DNA of 64,000 nt from the IMG/VR virus record IMGVR_UViG_3300037963_004147, positions 32,001-96,000 of that record; one strand, written 5' to 3'. Of this stretch, positions 1-64,000 are shown in pieces. The notes beneath the pieces were generated by a model. It saw nothing but the letters and a program-made list of their open reading frames with translations. It was not told the DNA's origin and did no database searches. This DNA comes from a virus. The position numbers and the translations under genes were made by a program. Within the stretch, counting starts at the first letter, position 1. Each line of letters begins with the position of its first letter.

Positions 1-1
1 T

Positions 2-352
2 GCAATATACTCAGGACTAACAGATCAAAGAAAAGGTGGAGAATTAGAAAAAGTACTTCAACAATCAATTTCCAATATTGAAAATTCTGACAATACACTA
101 ATGAAAAAACATGAGGGCATACAAAGATTAGTGGATGCATATAATTCAATGGTTCCTGATAAATTTAAAAAGGGTGGTCCTGTTTTAAGTGATAATGTAA
201 AACTTTATCAAATGTATATTAATGGAGATAAAGAAAATTCAAAAGCAAAAGAAGTATATGATAAACTTAATAGAGTTTACTACAATAAAGCTAAAGAAAA
301 AGGTATGTCTCCTCAAAATTATATAATGAGTTATGTTATTGGCACAAGCTAG
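2..352 (+). CDS. C-terminal part of a virion/cargo protein (5' truncated by window)
   Basis: The frame of the 101..352 ORF is open from position 2 (AIYSGLTDQRKGGELEK...), so ATG 101 is probably internal. Contains QRKGGE and FKKGGP motifs like the downstream cargo proteins. Confidence 0.7.
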   Translation, partial: AIYSGLTDQRKGGELEKVLQQSISNIENSDNTLMKKHEGIQRLVDAYNSMVPDKFKKGGPVLSDNVKLYQMYINGDKENSKAKEVYDKLNRVYYNKAKEKGMSPQNYIMSYVIGTS

Positions 353-380
353 TTTATTAGCAAATGTCCATATTTATTTG

Positions 381-394
381 TATATTATAATGTA
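381..394 (+). promoter_or_regulatory. Candidate late promoter TATATTATAnTGTA (copy 1)
   Basis: TATATTATAATGTA lies immediately before ATG 397; the same 14-mer pattern occurs at 34287 and 35071. Confidence 0.55.
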
Positions 395-396
395 TT

Positions 397-3300
397 ATGA
401 AGTCAAAAAAAGTAAATAAAAAAAGTTTATACCAAGAAGGTGGTCCAATGGAAGGAATGCCTCCATCAGTTGAAGATATGCCTGCAGAAGAACAAGCTAT
501 AAATTTACAGGAAGAAATTACAGCTATGTTAGAACAAGGTGTATCTATGCCTGATATAATTAAAGGTTTAGCAGAAAGAGGATTTTCAGATGAAGAGATT
601 ATAGAAGTTTTAGTATCTACAGGTGTACCTGAAGAGGAAGTGGTGACTGTAATGAATCAGATGAGTGAAGGATCTCAAGAAGAGATGCCTCCTGCTGAAG
701 GTGAAGAACAAATGGTAGAAGGTCCTCCTCCACCACAGGCTATGCCACCACAGGCTATGCCACCTGAAATGGCAATGGGTATGCCGCAACCAATGATGGA
801 AGATGGTGGTGAAGATCCTGTACCTGGAACTAGAGATTTTACTACACATTTTACAAATGCTTTTTCTCCAAACGTATTGAGAGAACAGCCCGTGTATGAT
901 CCATCTACAGATCCTAATCTTACCAAAACATACATGACAGATAAAGATGGCAACATCACTGGACAAACTTATGTACGTGCTGGAAAAACTTATAATACTA
1001 GAAAGTTAAATAAACTGTTTCAAAAGGGAAAGATTCCTGGTGAGTCTTTTTATGATGGCCAATACCGTGAAGGTGGCGAAGGTGGAAATAATCCTTATGG
1101 GGCAGATGTCTATAAAGATATAGAATTAATATACCCGGATGGATCAATCCAGACACAAAGCTTAAATGAAAAAATGTTTAAGTCTGGTTATATTGATTAT
1201 AAAAAACCTGTTAAGAAAAATTTTTCAGATGGTACTTCTAAAACTCAATATAGATATAATCCAAAAGGAATAGATGGTCTTCCAAGAGTAAACTATAATT
1301 ATACTGGTTCTGTACAATATGGTGGAGAAGAATTACCTGAAGCTAGAACAGGTATGGGTCTTGATAGAGATCAGCAAGGTTTAGCAGGAAAAATGCTAAA
1401 ATATAGTGATGGTAGTTTAAATCAATTCTTTTCAGATAGAGATGGTTATAGAGCAAACCCATTAGCAGATTATACTCCTGTACAACTTGATGAAGGAACT
1501 CCAGGTGAAGGTCTAATGAAGATGATTCAATTTGGTCAAAATTTATTTAGTGGTGATATAGATCCTGAAACCGGTTTTATGAAAGGTTCTTTTAGAGATA
1601 GAAAGAGAAAAAACAAAGCACAAAAAGATGCACTTGCAAGTACATATGACTATAATGTAAAGTTTGATCCTAACGATCCAAATAAACCTGAAGATTACCA
1701 TACAAGTTATAAAAGTTTATATGAAGCATCTCAAGGAGAGATGCCATTAAGAACTAAAGATCAATTCAAAGAAGATGTGCAAAAATATAGCCGTATTGAT
1801 TTTGATCCAGAAAGTCAAAGATATAATACTTTTTTCTCTGATAGAGAAATAGACTTTGAAAATGTTCCTTCAAAATATAGAGAAGATTTGCAAGATAGAT
1901 ATAATAAATCTGAAGAACTTTCAAAATTTGTAGGTAGAGTGGGATCACTTACAGATGAAGATAAAACAAAGATGACTAACATTGGTAAAGATTTAGTAGA
2001 TTTTCAATCAAACCAAGATATGCCAGAAGATACTAAATTTGGTGTAGATGAATCAGGCAATGCTGTTTATTATAATCCTAATTTAGTTGGTGAAACAGGA
2101 ACTCAAAATTTTGTTGATAATACTGCAGGTTATATGTCAGGTAATAAATTTTTTGATTTTGGTGGCTTAGATGGAAAGAAGGCTGGAGGATCATTTGATA
2201 ATGAAGGATTTAGAGCACTTCCAGAAAAGGTTCAGATGAAAATTATGAAAGCTCAAAATGGTAACGGTGAAGAAAGAGGATTTGTAGAAGAAGATTTAAA
2301 TATACCTCAACCTAAGATGGATGCTTACATGAATTATTTAGATCAAAAAGCTGCACATGAGAAAGAGCTACAAGAAGTTCAAGCTATTAGGCAAAATATT
2401 GGGCAAAGAGCTACAGATCTTGGAACCGCAAATGCTTCACCATCAGAGGTTGGTTTATCAAGTAGTCTTGTTCGTAGTGTAGACGAATTAGGGTTTGGAT
2501 GTAATACATACTCTTGTCAAATAGCTAGAGATGCAGGTGTTACAATTCCAGATGGTGCCCCACCTGTTACAATTAATAAAAGAACTTATGAAGCAGGAGA
2601 TAAATTGCCAATGATACCAGGTAATGCTCAATTTAATTCTTACGCTACAAAATATTTAGGTTTTGAACTTTTACCTAAAGGTACTTTACCAACTGAACCT
2701 GGAGACTTAGGTAGAGGTCATATATATAATCAAGGTCCTGGTGGCCCAAGTAGTGGTTCACAACATAGTTACATTTTAGGAACTGATGGTAAATTTTATA
2801 ATAATCCAGGTAATGTTACAAGAGGATATATGGAGTATGATCATACACCTACAGAACAGTATTATACAACTGATTCTGGAGTAATGAGATATGTTAGAAA
2901 TTTACCAGCTACAGAAAAAGCAATGAATGAAGCTTTGGCTGCTTATGAAGCATTACCAGAAGATCAACTACGGAGACTTAAAACTTTACAACCTGAACTT
3001 TTAGCTGGAGCTGCAGATACTCAACCTGGTGCTTTAGCACAAATGGAATATAAAGATGTTCAATTACCGGAAGTTTCTAAAAGAGAAATGAGAAGGTTAA
3101 AAAAGGAAAACCCAGAATTGTATAGACTTTATGAGAATCCAGAATTATATAATGAGCAACAAAAAGCTCAAGCTTTAATTCAATATGATCCAAGATATAG
3201 ACAAATGATAGATGCAAGTATAACTGCATCTAGACAATATGGTGGGGGAGATATTCAAATGAATCCTTATCAAGAATTATTAATGAATCTACAACAAAGA

Positions 3301-3441
3301 AAAAACCAGCTGAATCCTTTACATAAACACAGAGTTGATTTTGATTCTGTATATAAAAAACGTGGAGGACAAACTGTAGATTTAGATATCAATACAATAG
3401 CAAAATTAATATCCGCTGGAGCAGACATTAAAATATTATAA
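397..3441 (+). CDS. Putative virion cargo/ejection protein with an NlpC/P60-like (Cys-His) domain
   Basis: 1014 aa with an M/P/E/Q-rich disordered N-terminus and many xxxGG motifs. GCNTYSC...PGDLG...QHSYIL resembles the NlpC/P60 catalytic layout. Lies in the block preceding the RNAP gene. Confidence 0.55.
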   Translation: MKSKKVNKKSLYQEGGPMEGMPPSVEDMPAEEQAINLQEEITAMLEQGVSMPDIIKGLAERGFSDEEIIEVLVSTGVPEEEVVTVMNQMSEGSQEEMPPAEGEEQMVEGPPPPQAMPPQAMPPEMAMGMPQPMMEDGGEDPVPGTRDFTTHFTNAFSPNVLREQPVYDPSTDPNLTKTYMTDKDGNITGQTYVRAGKTYNTRKLNKLFQKGKIPGESFYDGQYREGGEGGNNPYGADVYKDIELIYPDGSIQTQSLNEKMFKSGYIDYKKPVKKNFSDGTSKTQYRYNPKGIDGLPRVNYNYTGSVQYGGEELPEARTGMGLDRDQQGLAGKMLKYSDGSLNQFFSDRDGYRANPLADYTPVQLDEGTPGEGLMKMIQFGQNLFSGDIDPETGFMKGSFRDRKRKNKAQKDALASTYDYNVKFDPNDPNKPEDYHTSYKSLYEASQGEMPLRTKDQFKEDVQKYSRIDFDPESQRYNTFFSDREIDFENVPSKYREDLQDRYNKSEELSKFVGRVGSLTDEDKTKMTNIGKDLVDFQSNQDMPEDTKFGVDESGNAVYYNPNLVGETGTQNFVDNTAGYMSGNKFFDFGGLDGKKAGGSFDNEGFRALPEKVQMKIMKAQNGNGEERGFVEEDLNIPQPKMDAYMNYLDQKAAHEKELQEVQAIRQNIGQRATDLGTANASPSEVGLSSSLVRSVDELGFGCNTYSCQIARDAGVTIPDGAPPVTINKRTYEAGDKLPMIPGNAQFNSYATKYLGFELLPKGTLPTEPGDLGRGHIYNQGPGGPSSGSQHSYILGTDGKFYNNPGNVTRGYMEYDHTPTEQYYTTDSGVMRYVRNLPATEKAMNEALAAYEALPEDQLRRLKTLQPELLAGAADTQPGALAQMEYKDVQLPEVSKREMRRLKKENPELYRLYENPELYNEQQKAQALIQYDPRYRQMIDASITASRQYGGGDIQMNPYQELLMNLQQRKNQLNPLHKHRVDFDSVYKKRGGQTVDLDINTIAKLISAGADIKIL
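730..759 (+). repeat. 15-bp tandem repeat (ccaccacaggctatg x2, PPQAM)
   Basis: Exact direct repeat seen in the low-complexity N-terminal region. Confidence 0.85.
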
Positions 3442-3443
3442 AG

Positions 3444-6400
3444 ATGGCGAAAGTAAAAATAAATAGTTTACCTGATGGTTTTGAATTAGTAGATGGTAAG
3501 GTTAGACAAAAAAAATCACATGGTGGTGGTATTACCGGAGATCAAAGTGATTATGGTTTAGTTACTTATGGTTCTACAAATATGTCATCAGGCCCCGATG
3601 ATACAGATGTAAGATATAGTTTATCTTCTGTACCAAGAGAAGAGGCAAATATAGAAGCTGAAGGTGGGGAAACTGTTTTAACAGATTTGAATAATGATGG
3701 AAGCTTTGGTCTTTATGATATAAAAGGACCAAGACACAGTAGTGGTGGAGTTCCAATGTTTTTGCCAGAACAATCATTTATATATTCTGATACAAATGAT
3801 TTGAAATTTAATAAATCAGAGCTTGAGGATTTTGATATTTCATCAAGAAAGAAAATGACTCCTGCTAGTATATCTAGAAAGTATCAACTTAATAAATACT
3901 ACGGTTTATTAAATGATGAATATGCTGATGATATTCAAGCTAAAACAGCTGAGTTAATGTTAGATAAAAATAAAATGAGTTTATCTAAATTAGCATTTAC
4001 TCAGGAAATGAAAAAAGATTTTGAAGAAGGTGTGCCTTTAGCATCACATCCTTATCTACAATCTATTGGAGAAGATCCAATAGCTTTTACTTCACAGGTT
4101 GAGCAAATTTCTATGCAACAAGCTCAAGATCAAACTATAATGGGTATGCCACCAGATCAACAAGCTCAATTGATGGCAATACAACAAATGCTAGAACAAC
4201 AGCAAGGTATGGCACCTGAAGGTATGGAAAATCCTGCTGCACAAGAAATGCAAGCTCCTGTTATGGATACTGCACAAGATGGAACGGAATTCACTGCAAA
4301 CAATCAAGGTGCCAATCAATGTGGGCCTGGTGAAGTATATGATTTTATGCAGCAAAAATGTGTACCTAGTGGTGGTATAGATCAGTCTGGAGCAGGTTAT
4401 GATAACTTAACAACTGATCCAGGTCAACTTACAGCTAATCTAATAAACGCTGATGCCAATAATTTAAATGTTAATAATGATCCAAGTGCAACATTTAATC
4501 AAGTTGCTAATATGGGTAATAACATTCTTGACCGAGATTCTGAAGATCCTAATGCTCCTGTAGATCCTGCTGCTCCAGAGGTTACACTTGATAAAGGTGA
4601 TTTTGAAGATAAAGCTGGAAGATTATATAATAGAATTGCAGGCAGTAATCAATTAAAACAATTTACTGATCTATCAACAGGAGCTATTGAAATGTTTGAT
4701 TCATTTAATAAAAGAATGAATAAGCAGACTAATTTACTTACTGATAAACAACAAAATGCTAAGCTTATGGCCCATAATCAGTTTGGAACTAACTTTGATA
4801 AAATGGGCAAAGAAGGGTTTACTGATGTTAATACAGGTTTAGATAAAAGAATTATTGCTCCTGATGCTAATGCACCTTCTGGATTTAATAACTATATGAA
4901 GTTTGGTCAAGATGGAATGGAAATTCTTGATGAAGCAGCATATGGAATAGAAATACCTAAAGCACAAGATGGTAATGGCGAAGACTCAGGAATGAATCAA
5001 TCGTATGTGTTTACTGATCCTGGCAGTGGGAAAACTATTACTTTAACAAGACAACAAATAATTGATGCATTCCCAACACTTAAGGATGAAACAGCATTTC
5101 AATTTTATTTAACAAATAATAATATGACTCCTGCAAATTCTGATGATGCACCAGAAGGAGGAGAAAAAGAAGAAAAAGTAATTACTGTTGATGATGACGG
5201 TAAAAAACTTAAAGTTACTGAGGTTACTATTTATGATAAGAATAGACAAGAACTTAAAAAGATTTATAAAGATTCAAATACAGGTGAAATAATTGAAGGT
5301 GCCTTAGTTAAAGAAGGTAAATTAAATAGACCTAAGTTCCAAAGTAGAGTTGATACAAAAGGTGGCGGTACATATTATGGAGAATATGATTTAAGTGAAG
5401 AAGGAAAACAAGAAGACTTTGAACAAAGATTTCCTTGGGTTAAAGATTTAAAAGGTTATGACTATAGTAAAGGAAATGCTGCTTGGGTTGGAGAGTTTCA
5501 AAAAGAGTATGAAAAGCGTATGTATGAAAGCCTTAAGGAAAGAGGTTTAGAAAAAGATTATGTACCATACTTTAAAACTAAAAGTAAAGCTTCCTTTATA
5601 AAGAAGAATCCGTGGGCTAAAGATATAGACTTTGGGGGAATGAAAAATAAGTCTGGAGATTGGTATGATTATAGAGATGGAGAAGGCTTTGATAGTAAAC
5701 TAGGAGCACATACATATAGTGCCCCTCTTTATAAAGCGGAGGATCCCCTTAATTTACCAGAACCTTGTCCAGCTTGTCCAGAAGGATATGAAAGACAACC
5801 AACTGCTGATGATAAATGTAACTGTGAATTAAAAGCAGTAACAAAACTTGATGTTCCGGATATAGTTGATAATTATGTTCCGCCTAGAGCAGACTGGTGG
5901 TCACAAGATGTAATTAAAGCAAAAGCAATTGCAGACAGGGAAAGAAAAATGCTATTGCCATATCAACCACCTGTTAGAAGAACTTCTTATGATGTTGTAT
6001 TAGAAGATCCAACTAGAGCAATTGCTGCAATTAATGAACAATTAAATATTAATAGTCAAGCTGCAGGTGCATTTGGAGGACCTCAATCATTACAAGCAAG
6101 AACTGCAAATTTACAAGGTCAAGCTGCATTGAATATTGCAAATGAAGTAGCTAGAGTTAATCAAAGAAATGTTTCAACAATAAATCAAGGTTTAGCTCAG
6201 CAAGCTCAAATGGATCAGATGGCTAATATGGAAGAGGATAGAAGGAATGTAAAAATGTATGATGATACTCAAAAAGTTTTACAAACTTATATGGATGAGA
6301 AAAACTTTGACAGAGAGCAATATGCCGATGCTATAGCTAATGCAATAACTAATAGAGCTAATACATATAATCTTAATTCTATACAAGATTATTATAACAT

Positions 6401-6731
6401 TGATCCTGAAAGTGGTGGAATGATTAAGCTTACTAATACTAAAGCATTACAGCCTGTTGCTCAACCAGGTGAGTATGATTTTATAAATAACTATGCAGAA
6501 GTAGCAAAAAGATATAAAGCTGCAACTGGTGCAGATCCAACAAATGAGATAATGCAAGGTTTACTAAATCAACAAGCTCAACGTAATGCAGGTATTCAAC
6601 CAAAGCAAACTAATTTGCAGGCTGCGGTAGCAAATAATCCATTTGGGTTAGGATATCAAGGAGGTGGTAAAAAAGGAAAAGAATTAAAGAGGTGGGCATC
6701 TCCATTCTATGTAGGAAAAACAGGAATGTAA
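3444..6731 (+). CDS. Putative virion cargo/ejection protein
   Basis: 1095 aa. Has an EAEGGE...GPRHSSGGV...IYSD motif block typical of crAss-like structural proteins, a Q/A-rich coiled C-terminus and Cys-rich mini-domains. Confidence 0.6.
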   Translation: MAKVKINSLPDGFELVDGKVRQKKSHGGGITGDQSDYGLVTYGSTNMSSGPDDTDVRYSLSSVPREEANIEAEGGETVLTDLNNDGSFGLYDIKGPRHSSGGVPMFLPEQSFIYSDTNDLKFNKSELEDFDISSRKKMTPASISRKYQLNKYYGLLNDEYADDIQAKTAELMLDKNKMSLSKLAFTQEMKKDFEEGVPLASHPYLQSIGEDPIAFTSQVEQISMQQAQDQTIMGMPPDQQAQLMAIQQMLEQQQGMAPEGMENPAAQEMQAPVMDTAQDGTEFTANNQGANQCGPGEVYDFMQQKCVPSGGIDQSGAGYDNLTTDPGQLTANLINADANNLNVNNDPSATFNQVANMGNNILDRDSEDPNAPVDPAAPEVTLDKGDFEDKAGRLYNRIAGSNQLKQFTDLSTGAIEMFDSFNKRMNKQTNLLTDKQQNAKLMAHNQFGTNFDKMGKEGFTDVNTGLDKRIIAPDANAPSGFNNYMKFGQDGMEILDEAAYGIEIPKAQDGNGEDSGMNQSYVFTDPGSGKTITLTRQQIIDAFPTLKDETAFQFYLTNNNMTPANSDDAPEGGEKEEKVITVDDDGKKLKVTEVTIYDKNRQELKKIYKDSNTGEIIEGALVKEGKLNRPKFQSRVDTKGGGTYYGEYDLSEEGKQEDFEQRFPWVKDLKGYDYSKGNAAWVGEFQKEYEKRMYESLKERGLEKDYVPYFKTKSKASFIKKNPWAKDIDFGGMKNKSGDWYDYRDGEGFDSKLGAHTYSAPLYKAEDPLNLPEPCPACPEGYERQPTADDKCNCELKAVTKLDVPDIVDNYVPPRADWWSQDVIKAKAIADRERKMLLPYQPPVRRTSYDVVLEDPTRAIAAINEQLNINSQAAGAFGGPQSLQARTANLQGQAALNIANEVARVNQRNVSTINQGLAQQAQMDQMANMEEDRRNVKMYDDTQKVLQTYMDEKNFDREQYADAIANAITNRANTYNLNSIQDYYNIDPESGGMIKLTNTKALQPVAQPGEYDFINNYAEVAKRYKAATGADPTNEIMQGLLNQQAQRNAGIQPKQTNLQAAVANNPFGLGYQGGGKKGKELKRWASPFYVGKTGM

Positions 6732-6790
6732 ACTTTAAAAGTGTTATGTGTTTACTATTTAAACTGATAAAATTTAATTAATTTAGTATT

Positions 6791-9700
6791 ATGGCAACGT
6801 ATGTACCAGGAGTAGGAAGTTATTTACCAGATTTTAAGCCGTTTACACCGGACTATAAGTTTTTATCTAATGTATTAGATACAAAGACTAATAGATATAA
6901 TACAAACTATAAAGCAGTAAATGATTTATATAGTAAAGTTGTATATGGTGATTTATCAAGAGGTGATACTCAAGCAATGAGAGATCAGTATGCTGAGAAC
7001 TTAGGACCTAAACTTCAACAAATTTCAGGAATGGATTTATCTGTTATGCAAAATGCTCAAGCAGCTCAATCAATATTTAAACCATTTTTTGAAGATGATC
7101 TTATTGTAAAGGATTTAGTTACAACTAAGCATTACAAAAATGAAATGGGTTATGCTAATATGTTACAAAATTCACCAGACCGTGAACAAAGAGAAATGTA
7201 TTGGACTACTGGAATACAGAAGATGAAATATCAAATGGAAGACTTTATTAATGCATCTCAAGATGAAGCATTAAATATGGCAGTTCCTAAATATACTCCT
7301 GATGCTGATTTATATGAGATGGCTATGAAGTATCTTAAAGAATCAGGTTTAGAAGCAGAAATTGATATGCCAACTCCAGATGGTATGTGGATTGTTAAAA
7401 AGAAGAATGGTGATATTATTACTAGACAAGCACTTCAAATGGTTCAAAAAGCACTTAAGGATGACCCAAGAGTTGTTAATGCATATCATGCACAATCTTT
7501 TGTTACAGCAAGAAGTTTTGCAGAAAGTGGAATGCAAGCCGGCAAGTTTACAACTATTGATGAAGGGCAGAGAGCTTGGGCTACTGAACAAATTGGTAGA
7601 ATGGAAGAACTAATAGCTGATAGAAATAAGAAGCTTGAAGATAGACAAATGAAAGAAAAAAATATTGTTGTTTCATGGCAGAACTATGAAGCTCAATATG
7701 GTATTACGGATGGTTCAAAAGCTCAACAAGAACAAGCAGAAGCAGCATCTAATTTTGAAGCAACCACTGAAGCCTTAGAAGGAAATAGAAATGTATTATC
7801 TGATAATAAAGGAATAAGTGATGAGTCTAATACAAATCAACTATTAAATAGAGCTTATGGATTGTTAATGAATTATAATATGGAAAGTGATCTTCAAGCC
7901 GCAGCTATAGGATATAGTAATATTGGTAAAAAGATTGGTTTAGAAGTTAATCCATATGGTAAAATGAAAGCTCAATATCAATATGATGTAGCTTTAGAAA
8001 ATCTTAAGAATAGAAATAAATTAATGCAAATAGCTGCTAGGAAAAAAGCAGATGAAGAGGATGAAAAGGATGAAAATGATTTAAAAAATAAGTTAGCTTT
8101 AAAAATTACCAACAATGAAATGAACACTGAAACAAGTGGTGCAAAAGATGAAGATGGTGAATTTAATCCAAACTATAATCATGAGGAAGATCAAAATGAA
8201 AAGTTAGTTGGTTATAATGAAAAGGTAACTAATCAAGAAATTGATTGGGCTTTAAAAATGTATCAACATTTAGAGGCTGATAAAAAAACAGGTGTAGTTG
8301 AGATAGGAGGAATGAAGGGTAATCTTCAAGAATTATCTGCAAGACTTAAGGAGCAATATACAGAAGGAGATAAGAAAGGTCAGTACATTCATCAAGAAGC
8401 AATAGATAATTTATTTGGTGATATGGAATCTAAATTTATTAATTTAAAAGCTGATGCTAGTTCATTTCCAGATAAATCAGGACCTGTCTTTTTAAGACAA
8501 AATAATGGTGAAGACTATCTTAAAGCTTTAAGTCAGTTATCAGAACTGAAAGCTACAAGACATGCTTTGGATTATGTAAACCAAGGTCTTACAAATGCTA
8601 AAGCTAACAACTTAGAAACAGCTTTAAAATTAGAGGGTGTTTTTGAAGAAATTGATGATGGTGAAGGTTATTCAACATTATTTAAAAATGGCATGCCAAC
8701 TATGTATACAAGAGATGCAAAGGGCAATGCTACCCAAATGACTGAAGATGAATATGTCAAAGCATTTAATGATTGGGCAAGAACAAAAGGTAAGAATATA
8801 GATATTAGAAATACACCATTTGATGAAACTGGAGTTTTGAGTTCTGATAATGAAGAGTGGCAACAAGATGATGATGGTAACTATGCAGGTGTAGGTTGGG
8901 GTCAAGAAGGAACAAAATATATTTATCCTCAATACAATGGTGGAAGTACAGTAGTAATTAAGTATGACGATGATACACCATTTACTTTTAATGAAGCTAA
9001 ATCAAGTGAGTATGCAAGACGTTCATATCAAAAATTAAAAGAAGTACAGAATGCAACTATGAATGGAGGTTTAAAGAGTATAGCTACTGAAGCTGACTTT
9101 AAAGTCTATGATGTCGCTCAAGCAATGAGAGGTATTAGAAATATGACACAAGGAGATATAAATAAAAATCAAGTTTATAGTGTACAATTTAATGCTAAAG
9201 ATTTAACTGAACCGGCTGTAGAGATGTATAGTGCTTTACTTGATCAAGAAAACGAAACACCGTCACAAGAGTTTTATGTTTATGCAAATAAATATCAGCA
9301 TAATGAAATACAAGAGGATGACTTTGTAACAACAGATGAAGATATTGAAATTTTAACAGAAGGTGGTCAAGGTGTAAGTGATGAACAAAGATCTAATGGA
9401 AAATTACTTTTGAGAGATTTAAAGATGATGATTGCTGAAAATATGAGAGATAAATCAGGTAATGCTTCTAAAGATGTTGCTAATTTTGAAATAAAATATT
9501 TTAATACATGGACAGCTGATTCTGATAATGTTACTAGAGCAGATGGCGATTATGCAGGTTATGTAATAAAACCAAGTCTAGACTTTTTAGGAAGATATAT
9601 AGGTAAAGGTAAATTATTAGAAAAAGCTAAAATTGAAGATTACATGAATATTAATATTGTATTTAAAAAAGAAAAAGATATTAATCCATTAAGATATGGT

Positions 9701-10024
9701 CAATTTGAATTTTCTGCTACAGCAGCTGAAATAGCATCAAGTCAAAATCAAGTATACACAAATAATACATCAGGTGGTGGAGATATATATGTTCAGCAAA
9801 ATGGTGGTGATAATTTAAATGATTATGTCTTAACATATAAACCTTTAGCATTAAATGAAGAAACAGGAGACTTTGAATATATAGGAGAAGAGTATATTAA
9901 TTTAGGTAATGATAAAAATCTGCTTGATGCTCAAGTTCAACAATATATTATTGGTATGCAACAACTTTCTATAACAAATAAAAGAGCTAAAGATGCCTGG
10001 GATTTAAAAAATAAAAATAAATAA
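6791..10024 (+). CDS. Putative virion/ejection protein
   Basis: 1077-aa ORF with a helical N-terminal half, directly upstream of the giant RNAP gene as in crAss-like gene order. Confidence 0.55.
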   Translation: MATYVPGVGSYLPDFKPFTPDYKFLSNVLDTKTNRYNTNYKAVNDLYSKVVYGDLSRGDTQAMRDQYAENLGPKLQQISGMDLSVMQNAQAAQSIFKPFFEDDLIVKDLVTTKHYKNEMGYANMLQNSPDREQREMYWTTGIQKMKYQMEDFINASQDEALNMAVPKYTPDADLYEMAMKYLKESGLEAEIDMPTPDGMWIVKKKNGDIITRQALQMVQKALKDDPRVVNAYHAQSFVTARSFAESGMQAGKFTTIDEGQRAWATEQIGRMEELIADRNKKLEDRQMKEKNIVVSWQNYEAQYGITDGSKAQQEQAEAASNFEATTEALEGNRNVLSDNKGISDESNTNQLLNRAYGLLMNYNMESDLQAAAIGYSNIGKKIGLEVNPYGKMKAQYQYDVALENLKNRNKLMQIAARKKADEEDEKDENDLKNKLALKITNNEMNTETSGAKDEDGEFNPNYNHEEDQNEKLVGYNEKVTNQEIDWALKMYQHLEADKKTGVVEIGGMKGNLQELSARLKEQYTEGDKKGQYIHQEAIDNLFGDMESKFINLKADASSFPDKSGPVFLRQNNGEDYLKALSQLSELKATRHALDYVNQGLTNAKANNLETALKLEGVFEEIDDGEGYSTLFKNGMPTMYTRDAKGNATQMTEDEYVKAFNDWARTKGKNIDIRNTPFDETGVLSSDNEEWQQDDDGNYAGVGWGQEGTKYIYPQYNGGSTVVIKYDDDTPFTFNEAKSSEYARRSYQKLKEVQNATMNGGLKSIATEADFKVYDVAQAMRGIRNMTQGDINKNQVYSVQFNAKDLTEPAVEMYSALLDQENETPSQEFYVYANKYQHNEIQEDDFVTTDEDIEILTEGGQGVSDEQRSNGKLLLRDLKMMIAENMRDKSGNASKDVANFEIKYFNTWTADSDNVTRADGDYAGYVIKPSLDFLGRYIGKGKLLEKAKIEDYMNINIVFKKEKDINPLRYGQFEFSATAAEIASSQNQVYTNNTSGGGDIYVQQNGGDNLNDYVLTYKPLALNEETGDFEYIGEEYINLGNDKNLLDAQVQQYIIGMQQLSITNKRAKDAWDLKNKNK

Positions 10025-10026
10025 TT

Positions 10027-13000
10027 ATGTCAGATTTTGAAAAAGATGTAAAGAGTAATGCCGTTAACTCAATAGCACCTGGTGTTCCTCAAGATATGTT
10101 TGTTTTTGAATCTATTTCTGATTTAGAGACTCCACCTGATATTGCTGAGTTTGATCCAAATCTAGATCAAGGATATTTAGATATGCTATCTGCAGCTGCA
10201 CCAATTATAAATCAATTTTCACCTAATCCAACATCTAATATGAGGTCCCCTTTTCCTGGACCTGCAACAGATACATATAATCCTGTAGCACAAAAAGTAC
10301 CAAAAGCTAGTGGTAATGAATCTATAATGAATAAGTTTAGGCAAATAGGTGAGGTTGCAAAAAACTTAAATCCTGAAAATCCTGAAAATAAAAATACAAC
10401 TTTCGGAAAGAGTATGAACTCTATAAAAATTGCAGATCCTATATTTTCTAGTATAAGAGAAAGTCAATTTGATAGATACTATGAACATGGTGAGTTTGGT
10501 AAATTAGGATGGCACCCATATGCAGATAATGAAACTTATTATAATGAAAATTCATCATGGTGGGATAATGCAGGAAGAATGTTTGGTGAGATGGGTAGAC
10601 TTGCATGGACTGGTATGAAAGCCAACTATAGTAGTTGGGGCTCTGCAGATTCAATGGATCTTAATGCTGCTGTAGAATTTGAAGATGCAATGAGAATTGG
10701 TAGTTCTACAACAGGTGGTTTTGGTGGAGGTCTTAATAATTTACTTCTTCAGTCTGGATATACATTTGGAATTATTGGTACAATTGCACTTGAAGAACTT
10801 GCAATGTGGGGAGCTACTGCGGCATTGGCTGCCGCAACTCCATTTACTGCTGGTGCTTCTGGTGCTGGTGCTGTTGCCACAGGTACAGCTGCTACTGTTA
10901 GAACAGGGTACAATATGGCTAAGTTAGCTAAACTTGGTAGAAGAATAGCTGATTCATTTGATGTTTCTAGAATGCTACGAGGAACAAGAAGCATGATGAA
11001 GAATATGAATAAAGCAGATAATGCTAGAGGTTTTTGGAATAGTGTAAGATCAGGAGGAAACGTACTTGGAAACTTTGTAGCTCCTGAAACTATGGCAGCA
11101 TTTAAAGCTCTTAAGTCAGCTGAAAAAGCAGGAGATAATCTTACATCAATGGCAAAAATTTCTAAAGGTGTAGGAGGATTTTATAGAGATCTTCGTTCAT
11201 TAAACTTTGCACTATCAGAAGGTAGAATGGAAGCTGGATCTACATATATGGATGTCTTGAACAGATCTATGGCTCAGATGAAAGAGAATAATTTAGCTGA
11301 AGGTTTAAGTGAAAATTTAACAGATTCTCAAATAGCAATGGCAGACGCAAGAGCTCAAGAAGCTGCATTTGCTACAACATCTTGGAATGCACCTTTAATT
11401 TATTTATCTAATCAATTGCTTCTTGGTAATTCTATGGGAGGTTTTAAAAGAACTCTTAATCAAGCAATGCGTGATAATATTGAGGGTGTTGGAAGACGTA
11501 TTCTTAAAACTAAAGCTGCAGTTAAAACTGGAAAAGATGGTGCAAAGACAATTGCAAAAGATGTCTTTGAAGATGTAGGTGAAAGTTTTATGAATTATAA
11601 ATACTTATATAAATCTGTAAAAGCTGGAGGAATAAAAGGTGGAGCAACAATGGCTGCAGGTGCAGGTTTAAGATTTTTTGCAGCGAATGTTGGAGAAGGT
11701 TTACAAGAAGTTTATCAAGAAGCTGTAGCTAAAGGTGTAAGTGATTACTATACTGCTTTAGCCACAGATCCAATGGCAGGTGGTAGTGAGTTATTTCAAA
11801 CTTCAGCACTAGCAGGTTTATCAGAACAATTTAGCGGTCAAGGTCTTCATACTTTTATGTCTGGTTTCTTGATGGGTGGTGTAGTAGCAGGTCCTCAAAA
11901 GTTAGTATTTCAAGGTATGCCAATGTTATATCAAAAAACATTTAACAAAAAGGAATACGCAGAATATAAAGCAAATAAAGAAAAATTAGTTGCAGACTTA
12001 GTAAATACATATAATAGTGCATGGAATTCTCAAGCAGATGATGTTCAAAATATGTTTGACTCAACTAAATTAAACTTTTTAAATCAAAAGCAAGAAGCAT
12101 CTGAAATGGTTGCAGCACAACTAGAAGATTCAATGTTTAACTTTATTGATGCAAAAGATAATGCTAAATTCCAACAGTTAAATACTATATTTAAAACAGG
12201 TAGACAAGATTTTTACAGAGAGCAGTTAGAAGATTATTTACAATTAACAGACGAAGAACTTGCAGAAGCATTTCCACAAGAAGCTTCTAGAGCTAAGTCT
12301 GGTAAATTAAGATCAACCATTCAAGATCAGATAAAGAAGATTGATGAAATGGAAGTGACTTATGAAAAAAATTTAGAAGACTTTGTAAATCCATTTGATC
12401 CAAAAGCATTTAAACCAGGTTCAAGAGAACAGAATGATGAAGCATTAAAACATTTTGCATTTGAACATGCTAGAATGTTATATCTATTTACTAAAGATGG
12501 ATTCCAAAGAGCTCTAGAAAGATCTGAAAGTATCTTTAGTGAATTAGAATCTGATCCTGTTATTTCAAAAATGGCAGCTAATGATGTAACTGTATTACTT
12601 AATAAAGATACATTACAACAAGAGATATCTCAATTAAAAGCTGAGATTCCAGGTTTAGGTGAAGCAGGAACAAAAAGACTAAAAAAGGATAAAGAGAAAA
12701 AATTAGAAGCACTAGAAGCTGTAGCTGATGTTTTATATAATGAAGAATATCAAACAAAAACTGGAAGGTTTGATAGAAGACGTATACAAAAATTAACACC
12801 AACTATATTAAACTATTTAAAAACTGTAGCTAGATCTAAAGATGCTTTTGTAAATCCAGAACTTATTCAAGAAACAATTAAAAAGATTGTAGATCATAAC
12901 CATCTTAGTAATAGACAAAAGGTTTATGATAAGAGTATTCAGTTTTTAAATAACCCTGATCAGTTTGATGCAATAGTTAGAAGATCTTATGAGTATTTAA

Positions 13001-16000
13001 AATATGCACATAAGAATCAACTTGAAATGTATGAAAAAGCTATTAGAAAATTTATTAATAAAAAAGAAATTAATCAGTTTTTAAATCAATTAGCTAAAGT
13101 AGGAGTTTATGCAGATATGAGTGAAACTTTAGAGTTTGCAGAGACTGGAAATATTGATAGTTTAACTGTATTCTATTCAGAGAGTGGTATGGTTAATAAA
13201 GTAAATGATCCTGAATTATTTGCCGAGATTCAAAATTTAATACAAACATATAGACAAACAGCTCAACCCCAAGTTCAATCAGATATAGCAGAATCAAAAT
13301 CATCAGAAGTTAAGAAGAGTAAAAAAGCTCAAGCTGTACAAGAAGAAGTTGATGAAATTTTAGAGGATGCTGAAATATCTGGACCAGAAGCTGAGGTTTA
13401 TGGTAAAGCAAAAGATGAGTCTCCAATTCTTGAAAAATTATTAAAACAAAAATATCAAGAGGTTAGAGCTTTTGCTATACAAAAAGGAGTTAAGAAAATA
13501 CCAAGCTTTAATGATTATATTAAAACACCTGCGGCACAATCATATATATCAGCATATGTAGCATTAAAGAAAATGTGGTATCAAACTTTAACTGGTATAG
13601 AGGATGAAGGAATTAGAATGGAAAGGTTTAAAAAAGACCAAGGTTTTTTATCATGGTTAAAGTTACAACAAACTAATGATAAAGTTGTAGATGTACTTTC
13701 TGTTACTAATACAAAATTTAATGACTTTATAAAAGGGATGGCTGAGGATGTAGGAAGTACTCCTGAGCAAGATAAAAAAAATAAAGTTGCGGGTCTTGAA
13801 GGTCCTTCACAAATTGTAGAAGTAAAGAGTACAGATGATCAAGGAAACCCTGTTACTTTCTATCAAATATTAGATAAGTTTGGTGAACCGGTTGCATATG
13901 AATTAACTGAAGAAGCTGGCTTACCAGTTGGTTTATCATTTACAGATTTAGGAAAAGCAAAACAAGCAAAAGCTAAGTTAGATGCATCTATTCCAGATAC
14001 TGCTGAAATGGAAATAAGAAACAGTAAAGGTGAAGTTGTTGAGAAGTTAGTATTTGGACAAGAGGTTATTGAAAAATCAACTGGTAATAAATACATTGTT
14101 GTTAGTACTCCTAGTAAATTATCAAAAGGAGGTAAATTATATTTATTTCCTGCTAGTCTTGCAGGTACAGTAACGCAATTGCAAGCAAGAAGAAATAAAT
14201 CAGAGAAAATAAATCCTGCTGATTTTGCGGGTAGATTTAAAGCATCAAGTTATTCTTTAACTGATGTTTCATTACCTGCTAATGTAAGTAAATTAAATAT
14301 TGATGAGGCAACTAAAATTCAATATCAACAAAATGGCAGATTTACAAAAGACAAAGAATGGGAAGGGAATTCAAAGAAAAGATTTCAGTTAATACTTCAA
14401 AATCTATCAGAAGAACAGTTTAATAAATTAGAAGTTGTAGTTAAAAGAAATATTGATGGAGGTAAAGTAACTCAAGAAAAATTTACATTTCCTGAAAAAG
14501 CACCAAATAGACTTATAAAAAGAACTAAACAATCATATAGTATAGCACTAAGAATACCGGCTGATATTATGAAAACATTGGAGCCTAAAATTTTAGATGC
14601 TGATTTAGCTCTTCCTGAAAATAATATCTTAGGTTATATACCAAATACAGATGTTCAGTTATATGATACTAATGGAGCAAGAATAAATCCATTAAATATA
14701 ACAACTGATCAGATTGGAAATTTATTTCAAATTTCAGGCAAGACAAAAGAAAATGCAGCCAAAGAAATAAGAAGAAACTTTGCTATACAACAATCAATTG
14801 TAAATGATATAAATAAGAAGTTAGGTAAAGATGAGAGTGGAACTTTAACTTTAGAAGATATAGGTGGTGTTAACTTTGTAGCAACTGCAGGACAAATGCA
14901 GTTTTTACCAACAGGAGTCACTAATAAAATAGAAAACTTACAATATAATACCGTTGATGGTACAATGGTTATATTAGATAATGGCAATAATAGATTTGTC
15001 ACAGATATGACCGGTAGTGTAGAAGATCAAATTGATTTTGAAGATAAGGTTAAAGCTGATATGCAAGCTCAAAACACAAATATATTTGAGAATGCTAAGA
15101 AAGCTGGTAGATATGTAATGATTGTTAAGCAACCTAATGGAATGTTTTCTTACTTTCCAATCAAAACAGATGTTCTAGAAAAAAGTACATTAAATGATAT
15201 TGCTAATGAAATTATAGAAAGATCAGCATTAAGTCAAAAAGACAACACTAAAAAAATTGAAGGTGCAACAACTCCAGTTATTAATGACATGGAATTTAAT
15301 AGTGAGTTTAATCAAGAACTCAATAATAAATTTTATATTGCATCTACTCCTGGTTATTCATTTGATATTAATGTAAATGCAAATGGTGCAGTAGAATTAA
15401 GAGTTTTTGATAGAGACAATAAACAAGTTGTAAAATATATCCAAAACGATAAAGCTGCTATTGAAGCTTGGGGTAAAGTTGAAGATAAAACTCAACTTTT
15501 AAATGAATTATTTGAGAATGCTGATAAAAGTTTTAAAGAACAATATTCAAAAGTAACTTCAAAAACACCAGCTATAAGAAAGCAAGTTTTAAAAGATGTT
15601 GCTAATCTAAAATTAAATTTAGGATCTATAAGAAAAAGTTTTCCTGTAACAGCTTCAGCGTCAGAAATTGCAGAAACATCTGTAACAACTGTAGGTTCTC
15701 AAGTAAGAAAAGATTCTAAATTAAGAGTTAATATTAATGGTATAGATGTAAGCCAGATAGAAACTGCAGGAGTGTTTACTCCTAGTGAGGTATTTACAGA
15801 TGCAAATGGAAATCCTATACCTAAAGGTGGACCATTAACAACATCTTCAGAAAGTATGAATAATATTGAGATTGAAGGTGCTGAGTTAGACGCAATGTCT
15901 AAAGAAGATTTTGAAGCATTAAAAGCTGATAATTTTAAAGGTCTTACTGAGGCACAAATTACAGCTATTGCAATAAAACTAAGCGATCCTTCAAGTCTTA

Positions 16001-19000
16001 CTGCTAGAGAAGGTCAAGTAATGAGCAATGTAGTATCTTCAGGTATAGTGCAGATGAAACATCTTTCTTTAAAGAAAAATAACCCTGCTTCAGAAAATAC
16101 AACTCCCGGTGAAACCGGTAGTGCACAAATGGATAGAAGTGCTTTAATGAAAAAAGCAGCTTCACTTAGATCAAAGATAGAAGCTTTAGAAGATGCCATT
16201 GCAGATAGAGGTTTGTCTACTACAGCTGAAGAAGAAGCTATAGCAAATGATCCAGAAATTAAAAAATTAACTAAGGAACGTAATGATATATTAGATAAGT
16301 TAAGTGCTAATAAAATTGTAGCTGAGAATTTATCTGAAGAAGATGTTAATAATATTGATGAGTTTTTAGCTTGGGCAGAATCTGCATTACCTGGTTTTAT
16401 TACAACTCAAGATATTAATACACTAGGTAATAATACAAAAGCAGGAGGGAAGAGAGTTGGTGCATTTGTAATGGATATGCATAATATTGCTGGAGGTATG
16501 AACATTGCTGGTACGATCTATGCTGATCAAACTAAATATGCATACCATGAAGCTTTTCATGCTGTATTTAGAATGTTATTAACAGAAGAACAACAACAAA
16601 AGTTTTATACTATTGCAAGAAAAGAAGTTAGAGCTAAGTTGCGTGCTGAAGGAAAAAGTTTTAAAGAAGAGATTGAGAAACTTAAAAATTCAGATCTCAC
16701 TAGATATGCAAACTATTCACAAAAAGCATTAGAAAATTTATACTATGAGGAATACATGGCTGATGAATTTCAAAAATTCAAAACAGATCCAAAAAGTACT
16801 AAAACAGATTCTTTCATTAAGTCTTTCTTTAATAAACTTATGGAGTGGCTTAGATCTATTTTCAAAAAATACAACGCCAATGAGCTTAAGTTTTTATTTG
16901 AAGAGGTTGATGCAGGAAAATTTAAGACGGCAGATGTTGCTGTTAATTCTTTTACGGAAGAAGCAGGTATGGGTGTCACGATACAGGCCAATAAGATATT
17001 ACGTACTAAAGAAATATCATTAGACTCTGGTAAAAAAGAATATGAATATTTAGATTCAAAAACTAGTAGGGCTATTATATCTGCAATTAGTGCAAGAGTT
17101 ATTAATGAACAATTAAAATCTGATAATCCTGAATTTGATATAGTAGAGTCTGTAAAAGAGTCTTTAAATCTTTATAAGAATCTATATAATAATGATACTG
17201 AACTTTATAGAAGTTTAAATTCTTCAGATAAAAGAAAATTAAGAGCTGTAAGAAAAGCATTTAATGAATATGGTAAAGATATAGTTGATGGTGTTCTTGA
17301 GGAGTTAGCTTTATATGATATTAAGCTTGAAACAGCAGAAGATGAAAATGGAATGTTTGAAGAAGCATTTGGTTTAAGAACAACAAGTGATTGGGATAAA
17401 GATGCATCAATGACTGGAGGATTTAGGTCATTACCTTCTTTCCTTAGAAAGTATATAGGAACCACTGTTTTTGTTGATGAGGTAAATGGAAAACCTAAAA
17501 CAGATATGTTTGGTAATTTGCATTTACCTGTAAGTGATATAGGAACACAGAAGCAAGAAAACGTTTTAACTACAGTTGACTTTGGTGTAGCATATTCAGG
17601 TTTCTTAAAAGCATCAAGCGGTCAAACAGATCCTGTTAAAGTAATGCAGCAATTATATTTATTTGGTAAAAATAATCCTCAAACTCAAGCTGTAGTTCGG
17701 AGACTTATGGATGATGTTGGTCTTGTTTGGGAAGGTCAACTTGAGGAAGGTATTATTCCAGATAACTTAAAAGACCCTAGTTTATTTCAAGCAATTATAA
17801 AAGGCTTTTCAAACTTTAAAGTTGATTATTTATTTATACATAGACGTACATCAGATAACCAGGTATTTACATATAATGCAGCAAATAGGGATGATGCACA
17901 TACACAAATTGAAAAGTGGTCAGAGGCTTACAGACAGTTAAGAGTATTACAAGCAAATAATCCAGATAAGTTAAATGCTTCTTTAAAAGATCTAAGAAAA
18001 CTTTTAGGATACTTAGATCCAAATAAACCACAAAATAAAATATCAAATGGTAAGTTAGATGTTCTTTCAAATAATATAGCTAAGTCATTAAAAGAAGCAA
18101 CCGGTATATCATTAAGTCCACAATATATTGAATTTAGTATTGCTAGTAATATTTTAGAACCAACAGCTAATCAAAAATCTATTATAAATGCAAATTCAGA
18201 TGTCAAAGCAATAGAGTATGAGGACGTTATGTATTTGAGAAATGGTCTTGAAGAAGGTTCAAATATAATGTCTGAAAGTGATGAGGGTGTTTATAATAGA
18301 TTAAGACAAATGGCATTGGGTAATGCTCCATTTGATGAAAATATTGGAGCATCAGTATTTAAAAATCCAAATGGAGATTTAGTATATGCTCATCAATTAC
18401 CAACATTTCATTTAAAACAAATAGCTAAACTAAATGATGTAAAAGGTGCTGGTGAAGTAATAAAACAACTAAAAGAAAAAGATTATTTAGAACAAAACTC
18501 TCTTGTAAATAGTCCTTGGTTTAAACAACTTTCTGCAGAAGGAAGATTAAAAGTAACAAGGATTGCGGGTACTAAAGCTAGTAAAAACATTAGACAAGAT
18601 GATGCTGGTGGTATTGAAGAAGGTTATGATAAAAATGAGACAGGTACTACTTATGGTGAATTAAGTAAAGCTGATATTATAAATTCTTTAGTTAGTTCAT
18701 ATATTGCAAATGTAAATGCTGTTTCAGGAAAAGTTAATGGTGTATTTGCAGAAGGTGAAGAAAGAGCTTTAGCTCCTTCATTATTGAGGGTAATTGAAGC
18801 ATCAAGTACAGGAGATATGGTATCTCTTCCTGTGATGAAAACTGTTGAAAAAGGTGAAGGCGGATCAATACAACTTACAGATGAAGCATTAACAGCCTAT
18901 ATAAATAATATTCAAGCAGAAGCTAATAGAATTGCTTCTGAACATAAAGGCAAAACTTATGATAATGTTAAAGAAGAAGGTGACTTAATTGCAGGATATA

Positions 19001-22000
19001 ATGCTGATAAGTCAGGACAAAAGTTTGATCCAGATGGCAGAGCATTTAAATTTCATAATACAGGAAATTTATTAACTGCTATAAAACTTAAAAGTTTAGA
19101 TAAATCCGGTATACCGCAGTTTTTAACTAAAACTGAAGTGTCAGATAGGCTTCGTAATAATAATGAAGGCTCACAAAAAATGTGGATGGCTTCAGATACA
19201 GCAGTTGAAAAATCAGGTCATAACCAAAGAGGTACTATAGTTCAAGTTATATTACAGGGAGCTGAAAGTGTAGAGTATACAAATAAGAAAGGTAAAAAAG
19301 GTACAAAGCTTGAAGCTAATAAAGGTGATGATGGTACATTACACAATGTTAAGTATTGGGGTAAGATTAATTTTAAAGAACAAAGTGCTGAAGATAGACA
19401 AACTATTATACAAGCTTTAGGTAATGCTATAGTGCCACAATCTTTTGAAAGTGAAACTCATACAAATAAAGTTGTAATAGGAGATAAAGTATTTAAAGTA
19501 GAATCAAAAGGTTTAGCACAATGGTTAAGAGGTACTGGATCTCAACATTTTTATCAAGTTGTTGAGGAAGCTGGAGAAGTAAATGAAAATTTAAAAGACT
19601 TAAAAGGTCAATTAGAAGAAGCAATTAAAGAGAATCCAGATGCATCATTTGATGAACATTTAAAAGCAATTGGTGAATCAAGAGAGAGTTTAAAAAATTA
19701 TGTTTCTAATAGATTAATAAGTGAGTTTAGACAATTTGATAAAGAAATTAAAGATAGTAAAATTGAATTACCATCATTCTTAAAGACTGGTATTACTAGA
19801 CCAAAAGATGGAACTACTGATGCCGGTAATTTTGCTGCAACAAATAGAAAGTTAAATCTAATTAAGGATAAAGATTATAACTTAATGCAAATATTTTTTA
19901 ATGATTGGTTAAATACAACTGCTTTAAATGATGTTATACTTGGCGATCAAGCAATATCATTAAAGGATGCAGTTGATCAAGTTAAAAGGGCTAAGATGCA
20001 AAATGCTGCATATTATAGTGCTAAAAGTGATATAGTAGCTCCTGATTTAGGTATTAACGAAAAGGTTAGTAATATAGCATTGTTTCCTACCACAGAACCA
20101 ACCGCACCTTCAAGACATACAAAGGCTAAGATTGATCAAGCAGATGCTCAGTTATGGATGACACCAAAAGCATTCAAACATATGTGGTTTGGTTTTGGTA
20201 AACTAACACCATCACAAAGTGCATTATTTGATAAAGTAATGAAAGGGGAAAAGGTAAATGTGGAAGATATCTATGGTAAGAATGGTGCAGCTAAGAAAGG
20301 GGAAATGTTAAACTCTAAAAAACTTGTGTATGGCGATGGTCAAACATTTGTTAAGATGTCTGCATTCATGCTTTCAAAAGAATATACATCATATCAAAAT
20401 GAAAAAGGTGATTGGGTAGCTAGACCAGATAAAGTAAAACTCCATAATATGAGGGAAAAAATGGAGGCCTATGAAAGAAAGCATAAAACAATTGCTGTAT
20501 CAGCTCCTCTATCTGCATTAAAAATGATGAAGAAAAATGTCAATGACATTGATTCTATGATTGATTTCTCTGGTGAATTAACTGAAAAGAATGCAATGAA
20601 TCTTGATGCAGAGTACATGGGCCTTCAAGTATTAAATCCATCTAATAAATTAGAGATAGTTGATCCAACTCAAATTAGAACTATTGTTACTGGAGAACAA
20701 GAATTTCCTGATGATTTAACAGTTACATTGCCAGATGGTAATGAGATGTCTGTTCTACAATTAAGATCAGCATATAATCAAGCTGTTAGTGATAGACAAA
20801 CTCAAAAGTATCTTGATAAAAGAAATTTAATTTTTGATATTGACTATGCAATGGATGAATTACATAAGGGAATGGCAGAAAATAAAATATCTGCAAATCT
20901 ATTAAGTTATCTTCAATATGCTCAAACATCACTAAGCTCAAGTCAATCATCTAGTGAGTTATTAGAGTTCTTTAGTTTTGATCCAGATACTGGACAGCAA
21001 AATTATAATTTAGATAATCCAATAACTAAACAAAAATTTGAACAGTTATTTTTAAGCTATTTTAGTAAGAGTGTATTCTCTGAAAAAATACCAGGTACAT
21101 CTGCTGCATTAGTTTCAGATTATGGAGTTAATGTTTATAGAAGAGTTTTAAGTGTTGATGAAAATGGATATCCGGATCAACAAGAAATAATAAGATCTGA
21201 AGATTTTATTCAAAACTACTCTGTTACAGATTTAGTTCAAGGTAAAGAAGGACCTTTGGACTTTTCAAATGATGATCAATTTGGAAGATTAAAGACTGAG
21301 GTTGAAGCTTCAAAGGGTAAGGGTGTAATTATAATGGATAGACTTAGACCTGATATGAAAGAGTATATAAATGGAAAATATACCGGTATAAAATATAGCG
21401 AATCAATAATGCCTGCTCATCATAGAGAAGTAATGGAATTAGTAGGAGATACTGGTCCTATTCCTGAAGCTGTTGCAAAAATGTTTGGTATACGTATACC
21501 ATCTCAAGATAATCATTCTACTATAAGTATAAAATTAGTGGATATGATGCCAGCTTATTATGGATCAAGTATTATTTCACCAAGAGAATTAGTAGAGGTA
21601 TCAGGAGCTGACTTTGATATTGATAAATTATATCTTCAAATGAAGGAATGGTTTGTTGATGACAATGGTAATTTTAAAGAGTATTCAAATTCTTTTGAGG
21701 ATTATGTTAGATATATAAATAGTAAAGTAGGTACAAAAGGTACGAGTTATGCAGAGGCTCTTGCAAAATCAAAATTTAATTTAGATAACTCTTATACTGA
21801 AGCACAAAAGAAAGAAGCTATAGATGCAGGATTAACAGTTAGATCTTTAAATGCATTATCTGAATTAGGATTACCTATTTCAAAAAAAGAATACAATGCA
21901 TATGTAAAGAAAAATGAAAGAGCACCTTTTGCAGCTGGATATAATAATGAAATATTAGATTATAAAACAGCTTTGATGAGTCATGAAGGTGTTACAAGTA

Positions 22001-25000
22001 AAACAGGTGAGAATTCTGCAATATCATATGAACCTGCAGATATAGAAGTATTAACTGATCTTTGGGATGAAATACAAGAAGAAGTTCCTGAGTTAGCTGA
22101 ATTAGTTAATGAAGATGGTTTAGATGCAAATAACCTTCTTGGTAAATGGAGAGGTTACACGAATAACCATGAAGGTGCAAGATCTATTGGTTCAGCTGTA
22201 CTACCTAATTTATATTTAAGTTTATTACAAGAATATAATACTAAGTTTAAAAGTTTAAAAGTAGCAGGTGAAGAAACAGGTCCTAGATTTGTATTTAATG
22301 GTATAGTATATGATAAATTTACAAATAAGGTAGAGGATGGAATAGATTGGTCAAGAGAAGTTAACGCAGATGGTAGTCCTGGTAGAAGAAAACAATATAT
22401 TATCTCTGCATTAATTACAGCAATGACTGATAATGCTAAAGAAAGATTAGCAGCTAAATTAGGATTAACTAGAGATTCATTAGGTGGAGTTACAATGTTA
22501 ACTGCAATGGGTGTTCCAATTAGAACAAGTATATTATTATTTAATAATCCAAATGTTAAAGAAGCATATTATCAAAAATCATTAGATGATTCATTTGATT
22601 TACAATCATACTTTAGAAAGAAAAGTCAACAGTATAAAAGAATTGCAAATAGCATAGGTGGTGTTGATACTAATTTTGAATTAACTGATGATGCATTATT
22701 AGATGCTATACGTGATCCTGGACCAACATGGGGTAGCAATATAGAGTTAGGTATTAAACTAAATGAAGCTCAAGAAGCTGGGCAAGATTTTATAACTGCA
22801 AAACAGTTAGTAACTCAAATGAAAGTTCTTGAAACAATGTATAAGCCGGCTAGATCAAAGAAAAAATCTTCTAAAGCTACTGGTATAATTCCAATATCTT
22901 CAGAGTTTTTAAGTTTAGGTACATTAGTGTCTTTATCAAAAGGTATAGGAGGAAGTTTATCAGAAGCTGCTAGAATTGATAAGGCTATAAAAGATTTAAA
23001 ACTTGATTTAACTGATGAAGCATATTCAAAACTTGACTTTAATGAAAAGCCTTATGTAGATGTTAGAAAAATATTTAAAGGTAAAACTCATCAAGCTCAA
23101 ACATTAAAAATGTTTCAAGAGTTTTATAATGAATTATTACCAAATGTTTTTATTTCTCAATCAGAGCAGTTTAAGCAATTGATGGCTGCCATTCAAGCAA
23201 ATGGTAATCCTGCAGCTTTTAGAGATGCTGAAGTTAGAGATATGGTAGAAAGAGATTTGCTTTCATACTTAACTTTAAAGTCTTATATGCATACTACCCA
23301 GCAAGAAAAAGATAATAGTTTTATAGGTCATTTATCTAATGATTTACTATATGGTATTAATGGTAAAACAATTGCAGATATAATTGATGAAGCTAGAGAA
23401 GCATTGGATGGAAAATATAATTATTTCATTCAAGACTTTATAAAACTAGAAAGAGCAACTGATACTGGTAATAAGACTGGTGTTGACATGGCTACTACAA
23501 ATACTTTAACTAGATTAACTGACTCTGAGAAGGTAGACATACAAAATGGATTTAAAGAGTTATACAGTAATCCTGAGACAAGAGATTATGCTGTTTCAAT
23601 TATAAATTACTTAATGGTAAAAGATGGATTGCAACCAACATATAAAACATTATTAGCAGCTGTTGCACCTGCCGCATTAGGTAGATATTTAGATAATATT
23701 AATAATGTTAAAGCAGCATTTGCAAGAGGAAACTCTACATTATTTAAAAGTGTATTTGGCTTAGATAAGTTTGAGTTAGGTCAAGACTTTTTAGATAACT
23801 ACTATAGGTCAGCTAAATCTAGTAGAATAGTACCTTCAGTAGGAGATGACGTTGCAATTCCTGTATTTAATCCTAAATCTAAAGTAAATGTAGCAAAAGG
23901 TAATTTTACTGTAGATGAAGTTGCAAGTAATCCAAATACATTATATGTTATATTTGATAATGAAGCTAATGTAGGAAGTGCTAATAGTAAAGCTGTTAGA
24001 GGAATGGATAATGTAATTTCTATTAACATTAAAAAATCTGATGCAAATATTCCAGAAAACTTTTATGATCAAACAGAAGAGGATACGGTAAAGCAATATC
24101 TTGCAGATAAGGTTAATGAAATATTATCTGAAAGATCTATAAAAGATGATATTGTATTTCAAAGTTCAATTGATAAAGCAACAAGGGATGCACTAAAGAA
24201 AAATAGTGAACCTGTATATAATGAGCTTATATCATTAATGACCAATAATTTTAAGTATAATATTGCAGGTTATAAAACAGAACAAGAAAGAGAAGGAGAA
24301 AAAATAAATAAACAAGCATTAGAATCTCCTATAAGAATTGAAAAGACTGGAGATAGAAACTACTTGTACATTGATCTTTATAAAGGTATTGTTGCTACTC
24401 CTGAAATGCCTAACGCTGTTAATTATAAAGCAGCTCCAAGAAAAATGACAAAAGCAGGTCAAACTAAACTTTTAGAAAATAAAAATCTAATAAGCTCTAG
24501 AGGGTTTAAATTAAAAGGATTTCAAATAGATAATAAATATAATGAAGAAGTTCAACTGCCATTTACTGTTAGACATAAAGGTGTACTATACCAGTTAGTT
24601 AAAAAGACTAGTAGTGAAAAAGCTCCTATTAATACATCATCTGATATTATTTATGATGGTAGCTCTTTTGCACAAGGTAGTAGTGCAGTTTATGTAGAAT
24701 TACCTGCGATGGGATCTGTAGCACAATTTGGACCAGGATTTATATTTGGAGAGCAGAAAAAATATTCTCAAGTTAAAGAACTTATTGAAACCGCAAATGC
24801 ACCAGAAGATGTACCTGCAGATGATTCAACAAATCCAAAAGCAAAAGAACAAAGTGACGATGATTTCTTAAAACAATTTAGTAATAAGGTATCAAGAGAG
24901 TATAATGAAAATACTAAAAAAGTTACTTTTACATCTAAAAATAAATCTGCAAATGAGGTTACTGAATCTGATTATAAAAATGATATAGGAGATCCTAATA

Positions 25001-25275
25001 ATGTAATAGATAGTTCTATTGATATAGGAGGTTCTGTAGATACAGCGGGTGACAGTACATTTATATCTGAAGAGTCTGAAGGAGATGGAATGAATGTATC
25101 TATAGATGAACAAATAGAAAATTTCTGGGATAGTTTAGCAATACCGCAACTAAGAACACTTAAACAAGCAACTGGTATTGATACTGTAGCAGATATGAAA
25201 AAGGAATTTAAGAAACCATTTTATAAAGGAAATATTGATACCTTTATGGAAGTTATAAAATCATGTTTTAGTTAA
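10027..25275 (+). CDS. Giant virion-associated DNA-dependent RNA polymerase polyprotein with zincin peptidase domain
   Basis: 5082 aa. RIPSQ and SGADFDIDK (DFDID at 21610-21624) match the catalytic motif of crAss-like/phi14:2 gp66-type RNAPs. HEAFH (16546-16560) with downstream EEYMADEF indicates a zincin. Ala/Gly-rich hydrophobic segments near the N-terminus. Confidence 0.88.
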   Translation: MSDFEKDVKSNAVNSIAPGVPQDMFVFESISDLETPPDIAEFDPNLDQGYLDMLSAAAPIINQFSPNPTSNMRSPFPGPATDTYNPVAQKVPKASGNESIMNKFRQIGEVAKNLNPENPENKNTTFGKSMNSIKIADPIFSSIRESQFDRYYEHGEFGKLGWHPYADNETYYNENSSWWDNAGRMFGEMGRLAWTGMKANYSSWGSADSMDLNAAVEFEDAMRIGSSTTGGFGGGLNNLLLQSGYTFGIIGTIALEELAMWGATAALAAATPFTAGASGAGAVATGTAATVRTGYNMAKLAKLGRRIADSFDVSRMLRGTRSMMKNMNKADNARGFWNSVRSGGNVLGNFVAPETMAAFKALKSAEKAGDNLTSMAKISKGVGGFYRDLRSLNFALSEGRMEAGSTYMDVLNRSMAQMKENNLAEGLSENLTDSQIAMADARAQEAAFATTSWNAPLIYLSNQLLLGNSMGGFKRTLNQAMRDNIEGVGRRILKTKAAVKTGKDGAKTIAKDVFEDVGESFMNYKYLYKSVKAGGIKGGATMAAGAGLRFFAANVGEGLQEVYQEAVAKGVSDYYTALATDPMAGGSELFQTSALAGLSEQFSGQGLHTFMSGFLMGGVVAGPQKLVFQGMPMLYQKTFNKKEYAEYKANKEKLVADLVNTYNSAWNSQADDVQNMFDSTKLNFLNQKQEASEMVAAQLEDSMFNFIDAKDNAKFQQLNTIFKTGRQDFYREQLEDYLQLTDEELAEAFPQEASRAKSGKLRSTIQDQIKKIDEMEVTYEKNLEDFVNPFDPKAFKPGSREQNDEALKHFAFEHARMLYLFTKDGFQRALERSESIFSELESDPVISKMAANDVTVLLNKDTLQQEISQLKAEIPGLGEAGTKRLKKDKEKKLEALEAVADVLYNEEYQTKTGRFDRRRIQKLTPTILNYLKTVARSKDAFVNPELIQETIKKIVDHNHLSNRQKVYDKSIQFLNNPDQFDAIVRRSYEYLKYAHKNQLEMYEKAIRKFINKKEINQFLNQLAKVGVYADMSETLEFAETGNIDSLTVFYSESGMVNKVNDPELFAEIQNLIQTYRQTAQPQVQSDIAESKSSEVKKSKKAQAVQEEVDEILEDAEISGPEAEVYGKAKDESPILEKLLKQKYQEVRAFAIQKGVKKIPSFNDYIKTPAAQSYISAYVALKKMWYQTLTGIEDEGIRMERFKKDQGFLSWLKLQQTNDKVVDVLSVTNTKFNDFIKGMAEDVGSTPEQDKKNKVAGLEGPSQIVEVKSTDDQGNPVTFYQILDKFGEPVAYELTEEAGLPVGLSFTDLGKAKQAKAKLDASIPDTAEMEIRNSKGEVVEKLVFGQEVIEKSTGNKYIVVSTPSKLSKGGKLYLFPASLAGTVTQLQARRNKSEKINPADFAGRFKASSYSLTDVSLPANVSKLNIDEATKIQYQQNGRFTKDKEWEGNSKKRFQLILQNLSEEQFNKLEVVVKRNIDGGKVTQEKFTFPEKAPNRLIKRTKQSYSIALRIPADIMKTLEPKILDADLALPENNILGYIPNTDVQLYDTNGARINPLNITTDQIGNLFQISGKTKENAAKEIRRNFAIQQSIVNDINKKLGKDESGTLTLEDIGGVNFVATAGQMQFLPTGVTNKIENLQYNTVDGTMVILDNGNNRFVTDMTGSVEDQIDFEDKVKADMQAQNTNIFENAKKAGRYVMIVKQPNGMFSYFPIKTDVLEKSTLNDIANEIIERSALSQKDNTKKIEGATTPVINDMEFNSEFNQELNNKFYIASTPGYSFDINVNANGAVELRVFDRDNKQVVKYIQNDKAAIEAWGKVEDKTQLLNELFENADKSFKEQYSKVTSKTPAIRKQVLKDVANLKLNLGSIRKSFPVTASASEIAETSVTTVGSQVRKDSKLRVNINGIDVSQIETAGVFTPSEVFTDANGNPIPKGGPLTTSSESMNNIEIEGAELDAMSKEDFEALKADNFKGLTEAQITAIAIKLSDPSSLTAREGQVMSNVVSSGIVQMKHLSLKKNNPASENTTPGETGSAQMDRSALMKKAASLRSKIEALEDAIADRGLSTTAEEEAIANDPEIKKLTKERNDILDKLSANKIVAENLSEEDVNNIDEFLAWAESALPGFITTQDINTLGNNTKAGGKRVGAFVMDMHNIAGGMNIAGTIYADQTKYAYHEAFHAVFRMLLTEEQQQKFYTIARKEVRAKLRAEGKSFKEEIEKLKNSDLTRYANYSQKALENLYYEEYMADEFQKFKTDPKSTKTDSFIKSFFNKLMEWLRSIFKKYNANELKFLFEEVDAGKFKTADVAVNSFTEEAGMGVTIQANKILRTKEISLDSGKKEYEYLDSKTSRAIISAISARVINEQLKSDNPEFDIVESVKESLNLYKNLYNNDTELYRSLNSSDKRKLRAVRKAFNEYGKDIVDGVLEELALYDIKLETAEDENGMFEEAFGLRTTSDWDKDASMTGGFRSLPSFLRKYIGTTVFVDEVNGKPKTDMFGNLHLPVSDIGTQKQENVLTTVDFGVAYSGFLKASSGQTDPVKVMQQLYLFGKNNPQTQAVVRRLMDDVGLVWEGQLEEGIIPDNLKDPSLFQAIIKGFSNFKVDYLFIHRRTSDNQVFTYNAANRDDAHTQIEKWSEAYRQLRVLQANNPDKLNASLKDLRKLLGYLDPNKPQNKISNGKLDVLSNNIAKSLKEATGISLSPQYIEFSIASNILEPTANQKSIINANSDVKAIEYEDVMYLRNGLEEGSNIMSESDEGVYNRLRQMALGNAPFDENIGASVFKNPNGDLVYAHQLPTFHLKQIAKLNDVKGAGEVIKQLKEKDYLEQNSLVNSPWFKQLSAEGRLKVTRIAGTKASKNIRQDDAGGIEEGYDKNETGTTYGELSKADIINSLVSSYIANVNAVSGKVNGVFAEGEERALAPSLLRVIEASSTGDMVSLPVMKTVEKGEGGSIQLTDEALTAYINNIQAEANRIASEHKGKTYDNVKEEGDLIAGYNADKSGQKFDPDGRAFKFHNTGNLLTAIKLKSLDKSGIPQFLTKTEVSDRLRNNNEGSQKMWMASDTAVEKSGHNQRGTIVQVILQGAESVEYTNKKGKKGTKLEANKGDDGTLHNVKYWGKINFKEQSAEDRQTIIQALGNAIVPQSFESETHTNKVVIGDKVFKVESKGLAQWLRGTGSQHFYQVVEEAGEVNENLKDLKGQLEEAIKENPDASFDEHLKAIGESRESLKNYVSNRLISEFRQFDKEIKDSKIELPSFLKTGITRPKDGTTDAGNFAATNRKLNLIKDKDYNLMQIFFNDWLNTTALNDVILGDQAISLKDAVDQVKRAKMQNAAYYSAKSDIVAPDLGINEKVSNIALFPTTEPTAPSRHTKAKIDQADAQLWMTPKAFKHMWFGFGKLTPSQSALFDKVMKGEKVNVEDIYGKNGAAKKGEMLNSKKLVYGDGQTFVKMSAFMLSKEYTSYQNEKGDWVARPDKVKLHNMREKMEAYERKHKTIAVSAPLSALKMMKKNVNDIDSMIDFSGELTEKNAMNLDAEYMGLQVLNPSNKLEIVDPTQIRTIVTGEQEFPDDLTVTLPDGNEMSVLQLRSAYNQAVSDRQTQKYLDKRNLIFDIDYAMDELHKGMAENKISANLLSYLQYAQTSLSSSQSSSELLEFFSFDPDTGQQNYNLDNPITKQKFEQLFLSYFSKSVFSEKIPGTSAALVSDYGVNVYRRVLSVDENGYPDQQEIIRSEDFIQNYSVTDLVQGKEGPLDFSNDDQFGRLKTEVEASKGKGVIIMDRLRPDMKEYINGKYTGIKYSESIMPAHHREVMELVGDTGPIPEAVAKMFGIRIPSQDNHSTISIKLVDMMPAYYGSSIISPRELVEVSGADFDIDKLYLQMKEWFVDDNGNFKEYSNSFEDYVRYINSKVGTKGTSYAEALAKSKFNLDNSYTEAQKKEAIDAGLTVRSLNALSELGLPISKKEYNAYVKKNERAPFAAGYNNEILDYKTALMSHEGVTSKTGENSAISYEPADIEVLTDLWDEIQEEVPELAELVNEDGLDANNLLGKWRGYTNNHEGARSIGSAVLPNLYLSLLQEYNTKFKSLKVAGEETGPRFVFNGIVYDKFTNKVEDGIDWSREVNADGSPGRRKQYIISALITAMTDNAKERLAAKLGLTRDSLGGVTMLTAMGVPIRTSILLFNNPNVKEAYYQKSLDDSFDLQSYFRKKSQQYKRIANSIGGVDTNFELTDDALLDAIRDPGPTWGSNIELGIKLNEAQEAGQDFITAKQLVTQMKVLETMYKPARSKKKSSKATGIIPISSEFLSLGTLVSLSKGIGGSLSEAARIDKAIKDLKLDLTDEAYSKLDFNEKPYVDVRKIFKGKTHQAQTLKMFQEFYNELLPNVFISQSEQFKQLMAAIQANGNPAAFRDAEVRDMVERDLLSYLTLKSYMHTTQQEKDNSFIGHLSNDLLYGINGKTIADIIDEAREALDGKYNYFIQDFIKLERATDTGNKTGVDMATTNTLTRLTDSEKVDIQNGFKELYSNPETRDYAVSIINYLMVKDGLQPTYKTLLAAVAPAALGRYLDNINNVKAAFARGNSTLFKSVFGLDKFELGQDFLDNYYRSAKSSRIVPSVGDDVAIPVFNPKSKVNVAKGNFTVDEVASNPNTLYVIFDNEANVGSANSKAVRGMDNVISINIKKSDANIPENFYDQTEEDTVKQYLADKVNEILSERSIKDDIVFQSSIDKATRDALKKNSEPVYNELISLMTNNFKYNIAGYKTEQEREGEKINKQALESPIRIEKTGDRNYLYIDLYKGIVATPEMPNAVNYKAAPRKMTKAGQTKLLENKNLISSRGFKLKGFQIDNKYNEEVQLPFTVRHKGVLYQLVKKTSSEKAPINTSSDIIYDGSSFAQGSSAVYVELPAMGSVAQFGPGFIFGEQKKYSQVKELIETANAPEDVPADDSTNPKAKEQSDDDFLKQFSNKVSREYNENTKKVTFTSKNKSANEVTESDYKNDIGDPNNVIDSSIDIGGSVDTAGDSTFISEESEGDGMNVSIDEQIENFWDSLAIPQLRTLKQATGIDTVADMKKEFKKPFYKGNIDTFMEVIKSCFS

Positions 25276-25279
25276 TATT

Positions 25280-28200
25280 ATGGCAAGGTGTATAAATAAA
25301 AATTTACAGGAATTTAAGAATATAGCTGAGGTGTTTAAGTCACCTATTGTAGCAAATATTGTTATAACCGGTTGGCAAGACTTAAATAGTACCGATCAAA
25401 TTCCTACTATTCAACAAGCTAGTGAGTTTGCTAAAAATTCAGAGACAGCATATAATTTAAAAAGAAAAGATTTTGCAGAGGCTGTATATAATAATTTATC
25501 TAACAAAGGGATAATAACTAAGTTTAAAGGTAGATACTTTATAGTACAATCTAATAATGCTGTTTATGATCCAGGTATAAGAAAGTTTAATTTAAATAGA
25601 CTTAAAGGATATCTTAGAGCAAATAATATTCCTTTAAATGTAGTATCAACAGCTGTTAGAGGTAAAGCAATGGAGGTTAAAATACATGATGATTTATTTA
25701 CACCTTCTGATATTTTACCTGAGTCAAGAAGTTATGGTACTCCTCATACTAGACAAGTAGTAGCTCATTTACTAAAATTATTTCCGCAAGTAAATGTAGA
25801 ATTTTTGTCTGTAAAAGATGCTAAAAAATTACACGATAAATTACCAGAAAGTCAAAAAGCAAATGTAAATTTTGATAATGTTAATTCATTTTTTGTTAAT
25901 GGTACAGCCGTCCTTATAAAGGGTAGGGTAACCGATACTACTGCTATAGAAGAAATTTTACATCCATTTGTAGATGGATTTTATACAAGTAAGCCTGAGA
26001 TATTTAATAGTTTATATAATGAAGCTGTTAAAAACTTTCCTGAACTAAATGCTGGAATACAAAGTGCTTATTCAGATAGAAGAGGATTTAGTGAAAGACA
26101 TAGACAATTAGAACTTGTTACTCAAGCTTTATCTAGACATTTTAATAATGAATATGAGAATAACCCAACAAAATCTTTTAAAGATAGAATTAAAGATTTT
26201 ATAGATTGGTTTGTTTCTATTATTGAAAATTTAAGTAGTGTCTTTAATGGTAGAAATATAGATTACTTTAGAGGAGATCAAGCTTTATTAGAACAAGAAC
26301 AAAGAGAAGATAGATTAGAACAAGAAGATGTTGTTGCAGTAAAAAGAATTAACGTTAATTCAATATCAGGTAATCCAACACTATCTGATATTGCTAAACT
26401 TTTAAATACAAGTGACATTGAATTTGATGTCAATGCTGCACCTAAAGTTGATACTAAAGTTAGATATAACTTATCAGAAGAAAAATCAAGAATTTATGAT
26501 TATGTAATAAAAAGATCTAATGGTATACAACAAGAACTAATAGAAAACTTTTTCTTAGCTGCAAGAGAGACTAATAAATTGGTTGATGAATTAAGTGTTG
26601 GAACAATTGAGAGAGATGCAGATGGTAATTTAATATCTCCAATTATAGTTTTAGATGAAGCTACTCATACTTATATGGATTTAACTGATCCATCTAAAAA
26701 AATAACAAGTACTACTCAAGCCATTAAGGGTCAAATGTCAAGAGAAAAGCAAGAAGAAAATGATCTTAATCTTAAATTAGGAAATGATTTTGATAAAATT
26801 CTTGAAGGTTTAGTAACAGATGTTACCTCTGCAGAATTATTTGATAAAATGGAAATCTTAAATGAAGAGCAGTTTGGTAAAGCATATGCATCAATGCAAG
26901 CTTCTTTAGCTGGACTTATGAAAGATAATACGGTGGCAATTCCTCAAGTTGTTGTTTATGATAAAGCAACTGGAATAGCTGGTAGTATAGATTTATTATT
27001 AATTGAACCTGATGGTAAAGTTAGAGTTGTAGATTTAAAAACATCTAAGTATAGTAAGAATGATCCTTTTTATAAGACTATCTTAAAAGAAGTAAATGCT
27101 AAAGATCCAAACTTTGGAATACTTCCTGAAGATAGCGTACTAAAACAAAAAGGTATTGCAGATTCATTGTCAATAGAGCAAACACATAATTTACAAGTAA
27201 ATCTTTATGGTAGAATGCTTGAGAATATGGGATATACTTTATCAGAAAAACCTGCAAGTACATATCACATAAAAGTTGATGTAACAGGAAAAGGTAAGAA
27301 TCAAAAGTTTCAAGGAGAGTTTAAACCGGAAGGTGAAGAGCTCCATAAGATGAGTGAAAATGTACCATATCTAGATGCTATTATCCCATATAATGTAGAT
27401 GTAGTATCTAAAGAAAGAATTGATGAAGCTAGAAAAGGTAAAGAAGATTCTACTTATGATACTACCTTACCTCCAGATCAACAGAATCCTCTTGATGATG
27501 CTCCAACATCTCCTGAGTTTGAAGTAATAACACAAGCTCTTAGAGATTATAGAAAAGGTTTAATAAAAAGACAGGATGCTCTATCAATGTTAAAAGGAAA
27601 TGTATTCTTAGGTAGACATAAGACTGTTGAACAATTACAAGAATCTATTCAAAACTCAATTAATGTTATTACAGTAGCTATGACTCAAGGTCCAAAAACT
27701 AGATCTGCAGTTTATGCTTCACTTATGAGAGATGCTTTAAGACAGGTTGATGAGTTTCAACAATATGTAGAAGATCCAATTAATTTCTCAAAGCCTGAGT
27801 ACATAAGTTATGTCTTAAATTTTGATGAATTTATAAAAACATTTGAAGGTTTATATAGCTTGCAAAATTCTAAAGAACTTAATAGAACTCAAGTAAGATT
27901 AGCTTTTAAGCTTCAAACTAGATTTAATGAGTTGGTTGGCGTGGGTGATAAAGAAGGTGTTATAGATAAAGCTGTTACAGACTATGTTAGAGATACTGTA
28001 GCTAGAAGATCAAGTTATAACTTTACAGAAGATCAACTTGATAATATCATGAAGTTAGGTAAAGATATAGGTGTTATTGATTATCAAGCTAGAGATCTTG
28101 CAACTACTGCTACATTATTAAATGATGGTACTCCGGATACTCTTCTATCTATAATGGATAAGATCTATAAAGCTAAAAAGCAAGAGTTACTGGATAAAAT

Positions 28201-31069
28201 TGAAACTAGAGAAATGCTAATTAATAAGGCAGCTCAGAAAGTTTTAGAATTATCAACAGAAAAAGATCCTCAAAAGTTATTTGAGTTTATGTTAGAATTT
28301 GATAATGAAGGTTTATTTACTGGTAGATATGTTAAAGAGGTTGGAAGTAAATACTATAATATAATGAAAGAATTAAGGAAACCATTATATGATGATAATG
28401 GTCAACCTTATCAATATAGAGATGTTACTGATATAAATGAAGCTGATCCTGCAGATGTTGAATATAATATAAGATTAGCTAAAGCTAAACAAAGATATGG
28501 TGATTTTTGGAGTGCTGAAACAATAGGTCCTGATGGAACGCCAGTTCATGGAAAATATCATAAGTATACTGATGAGTTTATTGCTGCAAGAAAAAAACAT
28601 GAATACTTTGTTGCAGTAGGTAGAAATGGTATATGGAAAAGAAAGCCTGAAATATCTGATGCTGCTTGGGGTAAGTATACAGCTAAGTATAAAGTTAGTG
28701 GTCTTGAGCAAGAGAGTAGAACTTTTTCTGTTAATGATGCAGATGGAAATCCAACAGGAGCAATTAGAAAAGATGAGCTTTTTCCACAGGTTAGAAAAGA
28801 ATTTATAGAAAAAATAATTACTGAGGATCTAAAAAGTGAAAAGTATAAAGCAATTCAAGCAGATAAAAGTGCATTAGGTTTAGCACGTAAAGAGTTCTAT
28901 GATTTATTTGTAGATCTTTATGAGAATCAATTATTAACAAAATTACCTAAAGCCACACGACATCAAATGTTAGGAAAAGTACCTTTGATTAGAGGTAGAT
29001 GGGCACAAGATCTTAAAGGTAAAGGTAATGTATTTACAAAAATGTATGCTAAAACAAGTAGAGGTGTTAAAAATTTCTTTACTACAACGCAGCAACAAAA
29101 GGTTATTCAACTTGATTCTGACAATAATTTAATAGATCAGCTACCTATATTTTATACCGGAAATCCTAGAAGTGATGAGGCACTAGCTGCGATAGATGAT
29201 CAGATTCAAGCTTTAAAAGATAAAAGACAAAATGGTGATATTAAAATAGAACCTTATAAAAAAGAGCTTGCACTACTAGAAGGGCAAAGAAAAAAGATAG
29301 AAAATAAACCATCTTTAGGTGAAGTAAATAAAGATATGGGTAACGGTCTTCTTAAGTTTGCTGCAATGGCTGAACATTATGAAACCATGTCTACTGTAGA
29401 AGATACAATGCAAGCATTCTTAAGAGTGTTAAAAAAGAGATCTTATGAAAGTGCTGATAATATTAAAACAGATGTTAAAGATGCACTTGGTAAATTAACA
29501 CCAGTAGGTACAATTAAAGGTGAAGATTCAAAAACATTTCAGAGAGCTAAGAAATGGATGAATATGGTTTATTATGATAATGATCAATTAACTCAAGGCT
29601 TTATAGATAAAGCAGCATCTGGTCTTATTAAGTTTTCTTCTTTATCTTATGTAGCATTTAACCCTTTTGGTAACTTTAATAATTATGTTCTAGGCCGTGT
29701 CAATGATAATATTGAAGCAATAGGTGGTAGATTTTATTCTGCTCAAGCATATAAAAGAGCTAGTATAGAATATAATAAAAGAGCGATTCCAGATTTAATC
29801 CATAGACTTGCATCTGCAAATCCTAAAGATAAACTTCTTAATAGAGGAGATTATGATCCAAGACTACCATCAAGTAAATATGAAGCATTTGTTGAATACT
29901 ATAGAATGATGGATGAGTCAACAGATATACGTGAATCTGGATCACAAGTAGATAGAATCCAAAAATCAAGATTTGCTAAAATGATGGATTGGGGTTATAC
30001 TTTGCAGGATGCAGCTGAGTGGAATGTTCAAACTAAAGTAGGTATGGCAATGTTAATGGATACTTATATTATGAATAAGAAGACTGGTAAAATCTTGAGT
30101 TTGTATGATGCTCATACATTTGATGCAAAAGATAAAAGACCTAAGCTAATAGATGGCTTTACTACTATAGTTAAATATAATCCAAAGAATGTTGATGAAA
30201 ATGGTAAACCTAAACAAATTGAAGAAATAGGTGAGTATAATGATGAGTTTAGATATGACCTTAGAAATAAAATCCGTGAGGTTAATAAACAAATTCATGG
30301 TAACTATGCTGAAGAAGATAGAATGGTTTTACAATCTAGCACAGTTGGTAAGTTAGGAGCACAGTTTCACAAGTGGGTTATGCCTGCAGCTAGAGCTAGA
30401 TTTCAAAGAGAATACTTTGATGAGAATTTAGGTTGGATGGAAGGTAGATATCTATCTTGGTTTAAGTTCATGGCCTGGTCTACAAAAGAGATGGCAAAAG
30501 GTAATATGAAATTCAATAAGTATAAAGATGATTTCTTAGAAGATTATGGTTATATAGAAGATGGAGATGTTCAAGAAAATCAAAGAGCTATGAATAAACT
30601 ATTTGGTTTCTATAGAACTATGGGAGAAATAGGAATTATAATGCTAACGGTATTGTTAAAAGATCTTTTAATAGCTGCATTCCACGGTGATGATGATGAT
30701 AGTGACACTGTAAAAAGACTTAAAAATATTGCAATGTATCAGGCAGATAGAACTTATAAAGAATTAATATTATTTGTTCCTGTTCCTGATGGTTTACAAC
30801 AAATGATGCAAATGGTTAAGTCTCCAATAGCTTCTACAAGAACACTGGGTGAACTAGGTGAAGCATTATCTTTAACATATATGACTCCTCTATCATGGCT
30901 TACTTCTAGTGATGATGAGTTTTATGCTAATTCAGATTATGTTTATCAAAGAGGATCTAGAGCTGGTGAATTGAAAGTATTTAAAAACTGGCAAGATGCA
31001 TTACCTGCTATATACACATATAAAAAGTGGATTAACTATCTTGAAATGCAAAACTTCTTCATTAAGTAA
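25280..31069 (+). CDS. Large virion protein with degenerate zincin and PD-(D/E)xK nuclease domains
   Basis: 1929 aa. EEILH (25949-25963) is an HExxH variant. AGSIDLLL...VVDLKTSK...QVNLY is a RecB/PD-(D/E)xK-type motif. Confidence 0.7.
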   Translation: MARCINKNLQEFKNIAEVFKSPIVANIVITGWQDLNSTDQIPTIQQASEFAKNSETAYNLKRKDFAEAVYNNLSNKGIITKFKGRYFIVQSNNAVYDPGIRKFNLNRLKGYLRANNIPLNVVSTAVRGKAMEVKIHDDLFTPSDILPESRSYGTPHTRQVVAHLLKLFPQVNVEFLSVKDAKKLHDKLPESQKANVNFDNVNSFFVNGTAVLIKGRVTDTTAIEEILHPFVDGFYTSKPEIFNSLYNEAVKNFPELNAGIQSAYSDRRGFSERHRQLELVTQALSRHFNNEYENNPTKSFKDRIKDFIDWFVSIIENLSSVFNGRNIDYFRGDQALLEQEQREDRLEQEDVVAVKRINVNSISGNPTLSDIAKLLNTSDIEFDVNAAPKVDTKVRYNLSEEKSRIYDYVIKRSNGIQQELIENFFLAARETNKLVDELSVGTIERDADGNLISPIIVLDEATHTYMDLTDPSKKITSTTQAIKGQMSREKQEENDLNLKLGNDFDKILEGLVTDVTSAELFDKMEILNEEQFGKAYASMQASLAGLMKDNTVAIPQVVVYDKATGIAGSIDLLLIEPDGKVRVVDLKTSKYSKNDPFYKTILKEVNAKDPNFGILPEDSVLKQKGIADSLSIEQTHNLQVNLYGRMLENMGYTLSEKPASTYHIKVDVTGKGKNQKFQGEFKPEGEELHKMSENVPYLDAIIPYNVDVVSKERIDEARKGKEDSTYDTTLPPDQQNPLDDAPTSPEFEVITQALRDYRKGLIKRQDALSMLKGNVFLGRHKTVEQLQESIQNSINVITVAMTQGPKTRSAVYASLMRDALRQVDEFQQYVEDPINFSKPEYISYVLNFDEFIKTFEGLYSLQNSKELNRTQVRLAFKLQTRFNELVGVGDKEGVIDKAVTDYVRDTVARRSSYNFTEDQLDNIMKLGKDIGVIDYQARDLATTATLLNDGTPDTLLSIMDKIYKAKKQELLDKIETREMLINKAAQKVLELSTEKDPQKLFEFMLEFDNEGLFTGRYVKEVGSKYYNIMKELRKPLYDDNGQPYQYRDVTDINEADPADVEYNIRLAKAKQRYGDFWSAETIGPDGTPVHGKYHKYTDEFIAARKKHEYFVAVGRNGIWKRKPEISDAAWGKYTAKYKVSGLEQESRTFSVNDADGNPTGAIRKDELFPQVRKEFIEKIITEDLKSEKYKAIQADKSALGLARKEFYDLFVDLYENQLLTKLPKATRHQMLGKVPLIRGRWAQDLKGKGNVFTKMYAKTSRGVKNFFTTTQQQKVIQLDSDNNLIDQLPIFYTGNPRSDEALAAIDDQIQALKDKRQNGDIKIEPYKKELALLEGQRKKIENKPSLGEVNKDMGNGLLKFAAMAEHYETMSTVEDTMQAFLRVLKKRSYESADNIKTDVKDALGKLTPVGTIKGEDSKTFQRAKKWMNMVYYDNDQLTQGFIDKAASGLIKFSSLSYVAFNPFGNFNNYVLGRVNDNIEAIGGRFYSAQAYKRASIEYNKRAIPDLIHRLASANPKDKLLNRGDYDPRLPSSKYEAFVEYYRMMDESTDIRESGSQVDRIQKSRFAKMMDWGYTLQDAAEWNVQTKVGMAMLMDTYIMNKKTGKILSLYDAHTFDAKDKRPKLIDGFTTIVKYNPKNVDENGKPKQIEEIGEYNDEFRYDLRNKIREVNKQIHGNYAEEDRMVLQSSTVGKLGAQFHKWVMPAARARFQREYFDENLGWMEGRYLSWFKFMAWSTKEMAKGNMKFNKYKDDFLEDYGYIEDGDVQENQRAMNKLFGFYRTMGEIGIIMLTVLLKDLLIAAFHGDDDDSDTVKRLKNIAMYQADRTYKELILFVPVPDGLQQMMQMVKSPIASTRTLGELGEALSLTYMTPLSWLTSSDDEFYANSDYVYQRGSRAGELKVFKNWQDALPAIYTYKKWINYLEMQNFFIK

Positions 31070-31070
31070 A

Positions 31071-31106
31071 ATGAAAAGGGGAGATTATCTCTCCCCTCCA
31101 TTTCAT
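31071..31106. terminator. Hairpin between convergent transcription units
   Basis: AGGGGAGA-ttatc-TCTCCCCT flanked by ATGAAA/TTTCAT, right after the stop at 31069. Confidence 0.65.
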
Positions 31107-31108
31107 GC

Positions 31109-31141
31109 AAAAAAATACAAAGTATCCACATACCTTGTATT
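31109..31141 (-). terminator. Intrinsic terminator downstream of tRNA
   Basis: Minus strand AATACAAGGTAT-GTGG-ATACTTTGTATT followed by a T run. Confidence 0.65.
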
Positions 31142-31165
31142 GTCACTTTATATGTAGCAAAGTAG

Positions 31166-31239
31166 AGGTCCATCTAGGACTTGAACCTAGAACCTACAGC
31201 TTAGAAGGCTGTTGCTCTATCCGATTGAGCTAATGAACC
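31166..31239 (-). tRNA. tRNA-Arg (anticodon UCU)
   Basis: Reverse complement GGTTCATTAGCTCAATCGGATAGAGCAACAGCCTTCTAAGCTGTAGGTTCTAGGTTCAAGTCCTAGATGGACCT has a 7-bp acceptor, D arm, anticodon arm ACAGC-CTTCTAA-GCTGT and T loop GTTCAAG. CCA is not encoded. Confidence 0.95.
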
Positions 31240-31245
31240 AAAAAA

Positions 31246-31325
31246 ACAGAATGAGGTTGGGGCTTTAACCCTCTAGGCTTTACACTCCCTCACCCTGCTT
31301 TCAGTCTGGTGTAACAAGCCAGACT
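31246..31325 (-). other. Structured intergenic RNA between nrdA and tRNA
   Basis: Hairpin AGTCTGG/CCAGACT after the nrdA stop, then an 11-bp stem GCAGGGUGAGG/CCUCAUUCUGU (G-U pairs) enclosing GGGU-UAAA-GCCC, then a U run. Confidence 0.5.
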
Positions 31326-32951
31326 TTAACCCTCACAAGATGCACATTCAAGAATGTTTCTTGAAAAGGATTGTGCTGAACTTTGACTAAATTGATAGTA
31401 CAATGTTTTAACACCTTCTTTCCAAGCATATAGATATAGTTGGTTTATATCTCTTGCGGGTATACTAGGATCAATCATTAAGTTTAAACTTTGTGCTTGA
31501 TCAATGTATTTCTGTCTTTGAGCTGCTTGAAGTACAAGTTCTTTTGGAGTGATCTCAACAAAAGACTTAAATACAGCTTTAGTAGGGAAGTCAAGATGTT
31601 GAACTGATCCATCCTTCTTTAAGATACTATCCCAGGTTTCTGGGGTATCTAAACCATACTTTTTCAACTCCTCCTTTAAGAAAGGATTCTGATATATAGT
31701 TTTACTCTTAGCCAAATCCTTTATAAAGTAATTAGACTTTATAGGTTCTATACCCATGCTTACAGCACCGTGTATAAAAGAACTAGATTTAGTTGGAGCT
31801 ATTGCTAATAGAGTTGTATTAGCATAACCTTTACGTATAGACTTATAACCGAAGTTATCATGCAACCATTCAGAGGCTGCCTCCGCTTTAGTCTTTATCA
31901 GTTTAAACATATGCTCATTAAGACTCTTAGCTTGCAAAGATTCAAATTCAATCAGCTTAGATTGGAATAACGAATGATATCCGAGTACACCTAAGCCAAT
32001 AGCTCTATGTTCCTTTGCAAAGTTATACGCTCTTTTCATTCCGGGTAGAGTACGAGCTTTGGTAATAAACTCATCCATCACGGCATTCAAGAACATAACG
32101 TATGTTTCTATTGCATCACATCTTTCGATCTCATCCCAATGCAGCAGGTTCAGTGAACCAAGACAACATACAAAAGAATTGTAGCTATCAGTTGGCAGCT
32201 GAATCTCTGAACATAGATTAGATGCAGTAATCTCCATACCTAATTCTTTATAAGGAGAGTTATTATTTGAATTGTCCTTAAACATGACGTAAGGGAATCC
32301 AAACTCAGAACGTCTTTGAAGAATCTTGGCCCAAACTTTACGCTTGTCTTCATCCCCAGCTTCCATGTCCTGCATCCAGGAGTCAGTAGCTGTTACACCA
32401 TATTGTAAGTTTTGGATAGGATTACCTTCTGTTCCAATATCTAAAAACTCCATTATATCTGCATGTTCCACAGGTAACCAAACAGCACAAGCTCCACGCC
32501 TGGCTTCTGATTGTTTACAAACATCTACAACTGTATCATAAATTTTTGCGTAATGCACGGGGCCATCAGCATGACCTCCTGTTGATATCTCTGTACCGCG
32601 AGATCTAAGGTTACCTAAGTAAGCACTTGTTCCTCCTCCGTACTTTGACATCATACCAATCTCACGTCCTGCGTTTAATATGCTATCTAATGAATCATCT
32701 ACATTAGATCCATAGCAACTAATAGGTAAACCTTTCTGTTTACCAAAGTTAATCCAGACCGGAGTTGAAAGACTATAAAAGCCACGGGCCATATAGTCTT
32801 CAAACTTCTCAGCAAACCCATCAATACCTAAGTATTTCTGGGCTGTAATTGCTATGTCTTTTATTCTTTGTTCAGGTGTTTCACTGATATATCCTCTTGA
32901 GAGAAAGAGGCGGGACTCTTCATTGAGCCAATAATATTTAGGGTATTTCAT
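31326..32951 (-). CDS. nrdA: Ribonucleotide reductase class I alpha subunit (no ATP cone)
   Basis: SCY, SNLCSEI, VCCL, APTKSSS, TLYY and C-terminal CASC motifs. Likely start at 32951 (MKYPKYYW), just after the nrdB stop. Confidence 0.95.
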   Translation of the reverse strand: MKYPKYYWLNEESRLFLSRGYISETPEQRIKDIAITAQKYLGIDGFAEKFEDYMARGFYSLSTPVWINFGKQKGLPISCYGSNVDDSLDSILNAGREIGMMSKYGGGTSAYLGNLRSRGTEISTGGHADGPVHYAKIYDTVVDVCKQSEARRGACAVWLPVEHADIMEFLDIGTEGNPIQNLQYGVTATDSWMQDMEAGDEDKRKVWAKILQRRSEFGFPYVMFKDNSNNNSPYKELGMEITASNLCSEIQLPTDSYNSFVCCLGSLNLLHWDEIERCDAIETYVMFLNAVMDEFITKARTLPGMKRAYNFAKEHRAIGLGVLGYHSLFQSKLIEFESLQAKSLNEHMFKLIKTKAEAASEWLHDNFGYKSIRKGYANTTLLAIAPTKSSSFIHGAVSMGIEPIKSNYFIKDLAKSKTIYQNPFLKEELKKYGLDTPETWDSILKKDGSVQHLDFPTKAVFKSFVEITPKELVLQAAQRQKYIDQAQSLNLMIDPSIPARDINQLYLYAWKEGVKTLYYQFSQSSAQSFSRNILECASCEG

Positions 32952-32952
32952 A

Positions 32953-33933
32953 TTAGAATAAATCTGCATGTGTTATACTCTTACTTTTTTTGTTATAATC
33001 AATTTGTTTTTTGTAGAAGAAATCACCTTCTTTAGTAGCAGTGCATTCTACATCAAACCAACGTGTGTTTTCTAAGAGATCTTGATCAACATGAAACATT
33101 TTGTCCATACCAATCTTACTTAAAGAATTATTGAATCTATTTGCAATAAAGTTAGTTATTGTTTCTTTTGTTAGAAATTCTAACTCACCTTTTTCAAAAA
33201 TCCAATTTAATATATCTACTTCTGCAGCATAAGCTTTCATGCATGCAGAGTAAACTAACTCTTCAAAATCTTTATCAAACCACTCAGGATTTTCTTTCTT
33301 AATGATATTGATTAACTCAACACCAAAGTTTCCGTGTATATCTTCCTCTTTACTGGTAGCTTCAACAACGTTTGAGATCCCCTTGAAAAGGTTCTTTTCC
33401 TTGTTAAAACTCATCATAATAAGAAACTGACTGAATAGACTTACATGCTCAATGAACAGTGAGAACAACAGTACAGACTTGGTATACATTTTATTATCTT
33501 TACTTCTAGTACCATCAAGATACTTTGTAAGATAATCCATACGTCCTTTTATAGCAGGAACATTAATTACACTTTCAAATTCTTTTTCTAAACCTAAGAT
33601 TCTTAGCAATCTAGCATAAGCATCTTTGTGTCTAACTTCAGATTCTGCAAAGGTCATACCTACATCACCAATCTCGGCTATAGGCATTCTCTTAAAACAA
33701 TCACCCCAAAATGTTTTAACCTTTACTTCTATCTGAGCAATGGCTAACATTGTGCGTTTAATTACTTCTCTTTCTTGATCAGTAATCTTTGTTTTAAAAT
33801 CAGAAATATCTTCTGTGAAATTATATTCAGTGTCAATCCAATAGGAGTGTCTGATAGCATCTTTATATTTTAGTAATTGTGGATATTCATAAGGCAAAAT
33901 ATTTACTCTGGGCATGAAGATATTTCCATTCAT
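32953..33933 (-). CDS. nrdB: Ribonucleotide reductase class I beta subunit
   Basis: ESEVRHKDAY and KEEDIH diiron motifs, DFF...Y near the C-terminus, DLF tail. Confidence 0.95.
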   Translation of the reverse strand: MNGNIFMPRVNILPYEYPQLLKYKDAIRHSYWIDTEYNFTEDISDFKTKITDQEREVIKRTMLAIAQIEVKVKTFWGDCFKRMPIAEIGDVGMTFAESEVRHKDAYARLLRILGLEKEFESVINVPAIKGRMDYLTKYLDGTRSKDNKMYTKSVLLFSLFIEHVSLFSQFLIMMSFNKEKNLFKGISNVVEATSKEEDIHGNFGVELINIIKKENPEWFDKDFEELVYSACMKAYAAEVDILNWIFEKGELEFLTKETITNFIANRFNNSLSKIGMDKMFHVDQDLLENTRWFDVECTATKEGDFFYKKQIDYNKKSKSITHADLF

Positions 33934-33957
33934 AGTTTTTAAAATTTAATATTAGAC

Positions 33958-34003
33958 GAAAAAAGCTATACTTTTTTGATGTCTTTTTTGACTAGTATAG
34001 CTT
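33958..34003 (-). terminator. Hairpin/terminator upstream of nrdB
   Basis: Perfect 10-bp inverted repeat AAGCTATACT/AGTATAGCTT (33963-33972, 33994-34003) followed by a U run on the minus strand. Confidence 0.55.
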
Positions 34004-34054
34004 GTATGTTTATATAATTAATTTAGTTAAAATATAAATTAGAAACAAGATTTT

Positions 34055-34246
34055 TTATCTAATTCTCATAAAGATTAGTGTAAAAAAGAATAATCCTATT
34101 TCTAGACCGTAAACACGGCCAACATCATCAACGCTTGTTGCATAAGGTGCATTGATAATTTTAATGCCTAGCATAGGCTCTTCTGGTAATAGCAATAAAT
34201 GAACTCTATTTTTAGAGTTTTTTTGTGTTTTTGTTTGTTTACTCAT
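34055..34246 (-). CDS. Small hypothetical protein with hydrophobic C-terminus
   Basis: 63-aa ORF filling the gap upstream of nrdB, in the same orientation. Confidence 0.55.
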   Translation of the reverse strand: MSKQTKTQKNSKNRVHLLLLPEEPMLGIKIINAPYATSVDDVGRVYGLEIGLFFFTLIFMRIR

Positions 34247-34286
34247 ATAAAATGTAAAGTTTGTTGGTTTAAACTATAATTCTTTG

Positions 34287-34300
34287 TATATTATAGTGTA
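34287..34300 (+). promoter_or_regulatory. Candidate late promoter TATATTATAnTGTA (copy 2)
   Basis: TTTG-TATATTATAGTGTA at the head of the + strand lysis/tail block. Confidence 0.55.
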
Positions 34301-34352
34301 TGCAATTCTAAGTGTTTACACTTATTTGCAGAAATTTATATATATACATATC

Positions 34353-34724
34353 ATGCTTTCAAAGATAAAAAACATTTTGACATATTATGATTCTGAGCCT
34401 ACTGAAATAACTCAGGGTATAATATGGTTAGTTTTCTTCCCTATTGTATACACCGCTGAGCACGGTTTAAATCTAACATTAGTGATTTTATCAATACTTA
34501 TTGGGTTCACTACTATCTATTCTGTTTGCTATCACTCTCTTAAAACAAGAAAGACTTTAGCTTTAGGTGTTTTTTTATTCTCCATTGTTGTTGTAATTAT
34601 GTATTATATAAAAGGAACATTCGTATGCCCTACTCACTGGGGTTGGATTGTGATATCCTTTAGTGCTTTTTTTAATCTAAAAAGAATATGTAATCACTAC
34701 TATAATAAGTTGAACAATGGATAA
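34353..34724 (+). CDS. Multi-pass membrane protein (lysis region)
   Basis: About four hydrophobic helices. ATG 34353 (MLSKIK) is preferred over the TTG start at 34284. Confidence 0.7.
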   Translation: MLSKIKNILTYYDSEPTEITQGIIWLVFFPIVYTAEHGLNLTLVILSILIGFTTIYSVCYHSLKTRKTLALGVFLFSIVVVIMYYIKGTFVCPTHWGWIVISFSAFFNLKRICNHYYNKLNNG

Positions 34725-35022
34725 TATAACAACAGTAATAGTCACTATAGTAACAGTACTCTTCTCAGCAGGAGCCTGGAAGTTTTATGAGGCAAGAATG
34801 AAATTAAAGTCTGAAGAAAAGGCTGATGAAAAAACTGATCAAAATATGTATAGAGATGATCTCCGTGATAGAGTAAGAAAGTTAGAAACTTTATTAAGTG
34901 AAAGTTCTGATGAAAAAGATAAAATGAGAGATCAGATCCTTGAGTTAACAGCAGAAGTAGCTGAATTAAGAGCTAAAGTAGAATTCTTAGAAAAAGAAAA
35001 CGAGCGTCTAAAAAATATATAG
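34717..35022 (+). CDS. N-terminal TM + coiled-coil protein (holin/spanin-like accessory)
   Basis: ITTVIVTIVTVLFSAGAW transmembrane segment followed by a heptad-rich coiled coil. Confidence 0.65.
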   Translation: MDNITTVIVTIVTVLFSAGAWKFYEARMKLKSEEKADEKTDQNMYRDDLRDRVRKLETLLSESSDEKDKMRDQILELTAEVAELRAKVEFLEKENERLKNI

Positions 35023-35030
35023 TGTGGCAG

Positions 35031-35067
35031 TAATGGGGTTTCTTATTTTGTATTTCTCCATTATTTT
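35031..35067 (+). terminator. Probable intrinsic terminator
   Basis: TAATGGGG...CTCCATTA stem followed by TTTT. Confidence 0.45.
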
Positions 35068-35070
35068 CAC

Positions 35071-35084
35071 TATATTATATTGTA
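35071..35084 (+). promoter_or_regulatory. Candidate late promoter TATATTATAnTGTA (copy 3)
   Basis: TATATTATATTGTA directly after a terminator and 11 nt before ATG 35096. Confidence 0.55.
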
Positions 35085-35095
35085 AATCAAATATT

Positions 35096-35338
35096 ATGAA
35101 AATTGTAAAATTAATTTTAAAAATTGTATGGACGGTGTCTTTACAAAATCTTTGTATATGGGCCCTAGCTGGATGGAAATGGTTATGGTCTTTAACCACA
35201 GTTGATGAAAAAGTTATTGCTGGAGTAAAAGAAACTGGACGAAGAGTTAAGAATGCAGCTGACGAAATGGATGATGTAGTAGATGCATTAAAAGGTAAAA
35301 AGTTTAATAAGAATGGCAGCCCAAAAAAGAAAAAGTAA
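35096..35338 (+). CDS. Small amphipathic/membrane-associated protein
   Basis: Start MKIVKLILK at ATTATG 35096; Trp-rich amphipathic N-terminus and basic tail. Confidence 0.6.
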   Translation: MKIVKLILKIVWTVSLQNLCIWALAGWKWLWSLTTVDEKVIAGVKETGRRVKNAADEMDDVVDALKGKKFNKNGSPKKKK

Positions 35339-35537
35339 AAAGCTTGATATTAAAAAAGCTATTAAAAAACCAGGTTCTTTAACTGCAACAGCAAAAAGAG
35401 CAGGAGCTGTAAAGAAGGATGGTACTATTAAAGTTTCATGGCTGCGTGAAAAAGCAAAAGGTGGTAATAGTAAAACTGCACAACGTGCAAGATTTGCATT
35501 AACACTTAGAAAACTAAGTAAAAAGAAAAAAAAGTAG
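35313..35537 (+). CDS. Small Lys/Arg-rich protein (putative DNA-binding capsid-internal protein)
   Basis: 74 aa, very basic; AIKKPGSL...RARFALTLRKL pattern seen in small phage virion proteins. Confidence 0.6.
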   Translation: MAAQKRKSKKLDIKKAIKKPGSLTATAKRAGAVKKDGTIKVSWLREKAKGGNSKTAQRARFALTLRKLSKKKKK

Positions 35538-35542
35538 AAATT

Positions 35543-35920
35543 ATGCCAAAAAGAATGAAAGAAGCCGGTATTAAATATGGCCATGGTGGTGGAATGAAAA
35601 AACCTATGCCTGAAAATTATGTAGGTAATCCAATGGGTTACTTTAATGATAAAGCAATGTACGGCAATAAAGAAAGGATGGCTCAAATGGGAAATGGTGA
35701 AGAAATGTTTGATATGAGCACAGGACCCACTAAAAAACAAATGAGACAAAAAGATAGAGCTGATAGAATTTTTAAAAAAGCTACAGAAGGCTCAGTAAAT
35801 AAAAGAAAAGCCAAAGCATTTAAAGAGGGTAAAGACAAAAAAGGTCAAAGGTTATTAAATAGAATAAATAGAATGAAAGATAGAGCTTATCGTTTAGATG
35901 ATAAAGCTGCAGGACGTTAA
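35543..35920 (+). CDS. Basic hypothetical protein with xxxGG motifs
   Basis: 125 aa; YGHGGG, AMYGN, AQMGNGE motifs; K/R-rich C-terminal half. Confidence 0.65.
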   Translation: MPKRMKEAGIKYGHGGGMKKPMPENYVGNPMGYFNDKAMYGNKERMAQMGNGEEMFDMSTGPTKKQMRQKDRADRIFKKATEGSVNKRKAKAFKEGKDKKGQRLLNRINRMKDRAYRLDDKAAGR

Positions 35921-35931
35921 AAAAAAGAATT

Positions 35932-36351
35932 ATGGCAGGACCAGCATGGATAGGTAAATTATTTTCAGGGCTTTTTGGTAAAGCTGATAGAATCATTGAT
36001 GAAGTAGTTACTTCTAAAGAAGAGAAGATGACTCTTAGAAATGCAATGCAAAAACTATTATTAGATAGCGAAGCTACTGTACAAGAAAATGTTACCAAAA
36101 GATGGGAAGCTGATATGAATTCTGATTCATGGCTTTCTAAAAATGTTAGACCTTTAGTTTTAATATTTCTTGTTGTATGTACTATGATTCTAGTATTTAT
36201 TGATGCTGGAGTTATTAATTTTAAAGTTGAAGATCAATGGATTAACTTACTGGAAATCACACTATTAACAGTAATAGGTGCTTATTTTGGTGGTAGATCT
36301 ATTGAAAAAGTTAGAAATACTAACAAGAAAAATAACGATGGCAAGAAGTAA
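35932..36351 (+). CDS. Holin, GTA 3TM-like family
   Basis: WEADMNSDSWLSKNVRPL, two TM helices and YFGGRSIEK are characteristic of this holin family. Confidence 0.8.
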   Translation: MAGPAWIGKLFSGLFGKADRIIDEVVTSKEEKMTLRNAMQKLLLDSEATVQENVTKRWEADMNSDSWLSKNVRPLVLIFLVVCTMILVFIDAGVINFKVEDQWINLLEITLLTVIGAYFGGRSIEKVRNTNKKNNDGKK

Positions 36352-36472
36352 TAATGTATCTTTAGAGAAAACTGTTAAAAAAACTAGAAAGGGTGTACAT
36401 GCTAAAAGCAAAACATCTAGAGTTAAAGGAAGCAAGTTTTATAAAAAGAAATATAGAGGTCAAGGAAGATGA
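36338..36472 (+). CDS. Small basic protein
   Basis: MARSNN...GVHAKSK...YKKKYRGQGR; the start at 36338 is preferred over 36278. Confidence 0.65.
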   Translation: MARSNNVSLEKTVKKTRKGVHAKSKTSRVKGSKFYKKKYRGQGR

Positions 36473-36606
36473 ATTTAGAATTTGCATTTCATTTTCCCCA
36501 TGATAGATTTGCTATTGGTTGGGAATATATAGGCCCAGATAAAGAATATAATACAAGTATTATTAGAATCTTTCTTTTAATACTAACTATAACTTATGAA
36601 AATTGA
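36469..36606 (+). CDS. Small hypothetical protein (not in ORF track)
   Basis: 45 aa MNLEFAFHFPHDRFAIGWEYIGPDKEYNTSIIRIFLLILTITYEN. ATGA overlap with the previous stop; fills the gap exactly. Confidence 0.65.
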   Translation: MNLEFAFHFPHDRFAIGWEYIGPDKEYNTSIIRIFLLILTITYEN

Positions 36607-36609
36607 ATT

Positions 36610-36804
36610 ATGAGTGCATATAAAAAACCTAAGTACAGAGATGGTGGATCTCTTCTAAGCAGAATGACCCAAATGGGTAATTTAGATATGACTATGCCAA
36701 ATAAGGCTAAGAATTCTGATTGCGGATGTGGTAGTAAACCAAGAAGAAAAATGAATATGGGAGGTACAGTCCCAACTGCTAATACATATCATGGTAAGAA
36801 ATGA
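36610..36804 (+). CDS. Small basic protein with xxxGG motifs
   Basis: 64 aa; YRDGG, TQMGN, MNMGG and CGCG. Confidence 0.6.
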   Translation: MSAYKKPKYRDGGSLLSRMTQMGNLDMTMPNKAKNSDCGCGSKPRRKMNMGGTVPTANTYHGKK

Positions 36805-39014
36805 ATATTTTAACTGACATATTAAGTCTTTTTAAAAGGAAGCAATTTGTAAAAGATGCTAAGCCAAGTGATGTAGTAGTTTTAGGTATTAATGAACCAC
36901 CTGAAATAGAAGGTATTGCATCACCAGTTCCTTATAAGAATGTTAAATTAATTAAGATACAAGATCTTTTAACTTCCAGTGATTGTATACATACTAATGT
37001 TCCTGATCCATCTATTTATGCAGGAGTATTTAGAGATAAAACTACAGATCCTGTAACTGGTAAATGTTTTATTAATTTTAGAAGATTTAAATCATTATCA
37101 TTAAATCTAACCATCAATGAAAATGGAGACTTTATTGATATTGATTGTTTAGCAGAAGCAAATACTGCATCTAATGTTGGAACAGGTGCTCAAGTATTCA
37201 AACAAAAGGTAGGTGAGGATTTAGAATTTAGAACATTAAGTTCTTCTGATGCATCTATAACTATAACTCAAGGTGTAGATGAAATAGATTTAGTACAAAA
37301 AAGTCCTTGTACTTATCCTACAGATACTTTTACATGTCTTGATGAATACTTTTTATGGCATAGAGAAACTCCAGGTCCTGGATGTGATACATTTAAAGCT
37401 CCTCTTAGCAATATAATCCCATGCGGTCCTTGGTCTATTGCACAAACTAATGGTATTAAAACATATTATGCAGATTTAAACTCTGCACTAACTGCAGCTA
37501 CTGCAGGAGAAACTGTACATATGGAAACTGATGTAACAGGTCCTAGTTTGGGAGCTGCTAATTTAGTAAATAGAGTTGATATAAATTTTAATGGTTTTGT
37601 ATACACTGTAGATGATCCAGGTACTGATAACATAATTACAGATAATAATGTAGCTGTTACAGTTAATATGTATAATGGTGATATTAGAAGAATTGGTCAA
37701 TCAGTTACAGGTACAGCAAATACTTCAGTTCCAGTATTAATTCAAAATGCAGATACACAAATTAACTTTAATAATACTGTAAATATTACAAATTCTGATG
37801 GATATGGTATTGTTAATAATGGAAAAATTAGCAATGTTATTAAATCTGTTGGTACTCTTGCAGGAATATTATTAGAAAATGATGTAGAATTACGTAATTG
37901 CTATGGTCAAGGTACTAGTATAGCTGGTATAGCCGGTTTAGTAACATCATCTATATTAGAAGATTGTGTTGGTGAAGGTGAAAATGGTGATGGTATAAAT
38001 ATAACATTTGATCCTTTAGCTACAGAAGGTAAAGTAGAAAGGTGTACAGGATACAGTAATAAAGCTGCAGGTATACTTTTACAAGGAACAGGAGATGCTC
38101 CTATAGAAGCTATTGATGTTGTTGGTTATGGTCCTATTGGTCTAACACTTACTGATTGCAAAGGTCTTGGAGGTAAAGGTTTTTCAACAGGTGCTGGAAC
38201 ATTTGGAGTTAAGCTAACGGATGGAAATTATGTTGACTTTCATGGTATTGCAAGCTCAGGTGTAGGATTAGGTATATATTCTAATAATTTTAATATAGAT
38301 GTAATTAACTGTTCAGGATTATCTTATAATTATGTAGGAGGTATATTAGATGCAAATGATGATTCTAATGTTACTGTTCAAAATAGTGATTTTAATAGTT
38401 TACATCCAGAAGCTGTAGGTTGTGCATTACTAATTCAAAATGTAGGAGTAGATGCTTTAGTAGATCTTATTGGAGGAACATATGCTGTTACTAGTAATCT
38501 TGCCTATGGTGTAAGTGCAAACCTTCCTTTTAGCATTCATTGGAATGACCTTATATTTAGAACGGATTATAATTATACTATAAATCCTAACTTAACTAAC
38601 CTTAACCCAACTAGTAAAAGAATTATAAATTCAAGTGGTTGTTACCATGGTAATATAGATATTACTGGACAAGTCTTTACAAATATGTATGAGATTTCTG
38701 ATCCAGGTAGTGGTGCCATACCATTAGATTTTGATAATGGGAGTGTTCAAAAAATAACTTTAACAGCTAGTGCTGCATATAGTTTAGGTGCTCCTACTAA
38801 TATAAATGAAGGTGCAACATATATGCTAACAATAATGCAACCTGCTCTAACTGGAAATGCTACACTAACTTTTAGTGCAGATTATTTATTTCCTGGAGGA
38901 ACTGTTCCAACGATAACTGCTGCTGCAGGATCTGTTGATGTATTGTCTTTTCTTTGTGTTGATACCGGATCTGGATTAAAACTGATTTCTGTACCAACTC
39001 AAGACTTTCAATAA
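36801..39014 (+). CDS. Tail fibre/spike with beta-helix shaft
   Basis: 737 aa with G/N-rich right-handed beta-helix-like repeats and a C-terminal beta-sandwich (LDFDNG...FPGGTVPT...VDVLSF). N-terminus resembles that of 41812. Confidence 0.75.
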   Translation: MNILTDILSLFKRKQFVKDAKPSDVVVLGINEPPEIEGIASPVPYKNVKLIKIQDLLTSSDCIHTNVPDPSIYAGVFRDKTTDPVTGKCFINFRRFKSLSLNLTINENGDFIDIDCLAEANTASNVGTGAQVFKQKVGEDLEFRTLSSSDASITITQGVDEIDLVQKSPCTYPTDTFTCLDEYFLWHRETPGPGCDTFKAPLSNIIPCGPWSIAQTNGIKTYYADLNSALTAATAGETVHMETDVTGPSLGAANLVNRVDINFNGFVYTVDDPGTDNIITDNNVAVTVNMYNGDIRRIGQSVTGTANTSVPVLIQNADTQINFNNTVNITNSDGYGIVNNGKISNVIKSVGTLAGILLENDVELRNCYGQGTSIAGIAGLVTSSILEDCVGEGENGDGINITFDPLATEGKVERCTGYSNKAAGILLQGTGDAPIEAIDVVGYGPIGLTLTDCKGLGGKGFSTGAGTFGVKLTDGNYVDFHGIASSGVGLGIYSNNFNIDVINCSGLSYNYVGGILDANDDSNVTVQNSDFNSLHPEAVGCALLIQNVGVDALVDLIGGTYAVTSNLAYGVSANLPFSIHWNDLIFRTDYNYTINPNLTNLNPTSKRIINSSGCYHGNIDITGQVFTNMYEISDPGSGAIPLDFDNGSVQKITLTASAAYSLGAPTNINEGATYMLTIMQPALTGNATLTFSADYLFPGGTVPTITAAAGSVDVLSFLCVDTGSGLKLISVPTQDFQ

Positions 39015-40768
39015 TGTTCCCTAAACCCATATCATTTTTTGCAGCTAGTAGTGGAGGAATAAATCCTGATGCTCTTGTTACAAAATGGAATGTGGTTTCT
39101 GATGGTGATTCTATTGAAATAAAACATAGCAGTACACATTCTGCATCTATTAACTATGATATAGATTGGGGTGATGGTCAAACAGAAAGTGGTATTACAA
39201 CACAGACAAAAACTCATACTTATGCAACTGCAGGTCAGTATATTGTTCAAATAACAGGTAGTTTTGTAGCACCTAATTTTGGTGGTTCAGTAGCAGCTAA
39301 TAGAGATTTATTATTAGAAATGATTCAATGGGGCACTCTACAATATAAATATTTGTATAGAATGTTTTATGAATGTGGAAATATGATTTATAGTGCTACA
39401 GATGCTCCAGATTTAACTAATGTTGATAGTAATCAAAGTGGTTTATTTAGAGAAATGTTTGTTAATTGTGATTCAATTACAGCATTAGATTTAAGTCACT
39501 GGACACTTCCTTATGATAATACTGCAAAAGCTTATATGACATATAGAACTTTTTATGGTTTGAGTAACTGTGAAAATTTAAATGTTTCTGGTTGGGATGT
39601 AAGAGATGCTACTAATTCATATGATACATTTAGACTTATAGGTGGAAGTACTACTAATGGTTGTGATTTTGAAGTAGATAATCTTAACTTTTCTAGAAAT
39701 AACAACATACAAAGTATGTTTCACACTTCATTTGTAAATAGTCTTAATCTTGATAATTGGACTCTTAACTCTTCTGGGACTACTACTATAGCAAATTTCT
39801 TTCAAAATACTAAGTGGAATGTTGCAACAGATGTAGATTTTAGTACATGGAGTAATACAAGTGCAGTTACTAATATGACTAATTTTGGGCGTTATCAAAC
39901 AGGAGGAATATCTTTACTTCAAAGTGTAGACTTTACAGGATGGGATACAAGTAATGTTGCTACATTAAATTTTTGGTTTTATGGAGCTAAAAGCTTAACA
40001 GAGATTAAAGGTCTTAATGGTTTATCTGGTAATTCTGTAACAACAATGAAAGATGCTTTTTATGACTGTAAAATGTTATCATTTACAAATCATAACTTTG
40101 GTAGTAACTGGGATTCTAATTTTGCACCAACAAATGCTACAGCTTTACAAAATACATTTTATAGAGTTGGTCAATCATTATCACCAGGAGGAAATGCTCC
40201 TAATGTATCAAATTGGGATATATCAAATTGTACTATACTTACTAATTGTTTTAATGATACAAGGTTTAATACAGCTTTAAATCTTAGTAATTGGGATTTT
40301 AGTTCATGTACATCACTAAATAGTTTTTTAAAATACCATCAAGGTACTACTTCAGTTACTCTTAATAATATATCATCCTCTATGACTACTGTTTATGCTT
40401 TTGGATGGTTATCTTCTATTGTTGATGTAACCTTTAGTGCAACTTGTGATTTAAGTGGAGTGCAAGATTGGAGATATTTTATGTATCAGAATACTAATTT
40501 TACAACATTAAATCTAGATGCGGCTGCAAGTTTTGCTGGAACAATAGCAAATAGAATGACTGGTATATTTGGAGGTAATGCTAGCACTGCACCAACTTTA
40601 GATGTAGCATCTTATGATATGTTTTTAAGAAGAGTGGATGCAACTATAGTTAATTTGCAGACAATACAAGCTAATAATTCAGAATATACATGTGGAGGAG
40701 CAGCTGAAACAGCACGTAATAATTTAATAGCCGCAGGGCATACAATAACAGATGCCGGATGTGTTTAA
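39014..40768 (+). CDS. BspA/DUF285-like LRR adhesin with PKD-like N-terminus
   Basis: IDWGDG...THTYATAGQY (PKD-like) followed by repeated L.xWD.SNvT.m..mF units. Confidence 0.8.
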   Translation: MFPKPISFFAASSGGINPDALVTKWNVVSDGDSIEIKHSSTHSASINYDIDWGDGQTESGITTQTKTHTYATAGQYIVQITGSFVAPNFGGSVAANRDLLLEMIQWGTLQYKYLYRMFYECGNMIYSATDAPDLTNVDSNQSGLFREMFVNCDSITALDLSHWTLPYDNTAKAYMTYRTFYGLSNCENLNVSGWDVRDATNSYDTFRLIGGSTTNGCDFEVDNLNFSRNNNIQSMFHTSFVNSLNLDNWTLNSSGTTTIANFFQNTKWNVATDVDFSTWSNTSAVTNMTNFGRYQTGGISLLQSVDFTGWDTSNVATLNFWFYGAKSLTEIKGLNGLSGNSVTTMKDAFYDCKMLSFTNHNFGSNWDSNFAPTNATALQNTFYRVGQSLSPGGNAPNVSNWDISNCTILTNCFNDTRFNTALNLSNWDFSSCTSLNSFLKYHQGTTSVTLNNISSSMTTVYAFGWLSSIVDVTFSATCDLSGVQDWRYFMYQNTNFTTLNLDAAASFAGTIANRMTGIFGGNASTAPTLDVASYDMFLRRVDATIVNLQTIQANNSEYTCGGAAETARNNLIAAGHTITDAGCV

Positions 40769-40778
40769 AAAATGAGCT

Positions 40779-41072
40779 ATGAGTAAAAAATTAGATAAAG
40801 ATAACCCAAATAGATGGGTGTTAATAACAAATGAAAATGAGGGTGCTGATTCTTTATTTTCATTTGGTAATGGAGGGGGACAGGGTATAACAATTGTTGA
40901 AACAGGACAACCTAATTTAGTTTCTTTTTTTACAGAAACAGAACTAGAAGAAGCTGTAAATGCAATAGCTCTTGATTCTACATATTATCAAAATGCTGTA
41001 GAAACAGAAGATGGTAGATTTTTACCTCCATCTGAATTACATGAATATGGATTAAGAACAAAAACAAATTAA
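40779..41072 (+). CDS. Hypothetical protein (tail region)
   Basis: 97-aa acidic ORF in operon context. Confidence 0.65.
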   Translation: MSKKLDKDNPNRWVLITNENEGADSLFSFGNGGGQGITIVETGQPNLVSFFTETELEEAVNAIALDSTYYQNAVETEDGRFLPPSELHEYGLRTKTN

Positions 41073-41083
41073 AATTTAAAATT

Positions 41084-41806
41084 ATGAATAAGAGAAAAAA
41101 AGCTGTAAAAGCAAGAAATATGAAACTTGCTAAACAAAAATTGAAAAAAGCTCAACCTGGAACTGAAGTTGGACAATATTTAGTAAATCCTTTTGCACAA
41201 CATAATCCTTTAAATGTAGGATTATACAAGCCTACTATAAGTAGAACTAATATACCTACTTTAAACTTAACTGATCCTTCTGGAATTAATACAGGTAGTA
41301 ATACTACTGGAAATATTAGTGGTCAAACTGTATCTCAGATAATGAATAGAATTCCTACATCTAAACCACAAGATAAGCCAGTATCTAATCCAAGACTGCC
41401 TGTAACAGGTGCATTAAGATTTAATGCTGGTACTTCAAATCCTGCTGAAGGGTTTCAAAAAACTGAAGGTACATCTAATCTTATTAATAAAAATGTACAA
41501 GGAACAATAGGAGCTGATATAAATTTTGGTAGAAAAAATAATAGAAAGACTTTAACTATTGAAGGTGGAGCTCAAAGTAATATAGATCCAAATATGAGAA
41601 ATAAAACAACTGGAAACTTTGCTAGACATACTAATCTTACTGGAAAAGTAGCTGTAAAAGATAAATCAGGGAATGTATTTCATATATCATCGGATGATCT
41701 TACTGGAGGTAATGTTAATGCTGGTGCTACATTTAAGTTTGGTAAAAAGAAAGCCGGTGGTTCTACATCTTATAAAAAGAAAATTGGTAAAAAGAAGAAA
41801 AAATAA
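41084..41806 (+). CDS. Hypothetical protein with beta-barrel-like core and Lys-rich ends
   Basis: Alternating amphipathic strands ending in NAGATFKF, flanked by poly-Lys termini. Confidence 0.6.
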   Translation: MNKRKKAVKARNMKLAKQKLKKAQPGTEVGQYLVNPFAQHNPLNVGLYKPTISRTNIPTLNLTDPSGINTGSNTTGNISGQTVSQIMNRIPTSKPQDKPVSNPRLPVTGALRFNAGTSNPAEGFQKTEGTSNLINKNVQGTIGADINFGRKNNRKTLTIEGGAQSNIDPNMRNKTTGNFARHTNLTGKVAVKDKSGNVFHISSDDLTGGNVNAGATFKFGKKKAGGSTSYKKKIGKKKKK

Positions 41807-41811
41807 AAGTT

Positions 41812-42789
41812 ATGCAATTATTACAAGACATATTAGGTTTATTCCGAAGAGCTAAAACAGTCTCTACGTTAGATAATGAAGATGTTATAGCTATTGGTAA
41901 ACATTTAAGCGAGAGAGATAAGATGCCAGCTGAAGCTGCCGTTATGGAAGCTAAAGATTTAGTGTCTTGGTTAAATACGCAAATATCCGGTAGTGGAGGT
42001 GGATTAGGACCTCAAGGTCCATCTGGTCAAAATGGTCAAGCTGCTTCAATTAGTATTGGAAGTACTACAACAGGTTCTGCAGGAACTAATGCTGAAGTTA
42101 CAAACAGTGGTAGCTCTTCAAATGCTGTATTAAACTTTGTAATACCAAAGGGTGATACTGGTGTTGGAGCACAAGGTTCACAAGGTCCAGCTGGTCCAGC
42201 GGGTCCACAAGGTGCTGTAGGTCCGGCAGGTTTAACATGGCAAGGTGCCTGGTCATCAGGTACTATTTATTCTGCTAATGATGCAGTGGGTTATAATGGT
42301 GCATCTTACTTTGCATTAAATGGAGTTGGTCCATCTCCCACAGATCCAGCAGCTGATACTACAAATTGGGCTTTATTAGCAAGTCAAGGAGCCATTGGTC
42401 CAGCAGGATCAAATGGTGCTCAGGGAGTGCAAGGTCCAGTTGGCCCTCAAGGTCCGATAGGTTTAACAGGTCCGCAGGGTCCAAGTTTATGGAGCAATGT
42501 TTTTTCAGGATCAATATCTGGAGTTTATAGTTTAAATTTAGTTGGAAATAATACTTTCCTTTTAAATGTTACAGCACCTACTACACTAGATATTGTGGGT
42601 GCATCTGTTGGAGATTACATCTTTATAATAGATAATACAGGTGGACATATTGTTTCTTTACAAACAGGTAGCACATTCTATACAAATAATAGTTTACAGC
42701 CGGTTATCTCAGGAATAACGTTAATGAAAGGAACATGGGATGGAAGTAAAATGTATATTACTTCATTAGAAAATATGACAAACTTATAG
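41812..42789 (+). CDS. Collagen-like tail fibre
   Basis: G-X-Y repeats (GPQGPSGQNGQ, GAQGSQGPAGPAGPQG...), WQGAWSSGTIY module, C-terminal beta domain. Confidence 0.85.
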   Translation: MQLLQDILGLFRRAKTVSTLDNEDVIAIGKHLSERDKMPAEAAVMEAKDLVSWLNTQISGSGGGLGPQGPSGQNGQAASISIGSTTTGSAGTNAEVTNSGSSSNAVLNFVIPKGDTGVGAQGSQGPAGPAGPQGAVGPAGLTWQGAWSSGTIYSANDAVGYNGASYFALNGVGPSPTDPAADTTNWALLASQGAIGPAGSNGAQGVQGPVGPQGPIGLTGPQGPSLWSNVFSGSISGVYSLNLVGNNTFLLNVTAPTTLDIVGASVGDYIFIIDNTGGHIVSLQTGSTFYTNNSLQPVISGITLMKGTWDGSKMYITSLENMTNL

Positions 42790-42790
42790 T

Positions 42791-44257
42791 ATGATACCAA
42801 CTAAAAATATAGATACAGAAGACTTAGTATTCTTACTTGATCCTTCTAGCCCTTTATCATTTAATAGATCTAAAGCTGCTAATAGTATTGCTTTTAATGG
42901 TAAAAATCTATTTACTGGAACTAAACTTTTTGAAAATTCTGAAGCACTTGGAGCAAGACAAGGAACATGGGGACCTAATATTATACCTCAAGATATTACA
43001 CCAAAGGGTGCTACTATTGTACAAAAAGCTTTAGAAATTGCACCAGATGCTAGTTTAGGTGTAACAATATTACAAGAAGATGTGGGTCCTGGTGCTAAGT
43101 ACTTAAGGTATGATATGAATGTAGAAGGTCTAATTGGACATATAAGTCCTGAACCTCCTGAAATACTTACATATTCATTATATATTAAACCTAGTGCTAC
43201 TACTTTAGTTGATAGATGTATTAAAATAGATAATTTTAATATGCCTGAATCTGGAGGTTTAACAGTTAATCCAATAGATGGCACTATACTCTATTCAGAT
43301 ATACACAATTTTGATGAAGGTGTAGAAGATGTTGGAAATGGTTGGTATAGAATATTTTACTCAATTAAAATATCAAATTTAAATGTTTCTGTGCGGTCTA
43401 TGCGAACAAGAATTATGCTAACCACTACAACAGGAGCTTTAAGTTATACAGGCGATGGTACATCTGGTGTATATATTTGGGGTGCTCAAATGGAGGATGG
43501 GTGTTTATCAAACTATGTTGAAACACCTAATACAGATACCATGGCAGCCTTTAAAAATAGAAAATTTACATCCGGATCAGGAAATCCTACACCATATACT
43601 ACATCATTATGGGGTAGTAACTTTAGATTTGATGGTGTTACTGGCGGATTAAACTCAGGTGCTATGATCAGAGTTCCATTTAGAAGTGGTGGAATATCTG
43701 ATATAAATGATCTTCAAAGTCATAGTGGCTTTGTTTGGGCAATAGTTAGAGATAATGCAAATCCTACTGATAATGGATGGGGTTACCCTGGATTTGAAAA
43801 TTCTTTAACTTTTATGGGTAGAATTGGAGGAAGACAAAATAATGGATGCTTTGGTATAAATAAAGATAGGGATACATTATATTATAAAGTTAGACCAGTA
43901 CTATCTAATGGAAACCCTGTAACATATTTATCAACATCAGATGTTTTTCCGCAACTTCAAATTAAGACCTGGTATTTATTTTCATTTACATATGATCTAA
44001 GTACTAAAACAACTTCTTTTTATTTAGATGGTCAACATGTTGGAGACTTTGTTAATACAAGTTACCCAACATTTACTTTTGATGGTATTCAAGGTAGTAA
44101 TGGTCAAATAGAATTAGGTTACTTTAGTGTAAATGCTGTTCCTATTGTTAGAAATCAATTTAATGGTGTTATGAATAGAGTTGCATTTTATGAAAAGATA
44201 ATGGATGCAGCTGATCATTTAAAATTCTTTGAGAATACTAGATATAGATTTAAATAA
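42791..44257 (+). CDS. Carbohydrate-binding/LamG (ConA-like) adhesin
   Basis: VGNGWYRI...YIWGAQME carbohydrate-binding-like module and WYLFSFTYD...FYLDG...FNG.M LamG motifs. Confidence 0.75.
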   Translation: MIPTKNIDTEDLVFLLDPSSPLSFNRSKAANSIAFNGKNLFTGTKLFENSEALGARQGTWGPNIIPQDITPKGATIVQKALEIAPDASLGVTILQEDVGPGAKYLRYDMNVEGLIGHISPEPPEILTYSLYIKPSATTLVDRCIKIDNFNMPESGGLTVNPIDGTILYSDIHNFDEGVEDVGNGWYRIFYSIKISNLNVSVRSMRTRIMLTTTTGALSYTGDGTSGVYIWGAQMEDGCLSNYVETPNTDTMAAFKNRKFTSGSGNPTPYTTSLWGSNFRFDGVTGGLNSGAMIRVPFRSGGISDINDLQSHSGFVWAIVRDNANPTDNGWGYPGFENSLTFMGRIGGRQNNGCFGINKDRDTLYYKVRPVLSNGNPVTYLSTSDVFPQLQIKTWYLFSFTYDLSTKTTSFYLDGQHVGDFVNTSYPTFTFDGIQGSNGQIELGYFSVNAVPIVRNQFNGVMNRVAFYEKIMDAADHLKFFENTRYRFK

Positions 44258-44309
44258 GGAAGGCTCACCAGAACGTGTAACTGATGAGTTGGTTTGCCTT
44301 CCTGTTTTT
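44257..44309. terminator. Nested hairpin at convergence of tail and replication blocks
   Basis: AGGAAGGC/GCCTTCCT outer stem with an inner CTCACCAG/CTGATGAG stem, followed by gTTTTT on the + strand. Confidence 0.6.
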
Positions 44310-44437
44310 AACACTTAACGGCTTTTACCTTACCGTTTATTTTTCACGTTTTTAGTATTTATCTCTTTTACTTGCTACAAGATAAATTAAAAGGATAGCT
44401 ATTAATAGCTTTAATATAATATCAACTATTTCCAAGC

Positions 44438-45340
44438 TTAGATTTCAAAGTCAAAATCTTCTGTTTCCCTTTCCTCAATGATCTCTTCAGTCTTCATCTC
44501 TTGCATTTCTGCATCAGCTTCAATTTCAGGATAATCTACATTACCTGCTCCATCATAGACTGGATCTTCGGTTATAATTTCAGCTTCTGTATTAACAGTA
44601 TCTTGTTGGGTAATACCCATACCTTTTAATACATTAGCCACCATAAAATCATGAAAGTTTTTAGTATCACTTAACCAAGATCTAGGGTGAACATTTTTAT
44701 AAGAATGTGTTACATGATTATAGAAAGCCCATGCATTCTCTTGATCACATTGGTAATCAAATGAAGGATTTTCCATCTCATCTTTAACAGTAGTCATTTG
44801 TCTAGGACTAATGAGATCTTCATTAAAGTACATTCTACCTAATAATTCAGCTTGAGATTTAAAATCTAACTTTGTTTGTTTTAGATTATCTCTATCATCT
44901 TTAATTCTATCAAATACCTTTTGAGCATTTTTTATTTGACTAGATATTTGTGCTCTAATCTCTTGATCTGCAGTTCCTGTATGCTTTCTTGCATAATTAA
45001 GTTCTCCACATATCATTCCGTTAGAACAAGCCATTACATAAGCTCCTATAGAACATTGAAATCTTATAGATTTATCATATGAATTTGTCCAGGCAAACAT
45101 CATACCTAGTTCAGAATCTTGTTCTGTTCCAATTTTCTTAATATGATATATGCCTTGAGCAACTTGACCTTTTCCATTGGCTCTGTAATATTCATTTGTT
45201 ACAAGAAAGCCACTGTTGGCAAGCATTTGTTTAGTTGTATCTATCACGTATTTATGTGATATAACTGTATATGTACTGCCGTGATTTGGCAGCTCTGCGT
45301 TAATTACATAACTTTTTTCTACATTTATTTTACTTGTCAT
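44438..45340 (-). CDS. DUF932/DUF945-like protein
   Basis: YTVISH...NSYDKS...ACSNGM...RKHTG...NAWAFYNHVT pattern; acidic tail. Confidence 0.65.
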   Translation of the reverse strand: MTSKINVEKSYVINAELPNHGSTYTVISHKYVIDTTKQMLANSGFLVTNEYYRANGKGQVAQGIYHIKKIGTEQDSELGMMFAWTNSYDKSIRFQCSIGAYVMACSNGMICGELNYARKHTGTADQEIRAQISSQIKNAQKVFDRIKDDRDNLKQTKLDFKSQAELLGRMYFNEDLISPRQMTTVKDEMENPSFDYQCDQENAWAFYNHVTHSYKNVHPRSWLSDTKNFHDFMVANVLKGMGITQQDTVNTEAEIITEDPVYDGAGNVDYPEIEADAEMQEMKTEEIIEERETEDFDFEI

Positions 45341-45391
45341 ATTTAAACTTTATAAGTGTAAAGATAATAAATTTTTATTATTTAAAAAATT

Positions 45392-45478
45392 TTAAGTTAT
45401 TAAATATAGGATAATGCCTATGATAATCATAAGCAAAATCCTATGCATAATTGTAAACATTAATCCTTCTTCTTCCAT
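45392..45478 (-). CDS. Small membrane peptide (not in ORF track)
   Basis: 28 aa MEEEGLMFTIMHRILLMIIIGIILYLIT; TAATG overlap with the polB stop. Confidence 0.5.
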   Translation of the reverse strand: MEEEGLMFTIMHRILLMIIIGIILYLIT

Positions 45479-47478
45479 TAAAATAATTCTAATTGATTAA
45501 TACTAACTGATAATATATTATTTATCTCAGATTCAATTGCTTTACTATAATAAGCAGTATCTACCTTGTAGTCTTCCCACTTAGGTTTGATATCTATCTC
45601 ATTATATAAAGTCTGCATCCATTTACCAGATTCTAATTGAATTTCTCTATTATCATTCTTATTAACTTTAATTATCTTAACGCTATCTCCACCGGATTTA
45701 GATATATAATATCTATTTGTTTTTTGAAGGTCTTTCTCAAAGAAATTACCATCTATTATAGATCTTGAAACTTGCTTCCAATTACCTTTGGATTTACCTC
45801 CAATGCAGTAATCTAATATATTACGATTCTTTTTCAGATAATCTTCAGGAAGAATATCTTTTACAAAGTAGTTATATATTGCTTTTTTAATAACAAGTTT
45901 AGATTTATTTTTATGCAACATTAAATCATGGAAATTAAACCGTCCCTTTAATTTAACAGGAGCATATAGAAACTTAGATTTTTTTACTTTAAATAAATAA
46001 TGAGGATTCTTTTCCTTCATCTTTCTCCATGCAGTTATATCAACTTCTTTAAATTCATTTACAGCAATGTAATTGTTAACATCACCTAAAACAATCTTCT
46101 GATATGTATCATGTTCAAGATTTAATTGAGTTATAACTTCCCATTCATTACAAATCTTTAAATAAAGATCTTTCTTATCTTTTGGGATTCTAATCTCAAC
46201 ACCATCCGTATTTTGTAATAAACCAACAGCTTCAGGTATCCCATCAAGTATCATATCATATAACATCATTAGGCTTAGTTGGCCATTTAAAGTTATACGC
46301 ATACATAATTCTGGGTCATAAAAGAAACTATTCTCTTCATTACTCAAACCGAATGTTGAATTAAGTATAATTTTATATACATAATTCATAGGATTAGACT
46401 TTGGAATTTTAACTCTTTCATCAAAGAACCATTCATATTGATCACAAAACTCTTTCTTTGGGAAATGAGCTGGTGACCATTGATTTCTAATACAAAGATT
46501 AGGATAAAAACTAGTAACATCTGAAGTCATAATAATATGATCCTCATCAGATTTATAAACAGCACTCTTTCTAGCACCGTGAATACCACCTAATGCAAAA
46601 GTTGTATGTACACCTTTATGTTCTAGTTCATATCTAAATTGACCTTTAAGATTCATTGCATCTAATTCAAGACATTTAAATCTTTCAAGAGCAGCTTTAA
46701 ACACGGGAGACTTAAATTCTATATAAGGAAGTATAAGATCTTTAACCTTAATAGTATTTCTATAAGTCTTCATGCTTTTAATCTCTCTAGGATGCATGTT
46801 TAACTTCTTACCTAAATAATAGGCAAATAACTCTTTAGCAATCTTTGGTTCTGAGGCACTAAATAAATTAATACCATACTGTGATGTTAACTCTTTACGT
46901 AATTTAATTTCTGATTTAGATCTGTTAAATATTTCTTTAGTAGATGCTACATCATTAATACAATATTTTACAATTGTATTTAACTCTTCTTTAGTTTTAA
47001 TTTCAGTTTCATGATGTATAGGCATATCTAAAAGATTTTGCCAATCCATACTAAACTGAATCCATTTAAGACTAGAACGTTTAGCAACATTATCCCAGTG
47101 ATGTAATTTAAATAAATCAATTTGACCTATCTGCAAATGCCAGGGAGCAAATACACCCCACTCTTTTTTATTTTGTCTAGCAATTGTTTCTTGAGCAAAT
47201 TTATAAATTACTTCTGCTATTGCACATCCGGACATATTAGACCATAAATCACAATTATTAAGTATATACTGAGTAACTTGGGCATCAAAGGCTAAGCCAT
47301 TAAATGATATATGCCATTGTTTCTCATCTTTATTAGTGTGTAAAAATTCTATAAACTCTTCAAAATCATTTTGTAGATCATGAACAATAAACTTCTTTCT
47401 TTCAGAAGTTTTATAATGTTCAAATACTGCAACAAAACAATTAGACAAAGTTTCATAATCCATTATCCAATGTGTCAT
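45478..47478 (-). CDS. polB: Family B DNA polymerase with 3'-5' exonuclease
   Basis: ExoI DYE, ExoII FNG..FD, ExoIII YC.ND; polymerase motifs SDVTSFYPN, KIILNSTFG, NTDG. C-terminal QLELF. Confidence 0.9.
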   Translation of the reverse strand: MTHWIMDYETLSNCFVAVFEHYKTSERKKFIVHDLQNDFEEFIEFLHTNKDEKQWHISFNGLAFDAQVTQYILNNCDLWSNMSGCAIAEVIYKFAQETIARQNKKEWGVFAPWHLQIGQIDLFKLHHWDNVAKRSSLKWIQFSMDWQNLLDMPIHHETEIKTKEELNTIVKYCINDVASTKEIFNRSKSEIKLRKELTSQYGINLFSASEPKIAKELFAYYLGKKLNMHPREIKSMKTYRNTIKVKDLILPYIEFKSPVFKAALERFKCLELDAMNLKGQFRYELEHKGVHTTFALGGIHGARKSAVYKSDEDHIIMTSDVTSFYPNLCIRNQWSPAHFPKKEFCDQYEWFFDERVKIPKSNPMNYVYKIILNSTFGLSNEENSFFYDPELCMRITLNGQLSLMMLYDMILDGIPEAVGLLQNTDGVEIRIPKDKKDLYLKICNEWEVITQLNLEHDTYQKIVLGDVNNYIAVNEFKEVDITAWRKMKEKNPHYLFKVKKSKFLYAPVKLKGRFNFHDLMLHKNKSKLVIKKAIYNYFVKDILPEDYLKKNRNILDYCIGGKSKGNWKQVSRSIIDGNFFEKDLQKTNRYYISKSGGDSVKIIKVNKNDNREIQLESGKWMQTLYNEIDIKPKWEDYKVDTAYYSKAIESEINNILSVSINQLELF

Positions 47479-47596
47479 AGTTTATTTTATTAATTATTAG
47501 AGCCAAAAAAAGACATAATAAATATGTCTTCTCTGGAGTCAGCAGGTATTTAATGATGAGGACCCTACTAACTATATAATGCCAACTACTGGACTG

Positions 47597-48025
47597 TTAG
47601 GTAGCAGACATGATAATATTTGATTTTTTGGTTTCCTTCTCATCAACGTTAAGGTATTGTTTATAGTCAAATTCAGCAAAATTAACAGCAAATAATGCCA
47701 TAAAATTTTCAATTTCACTTTTTTCAGTAATGTAAAACTCAGAAAAAGTATCAACAGTTACTCTTTGTTCTTTGTGTACTTTACCTGTTTCTTTATTAGG
47801 AGCTTTAAGTCTCTGTGGTTGTCCATTATCATCTAATCTTGGCACCATATGAAAAGATTGCTTTCTAACTTTAGTTATACAAGCTAGTATTCCAGAAGCT
47901 GGATCATACATTGCTTCAGTGTATGGGCAATCTTGTGTTAATGGGATTAAATTAAATGATTTAACATTTCTAAATGATGATGTAACTAACATCATGTTTT
48001 TTCCAATTTGGTTTTTTGCACTCAT
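47597..48025 (-). CDS. Hypothetical protein
   Basis: 142-aa ORF in operon context. Confidence 0.7.
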   Translation of the reverse strand: MSAKNQIGKNMMLVTSSFRNVKSFNLIPLTQDCPYTEAMYDPASGILACITKVRKQSFHMVPRLDDNGQPQRLKAPNKETGKVHKEQRVTVDTFSEFYITEKSEIENFMALFAVNFAEFDYKQYLNVDEKETKKSNIIMSAT

Positions 48026-48029
48026 CTTT

Positions 48030-48611
48030 TTATATTTTGTCTAAAGATATAGAATTATTTTTTAAAAGTGCAACTTCTGCTGGAATTTTTTCATGTAATG
48101 TTTCTTTTTCTAAATCTGGTTTTGAACATATTTCATGTACTTCTTTTATTGTTTCTATACTAATTTCAAATGCCTCAGCATATACTTCATGATATTTTAA
48201 AGGATTCAAAAAACTTTCAATATACTCACTTATCTTTCCAACACTACCAAAATATTTTAATACTTTATTTTTAGTTGGTGTTGAAAATTTTGAGTATCTG
48301 CCATTTATAAACATATCAAAATCATGATTAAATTTTGAGTAATCAAACACATAAATGTGTCTATCTTTTTCTATTTCTGTGGCAAATTCTAATAGTTTAT
48401 GTGACTTTAAAACTCTATCTTCAAAAAGTTTAAACTTTAGATCTTTATCACAATTATATACAACTATGTACTTATAATCATTTTCTGTATAAAGACCGTC
48501 CCAGGAGATATATGTTTCTACTGGGACAAATTCTTCACCTTTTTTAATACCTAATAAAGGGTATAAAAAAACTTTACTTTTTTGAAAATATTGAGTATAA
48601 GCACCTATCAT
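48030..48611 (-). CDS. Hypothetical protein
   Basis: 193-aa ORF coupled to the upstream exonuclease gene. Confidence 0.7.
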   Translation of the reverse strand: MIGAYTQYFQKSKVFLYPLLGIKKGEEFVPVETYISWDGLYTENDYKYIVVYNCDKDLKFKLFEDRVLKSHKLLEFATEIEKDRHIYVFDYSKFNHDFDMFINGRYSKFSTPTKNKVLKYFGSVGKISEYIESFLNPLKYHEVYAEAFEISIETIKEVHEICSKPDLEKETLHEKIPAEVALLKNNSISLDKI

Positions 48612-49606
48612 TATATATATTGTTTTTGTGTTAAAAATATATAGGGCAGGCTGTAATCTTTCTCTGAATAATGATAGTTGGCTTCTTGCAATGTAATAAA
48701 TAATCCTTCAGCCCAAGCACCCATAGTAGACTCTAGTACATCAAATACATAAACCTGATTATACTTGTCTATTACTACAAACTTAAACAAAATTTCATAA
48801 TTATCTTTATTTTCTTGCTGTAAATATTCAAAAACTAATTTATAATATATAGCAGCTTGCATCCAATAATTATAAAAGTCTATTGTATCATTAAACTCAG
48901 AAATAGTCTTACCGGTTGTCTTTAAATCACAAATAATAACTTTTTTATTTTCATGATCTACTTTAAAGTAATCTATAAAACCATGTAAACCAAAGTTAAA
49001 ATTCTTCAAACTACAATTTAAGTATTTCTCACAATGAACTTCTATAGAATCAAGTTCAAAATCTGTTTGTTTATTTTCTTGATCTCCAAACAAACTCATT
49101 ACTTCTTTATTTGATTTTAGTATCTCAACTTGACGTTTACACTTTTCTAATGTATCATTATCAATAACATCTACATTTGAATTGTTTAGAAATTTCCAAT
49201 AAGGTTTAAAGTCTTCAACTTTAATCTTAGCAATTCTTTGCTCATCAGTTTTAAGAGACTGATATAAATTCATTTCTTTCAATGAATCAAGAATTACAAA
49301 ATCTTCAATTTTATCTAAATCAACCTCATCTGTATGAAGAGTCATATCCTTCATTACTTTTCTAACATTATCACTAGGTGACTTACCAGGAACAATATTA
49401 AATTTATTCTCTAGATTATTAGGCTCAAATAGTAAACAATGAATTAACTTACCTTCTATAAGATGTTTATCAGTTTGGATCTCACGATCTTTTAATATAT
49501 AATCTTTATAAAATAAAGACGGGGAAAATTGTATTTTATTTAATGAAGAATAACTAAAGTTAAAATCTTTAGCATAGAACTCTTCTTCTTTTTGTTTATC
49601 AATCAT
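48611..49606 (-). CDS. PD-(D/E)xK exonuclease (RecE/Cas4-like)
   Basis: FSYSSL, G..IH, E...LHGFID...ICDLKT, YWMQAAIY motifs. Confidence 0.8.
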   Translation of the reverse strand: MIDKQKEEEFYAKDFNFSYSSLNKIQFSPSLFYKDYILKDREIQTDKHLIEGKLIHCLLFEPNNLENKFNIVPGKSPSDNVRKVMKDMTLHTDEVDLDKIEDFVILDSLKEMNLYQSLKTDEQRIAKIKVEDFKPYWKFLNNSNVDVIDNDTLEKCKRQVEILKSNKEVMSLFGDQENKQTDFELDSIEVHCEKYLNCSLKNFNFGLHGFIDYFKVDHENKKVIICDLKTTGKTISEFNDTIDFYNYWMQAAIYYKLVFEYLQQENKDNYEILFKFVVIDKYNQVYVFDVLESTMGAWAEGLFITLQEANYHYSEKDYSLPYIFLTQKQYI

Positions 49607-50240
49607 TCTTAACTATTTTACCATCTTTTGTGAAGATGAGGTTATCTGTATTTCTTGAATTAACTATTATATTTTTTCTGTTAGTTCTAGTATATATGTA
49701 TCTATGCTTGGCATAATTCCCATCATGTATATATCCCATATCTAACATTTGTTTTTTATTATAGTTATTCTTTCCACTTTTTCTAGATACTTGTCTATTG
49801 GTATTAGGATCTATATATCTAGGATTCTTGCCAGTTAATCCATTGTAGTTCCAGTTAGATGCTCTATACAAACCACCATCATGATTCAATGCTGTATCTG
49901 CATATGTCAATAGCATTCCCCATCTATTATCTAGTTTCTTTATACTTTGACTAATAAGAAATGATCCTGAATTTTCAGGCCTATCATCACGTAAACAAAA
50001 TCTACTTAATGATAATACACTTCTGTGGTTACAGCTAACTGATTTTGCAGCTCCTGCTGGTGGAGGATTCCAAACTGATACACCATGTAATGTATGAGGA
50101 TCTCCTTTATAGTATAAGCCAAAAACATTTGTTGCTACATTACCCATGCCGTTTGCATAGTGCCAGTTTTCTACAAAGCTTTTTGCTATGTCTTTACTTA
50201 TGGGTTTAACATCCCATTGATTTTTAATTAGTTTCATCAT
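49599..50240 (-). CDS. Mom-family GNAT-fold DNA (adenine) modification protein
   Basis: AKSFVENWHY, LSRF, NSGSFLISQSIK, TYAD...HDGGLYRASNW match Mom-like proteins. Confidence 0.75.
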   Translation of the reverse strand: MMKLIKNQWDVKPISKDIAKSFVENWHYANGMGNVATNVFGLYYKGDPHTLHGVSVWNPPPAGAAKSVSCNHRSVLSLSRFCLRDDRPENSGSFLISQSIKKLDNRWGMLLTYADTALNHDGGLYRASNWNYNGLTGKNPRYIDPNTNRQVSRKSGKNNYNKKQMLDMGYIHDGNYAKHRYIYTRTNRKNIIVNSRNTDNLIFTKDGKIVKND

Positions 50241-50505
50241 GAAATTTTATTAAGTGTGTGCAATACGTACTATATTGTATGCCCTGATGCTTAAAGATTA
50301 AGATATCTGAATACATTCTTGTCTCAATCCTATAACAATCTTTATATATTATTGTAGTATCTGGATAATATAAAGTGATGTCTCCTTCTATGTTTGAAGA
50401 TCTAAAATAATATGCATCACCATCTTTGTCAACTTTTGCTTCAGTGCAACTTACTAACATAAATACAGTTGTTACTGATATTAAAAATTTTTGTAATTGT
50501 TTCAT
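50224..50505 (-). CDS. Putative lipoprotein
   Basis: Signal peptide with lipobox LVS-C at residue 20. Confidence 0.65.
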   Translation of the reverse strand: MKQLQKFLISVTTVFMLVSCTEAKVDKDGDAYYFRSSNIEGDITLYYPDTTIIYKDCYRIETRMYSDILIFKHQGIQYSTYCTHLIKFHDETN

Positions 50506-50507
50506 AA

Positions 50508-51341
50508 TTAAAATATATATCTAATTGTATCAAGATTGAAATAGCAAGAGTATAACTGTTTAAACTCCTCAAGTAATCTTGTTTTATGTTTTATAGGATA
50601 TCTCATAATACCTTTGCTATTCTTTTTTTCATAAGCCCTTCTCATAAGCTCTTGTGCTTCTGGTGAAGCTTTAGCCATTTGATTAGCATGATTAGTTAAT
50701 GCAATTACTTCACATTTATTTTCACCTGCTATTTTAGCTACCATATGAAATAGTTCTTGATATTCTTCTTTCCATCCTGGATAAAATACTAATGGACTAT
50801 AATTAACATGAACTTCCCATCCTAATATTTTAAGCCTATTAATATCATGAATTCTTGACTTTATGCCTTGCATCTTAGGTTCAAGTATATTTGAATACTT
50901 TTGTGGCATTAAACTAACTCTTACTCTAGGTGCTTTATTAAAATGTAAAACATCTAGTTTTAAACGCTTAGGGTATTTAGTAGCCATTGTTGTATTTAAT
51001 CTAGGATGATCATCATACCTTTTAAGGTAATCAATTAAAGGTTCTGGCAATTTCTTTTGCATTAATACTAAATCTGTATTGCATGCTATATCTACCATAG
51101 TATATATAGGATCCTGTTGATCTGGGACTTTGGTAAAACCTTTTTCCCATTCTACAACAGACTGAAATATTTCATCAACATTTTCATTTACAAAGACTCT
51201 ATGACCATTATATCTAGACATATAACAATAGGTATCTACACAACCTCCAAAGCATCCGTAGATTAAATTGGGAGCTATGCAGTTTGCACTATTATTATTG
51301 TTTTTAGTAATTAAAGTTTTAGTTTTTTGATACTTTATCAT
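50508..51341 (-). CDS. Spore photoproduct lyase-like radical SAM protein
   Basis: GCFGGCVDTYCYM cluster motif, DIACNTD (SPL E-x-x-C-x-x-D), ATK, RVSLMP, VNYSP, MRY, C-terminal YIF. Confidence 0.8.
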   Translation of the reverse strand: MIKYQKTKTLITKNNNNSANCIAPNLIYGCFGGCVDTYCYMSRYNGHRVFVNENVDEIFQSVVEWEKGFTKVPDQQDPIYTMVDIACNTDLVLMQKKLPEPLIDYLKRYDDHPRLNTTMATKYPKRLKLDVLHFNKAPRVRVSLMPQKYSNILEPKMQGIKSRIHDINRLKILGWEVHVNYSPLVFYPGWKEEYQELFHMVAKIAGENKCEVIALTNHANQMAKASPEAQELMRRAYEKKNSKGIMRYPIKHKTRLLEEFKQLYSCYFNLDTIRYIF

Positions 51342-51356
51342 TTAACATAATTTAAA

Positions 51357-51415
51357 AGGGGTGGGTACGCCCCATGACAAAACGTACCCAATAACAATCA
51401 ATTATGGCTACCCCT
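51357..51415 (-). other. Structured intergenic RNA upstream of SPL-like gene
   Basis: AGGGG/CCCCU outer stem with a 12-bp inner hairpin UGGGUACGUUUU/GGGGCGUACCCA (four G-U pairs), followed by UUU. Confidence 0.55.
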
Positions 51416-51421
51416 AGTATA

Positions 51422-52660
51422 TTAAAATGGAAGATCATCTAATGGACCTTCACTTATTTGATATCCTTCTTTTAACTTTATAGATTCAAAATCAACAGTT
51501 AAAGTTTTAGAATTTTTAAATCCTGCATTTTGACCAATAACATAATTAAATACAGCTTCTGCAATTTTTCTATATGCAAATGATGTTAATGCATTTTCTT
51601 TATGCAGCTCTTTGCATAGATGATCATAACCAAATATTCTTGATCTATCCCATCTACAACTAAAGCCTGAAAGTCTTTTTCTTAATGCTTTAACATTTAC
51701 AGAATTCCAATTCTTACCATATCTTAGCCAATCTTCATAAAAGAAGAATAAACATGCTAGTTTATCAATAGATTTTTCAACATTACAATTTGACATTATT
51801 TCTAATCCCATCATTACATTTTCTGGATCAGCACTTTTAAACATAGCTTCTAGACTTTTATATTGTTCTTCAGTAAGAACAACAGAATCTTCATTACATA
51901 TTTTTACTAAATCTGTATCTAATATGATTTTTTGGTCATCGGTTATATTTCTTAAAGTATTTAGTTGATCTACATTAGAATAAATATACATGTTTTCATT
52001 TCCATGTTTTATATTTTGTTCTAAATCTCTATAACTTTTTTGTACAGTACTTCTCAAATTTTGAATCTCTGTAATATTATCACAGTTATATCTATATTGA
52101 AAAGCTACACGGAATCTTGCATCTATATCTTTTATACTTGTAATGAATTCAGATAGTGCAGACTTTAACTCTTGAGTCATATGATCCGCTATTTCTTTTA
52201 GATACTTTTTAAAAAGATCTTTTGTAAGAAAAGTGTAGTAACTATAATCTGCCATGCTTTCAATAAATCTTTGAGATACAATTAATAAATCAGCTTTATC
52301 TGGCTTCCTTGTAACTTTAACATTATATTTATCTTTCAGATTATTAACCTTCATTGTTGGTAAATCTAACTTTGGAAATCTATATATAGACTTATCTTTT
52401 ATATCACCTATTTCAGATAATTCAAACCCAAGTTGTGAAGCATCAATATTATATCTCCAACGAGATTCATTATGAATAACTTCAAATCCCTTGAAATAAT
52501 TAAAACCTACATCATCTTGTATAAGTTCAGCTTTTGTAGTATTACAAATCTGAGTTTTTGAATTAGCAAATGAATTCATTCCAATCATTCTTTTAGCTCC
52601 TGCAGCTTCTTGACTTAAGCATTCATCTCTTAATATTATTTCAAAATTATATATTCTCAT
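51422..52660 (-). CDS. BRCT-like domain protein with SxDxEN helical motif and DDLPF tail
   Basis: SIYRFPKLDL...KVTRKPDKADLLIVS (BRCT-like), LTEEQYKSLEAMFKSADPENVMMGLEIM, C-terminal DDLPF. Confidence 0.6.
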   Translation of the reverse strand: MRIYNFEIILRDECLSQEAAGAKRMIGMNSFANSKTQICNTTKAELIQDDVGFNYFKGFEVIHNESRWRYNIDASQLGFELSEIGDIKDKSIYRFPKLDLPTMKVNNLKDKYNVKVTRKPDKADLLIVSQRFIESMADYSYYTFLTKDLFKKYLKEIADHMTQELKSALSEFITSIKDIDARFRVAFQYRYNCDNITEIQNLRSTVQKSYRDLEQNIKHGNENMYIYSNVDQLNTLRNITDDQKIILDTDLVKICNEDSVVLTEEQYKSLEAMFKSADPENVMMGLEIMSNCNVEKSIDKLACLFFFYEDWLRYGKNWNSVNVKALRKRLSGFSCRWDRSRIFGYDHLCKELHKENALTSFAYRKIAEAVFNYVIGQNAGFKNSKTLTVDFESIKLKEGYQISEGPLDDLPF

Positions 52661-53685
52661 TTTAAATATTTTTTATATTCTGGTTTAACACTTACTTTGA
52701 ATACATAAAGCTCTCTATTATGTATAGATATTTCTTTACGTACTGTTTTTTCTAGATATCTAAATGATTCACTATTTAGCTTTTCTTCTTTTTCAAGTTT
52801 CATGATCATATCTTCTGCTGAAGAATGATACAATTCACTTAGTTCAGATTTTTCTAACCAATACTTTACATCTTTATCTCTATTAAATTTATACGTATAA
52901 CTATACACAGTTTGAGCTAATTCCCACATTAAATGTGGTTTGTTTTTATAATTAATAGTTGGAATAATTTTAGCAGCAACTGCTATATTTTCATCATCAT
53001 GTGATTCTACCCAAGTATTTATTTCTTTCACTAAATCTTCAGTTAGATCTATTTGATTAGCAGACGCATGTAAAAGATTTTCTTCATCTATAACTTCTAT
53101 TTCACTGGTATCTATAAGATATGCAATATTCAAAGCTAATCCTGTAATACCCCATTCATCCATTAAAGTTATAGGGTTTGCACAATTATAGCTTCGTATA
53201 CCACGATCATTCCATTTGTCATCCCATATAACTGGATTATGATGATTCTTTATTATACCACTACTTGGAACATCTTTACCATTAAAAGCTTCATAATTCC
53301 ATAATCTATACATAAGCTTAGTGGTTTTTATTTTATCACCATTAGTAAACTTTTGATAGAAGTCATCATTAGTTATTATAAAATCAGCTTTTTCATAGTC
53401 ATTTGTTATAGTAACTTTATGTTCTTTACAAGCAGCTTTTAATCTATCTTGTGTAACAGAACAACCTGGCATTATAAAAGCTCTTTTGTAGTTCTGTATT
53501 TTAGTACCATCAATAGTTTCATCTGTCAGCAAGTCTCTTACTTTATTAAAAGTAGTTTTATCTTGCGTTATAAGCACATCATCTACTTGACTGGAAGTAA
53601 TGACCCCATAAAAGGGGTCACTATCCAAGCCAAAATGTTTTAGTGCATCATTATTATAATCTTGATAAACATTTTTATTTGCCAT
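52657..53685 (-). CDS. BRCT-like domain protein, paralogue of 51422
   Basis: RAFIMPGCSVTQDRLKAACKEHKVTITNDYEKADFIIT; LTEDLVKEINTWVESHDDENIAVAAKII. Confidence 0.6.
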   Translation of the reverse strand: MANKNVYQDYNNDALKHFGLDSDPFYGVITSSQVDDVLITQDKTTFNKVRDLLTDETIDGTKIQNYKRAFIMPGCSVTQDRLKAACKEHKVTITNDYEKADFIITNDDFYQKFTNGDKIKTTKLMYRLWNYEAFNGKDVPSSGIIKNHHNPVIWDDKWNDRGIRSYNCANPITLMDEWGITGLALNIAYLIDTSEIEVIDEENLLHASANQIDLTEDLVKEINTWVESHDDENIAVAAKIIPTINYKNKPHLMWELAQTVYSYTYKFNRDKDVKYWLEKSELSELYHSSAEDMIMKLEKEEKLNSESFRYLEKTVRKEISIHNRELYVFKVSVKPEYKKYLK

Positions 53686-53686
53686 A

Positions 53687-54964
53687 TTATTTTATAGTCA
53701 TTTTAATTATCTCAGGCTTCATCATAAGTTTATTAAACTTAGCTTTGTTACCATTAAATATAGTTCTCACAACTAAATACTTAAGATCATTTGTGAAATA
53801 GTCTTTTGTGCATAAAGTTTCTAATCTATCAGTTATTTTTTGATTGATTGTATTATCCTTTGAATACACAACAGCGAAGTTTGCAAGTCTTGTTGCAAGA
53901 GTTGATGCAATATCTGCACGATATTCATCATCTTTTCCTATACATCCTGTTAGTTCACCAAGAATATATTGTTCATTATCATGAGTCAATAAATCTTTTG
54001 GAGTAACAAGTTTATCTAACTTATTATTAATAAATGTAGTAAACATAGATGCAAATTCATCTCCAACACTACCTTCACCAATCATTTGAATATAAGGTAA
54101 GTTATCTTCAAAATTTTCAAAGCTAGATATAGCATTAAAGAATGTAGTTATTGCTCTTGCATTTGTTTCTTGCGTTACAAGCTCTGGATGAAGTAGCATA
54201 AAGTTAATACATCTTGTATCAATACCTGCTTCTTCTGCCCAACGAGCCCATACTTCAGTATCATATTGCAGATTAGCTGTAATATAACGTGTCTTCTGTG
54301 CAGCATCAACTGAATTAACCATATAGTCTCCGTTATCCGGATTTGCGGTTAATACAATATGCCAGTCTTTTGGTAAAGTCCAAGAGATATACGTCTGACG
54401 ATCTATCAGCTCCATCACGGCTTGAATAAATCTAACGTCTGCACGATTCCAATCATCAAGAAGAAGGATTCCACCTTTCTTCTTACCAGAAATCCACTCA
54501 GGTGCACAATAAGACATTCTATTCTTACCGGTTAGTTTAAAACCATTCTTTAAATAATCACTTACTGCAAGTTCACTTACCCACTGCCCAATCTTCTTTG
54601 TAACAGAAGTACCTTTAGCTAGTGCAGCAACGTCTGATGATGCAGCTTTCTTACCCGCACCATAATTTACAGTATCTTGATTTTTATTCAATGATATAAC
54701 TTGTTCTTTATACATTTGGAACTCTCTCACTGGAAAGCCAACAAGATCACCAAGCTCTTCAATTTGAGCTAAATTTAATTTAACAAAATCAAGGTCATGA
54801 TCCTCAGCAATTTGTTTTACTGTGGATGTTTTACCAATACCCGATTCACCAAGAACTTCTACTGATACAGGAAGTTTTCCCTGATCTTGTAGAAATCTAT
54901 TATTAGTTATCATGTGGGACATAAATCCCTTTAAATCATCAATGTTAAGATTAACTTGTGCCAT
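53687..54964 (-). CDS. MoxR-like AAA+ ATPase
   Basis: Walker A GESGIGKT, GDLVGFP, Walker B ILLLDDWNRA, sensor LTANP, DAAQKTR. Adjacent to a VWA gene. Confidence 0.85.
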   Translation of the reverse strand: MAQVNLNIDDLKGFMSHMITNNRFLQDQGKLPVSVEVLGESGIGKTSTVKQIAEDHDLDFVKLNLAQIEELGDLVGFPVREFQMYKEQVISLNKNQDTVNYGAGKKAASSDVAALAKGTSVTKKIGQWVSELAVSDYLKNGFKLTGKNRMSYCAPEWISGKKKGGILLLDDWNRADVRFIQAVMELIDRQTYISWTLPKDWHIVLTANPDNGDYMVNSVDAAQKTRYITANLQYDTEVWARWAEEAGIDTRCINFMLLHPELVTQETNARAITTFFNAISSFENFEDNLPYIQMIGEGSVGDEFASMFTTFINNKLDKLVTPKDLLTHDNEQYILGELTGCIGKDDEYRADIASTLATRLANFAVVYSKDNTINQKITDRLETLCTKDYFTNDLKYLVVRTIFNGNKAKFNKLMMKPEIIKMTIK

Positions 54965-54974
54965 AATTGTTTTT

Positions 54975-56132
54975 TTAATTTAGTTGTATTTTTTTTCCTG
55001 GTAATTCATCATTTATTCTACTCCTAGAACTATGTACCCAAAGTGTATTATTTGGACAATCTTCTGGAGGCCATGCTTCACCATCTGTTAAATATATAAG
55101 GGCTGTGTATTTTCCCTTTTGTTCATTATAATGATCAATAACTGGTTGAAATGATGTACCACCTCTACCATGTATTTCCCAATCTTTCTTTGGATTAAAA
55201 TCCTCTACTTTATTTAGCCGTGTATCACATTGTGCTACAGTAATCTTATGACCTGTTTTGTGCATATGGCATAATTCACTAAAGAATTCTTTCAACTCCT
55301 CATTACATACTGAACCTGATGTATCAACACCAACTAGTATATGATTTTTAAATTTAATTTTTAATCCAGGGTTTTCTATGTACCTTTTATTATACTTTCT
55401 TCTTAGTTTCTTTGTATAAACTATAGAAGAATTACCAACAAATCTTCTTAGATAAGCCTTCCAATTAAATTTAGGAGGTTCAATATGTCTTAATCTTTTA
55501 ATAAGATCACTGAGCTCTCCAGGAATGTTTCCTTGTCTTTTTTCTGTTAATTCAGCATTCTCTTTAAGTTGATGCTCAATTTGTTTTTGAATTAACTTTT
55601 TTTCTGCTTCTGGAATATCTTCAACTTCTTCCCAAGTTTTATGACAATATGGACTTTCACCATCCATTTGATCAAGCATACTTTCTAATGATGGCGATGT
55701 TCCATCTTGTTTAGCTTCTTCTAAAAGTTTATAATATTCAAAAGTACCAGCTCTTTCAGGAAGATCAAGTTCAGGAAACGTATCCATTGTTATACCACCG
55801 TCCGGTAAATCATTAGCATTTATATATTGATTAATCTCAAGATCTGCAGCTATATTAAATAACTTCTTATCTGCAAAAGAATCTCTAACTAAAAGATGAC
55901 CAAATGATATATGTAATAATTCATGCTTCATCAATCCAATTCTGTGTCTTTCTGAAAGATCAGATACAAAATCTGGATTTACTGTAAGTTGAACACCAAT
56001 ACCATTTTTGGATACACCAGCTGTAGGTATTTTATCAGTATAAACCTTATTAAGGCCAATCAAAAAGAGCCCGTAAAAGGGCTCTTCAAAAATTAATGTT
56101 TTTGTTGCTTTAGATATTAAGTTTGCTACCAT
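54975..56132 (-). CDS. Metallopeptidase-like + VWA domain protein (DUF2201-type)
   Basis: HELLH...NIAADLEINQ N-domain; MIDAS DTSGS, GRGGTSF, YLTDG. Confidence 0.85.
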   Translation of the reverse strand: MVANLISKATKTLIFEEPFYGLFLIGLNKVYTDKIPTAGVSKNGIGVQLTVNPDFVSDLSERHRIGLMKHELLHISFGHLLVRDSFADKKLFNIAADLEINQYINANDLPDGGITMDTFPELDLPERAGTFEYYKLLEEAKQDGTSPSLESMLDQMDGESPYCHKTWEEVEDIPEAEKKLIQKQIEHQLKENAELTEKRQGNIPGELSDLIKRLRHIEPPKFNWKAYLRRFVGNSSIVYTKKLRRKYNKRYIENPGLKIKFKNHILVGVDTSGSVCNEELKEFFSELCHMHKTGHKITVAQCDTRLNKVEDFNPKKDWEIHGRGGTSFQPVIDHYNEQKGKYTALIYLTDGEAWPPEDCPNNTLWVHSSRSRINDELPGKKIQLN

Positions 56133-56572
56133 TTTATATTAAGTTTTGCTTCTATAAATTCATATCCTGTTAAACACGAAGCTACATGACTTTCACATAT
56201 CTTCTTAAATATTTGTTTAGCAATAGGATTTTTAGATTCCTTTACAGTTTTATGTAGGTTCTTAAGAAGAAGTGCTGTTTCATCATCCCAGAAATTATAC
56301 CAACGATTAGAATTTCCTATATTTGGTATTCCTTTAGTAAGGGGTTGTAAAATTGTTTTATCTTTATCATTCATAAATTTAACATAGAAATCTCTATCTT
56401 TATTACTTAATAATTTTAAAAACAAAAAATGAAATACAGGATCAGGTTTTATATTAGATATATTTTCTAGTGCTATATTTACATCTTCATTAGATTTTGA
56501 ATTTAGTGCTTTACTAATACTCATAAAACCATCTACATCAAGTATATTTTTTAATTCATTTATCTCCATCAA
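56126..56572 (-). CDS. Hypothetical protein with the SxxxE(N/D) helical motif
   Basis: LDVDGFMSISKALNSKSNEDVNIALENISN aligns with the helical motif of 51422 and 52657. Confidence 0.65.
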   Translation of the reverse strand: MMEINELKNILDVDGFMSISKALNSKSNEDVNIALENISNIKPDPVFHFLFLKLLSNKDRDFYVKFMNDKDKTILQPLTKGIPNIGNSNRWYNFWDDETALLLKNLHKTVKESKNPIAKQIFKKICESHVASCLTGYEFIEAKLNIKW

Positions 56573-56916
56573 TCTTCAATTTTAATTGTTCTTCTCATCC
56601 ATTCTGGACGAATCTTTTTATTTATGCAAACCAACCACTCTTTAGCAGTTGGAATATGATTATTACAATCTTCTTTTACATGTTGCTCACCAACATACCG
56701 TGTATATACAGTTTTACCATCAGAATTAGTAAAGGATTCTCCAAATATCTTTTCACATTCAAATATTCCTTCACTATGATGTCTATACATTCTATGATAA
56801 GAATTGCCAATCCAAGCTTTAGTTTCATCAAACCAATTATGGATATGCATATAGTCTTTTTCTAAACCACCCCATTTTTTTACAGATGATTTAGCATGTC
56901 TTAAAGGATGTGCCAT
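56569..56916 (-). CDS. His-rich protein (DUF6915-like)
   Basis: HP..HA.SS.KKWGG, IH.WFD.TK, HR..RHH.EG, EQHV.ED pattern. Confidence 0.7.
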   Translation of the reverse strand: MAHPLRHAKSSVKKWGGLEKDYMHIHNWFDETKAWIGNSYHRMYRHHSEGIFECEKIFGESFTNSDGKTVYTRYVGEQHVKEDCNNHIPTAKEWLVCINKKIRPEWMRRTIKIED

Positions 56917-57278
56917 TAAATTTCAAATTGCCAATCATGTTCCTCTACAGTTCTTTGACAATAAGCAAGTTCTACTTCATTTCTTTTTACATCCCAATGT
57001 ATCTGACCATAACCTCCTTCATTATTAACCCAATCTCCTACTTTATCTACATTACGGCATATCACAAAATATGCCCAATCTCTTAAAAGTTTATAATCAT
57101 TATGATCAAGTACTTGATTTGCTGCATCATTAGATAGATAACCATTAGCTGTCTCAAATTCTATATCACCCACATCTCCATCATCTCCTGATCCATCAAA
57201 GCCTACATTTACTAGATCTACATTTAAATCAAGAAGCTTTAGTCTCAACATCTTTTTTAATTCTTCGTTTCTTTCCAT
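56916..57278 (-). CDS. Acidic protein (DUF6878-like)
   Basis: FDGSGDDG and W.NNEGGYG motifs. Confidence 0.7.
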   Translation of the reverse strand: MERNEELKKMLRLKLLDLNVDLVNVGFDGSGDDGDVGDIEFETANGYLSNDAANQVLDHNDYKLLRDWAYFVICRNVDKVGDWVNNEGGYGQIHWDVKRNEVELAYCQRTVEEHDWQFEI

Positions 57279-57654
57279 TTTGATTATTTTTTATAATTTC
57301 AATTATTACTCCTGGATTTTCTTTATCATATTCATATGATTTAAATACAGGTATCATATTTACCATATTATCATCTTCAATCCAACCGTGTGTAACCATA
57401 TCATCTTGTACAGTCTGGGCAGGATTTATATAATCAAACTTATGTTTAGTACCGCGAATAAATGTGAAAGCTATTTTGACTGGTAGTTTATGCTTCTTAA
57501 GTTCTTTTTGAAACTCAGGAGCATACTGTTGATAGAAAGATTTAGTATCTTTTCTATATTTCATAACTGTTTTACTAGATATGAAGTACTTGCCTGTCCA
57601 TCTTCTTCCATTTTTACTGGATGGTACATTTCCGGGTATAAACCATTTTTTCAT
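57229..57654 (-). CDS. rusA: RusA-like Holliday junction resolvase
   Basis: IPGNVPSSKN N-terminus, DYIN...QD...IEDD acidic triad. Confidence 0.7.
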   Translation of the reverse strand: MKKWFIPGNVPSSKNGRRWTGKYFISSKTVMKYRKDTKSFYQQYAPEFQKELKKHKLPVKIAFTFIRGTKHKFDYINPAQTVQDDMVTHGWIEDDNMVNMIPVFKSYEYDKENPGVIIEIIKNNQNGKKRRIKKDVETKAS

Positions 57655-58628
57655 AAGCTTAATGTTGATTTTAATAATGGCTTTAGTTTAGAATGAAATA
57701 TTTCTAATCCATGCTTTTGCATTGCTTCTGCAGGATCATTCTCAATTGGACAAGTAAAACCATTTAAATTATAAACACTTTTATATTTTGCTACTGCTTT
57801 TTTACCTGCAGAGTCATTATCAAAAAGTGTAATTATCTTATTATACTTTGTTTTTAAATTTTCTATGATATATGGTTTTATCATAGTATTTTCACTATCT
57901 GGAGCAATCAACTCTATATTATAACCCATACTTTTAATAGTCATCAAATCTTTTAATGATGAAACTATAACTAAATAAGGTTGATTATACTTTAATTGAT
58001 CTAGTCCTTGTATATGTGATTTAACTTTAAAAAACTTTCTTTTTAAATTTTTAGGTTGGTATATTTTAAATATATCATCATCAGCTGTATAAAAGCCATA
58101 ACAATATGCATTTTGAACTTTTAAAGCTTTAATAGAATTGTTTTCTTCTTTCACTAAATTATAATATTCAATAGGATAAACATTATATTCATTTAATAAA
58201 CTACTACCAATTCTATATTGTAACCAATAATCTGCATCATTAGATGTCCACTTTCTTTTCTTTACAAAATCAAGTTTCCATTTTGCTTCAGGCTTTAAGT
58301 TAATTTTAACACATCCATTTTGTGTTACAAATTTGTTATAATCATTTATAATCTTTTCAACAGCTGCAGAATAATTTAAATCAAATAATTGTTGTACTAA
58401 ATTGATTTTATTACCATACTTACCTGTAGAAAAGTCTTTAAATTTATAACATCTATTCTTTTTATCAACAAAAATACATAGACTAGGAGTTCTTTCTCCA
58501 GGATTCCATATTGATTTTATCTTGATATCTTGACCTGTAAGCTTTTCATTTAAATTTAGATAATACTGAAAAACCCAGTAGCTTGGAACAGATGCTTCAT
58601 TTACAACTAAGTTTTTAGTATTTATCAT
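57651..58628 (-). CDS. crAss-type DNA primase (TOPRIM)
   Basis: ERTPS...FKDF N-domain, KIYQP, SSLKD, SEN, LFDND..G, DP motifs. Confidence 0.8.
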   Translation of the reverse strand: MINTKNLVVNEASVPSYWVFQYYLNLNEKLTGQDIKIKSIWNPGERTPSLCIFVDKKNRCYKFKDFSTGKYGNKINLVQQLFDLNYSAAVEKIINDYNKFVTQNGCVKINLKPEAKWKLDFVKKRKWTSNDADYWLQYRIGSSLLNEYNVYPIEYYNLVKEENNSIKALKVQNAYCYGFYTADDDIFKIYQPKNLKRKFFKVKSHIQGLDQLKYNQPYLVIVSSLKDLMTIKSMGYNIELIAPDSENTMIKPYIIENLKTKYNKIITLFDNDSAGKKAVAKYKSVYNLNGFTCPIENDPAEAMQKHGLEIFHSKLKPLLKSTLSL

Positions 58629-58643
58629 ATTTGTAAATTTAAT

Positions 58644-58774
58644 AAAAAAAAAGATGCGGCAGGGGATAAGTCCTACGCCACCCTGCCTTAAGAAATAGTA
58701 CCGTCATTTAAAGGACTGCCTTATCTTACATCTTGCACATTATGTTTTACATTAAAACACCCACGCAACGCGGG
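58644..58774 (-). other. Structured intergenic RNA/terminator with possible pseudoknot
   Basis: Hairpins CCCGCG/CGUGGG and UGUUUUA/UAAAACA. Outer stem AAGAUGU/GCAUCUU encloses GGCAGGG/CCCUGCC, whose loop (AGGACUUAUC) is complementary to upstream GAUAAG and AGUCCU. Ends in a run of nine U. Confidence 0.6.
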
Positions 58775-58783
58775 AAAAAGATT

Positions 58784-59458
58784 TTACAGATCAAAGTCAT
58801 CACCTGCTGATGTTGTTGCAGGTTCAAATGAATCTGTATTATTTGAGGATTTCTTTGTAAGTTCTCTTACATGCTCCTCTTTATTAAATTTAAAGAGTCT
58901 ACTATTTTCAACATCTAATGCTTCCATAGCAACTCCATCTTTAGAGTTTCTTGGTAAAAATAAGTCATAATTAATATAACCTTCTTTATTTTCCCATTCT
59001 CTACCACCAACACATGCATTAAAGTATGTATCATCACCTGATAAAATAGCATTAGCTTGAACCATGAATTCTTCAATGGTATCTGCTTCAACATTATCAA
59101 GATCATTTCTCTTACCTAAAACCTCAGCTAAGAAAATCATACCTCTTAGAACTTCAGTATCTCTACTGATTTCTCTTCCACTTGGTAAAGTAGCATCCTT
59201 ATAAGGATAAGGACTCAATCTAATTCTACCAACTTGACCTTTATAACGAGGTCCATTTTGATCAGTGCTATCAACTAAGAAGCCCTCAAAGTCACCACCT
59301 AGTGGCTCTGATTCTACATGTAAGACTACATTATATGCATCTTTATCATATGGTGTTTGATCAAATGTAATGTTATTGATCTTCAATTTGTTGTTACCTA
59401 CTCCGATAACAGGTCTTGCTTTGCCTGAACCGGCACTCATGTCTTTTGTACTTAACAT
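58784..59458 (-). CDS. Putative single-stranded DNA-binding protein
   Basis: Beta-rich 224 aa with an acidic-aromatic tail GDDFDL, located between the AAA ATPase and primase genes. Confidence 0.5.
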   Translation of the reverse strand: MLSTKDMSAGSGKARPVIGVGNNKLKINNITFDQTPYDKDAYNVVLHVESEPLGGDFEGFLVDSTDQNGPRYKGQVGRIRLSPYPYKDATLPSGREISRDTEVLRGMIFLAEVLGKRNDLDNVEADTIEEFMVQANAILSGDDTYFNACVGGREWENKEGYINYDLFLPRNSKDGVAMEALDVENSRLFKFNKEEHVRELTKKSSNNTDSFEPATTSAGDDFDL

Positions 59459-59478
59459 ACGCTTTTTTGTTTTATTAA

Positions 59479-60162
59479 TTATTGTTCATACTTGATTATA
59501 CAATCTTTTACATATTGTAAATCATTATCTATAAAGGATTCTTCAAACATATCCATGGGAGACTTACAAGTGTTATTCCCATCAGTTTGTGTTTCAAATC
59601 CATACTTTAATACACCATCTTCTTCTTTGATAACTCTACCAAATAATACAATGGAAAATAGACCCTCCAAAGTTAAAGCATTATCTATCATTTTACCAAC
59701 AGTTTTTGCTTTTACTTTTCTACGGCCATTCATGTCTGTTGAATCTTCTGAATGAGTCAAAAAGAAACAATATAAATCATCCCTCAAATCCTTTGGATAT
59801 TTTGCAACCTGAGCTAGGTTAGTAGCGATTGAGGTGAATTTATCATACCCTTTTTCTTGAGCTTTATCAAAATATTCAAAAGCAGACATATATTGCCAAT
59901 CATCTATAACTATATTAGTTATATGAGGCATATTATCATTAACATGTTTTAAAGCTTTAATAATACCTGCAGCTGATGACGCATTAGTCATATTACCTTT
60001 AGGATTATCTTTGCTTATTAATGTATAATTTTTCTTCCAACCTTTAAAAGGTAAAGGTTTATTTGCAATGTTGATCCAAAAAGTTTGTTTTGGATCTAAA
60101 TTTCTACCTGATGTAGATTTACCAGAGCCTGACTCTGCAACTACTAATACACTTTGTGCCAT
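59479..60162 (-). CDS. AAA_24/Sak4-like P-loop ATPase
   Basis: AESGSGKST, IVIDD, GYDKF, FLTH, KTVGKM, CKSP motifs. Confidence 0.8.
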   Translation of the reverse strand: MAQSVLVVAESGSGKSTSGRNLDPKQTFWINIANKPLPFKGWKKNYTLISKDNPKGNMTNASSAAGIIKALKHVNDNMPHITNIVIDDWQYMSAFEYFDKAQEKGYDKFTSIATNLAQVAKYPKDLRDDLYCFFLTHSEDSTDMNGRRKVKAKTVGKMIDNALTLEGLFSIVLFGRVIKEEDGVLKYGFETQTDGNNTCKSPMDMFEESFIDNDLQYVKDCIIKYEQ

Positions 60163-60164
60163 AT

Positions 60165-60671
60165 TTATTTATTTGCTATTTTTTCTAATGCTATTGCTAT
60201 TCTTTTTAAGACTTTGATCATATCATCATCTTTATCATCTGGATTTGGTAAGTCATCCAATTCAAAAATTGATTTGGTTTCTTTTTCATTTCTGTTTGTG
60301 ACATCATTGATAACAATTAATTCATTAACTGGTATCATATGCCTTTCAAAACCTGAATTGCTTGTAACTAATTCATATTCAGATTTCCAATGAGCATTAT
60401 ATTTGTGTAAATACAATGTTCTTTTTGGATCTTCTGATTCATAGTTTATACTAACAAATTCTGTATATATATCTTTACCCTTTTCAAGTTCACTTGGAAA
60501 GAATGATACATATAACTCATCTTTACCTGCTGGTCTATAAGCCATTTTAGGTATATATAGAGCATCAACATTTCCAGATTTTTGGAAATAATCTTCATGC
60601 TCCTGTCTAAGTTTTGCAACTTTTTCTTTTCTTTCTGCTGAAGTCATTATTTTATTTTTAGTACTTATCAT
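60165..60671 (-). CDS. Hypothetical protein
   Basis: 168 aa with a C-terminal LKRIAIALEKIA helix; coupled to the helicase gene. Confidence 0.7.
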   Translation of the reverse strand: MISTKNKIMTSAERKEKVAKLRQEHEDYFQKSGNVDALYIPKMAYRPAGKDELYVSFFPSELEKGKDIYTEFVSINYESEDPKRTLYLHKYNAHWKSEYELVTSNSGFERHMIPVNELIVINDVTNRNEKETKSIFELDDLPNPDDKDDDMIKVLKRIAIALEKIANK

Positions 60672-61624
60672 CTTCTTTCTTGTTGATCTGGTGTATCCAT
60701 TTCAGATATCTGCATATTTTCAAACTCACCTCTAAAGAAACTCATTCTTGCATCTCCATTTCTTGCTTTTAAAAAATGTAAAACTAAAGTTCTATCATCT
60801 TTTATTATATATCTGTCTGGTCCATAATATCTAATTTTTTGTTTAGCAGGACGGTTAATACCAATTAAGGTATCTGCATGTTGTAACATTGCATCAGCAC
60901 CAAATATATCTGATTCCAATACATAGTTTCCATACTTACCATCTACAGCTCTGTCCGGGTTATCAATATTTCTATTAAGTTGTGACAGTGCAATAAACAA
61001 ACATGGATAATCACGTTTACATTGTGTAAAAAACTCACCAAGTTCAAATAACATATCTAATCTATTATTTTGATAAGGTGCTCTTTTTACAAGTATTGTA
61101 TGATCCAGTGTTATTATTGTACGTTTACCTTTATGTTCATCCATATACATATCAACTTGTTCACGCATTTGGTTTACACTCATTGGTCTACTAATAATGT
61201 CTACCGGATTTTTCACACGTTGTTTAGCATATTGATGACAATCATTTATTATATCTTGAGAAAGAGTGCTGCCTGCACTACATAACTCTTTATATGTTTT
61301 GCCTGTCAATGAACTAAACTCTCTAATAGCCGATGTTCTTCCTACCATTTCAAATTGAAACTCAAGAACTCTGAAGTCATCATCTGGATTTAACATAAAA
61401 GATTCTCTTATGATTTGGTCTTTAATTAATGTTTTACCTGAACCAGGTCTTCCACCAATTACAGTAAGAGTATTCCATTCTAATCCATCTGTTGTAGCAT
61501 CATTAAACTTTGGCCACGGAGTATATATAGACTTTTCTAGTCCTTTTGATCTTTTGACCATATATTTAAGTGCTTCATTAAAAGAGGCGTATTGTCCTCC
61601 CCAAGCTGGTTTTATATTACTCAT
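60668..61624 (-). CDS. dnaB: DnaB-like SF4 helicase (C-terminal motor domain only)
   Basis: GGRPGSGKT, FQFEM, TLDH, LSQLNR, D..GAD, KARNG. Confidence 0.88.
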   Translation of the reverse strand: MSNIKPAWGGQYASFNEALKYMVKRSKGLEKSIYTPWPKFNDATTDGLEWNTLTVIGGRPGSGKTLIKDQIIRESFMLNPDDDFRVLEFQFEMVGRTSAIREFSSLTGKTYKELCSAGSTLSQDIINDCHQYAKQRVKNPVDIISRPMSVNQMREQVDMYMDEHKGKRTIITLDHTILVKRAPYQNNRLDMLFELGEFFTQCKRDYPCLFIALSQLNRNIDNPDRAVDGKYGNYVLESDIFGADAMLQHADTLIGINRPAKQKIRYYGPDRYIIKDDRTLVLHFLKARNGDARMSFFRGEFENMQISEMDTPDQQERR

Positions 61625-61718
61625 CTGTATTTATTTCATCAATTGCTACTATTAAAGATATTACCAAAAACGTAATAGCTATTGCCCAACTAAATGAATT
61701 CGGTGTAATGTCCATCAT
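61617..61718 (-). CDS. Small membrane peptide (not in ORF track)
   Basis: 33 aa MMDITPNSFSWAIAITFLVISLIVAIDEINTDE; overlaps both flanking genes. Confidence 0.5.
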   Translation of the reverse strand: MMDITPNSFSWAIAITFLVISLIVAIDEINTDE

Positions 61719-61939
61719 TTTTTTTCTAAATATTGAATTACTTCATAATAAAATTTTTTTGCTGTTACTGCTGCTAATTCTTTAGCTGTTATTATTGATC
61801 CATGAATAGCTTGTTTAGTATCCATTATACTATCCATATTTTCACTATTAAATCCTTTATGTATTTTAATTAAAAATTCAGCATATTCCTTAACTTTTGC
61901 GGGATCTACTTTATCCTGACTATGTTCTATATTATTCAT
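61715..61939 (-). CDS. Hypothetical protein
   Basis: 74-aa ORF with ATGA-type coupling. Confidence 0.65.
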   Translation of the reverse strand: MNNIEHSQDKVDPAKVKEYAEFLIKIHKGFNSENMDSIMDTKQAIHGSIITAKELAAVTAKKFYYEVIQYLEKK

Positions 61940-62517
61940 ACTACTTTTTCTTTAAAATGATCCTCTTCATTAACTATACCATCACGAATCATATCACAAT
62001 AATCAGCTAACTTTGATGTCTTTACTTTATGTTTATCCTGTTTAGATATAAAATATTGGCTATTTTGCATGTACATATAATTATTCTTTTGATATTCATT
62101 TACATACATTTTTGTAGCTTTCATTACTTCTTCCCAGGAATAGTCATATTCTGCAAAAAACCATCTAAAGTTTTCAGTGAGAATTTTAATATTATTTCTT
62201 GCAGGTACACCTGAAGGTAATTTACCTTTAGGAAATATATCTCTATATTGATTTATATTTAATGCACCAGATTTACCTAGTAACTGTTTAGTTGTTTTTT
62301 TCTTATTTACAGTAAAATAATTATCTAATGTTACAATAATCTTTTTTCCTTGCGGAGTTATAGATTTTTCTTTAGTTATATATCCTTCTTCAAATAAAGC
62401 TAACATATCTGCAGCTTCACAAGTTGAAGGTGTAACCCCTTCATTAAATGCAAATAATATCATGCATTGATTAGGAGTTATACCATACTTTTGAATTTTA
62501 AGAAATAGGTTCCACAT
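61936..62517 (-). CDS. Putative replication initiator/helicase-loader-like protein
   Basis: N-terminal winged-helix-like segment (ITPNQ...EGYI...ITPQG) and C-terminal FP...ATKMYV...YMQ...YFI.K; upstream of dnaB. Confidence 0.45.
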   Translation of the reverse strand: MWNLFLKIQKYGITPNQCMILFAFNEGVTPSTCEAADMLALFEEGYITKEKSITPQGKKIIVTLDNYFTVNKKKTTKQLLGKSGALNINQYRDIFPKGKLPSGVPARNNIKILTENFRWFFAEYDYSWEEVMKATKMYVNEYQKNNYMYMQNSQYFISKQDKHKVKTSKLADYCDMIRDGIVNEEDHFKEKVV

Positions 62518-62953
62518 GCTTTTTTACTTTATTTAATAATAAGTGATACTTATGTGAAAAATCAAAATCCTCTAAATCAAGAAGATCTTCACCTTTTTTT
62601 GCTGAGTGAATTATTGATGCATGATGTTTTTTCAAAAATCTACCAATAACACTAGGTCCATAATGCAATTGTTTTAATACAATTAAACAATATGCATGAA
62701 CATAATTCATCCATTCTCTTTCTCTTGTATATTGAGGTTCTGAATAACATTGTATATAATGCGGATGAAATTCATTCACTATTTCAAATAACAAATCCCA
62801 GACTTTACTTAATTCAAGTGGATAAACATCTTCAAAATTAGAATTAGCTATGTATAATGTAATTCCATATTTTGATTTAATTTCTTCTCTGAATTTTTTA
62901 ATATCTAGATTGAATTTTGTTTCTACTTTTTGTTTGATTGTTGGTTCTGACAT
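62498..62953 (-). CDS. Protein with DnaA domain-IV-like HTH
   Basis: YGPSVIGRFLKKHHASIIHSAKK resembles the DnaA signature (S...IG..F..RDHTTV.HA). Confidence 0.6.
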   Translation of the reverse strand: MSEPTIKQKVETKFNLDIKKFREEIKSKYGITLYIANSNFEDVYPLELSKVWDLLFEIVNEFHPHYIQCYSEPQYTREREWMNYVHAYCLIVLKQLHYGPSVIGRFLKKHHASIIHSAKKGEDLLDLEDFDFSHKYHLLLNKVKKHVEPIS

Positions 62954-62983
62954 AAGGTATAAATTTACAAAATATTGAGTTAT

Positions 62984-63685
62984 TTACCAAAATATACTAA
63001 TACCCTTTGACTCTTTTAAATGTTTATTTATTTCATTAAAAACATCTTTACCATCCCACTTTCCACCTTTATATGCGGCAGATGCTGGATGAGGTACTTT
63101 GAATATTTTTTGATTATGTATTCTCATATGCCACTCTTCAGCTTTTTTACCTAGTAGCACGGTTGGAATATTAGATTTTTCTTTATTAATAGAATCTAAT
63201 ATCATTTTAGTTATTGGTTTCCATATACCATAATGACTACCTATCTTTCCAATTTGTACTGTAAATGCAGTATTAAGCATTAGCACACCTTGTTCTGACC
63301 AACGTTTTAAATTTGGATCTCTAACATAATCTGTATAGTGTGTATCTAGATAATCAAAAATATATCTTAATGATGGTTGTTCTTTCATTGTTTTAGAGCA
63401 ACTAAAAGATATACCATCAGCTACACCAAGCTGTGGATATGGATCTTGACCTATCATTATTACACTTAACTTATCATAAGGACAATAAATAAATGCATTA
63501 AATAGATCTTTTAAAACTGGAGTAAATCTTCTATTATTTTCAACATCATTTTTTAGTTTATAAATAACTTCTTCAAAATAAGTGCTATCAATAATAGGGT
63601 TTAAAATATTTTCCCAACCTGTTCCAGCTATTTTAGCTTTATACTTTTCTTTTATTTCTATTATGTTAATATCAATTTTATTCAT
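62984..63685 (-). CDS. ung: Uracil-DNA glycosylase (family 1)
   Basis: GQDPY, A.G.SFS, PSL, W..QGVLMLN, HPAS motifs. Confidence 0.92.
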   Translation of the reverse strand: MNKIDINIIEIKEKYKAKIAGTGWENILNPIIDSTYFEEVIYKLKNDVENNRRFTPVLKDLFNAFIYCPYDKLSVIMIGQDPYPQLGVADGISFSCSKTMKEQPSLRYIFDYLDTHYTDYVRDPNLKRWSEQGVLMLNTAFTVQIGKIGSHYGIWKPITKMILDSINKEKSNIPTVLLGKKAEEWHMRIHNQKIFKVPHPASAAYKGGKWDGKDVFNEINKHLKESKGISIFW

Positions 63686-63714
63686 ATATTTGATTATAAA
63701 TTTAATTTAAAATT

Positions 63715-64000
63715 ATGTCAGACCAGATAGAAGTTGGTGAATCTTTTGATCCAACAAAGAATATAGAAAATCTCCAAATAAACACAAGTTATATTTCAGG
63801 CTTAGAAGAAGCTATGATATTCTTTATTGGTAAATTAGAAGATCCAAAATCTGTACTGCCAATGTTTGAGAAATTTGAGAAATATGTTGAAGGAAAACTT
63901 GATATAACAGAAAATCCTTTTACTCATGAAGAAAGATCTATATATACTATATTCTCACTACAACAATACATAAAAGCCAAAGCATATGAACAAGGCTTAA
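63715..64000 (+). CDS. Hypothetical protein, 3' truncated by window end
   Basis: ATTATG start at 63715 with an open frame MSDQIEVGESFDP...KAYEQGL to the window end. Confidence 0.65.
   Translation, partial: MSDQIEVGESFDPTKNIENLQINTSYISGLEEAMIFFIGKLEDPKSVLPMFEKFEKYVEGKLDITENPFTHEERSIYTIFSLQQYIKAKAYEQGL

Follow-up and report, generated by a model that had tools for sequence, protein, structure and literature searches.

An uncultured marine phage of 114.9 kb carries, inside its DNA replication genes, a block of seven genes in which a MoxR-like ATPase and a metallopeptidase-VWA protein are flanked by three mutually related proteins, p148, p342 and p412. The enzyme pair itself is already known, and the flanking family, for which we found no description in print, is what is new here. 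Structural models present p342 and p412 as ancient paralogs composed of an N-terminal beta domain, a split BRCT-like fold and an ARM/HEAT-like helical domain, and judging from its sequence p148 is that helical domain alone. We tentatively favor a reading, which falls somewhat short of probable, in which the pair acts as a chaperone-like remodeller or protease and p148, p342 and p412 are its clade-specific partners, linking it to replication and recombination intermediates. What suggests such a partnership is the adjacency of these genes to the pair within one collinear clade. The features are listed below by their positions in the window (the whole stretch of 64,000 nucleotides that was analysed).

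56916..57278, minus strand: DUF6878 protein, 120 aa (Pfam PF21798, 40.5 bits against a cut-off of 24.3)
56569..56916, minus strand: DUF6915 protein, 115 aa, rich in conserved histidines (Pfam PF21866, 134 bits against a cut-off of 27; phrog_8143)
56126..56572, minus strand: p148, small helical protein, equivalent to the C-terminal helical domain of p412-family proteins on its own
56429..56551, minus strand: helix-turn-helix motif, p148 residues 8–48 (motif HMM)
54975..56132, minus strand: fusion of a zincin-like metallopeptidase and a VWA domain, 385 aa (DUF2201_N and DUF2201; phrog_1314)
55911..55925, minus strand: HELLH zinc-binding/catalytic motif, H70–H74 (H70/E71/H74), invariant in 56 relatives
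55311..55325, minus strand: MIDAS motif DTSGS, D270–S274, invariant in relatives (19–56 compared)
53687..54964, minus strand: MoxR-like, AAA_5-type AAA+ ATPase, 425 aa (P-loop AAA; phrog_1297)
54824..54850, minus strand: Walker A GESGIGKTS, G39–S47, with GESGIGKT invariant in 56 relatives
54452..54469, minus strand: Walker B ILLLDD, I166–D171, with LLLDD invariant in 56 relatives
52657..53685, minus strand: p342, 342 aa, with predicted N-terminal beta/alpha, split BRCT-like and ARM/HEAT-like parts and a basic C-terminal beta-hairpin
52933..53055, minus strand: the same motif, p342 residues 211–251, the first helical hairpin past the BRCT-like fold
51422..52660, minus strand: p412, 412 aa, paralog of p342 with the same predicted architecture
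51764..51886, minus strand: the same motif, p412 residues 259–299 (motif HMM and profile alignment)
51425..51439, minus strand: DDLPF, the extreme C-terminus of p412, of the same form as the tip of the bacterial SSB tail

The open reading frames, together with Pfam and PHROG profiles, bore out the contiguity, order, sizes and families that a first-pass annotation had given for the seven genes. All lie on the minus strand, and their junctions mostly overlap by 1–7 nt, with gaps of 10 nt between the zincin-VWA gene and the ATPase gene downstream of it and of 1 nt between the ATPase and p342 genes. The true start of p148 is probably the ATG at codon 2, one codon 3' of the listed TTG. The first-pass annotation had also treated all seven genes as one module, and this part did not survive. 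The locus is a conserved core of five genes (a small helical protein of the p148 type, the DUF2201 zincin-VWA protein, the MoxR-like ATPase, p342 and p412, in that order) with an optional insert of two. DUF6878 and DUF6915 were found in about 21 of 80 related loci, about a quarter; they are optional accessory passengers outside the conserved core, and the seven genes therefore do not form one unit. DUF6915 is also represented by gp184 of Bacillus phage Tsamsa, in which no MoxR or VWA gene lies within 6 kb of the DUF6915 gene.

The five core genes are kept in order in about 80 related phage contigs, our synteny sample comprising 80 IMG/VR loci and 3 more distant ones. The ATPase was present in all 80 loci, the peptidase-VWA protein in 77 (the other three being cut by a contig end) and p412 in 71, and a p148-type protein lies directly upstream of the peptidase-VWA gene in nearly all; in nearly all of the loci without DUF6878 and DUF6915 it is a shorter p148 homolog of 95–118 aa. 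The co-occurrence of the shared motif proposed earlier held for MoxR and DUF2201, and for DUF6878 and DUF6915 only in about a quarter of the loci. The conserved neighborhood proposed with it likewise exists, as the five-gene core, but every locus with this arrangement belongs to one collinear phage clade.

Both enzymes of the pair retain all of their catalytic, nucleotide-binding and MIDAS residues. The zincin-VWA protein exceeds the Pfam cut-offs for DUF2201_N (71.1 bits, cut-off 23.2) and DUF2201 (59.2 bits, cut-off 26.4), the two families being PF13203 and PF09967, and it matches phrog_1314 at E 3.9e-65. It is 70–80% identical across the clade, with homologs in 373 phage records. The HELLH and DTSGS motifs, which had been singled out from the sequence, are intact and invariant in relatives, and the TDGE downstream of DTSGS is conserved in the 19–56 relatives compared. 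The ATPase, 78–89% identical across the clade, has its Walker A and Walker B motifs separated by about 120 residues, and scores below the Pfam cut-offs for both AAA_3 (18.2 bits, cut-off 27) and AAA_5 (17.6 bits, cut-off 22). Its family HMM matched the ATPases of S-TIM54, AR9 and a Moorella phage at 4e-16 to 1e-7, which themselves pass the AAA_5 cut-off, and also linked it to N4 gp24; a profile search of the PDB returned midasin AAA modules at 1.2e-7.

AlphaFold models of p342 and p412 (pLDDT 87.6 each) have the same BRCT-like and ARM/HEAT-like arrangement, and hhalign aligned the two proteins collinearly, residues 15–342 of p342 against 28–404 of p412. The BRCT-like fold spans approximately residues 61–212 of p342 and 86–258 of p412, and the helical domain begins at about residue 211 of p342 and covers approximately residues 259–380 of p412. 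The BRCT-like segment that had been proposed for both proteins occupies the same predicted fold region of each model. More than 10 BRCT entries matched each paralog in this region (Z 5.6–6.7, rmsd 2.4–3.7 Å, 71–84 residues aligned), the best for p342 being XRCC1 (Z 6.7, 79/104 aligned) and PARP1 (Z 6.6, 80/96), and for p412 PARP4 (Z 6.7, 74/97), PARP1 (Z 6.6) and XRCC1 (Z 6.5), although all of our fold matches, at Z 5.5–7, fall below the VIA-align caution line of Z 8. The likeness to the BRCT domains of PARP1, PARP4, XRCC1, REV1 and TopBP1 extends over the core fold, the aligned residues being drawn from domains of 94–112 residues, whereas in p342 and p412 a large inserted subdomain interrupts it. 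Foldseek matches to the PARP1 BRCT domain were local only, neither protein matched a Pfam BRCT family at E≤0.1, and no BRCT was found in NCBIfam. The helical domain resembles STAG1, beta-catenin, Pds5B, AP complexes and designed armadillo proteins (Z 5.5–7.0 over 65–79 residues), with residues 211–288 of p342 matching STAG1 and beta-catenin at Z 6.6–7.0 and residues 259–341 of p412 matching AP-3 and beta-catenin at Z 6.1–6.7, in a range (below about Z 13) that VIA-align flags as possibly generic for helical structures; no Pfam ARM/HEAT model matched in p342 or p412. Homologs of p342 number 289, with identities of 46–83%, and the p412 family comprises 921 representative clusters (50% identity) at E≤1e-3.

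The motif common to p148, p342 and p412, which the first-pass annotation had noticed in the 148, 342 and 412 aa proteins, reflects true homology beyond chance, as profile comparison shows. Alignment of the p148 and p412 profiles gave a probability of 86% and E 4.5e-6 (hhalign), against a best E of only 0.01 among 13 unrelated control families from the same loci. The p148 HMM detected 35 of 143 p412-family representatives at E<1e-3 (best 9.4e-9, model positions 7–123), and the p342 HMM detected 5 of the 143 (best 1.7e-9), with alignments extending up to 41–322 against 53–356; no match came from twelve unrelated HMMs or from reversed or shuffled sequences. The link between p148 and p342 exists only by way of p412. 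When run against all 353 ORFs of the phage genome, the motif HMM matched p148, p342 and p412 alone (E 2e-14 to 5e-18, values expected by construction), and the next best E was 0.61. In the models the motif is the first helix-turn-helix, or hairpin, of the predicted ARM/HEAT-like domain, and the acidic turn of this hairpin is a generic trait of ARM/HEAT-like repeats.

Genome-maintenance proteins use the C-terminus of bacterial SSB (tip D-D-D-I/L-P-F) as a hub (Costes et al. 2010, PMC3000357), and p412 carries the same terminal peptide on a tail whose residues 408–412 have pLDDT below 50 in the AlphaFold model and which is probably flexible and disordered. An [LI]-P-F end, mostly preceded by D or N, occurs in 52 of 125 full-length p412-family representatives; the form D-(D/N)-L-P-F closes about 40% of the family's clusters, and about 60% are without the LPF tip. 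Unlike bacterial SSB, p412 lacks an OB fold, and it is itself no SSB. The SSB-like protein of the phage has GDDFDL, and not DLPF, at its C-terminus.

The surroundings of the module consist of a DnaB-like helicase, a Sak4-like protein, the SSB-like protein, a primase and RusA on one side, and on the other an SPL-like enzyme, a Mom-like protein, a PD-(D/E)XK exonuclease and the DNA polymerase. Structural genes lie on the strand opposite to the pair and these replication genes, and the genes from the primase through p412 may form one transcription unit. The location of the module within a replication and recombination block, together with the SSB-like tail, speaks for DNA transactions and not for general host takeover. 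MoxR ATPases such as RavA, CbbQ and NorQ pair with VWA adaptors (ViaA, CbbO and NorD), in which the MIDAS site is thought to grip the client. Under the reading we favor, the ATPase and the VWA-peptidase would act like other MoxR-VWA pairs, as a chaperone-like remodeller or protease, and p148, p342 and p412 would serve as adaptors or clients that connect this machine with intermediates of replication or recombination. The BRCT-like fold could dock onto DNA ends or a partner protein, the ARM/HEAT-like domain could grip a peptide or a partner surface, and the DLPF tip could fill the SSB-tail-binding pockets of host or phage enzymes, so that the machine would assemble, strip or cleave proteins at SSB-coated DNA. 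In its most specific form, with the BRCT- and ARM-like proteins as DNA-side adaptors of an AAA+/zincin machine that clears or cleaves proteins on replication and recombination intermediates, and with the SSB-tip mimic of p412 capturing SSB-tail-binding enzymes or reaching SSB-coated DNA, we regard the proposal as a long shot. If true, it would represent a phage counterpart of the eukaryotic combination of an AAA+ unfoldase and a DNA-dependent metalloprotease (Cdc48 with Wss1/SPRTN).

The strongest competing explanation, which we consider rather unlikely, is that the genes are neighbors by descent only, with p148, p342 and p412 serving as replication or recombination scaffolds (for example, an SSB-tail mimic or hub) independently of the pair, and with local duplication and a gene order frozen in the clade accounting for their positions. 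From the helicase to the polymerase, gene order is the same throughout the loci, and the entire replication block is equally conserved; since all relatives fall in one collinear clade, conservation of the neighborhood cannot separate function from descent, and adjacency is therefore explicable by descent and local duplication. Unrelated neighbors flank the pair in the other phage and MAG loci examined: no relative of p148, p342 or p412 was found within about 5–6 kb of the pair in the N4, AR9, S-TIM54, Moorella-phage and Pag-Yong1 records, or of the peptidase-VWA homolog in four distant cellular-MAG loci. A BRCT-like fold and an SSB tip would also suggest a DNA-side role that needs no ATPase. 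However, the only three motif proteins of the genome flank the pair on both sides and do not form a single tandem array. Furthermore, Cellulophaga phage phi14:2, the nearest cultured relative by DNA polymerase, which has in common with this phage the order of a Sak4-like gene, an unnamed gene and the primase, matched neither the peptidase-VWA profile nor the p412 profile.

The first-pass annotation had proposed instead a machine for host-takeover proteolysis, in which the MIDAS site grips the hairpin as a docking tag and host repair, defense or replication complexes are brought in for degradation by interchangeable adaptors. The invariant HExxH and MIDAS residues are consistent with this model, as is the rapid evolution of p412 and p148 (~30% identity or less, against 70–89% for the enzymes of the pair), which would be expected of target-facing adaptors; in Streptococcus mutans, moreover, a C-terminal LPF can mark proteins for degradation by an AAA+ protease (PMC5143411). 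However, nothing connects the motif to the MIDAS site, and in the models it appears as an ordinary ARM/HEAT-type hairpin within a folded domain, and not as an exposed tag. The partner set is fixed in all relatives (one small and two large proteins) and is not an exchangeable repertoire, and p342, at the identities given above, is well conserved. We consider host takeover of this kind improbable. Least likely of all is a chaperone for virion assembly that folds or processes structural proteins, with its neighbors irrelevant: Iyer et al. 2021 (PMC7824862) suggested such a role for group 2.2 jumbo phages, it has been shown in tail development of the archaeal virus ATV, and it would suit cyanophage S-TIM54, whose pair adjoins Hsp20 and a virion structural gene, but the pair here is surrounded by replication genes and encoded on the other strand from the structural genes, the AR9 pair (g028/g029) lies downstream of an early promoter, and N4 gp24/gp25 are middle genes (PMC4193335).

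Comparison with known systems places the pair among the phage MoxR-like ATPases and metallopeptidase-vWA proteins of N4 (gp24/gp25), AR9 (g028/g029) and group 2.2 jumbo phages (PHROG 1297 and 1314; PMC7824862), with which it has in common both proteins, the DUF2201_N and DUF2201 domains, an AAA_5-type ATPase, intact HExxH, MIDAS and Walker motifs, and adjacent, co-directional genes. Unlike those pairs, the order here is reversed, with the peptidase-VWA gene preceding that of the ATPase; the ATPase is enlarged by a long insertion separating Walker A from Walker B and by a long C-terminal region; and the pair is flanked by the BRCT-like/ARM-like family, of which no member was found beside the pair in the five other phage records examined. 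The cellular couples RavA-ViaA, CbbQ-CbbO and NorQ-NorD likewise combine a MoxR/AAA_5-type AAA+ ATPase with a VWA protein, whereas here the VWA protein bears an N-terminal zincin peptidase and the setting is phage DNA replication, not enzyme maturation. In the vWA-MoxR ternary conflict systems the third component is VMAP, iSTAND, FtsH or a beta-propeller (Kaur, Burroughs, Iyer and Aravind 2020, PMC7159879). These systems also add faster-evolving partners to a MoxR-vWA core, and the paralogous adaptor domains common to neighboring genes here resemble their effector-associated domains; their genes, however, always run VMAP, MoxR, vWA, their vWA protein bears effector domains, and their hosts are multicellular bacteria, none of which applies here. 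The gene order of our locus (small protein, VWA-peptidase, ATPase, p342, p412) differs from that of a VMAP-type system, and searches of Pfam and NCBIfam found no VMAP-C, iSTAND, effector or known conflict-system domain in the module.

N4-like phages, many jumbo phages and many mobile elements carry the MoxR-like ATPase and metallopeptidase-VWA pair as a core feature, and we found no experimentally tested function for it in the literature. The fixed partner set described here, with its predicted BRCT-like and ARM/HEAT-like folds and SSB-type tail, favors DNA replication or recombination over virion assembly, and the most specific form of the proposal, if true, would give a first clue to what the widespread N4 gp24/gp25-type pair does. 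In addition, the large unnamed family to which p412 belongs gains a domain description. In some relatives, homing-endonuclease inserts interrupt the ATPase and peptidase genes, and phage genes that typically carry inserts of this kind are conserved and important ones.

The locus comprises seven closely packed ORFs on the minus strand at 51422-57278, whose order and sizes are those reported in the first-pass annotation: a DUF6878 protein, a DUF6915 protein, p148 (148 aa), a peptidase-VWA, an ATPase, p342 (342 aa) and p412 (412 aa). The family assignments proposed there agree with the Pfam and PHROGs results, as follows.

Minus strand, DUF6878 protein (Pfam, 40.5 bits)
Minus strand, DUF6915 protein (Pfam, 134 bits)
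Minus strand, peptidase-VWA of 385 aa (DUF2201_N, 71.1 bits, and DUF2201, 59.2 bits; phrog_1314, E = 3.9e-65)
Minus strand, P-loop AAA+ ATPase of 425 aa (phrog_1297, E = 3.8e-35)

Matches of the ATPase to Pfam AAA_3 and AAA_5 were under the cut-offs, and none of p148, p342 and p412 matched a curated family from Pfam, PHROGs or NCBIfam. The HELLH and MIDAS (DTSGS) sites noted previously in the peptidase-VWA proved intact, and are invariant among the aligned relatives together with the TDGE downstream; the ATPase alignment is likewise invariant at Walker A (GESGIGKT) and Walker B (LLLDD). Searched against PDB sequences, the peptidase-VWA profile had no match. Anatomy, homology and synteny are documented below for a locus that is real and well conserved, and that combines a known gene pair (MoxR-like ATPase and zincin-like peptidase-VWA) with an undescribed family of putative partners.

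Pairwise BLASTP was weak between p342 and p412 (E = 0.003) and non-significant between p148 and either of them; because these comparisons were too weak, families were collected and profiles were used. Homologues numbered 289 for p342 (those listed being 46-83% identical) and 35 for p412 by word-index search, with 921 representative clusters for p412 at E<=1e-3 in an exhaustive profile search. The word index yielded only two homologues of p148, and further ones were taken from syntenic ORFs. Among 50,697 phage records, neither p342 nor p412 had a tblastn match. Profile-profile comparison joined p148 to p412 (86% probability, E = 4.5e-6) and p412 to p342 (49%, E = 1.8e-4, 172 columns), while among 13 unrelated families taken from these loci the best value was E = 0.002-0.01. 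Greedy extension placed p342 and p412 collinearly across almost their whole lengths, and p148 along the C-terminal third of p412. When HMMs were searched against 143 stored p412-family representatives, that of p148 matched 35 (E<1e-3; best 9.4e-9, model positions 7-123) and that of p342 matched five (best 1.7e-9; one alignment 41-322 against 53-356), with zero matches in controls consisting of 12 unrelated HMMs and of reversed and shuffled sequences. Judged from these HMM matches and their clean controls, p342 and p412 are paralogues over their full length, to whose C-terminal domain p148 is in turn paralogous, the connection between p148 and p342 running via p412 only. The helical motif that the first-pass annotation had found common to the three proteins therefore reflects real homology, supported by both kinds of profile match above controls. 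Look-alikes of p412 and p148 in the ESM Atlas all scored <0.9 and were uninformative.

The synteny sample consisted of 80 IMG/VR loci reached through the p342 alignment and three reached through a distant p412 member (P0294); P0299 led to no locus. All carried the same block, and the three added loci match the others in clade and gene order. The block runs from helicase-side genes through a Sak4-like protein, an SSB-like protein, primase, RusA and an insert to peptidase-VWA, ATPase, p342 and p412, followed by a variably placed SPL-like gene, a PD-(D/E)XK exonuclease and two unknown genes. By phmmer alone, p148 seemed as rare as DUF6878 and DUF6915, which are confined to about 21 of the 80 loci. 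However, where p148 seemed to be missing, its position is taken by an ORF of 95-118 aa that carries the motif N-terminally and matches the p148 HMM (E = 1e-6 to 1e-20), L020 and L021 being the only exceptions among these related loci, and these homologues rule out p148 as an optional gene. Because a p148-type ORF is present in nearly all loci, the conserved unit contains five genes, with the helical-domain family (p148, p342, p412) flanking the pair on both sides. The seven genes proposed earlier as a module are not one unit, since the two DUF genes are optional, but the neighbourhood is conserved. Conservation varies sharply from gene to gene, with identities of 78-89% for the ATPase, 70-80% for the peptidase-VWA, 46-83% for p342, about 30% for p412 and lower still for p148.

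The locus sits among replication and recombination genes:

60668-61624, DnaB-like helicase
59479-60162, Sak4-like annealing protein
58784-59458, minus strand, SSB-like protein with no Pfam or PHROG match
Between the SSB-like gene and the module, primase and RusA
50508-51341, minus strand, SPL-like radical-SAM enzyme, following the module
49599-50240, minus strand, Mom-like DNA-modification protein (PF25680, 102.7 bits)
In the block after the module, with the SPL-like and Mom-like genes, exonuclease
45478-47478, DNA polymerase

In some relatives the SPL-like gene lies directly behind p412 and in many it lies about 5 kb further downstream (for example, 14954-15787 in related locus L027), a variable placement indicating that it is mobile within the block. 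The best cultured match of the DNA polymerase is in the crAss-like Cellulophaga phage phi14:2 (32% identity), which likewise has the order Sak4-like gene, unnamed gene, primase, and in which the peptidase-VWA and p412 profiles were both without a match. The C-terminus of p412, on a low-confidence tail of its AlphaFold model, is DDLPF, and has the same form as the tip of bacterial SSB, which recruits many genome-maintenance proteins (PMC3000357); in Streptococcus mutans, LPF can also serve as a ClpXP degron (PMC5143411). Ends of the DDLPF type occur in about 20 of 86 locus-derived p412-family members, and [LI]-P-F ends, usually preceded by D or N, in 52 of 125 full-length representative clusters. 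The family of the phage's own SSB-like protein, unlike p412, ends with strict conservation in GDDFDL or GSDFDL.

Adjacency, the flanking of the pair and the failure of both profiles to match in phi14:2 together suggest that p148, p342 and p412 may work with the ATPase and peptidase. We advance this partnership, with a role on the DNA side, tentatively, at somewhat below an even chance. The whole clade is collinear, so that this evidence for a partnership is weak. Such collinearity would also be expected if the three proteins were neighbours of the pair by descent, an explanation that we consider less likely than partnership when the flanking arrangement and the phi14:2 result are set beside it.

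The architecture of the putative partners was examined in confident AlphaFold models of p342 and p412 (pLDDT 87.6 each). Foldseek found no significant whole-chain match to either in the PDB, and only local matches to PARP1-BRCT. Exhaustive VIA-align searches returned two match classes for both proteins, all with Z values under the program's own caution line. BRCT matches covered p342 61-212 and p412 86-258 (Z 5.6-6.7, 71-84 residues aligned; entries such as XRCC1, PARP1, PARP4, REV1, TopBP1, MCPH1, ECT2 and Sir4 H-BRCT), in agreement with the BRCT-like segment noted previously. The matched spans far exceed one BRCT domain, suggesting a BRCT-like fold split by an inserted subdomain. ARM/HEAT matches covered p342 211-288 and p412 259-341 (Z 5.5-7.0; entries such as STAG1, beta-catenin, Pds5B, AP complexes and designed armadillo proteins). 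The predicted folds are argued from consistency across both paralogues and many BRCT entries, not from scores. Searching BFVD with the p412 model returned four viral proteins, each at probability 1.00: A0A6J5LXR8, A0A8S5QMV2, A0A8S5TKB2 and A0A8S5TL70. Two of the four come from a single Podoviridae sp. genome, and the others from an uncultured Caudovirales phage and a crAss-like virus, indicating that the p342/p412 architecture occurs outside the clade and, in at least one genome, again as a pair.

The motif lies at the exact start of the helical domain, as its first helix-turn-helix, and has the pattern common to ARM/HEAT proteins (hydrophobic positions and a small residue, then an acidic turn and a second helix rich in Ala). 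In the complete genome of this phage (114,909 bp, 353 ORFs), the motif HMM matched p148, p342 and p412, which it does by construction because they were included in building it, and none of the other ORFs (next best E = 0.61); this rules out a portable tag borne by numerous proteins of the genome. The model of the first-pass annotation, a docking tag serving host takeover, draws on a motif that the three proteins do share, and we regard that model as improbable.

Peptidase-VWA homologues occur in 373 phage records. The order is ATPase to VWA in N4, Moorella phage MTATph1, the cyanophage S-TIM54, AR9 and Pag-Yong1, among which the neighbours of the pair vary from phage to phage; HMMs of p148, p342, p412 and the motif had no match within about 5 kb of it. 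A genome-contig scan with the peptidase-VWA profile recovered clade phage contigs and five distant loci, four of which carry a homologue by family HMM; relatives of p148, p342 and p412 are absent from all five, including those four (bacterial and archaeal MAGs). DUF6915 is present without the pair in Bacillus phage Tsamsa. Kaur et al. (2020) described bacterial MoxR-vWA ternary systems (PMC7159879), which differ from this block in gene order and components, and our literature search found no paper joining DUF2201 with MoxR, or crAss-like phages with MoxR, BRCT or vWFA. A virion-assembly role, which Iyer et al. (2021) proposed for the pair as chaperone and co-chaperone (PMC7824862), seems very improbable here beside the early promoter upstream of the pair in AR9 and the middle-gene status of N4 gp24/gp25 (PMC4193335).

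Two giant ORFs on the plus strand (5082 aa, 10027-25275; 1929 aa, 25280-31069) follow three of about 1000-1100 aa without a PHROG match. ORFs of this size recall the very large virion proteins known from crAss-like and N4-like phages; the 1929-aa protein gave one weak exonuclease-family match. Sigma-70 promoter-like sites were not enriched (66 found against 58.9 expected). Only two terminator-like hairpins, both weak, were found on the minus strand, bracketing the primase-to-p412 stretch: 58659-58774, between the SSB-like and primase genes, and 51430-51451, overlapping the last p412 codons, which encode the DDLPF tail. Clade contigs of about 115-120 kb (L091, L092, L093/L095, L094) had been placed in MAGs labelled Pseudomonadales, Flavobacteriales, Campylobacteraceae and Rickettsiales, probably by mis-binning; because these labels are unrelated, the binning tells nothing about the host. 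Some related loci have an insert in one gene of the pair. In one group (L023, 905-2000; also L004 and L025) an insert of about 1.1 kb splits the ATPase gene and encodes a GIY-YIG/NUMOD1 homing endonuclease; in another (L029, 4273-5402; also L030 and L031) an insert of similar size splits the peptidase-VWA gene and encodes a LAGLIDADG endonuclease. Both kinds of insert resemble group-I-intron-like invasions of conserved genes.
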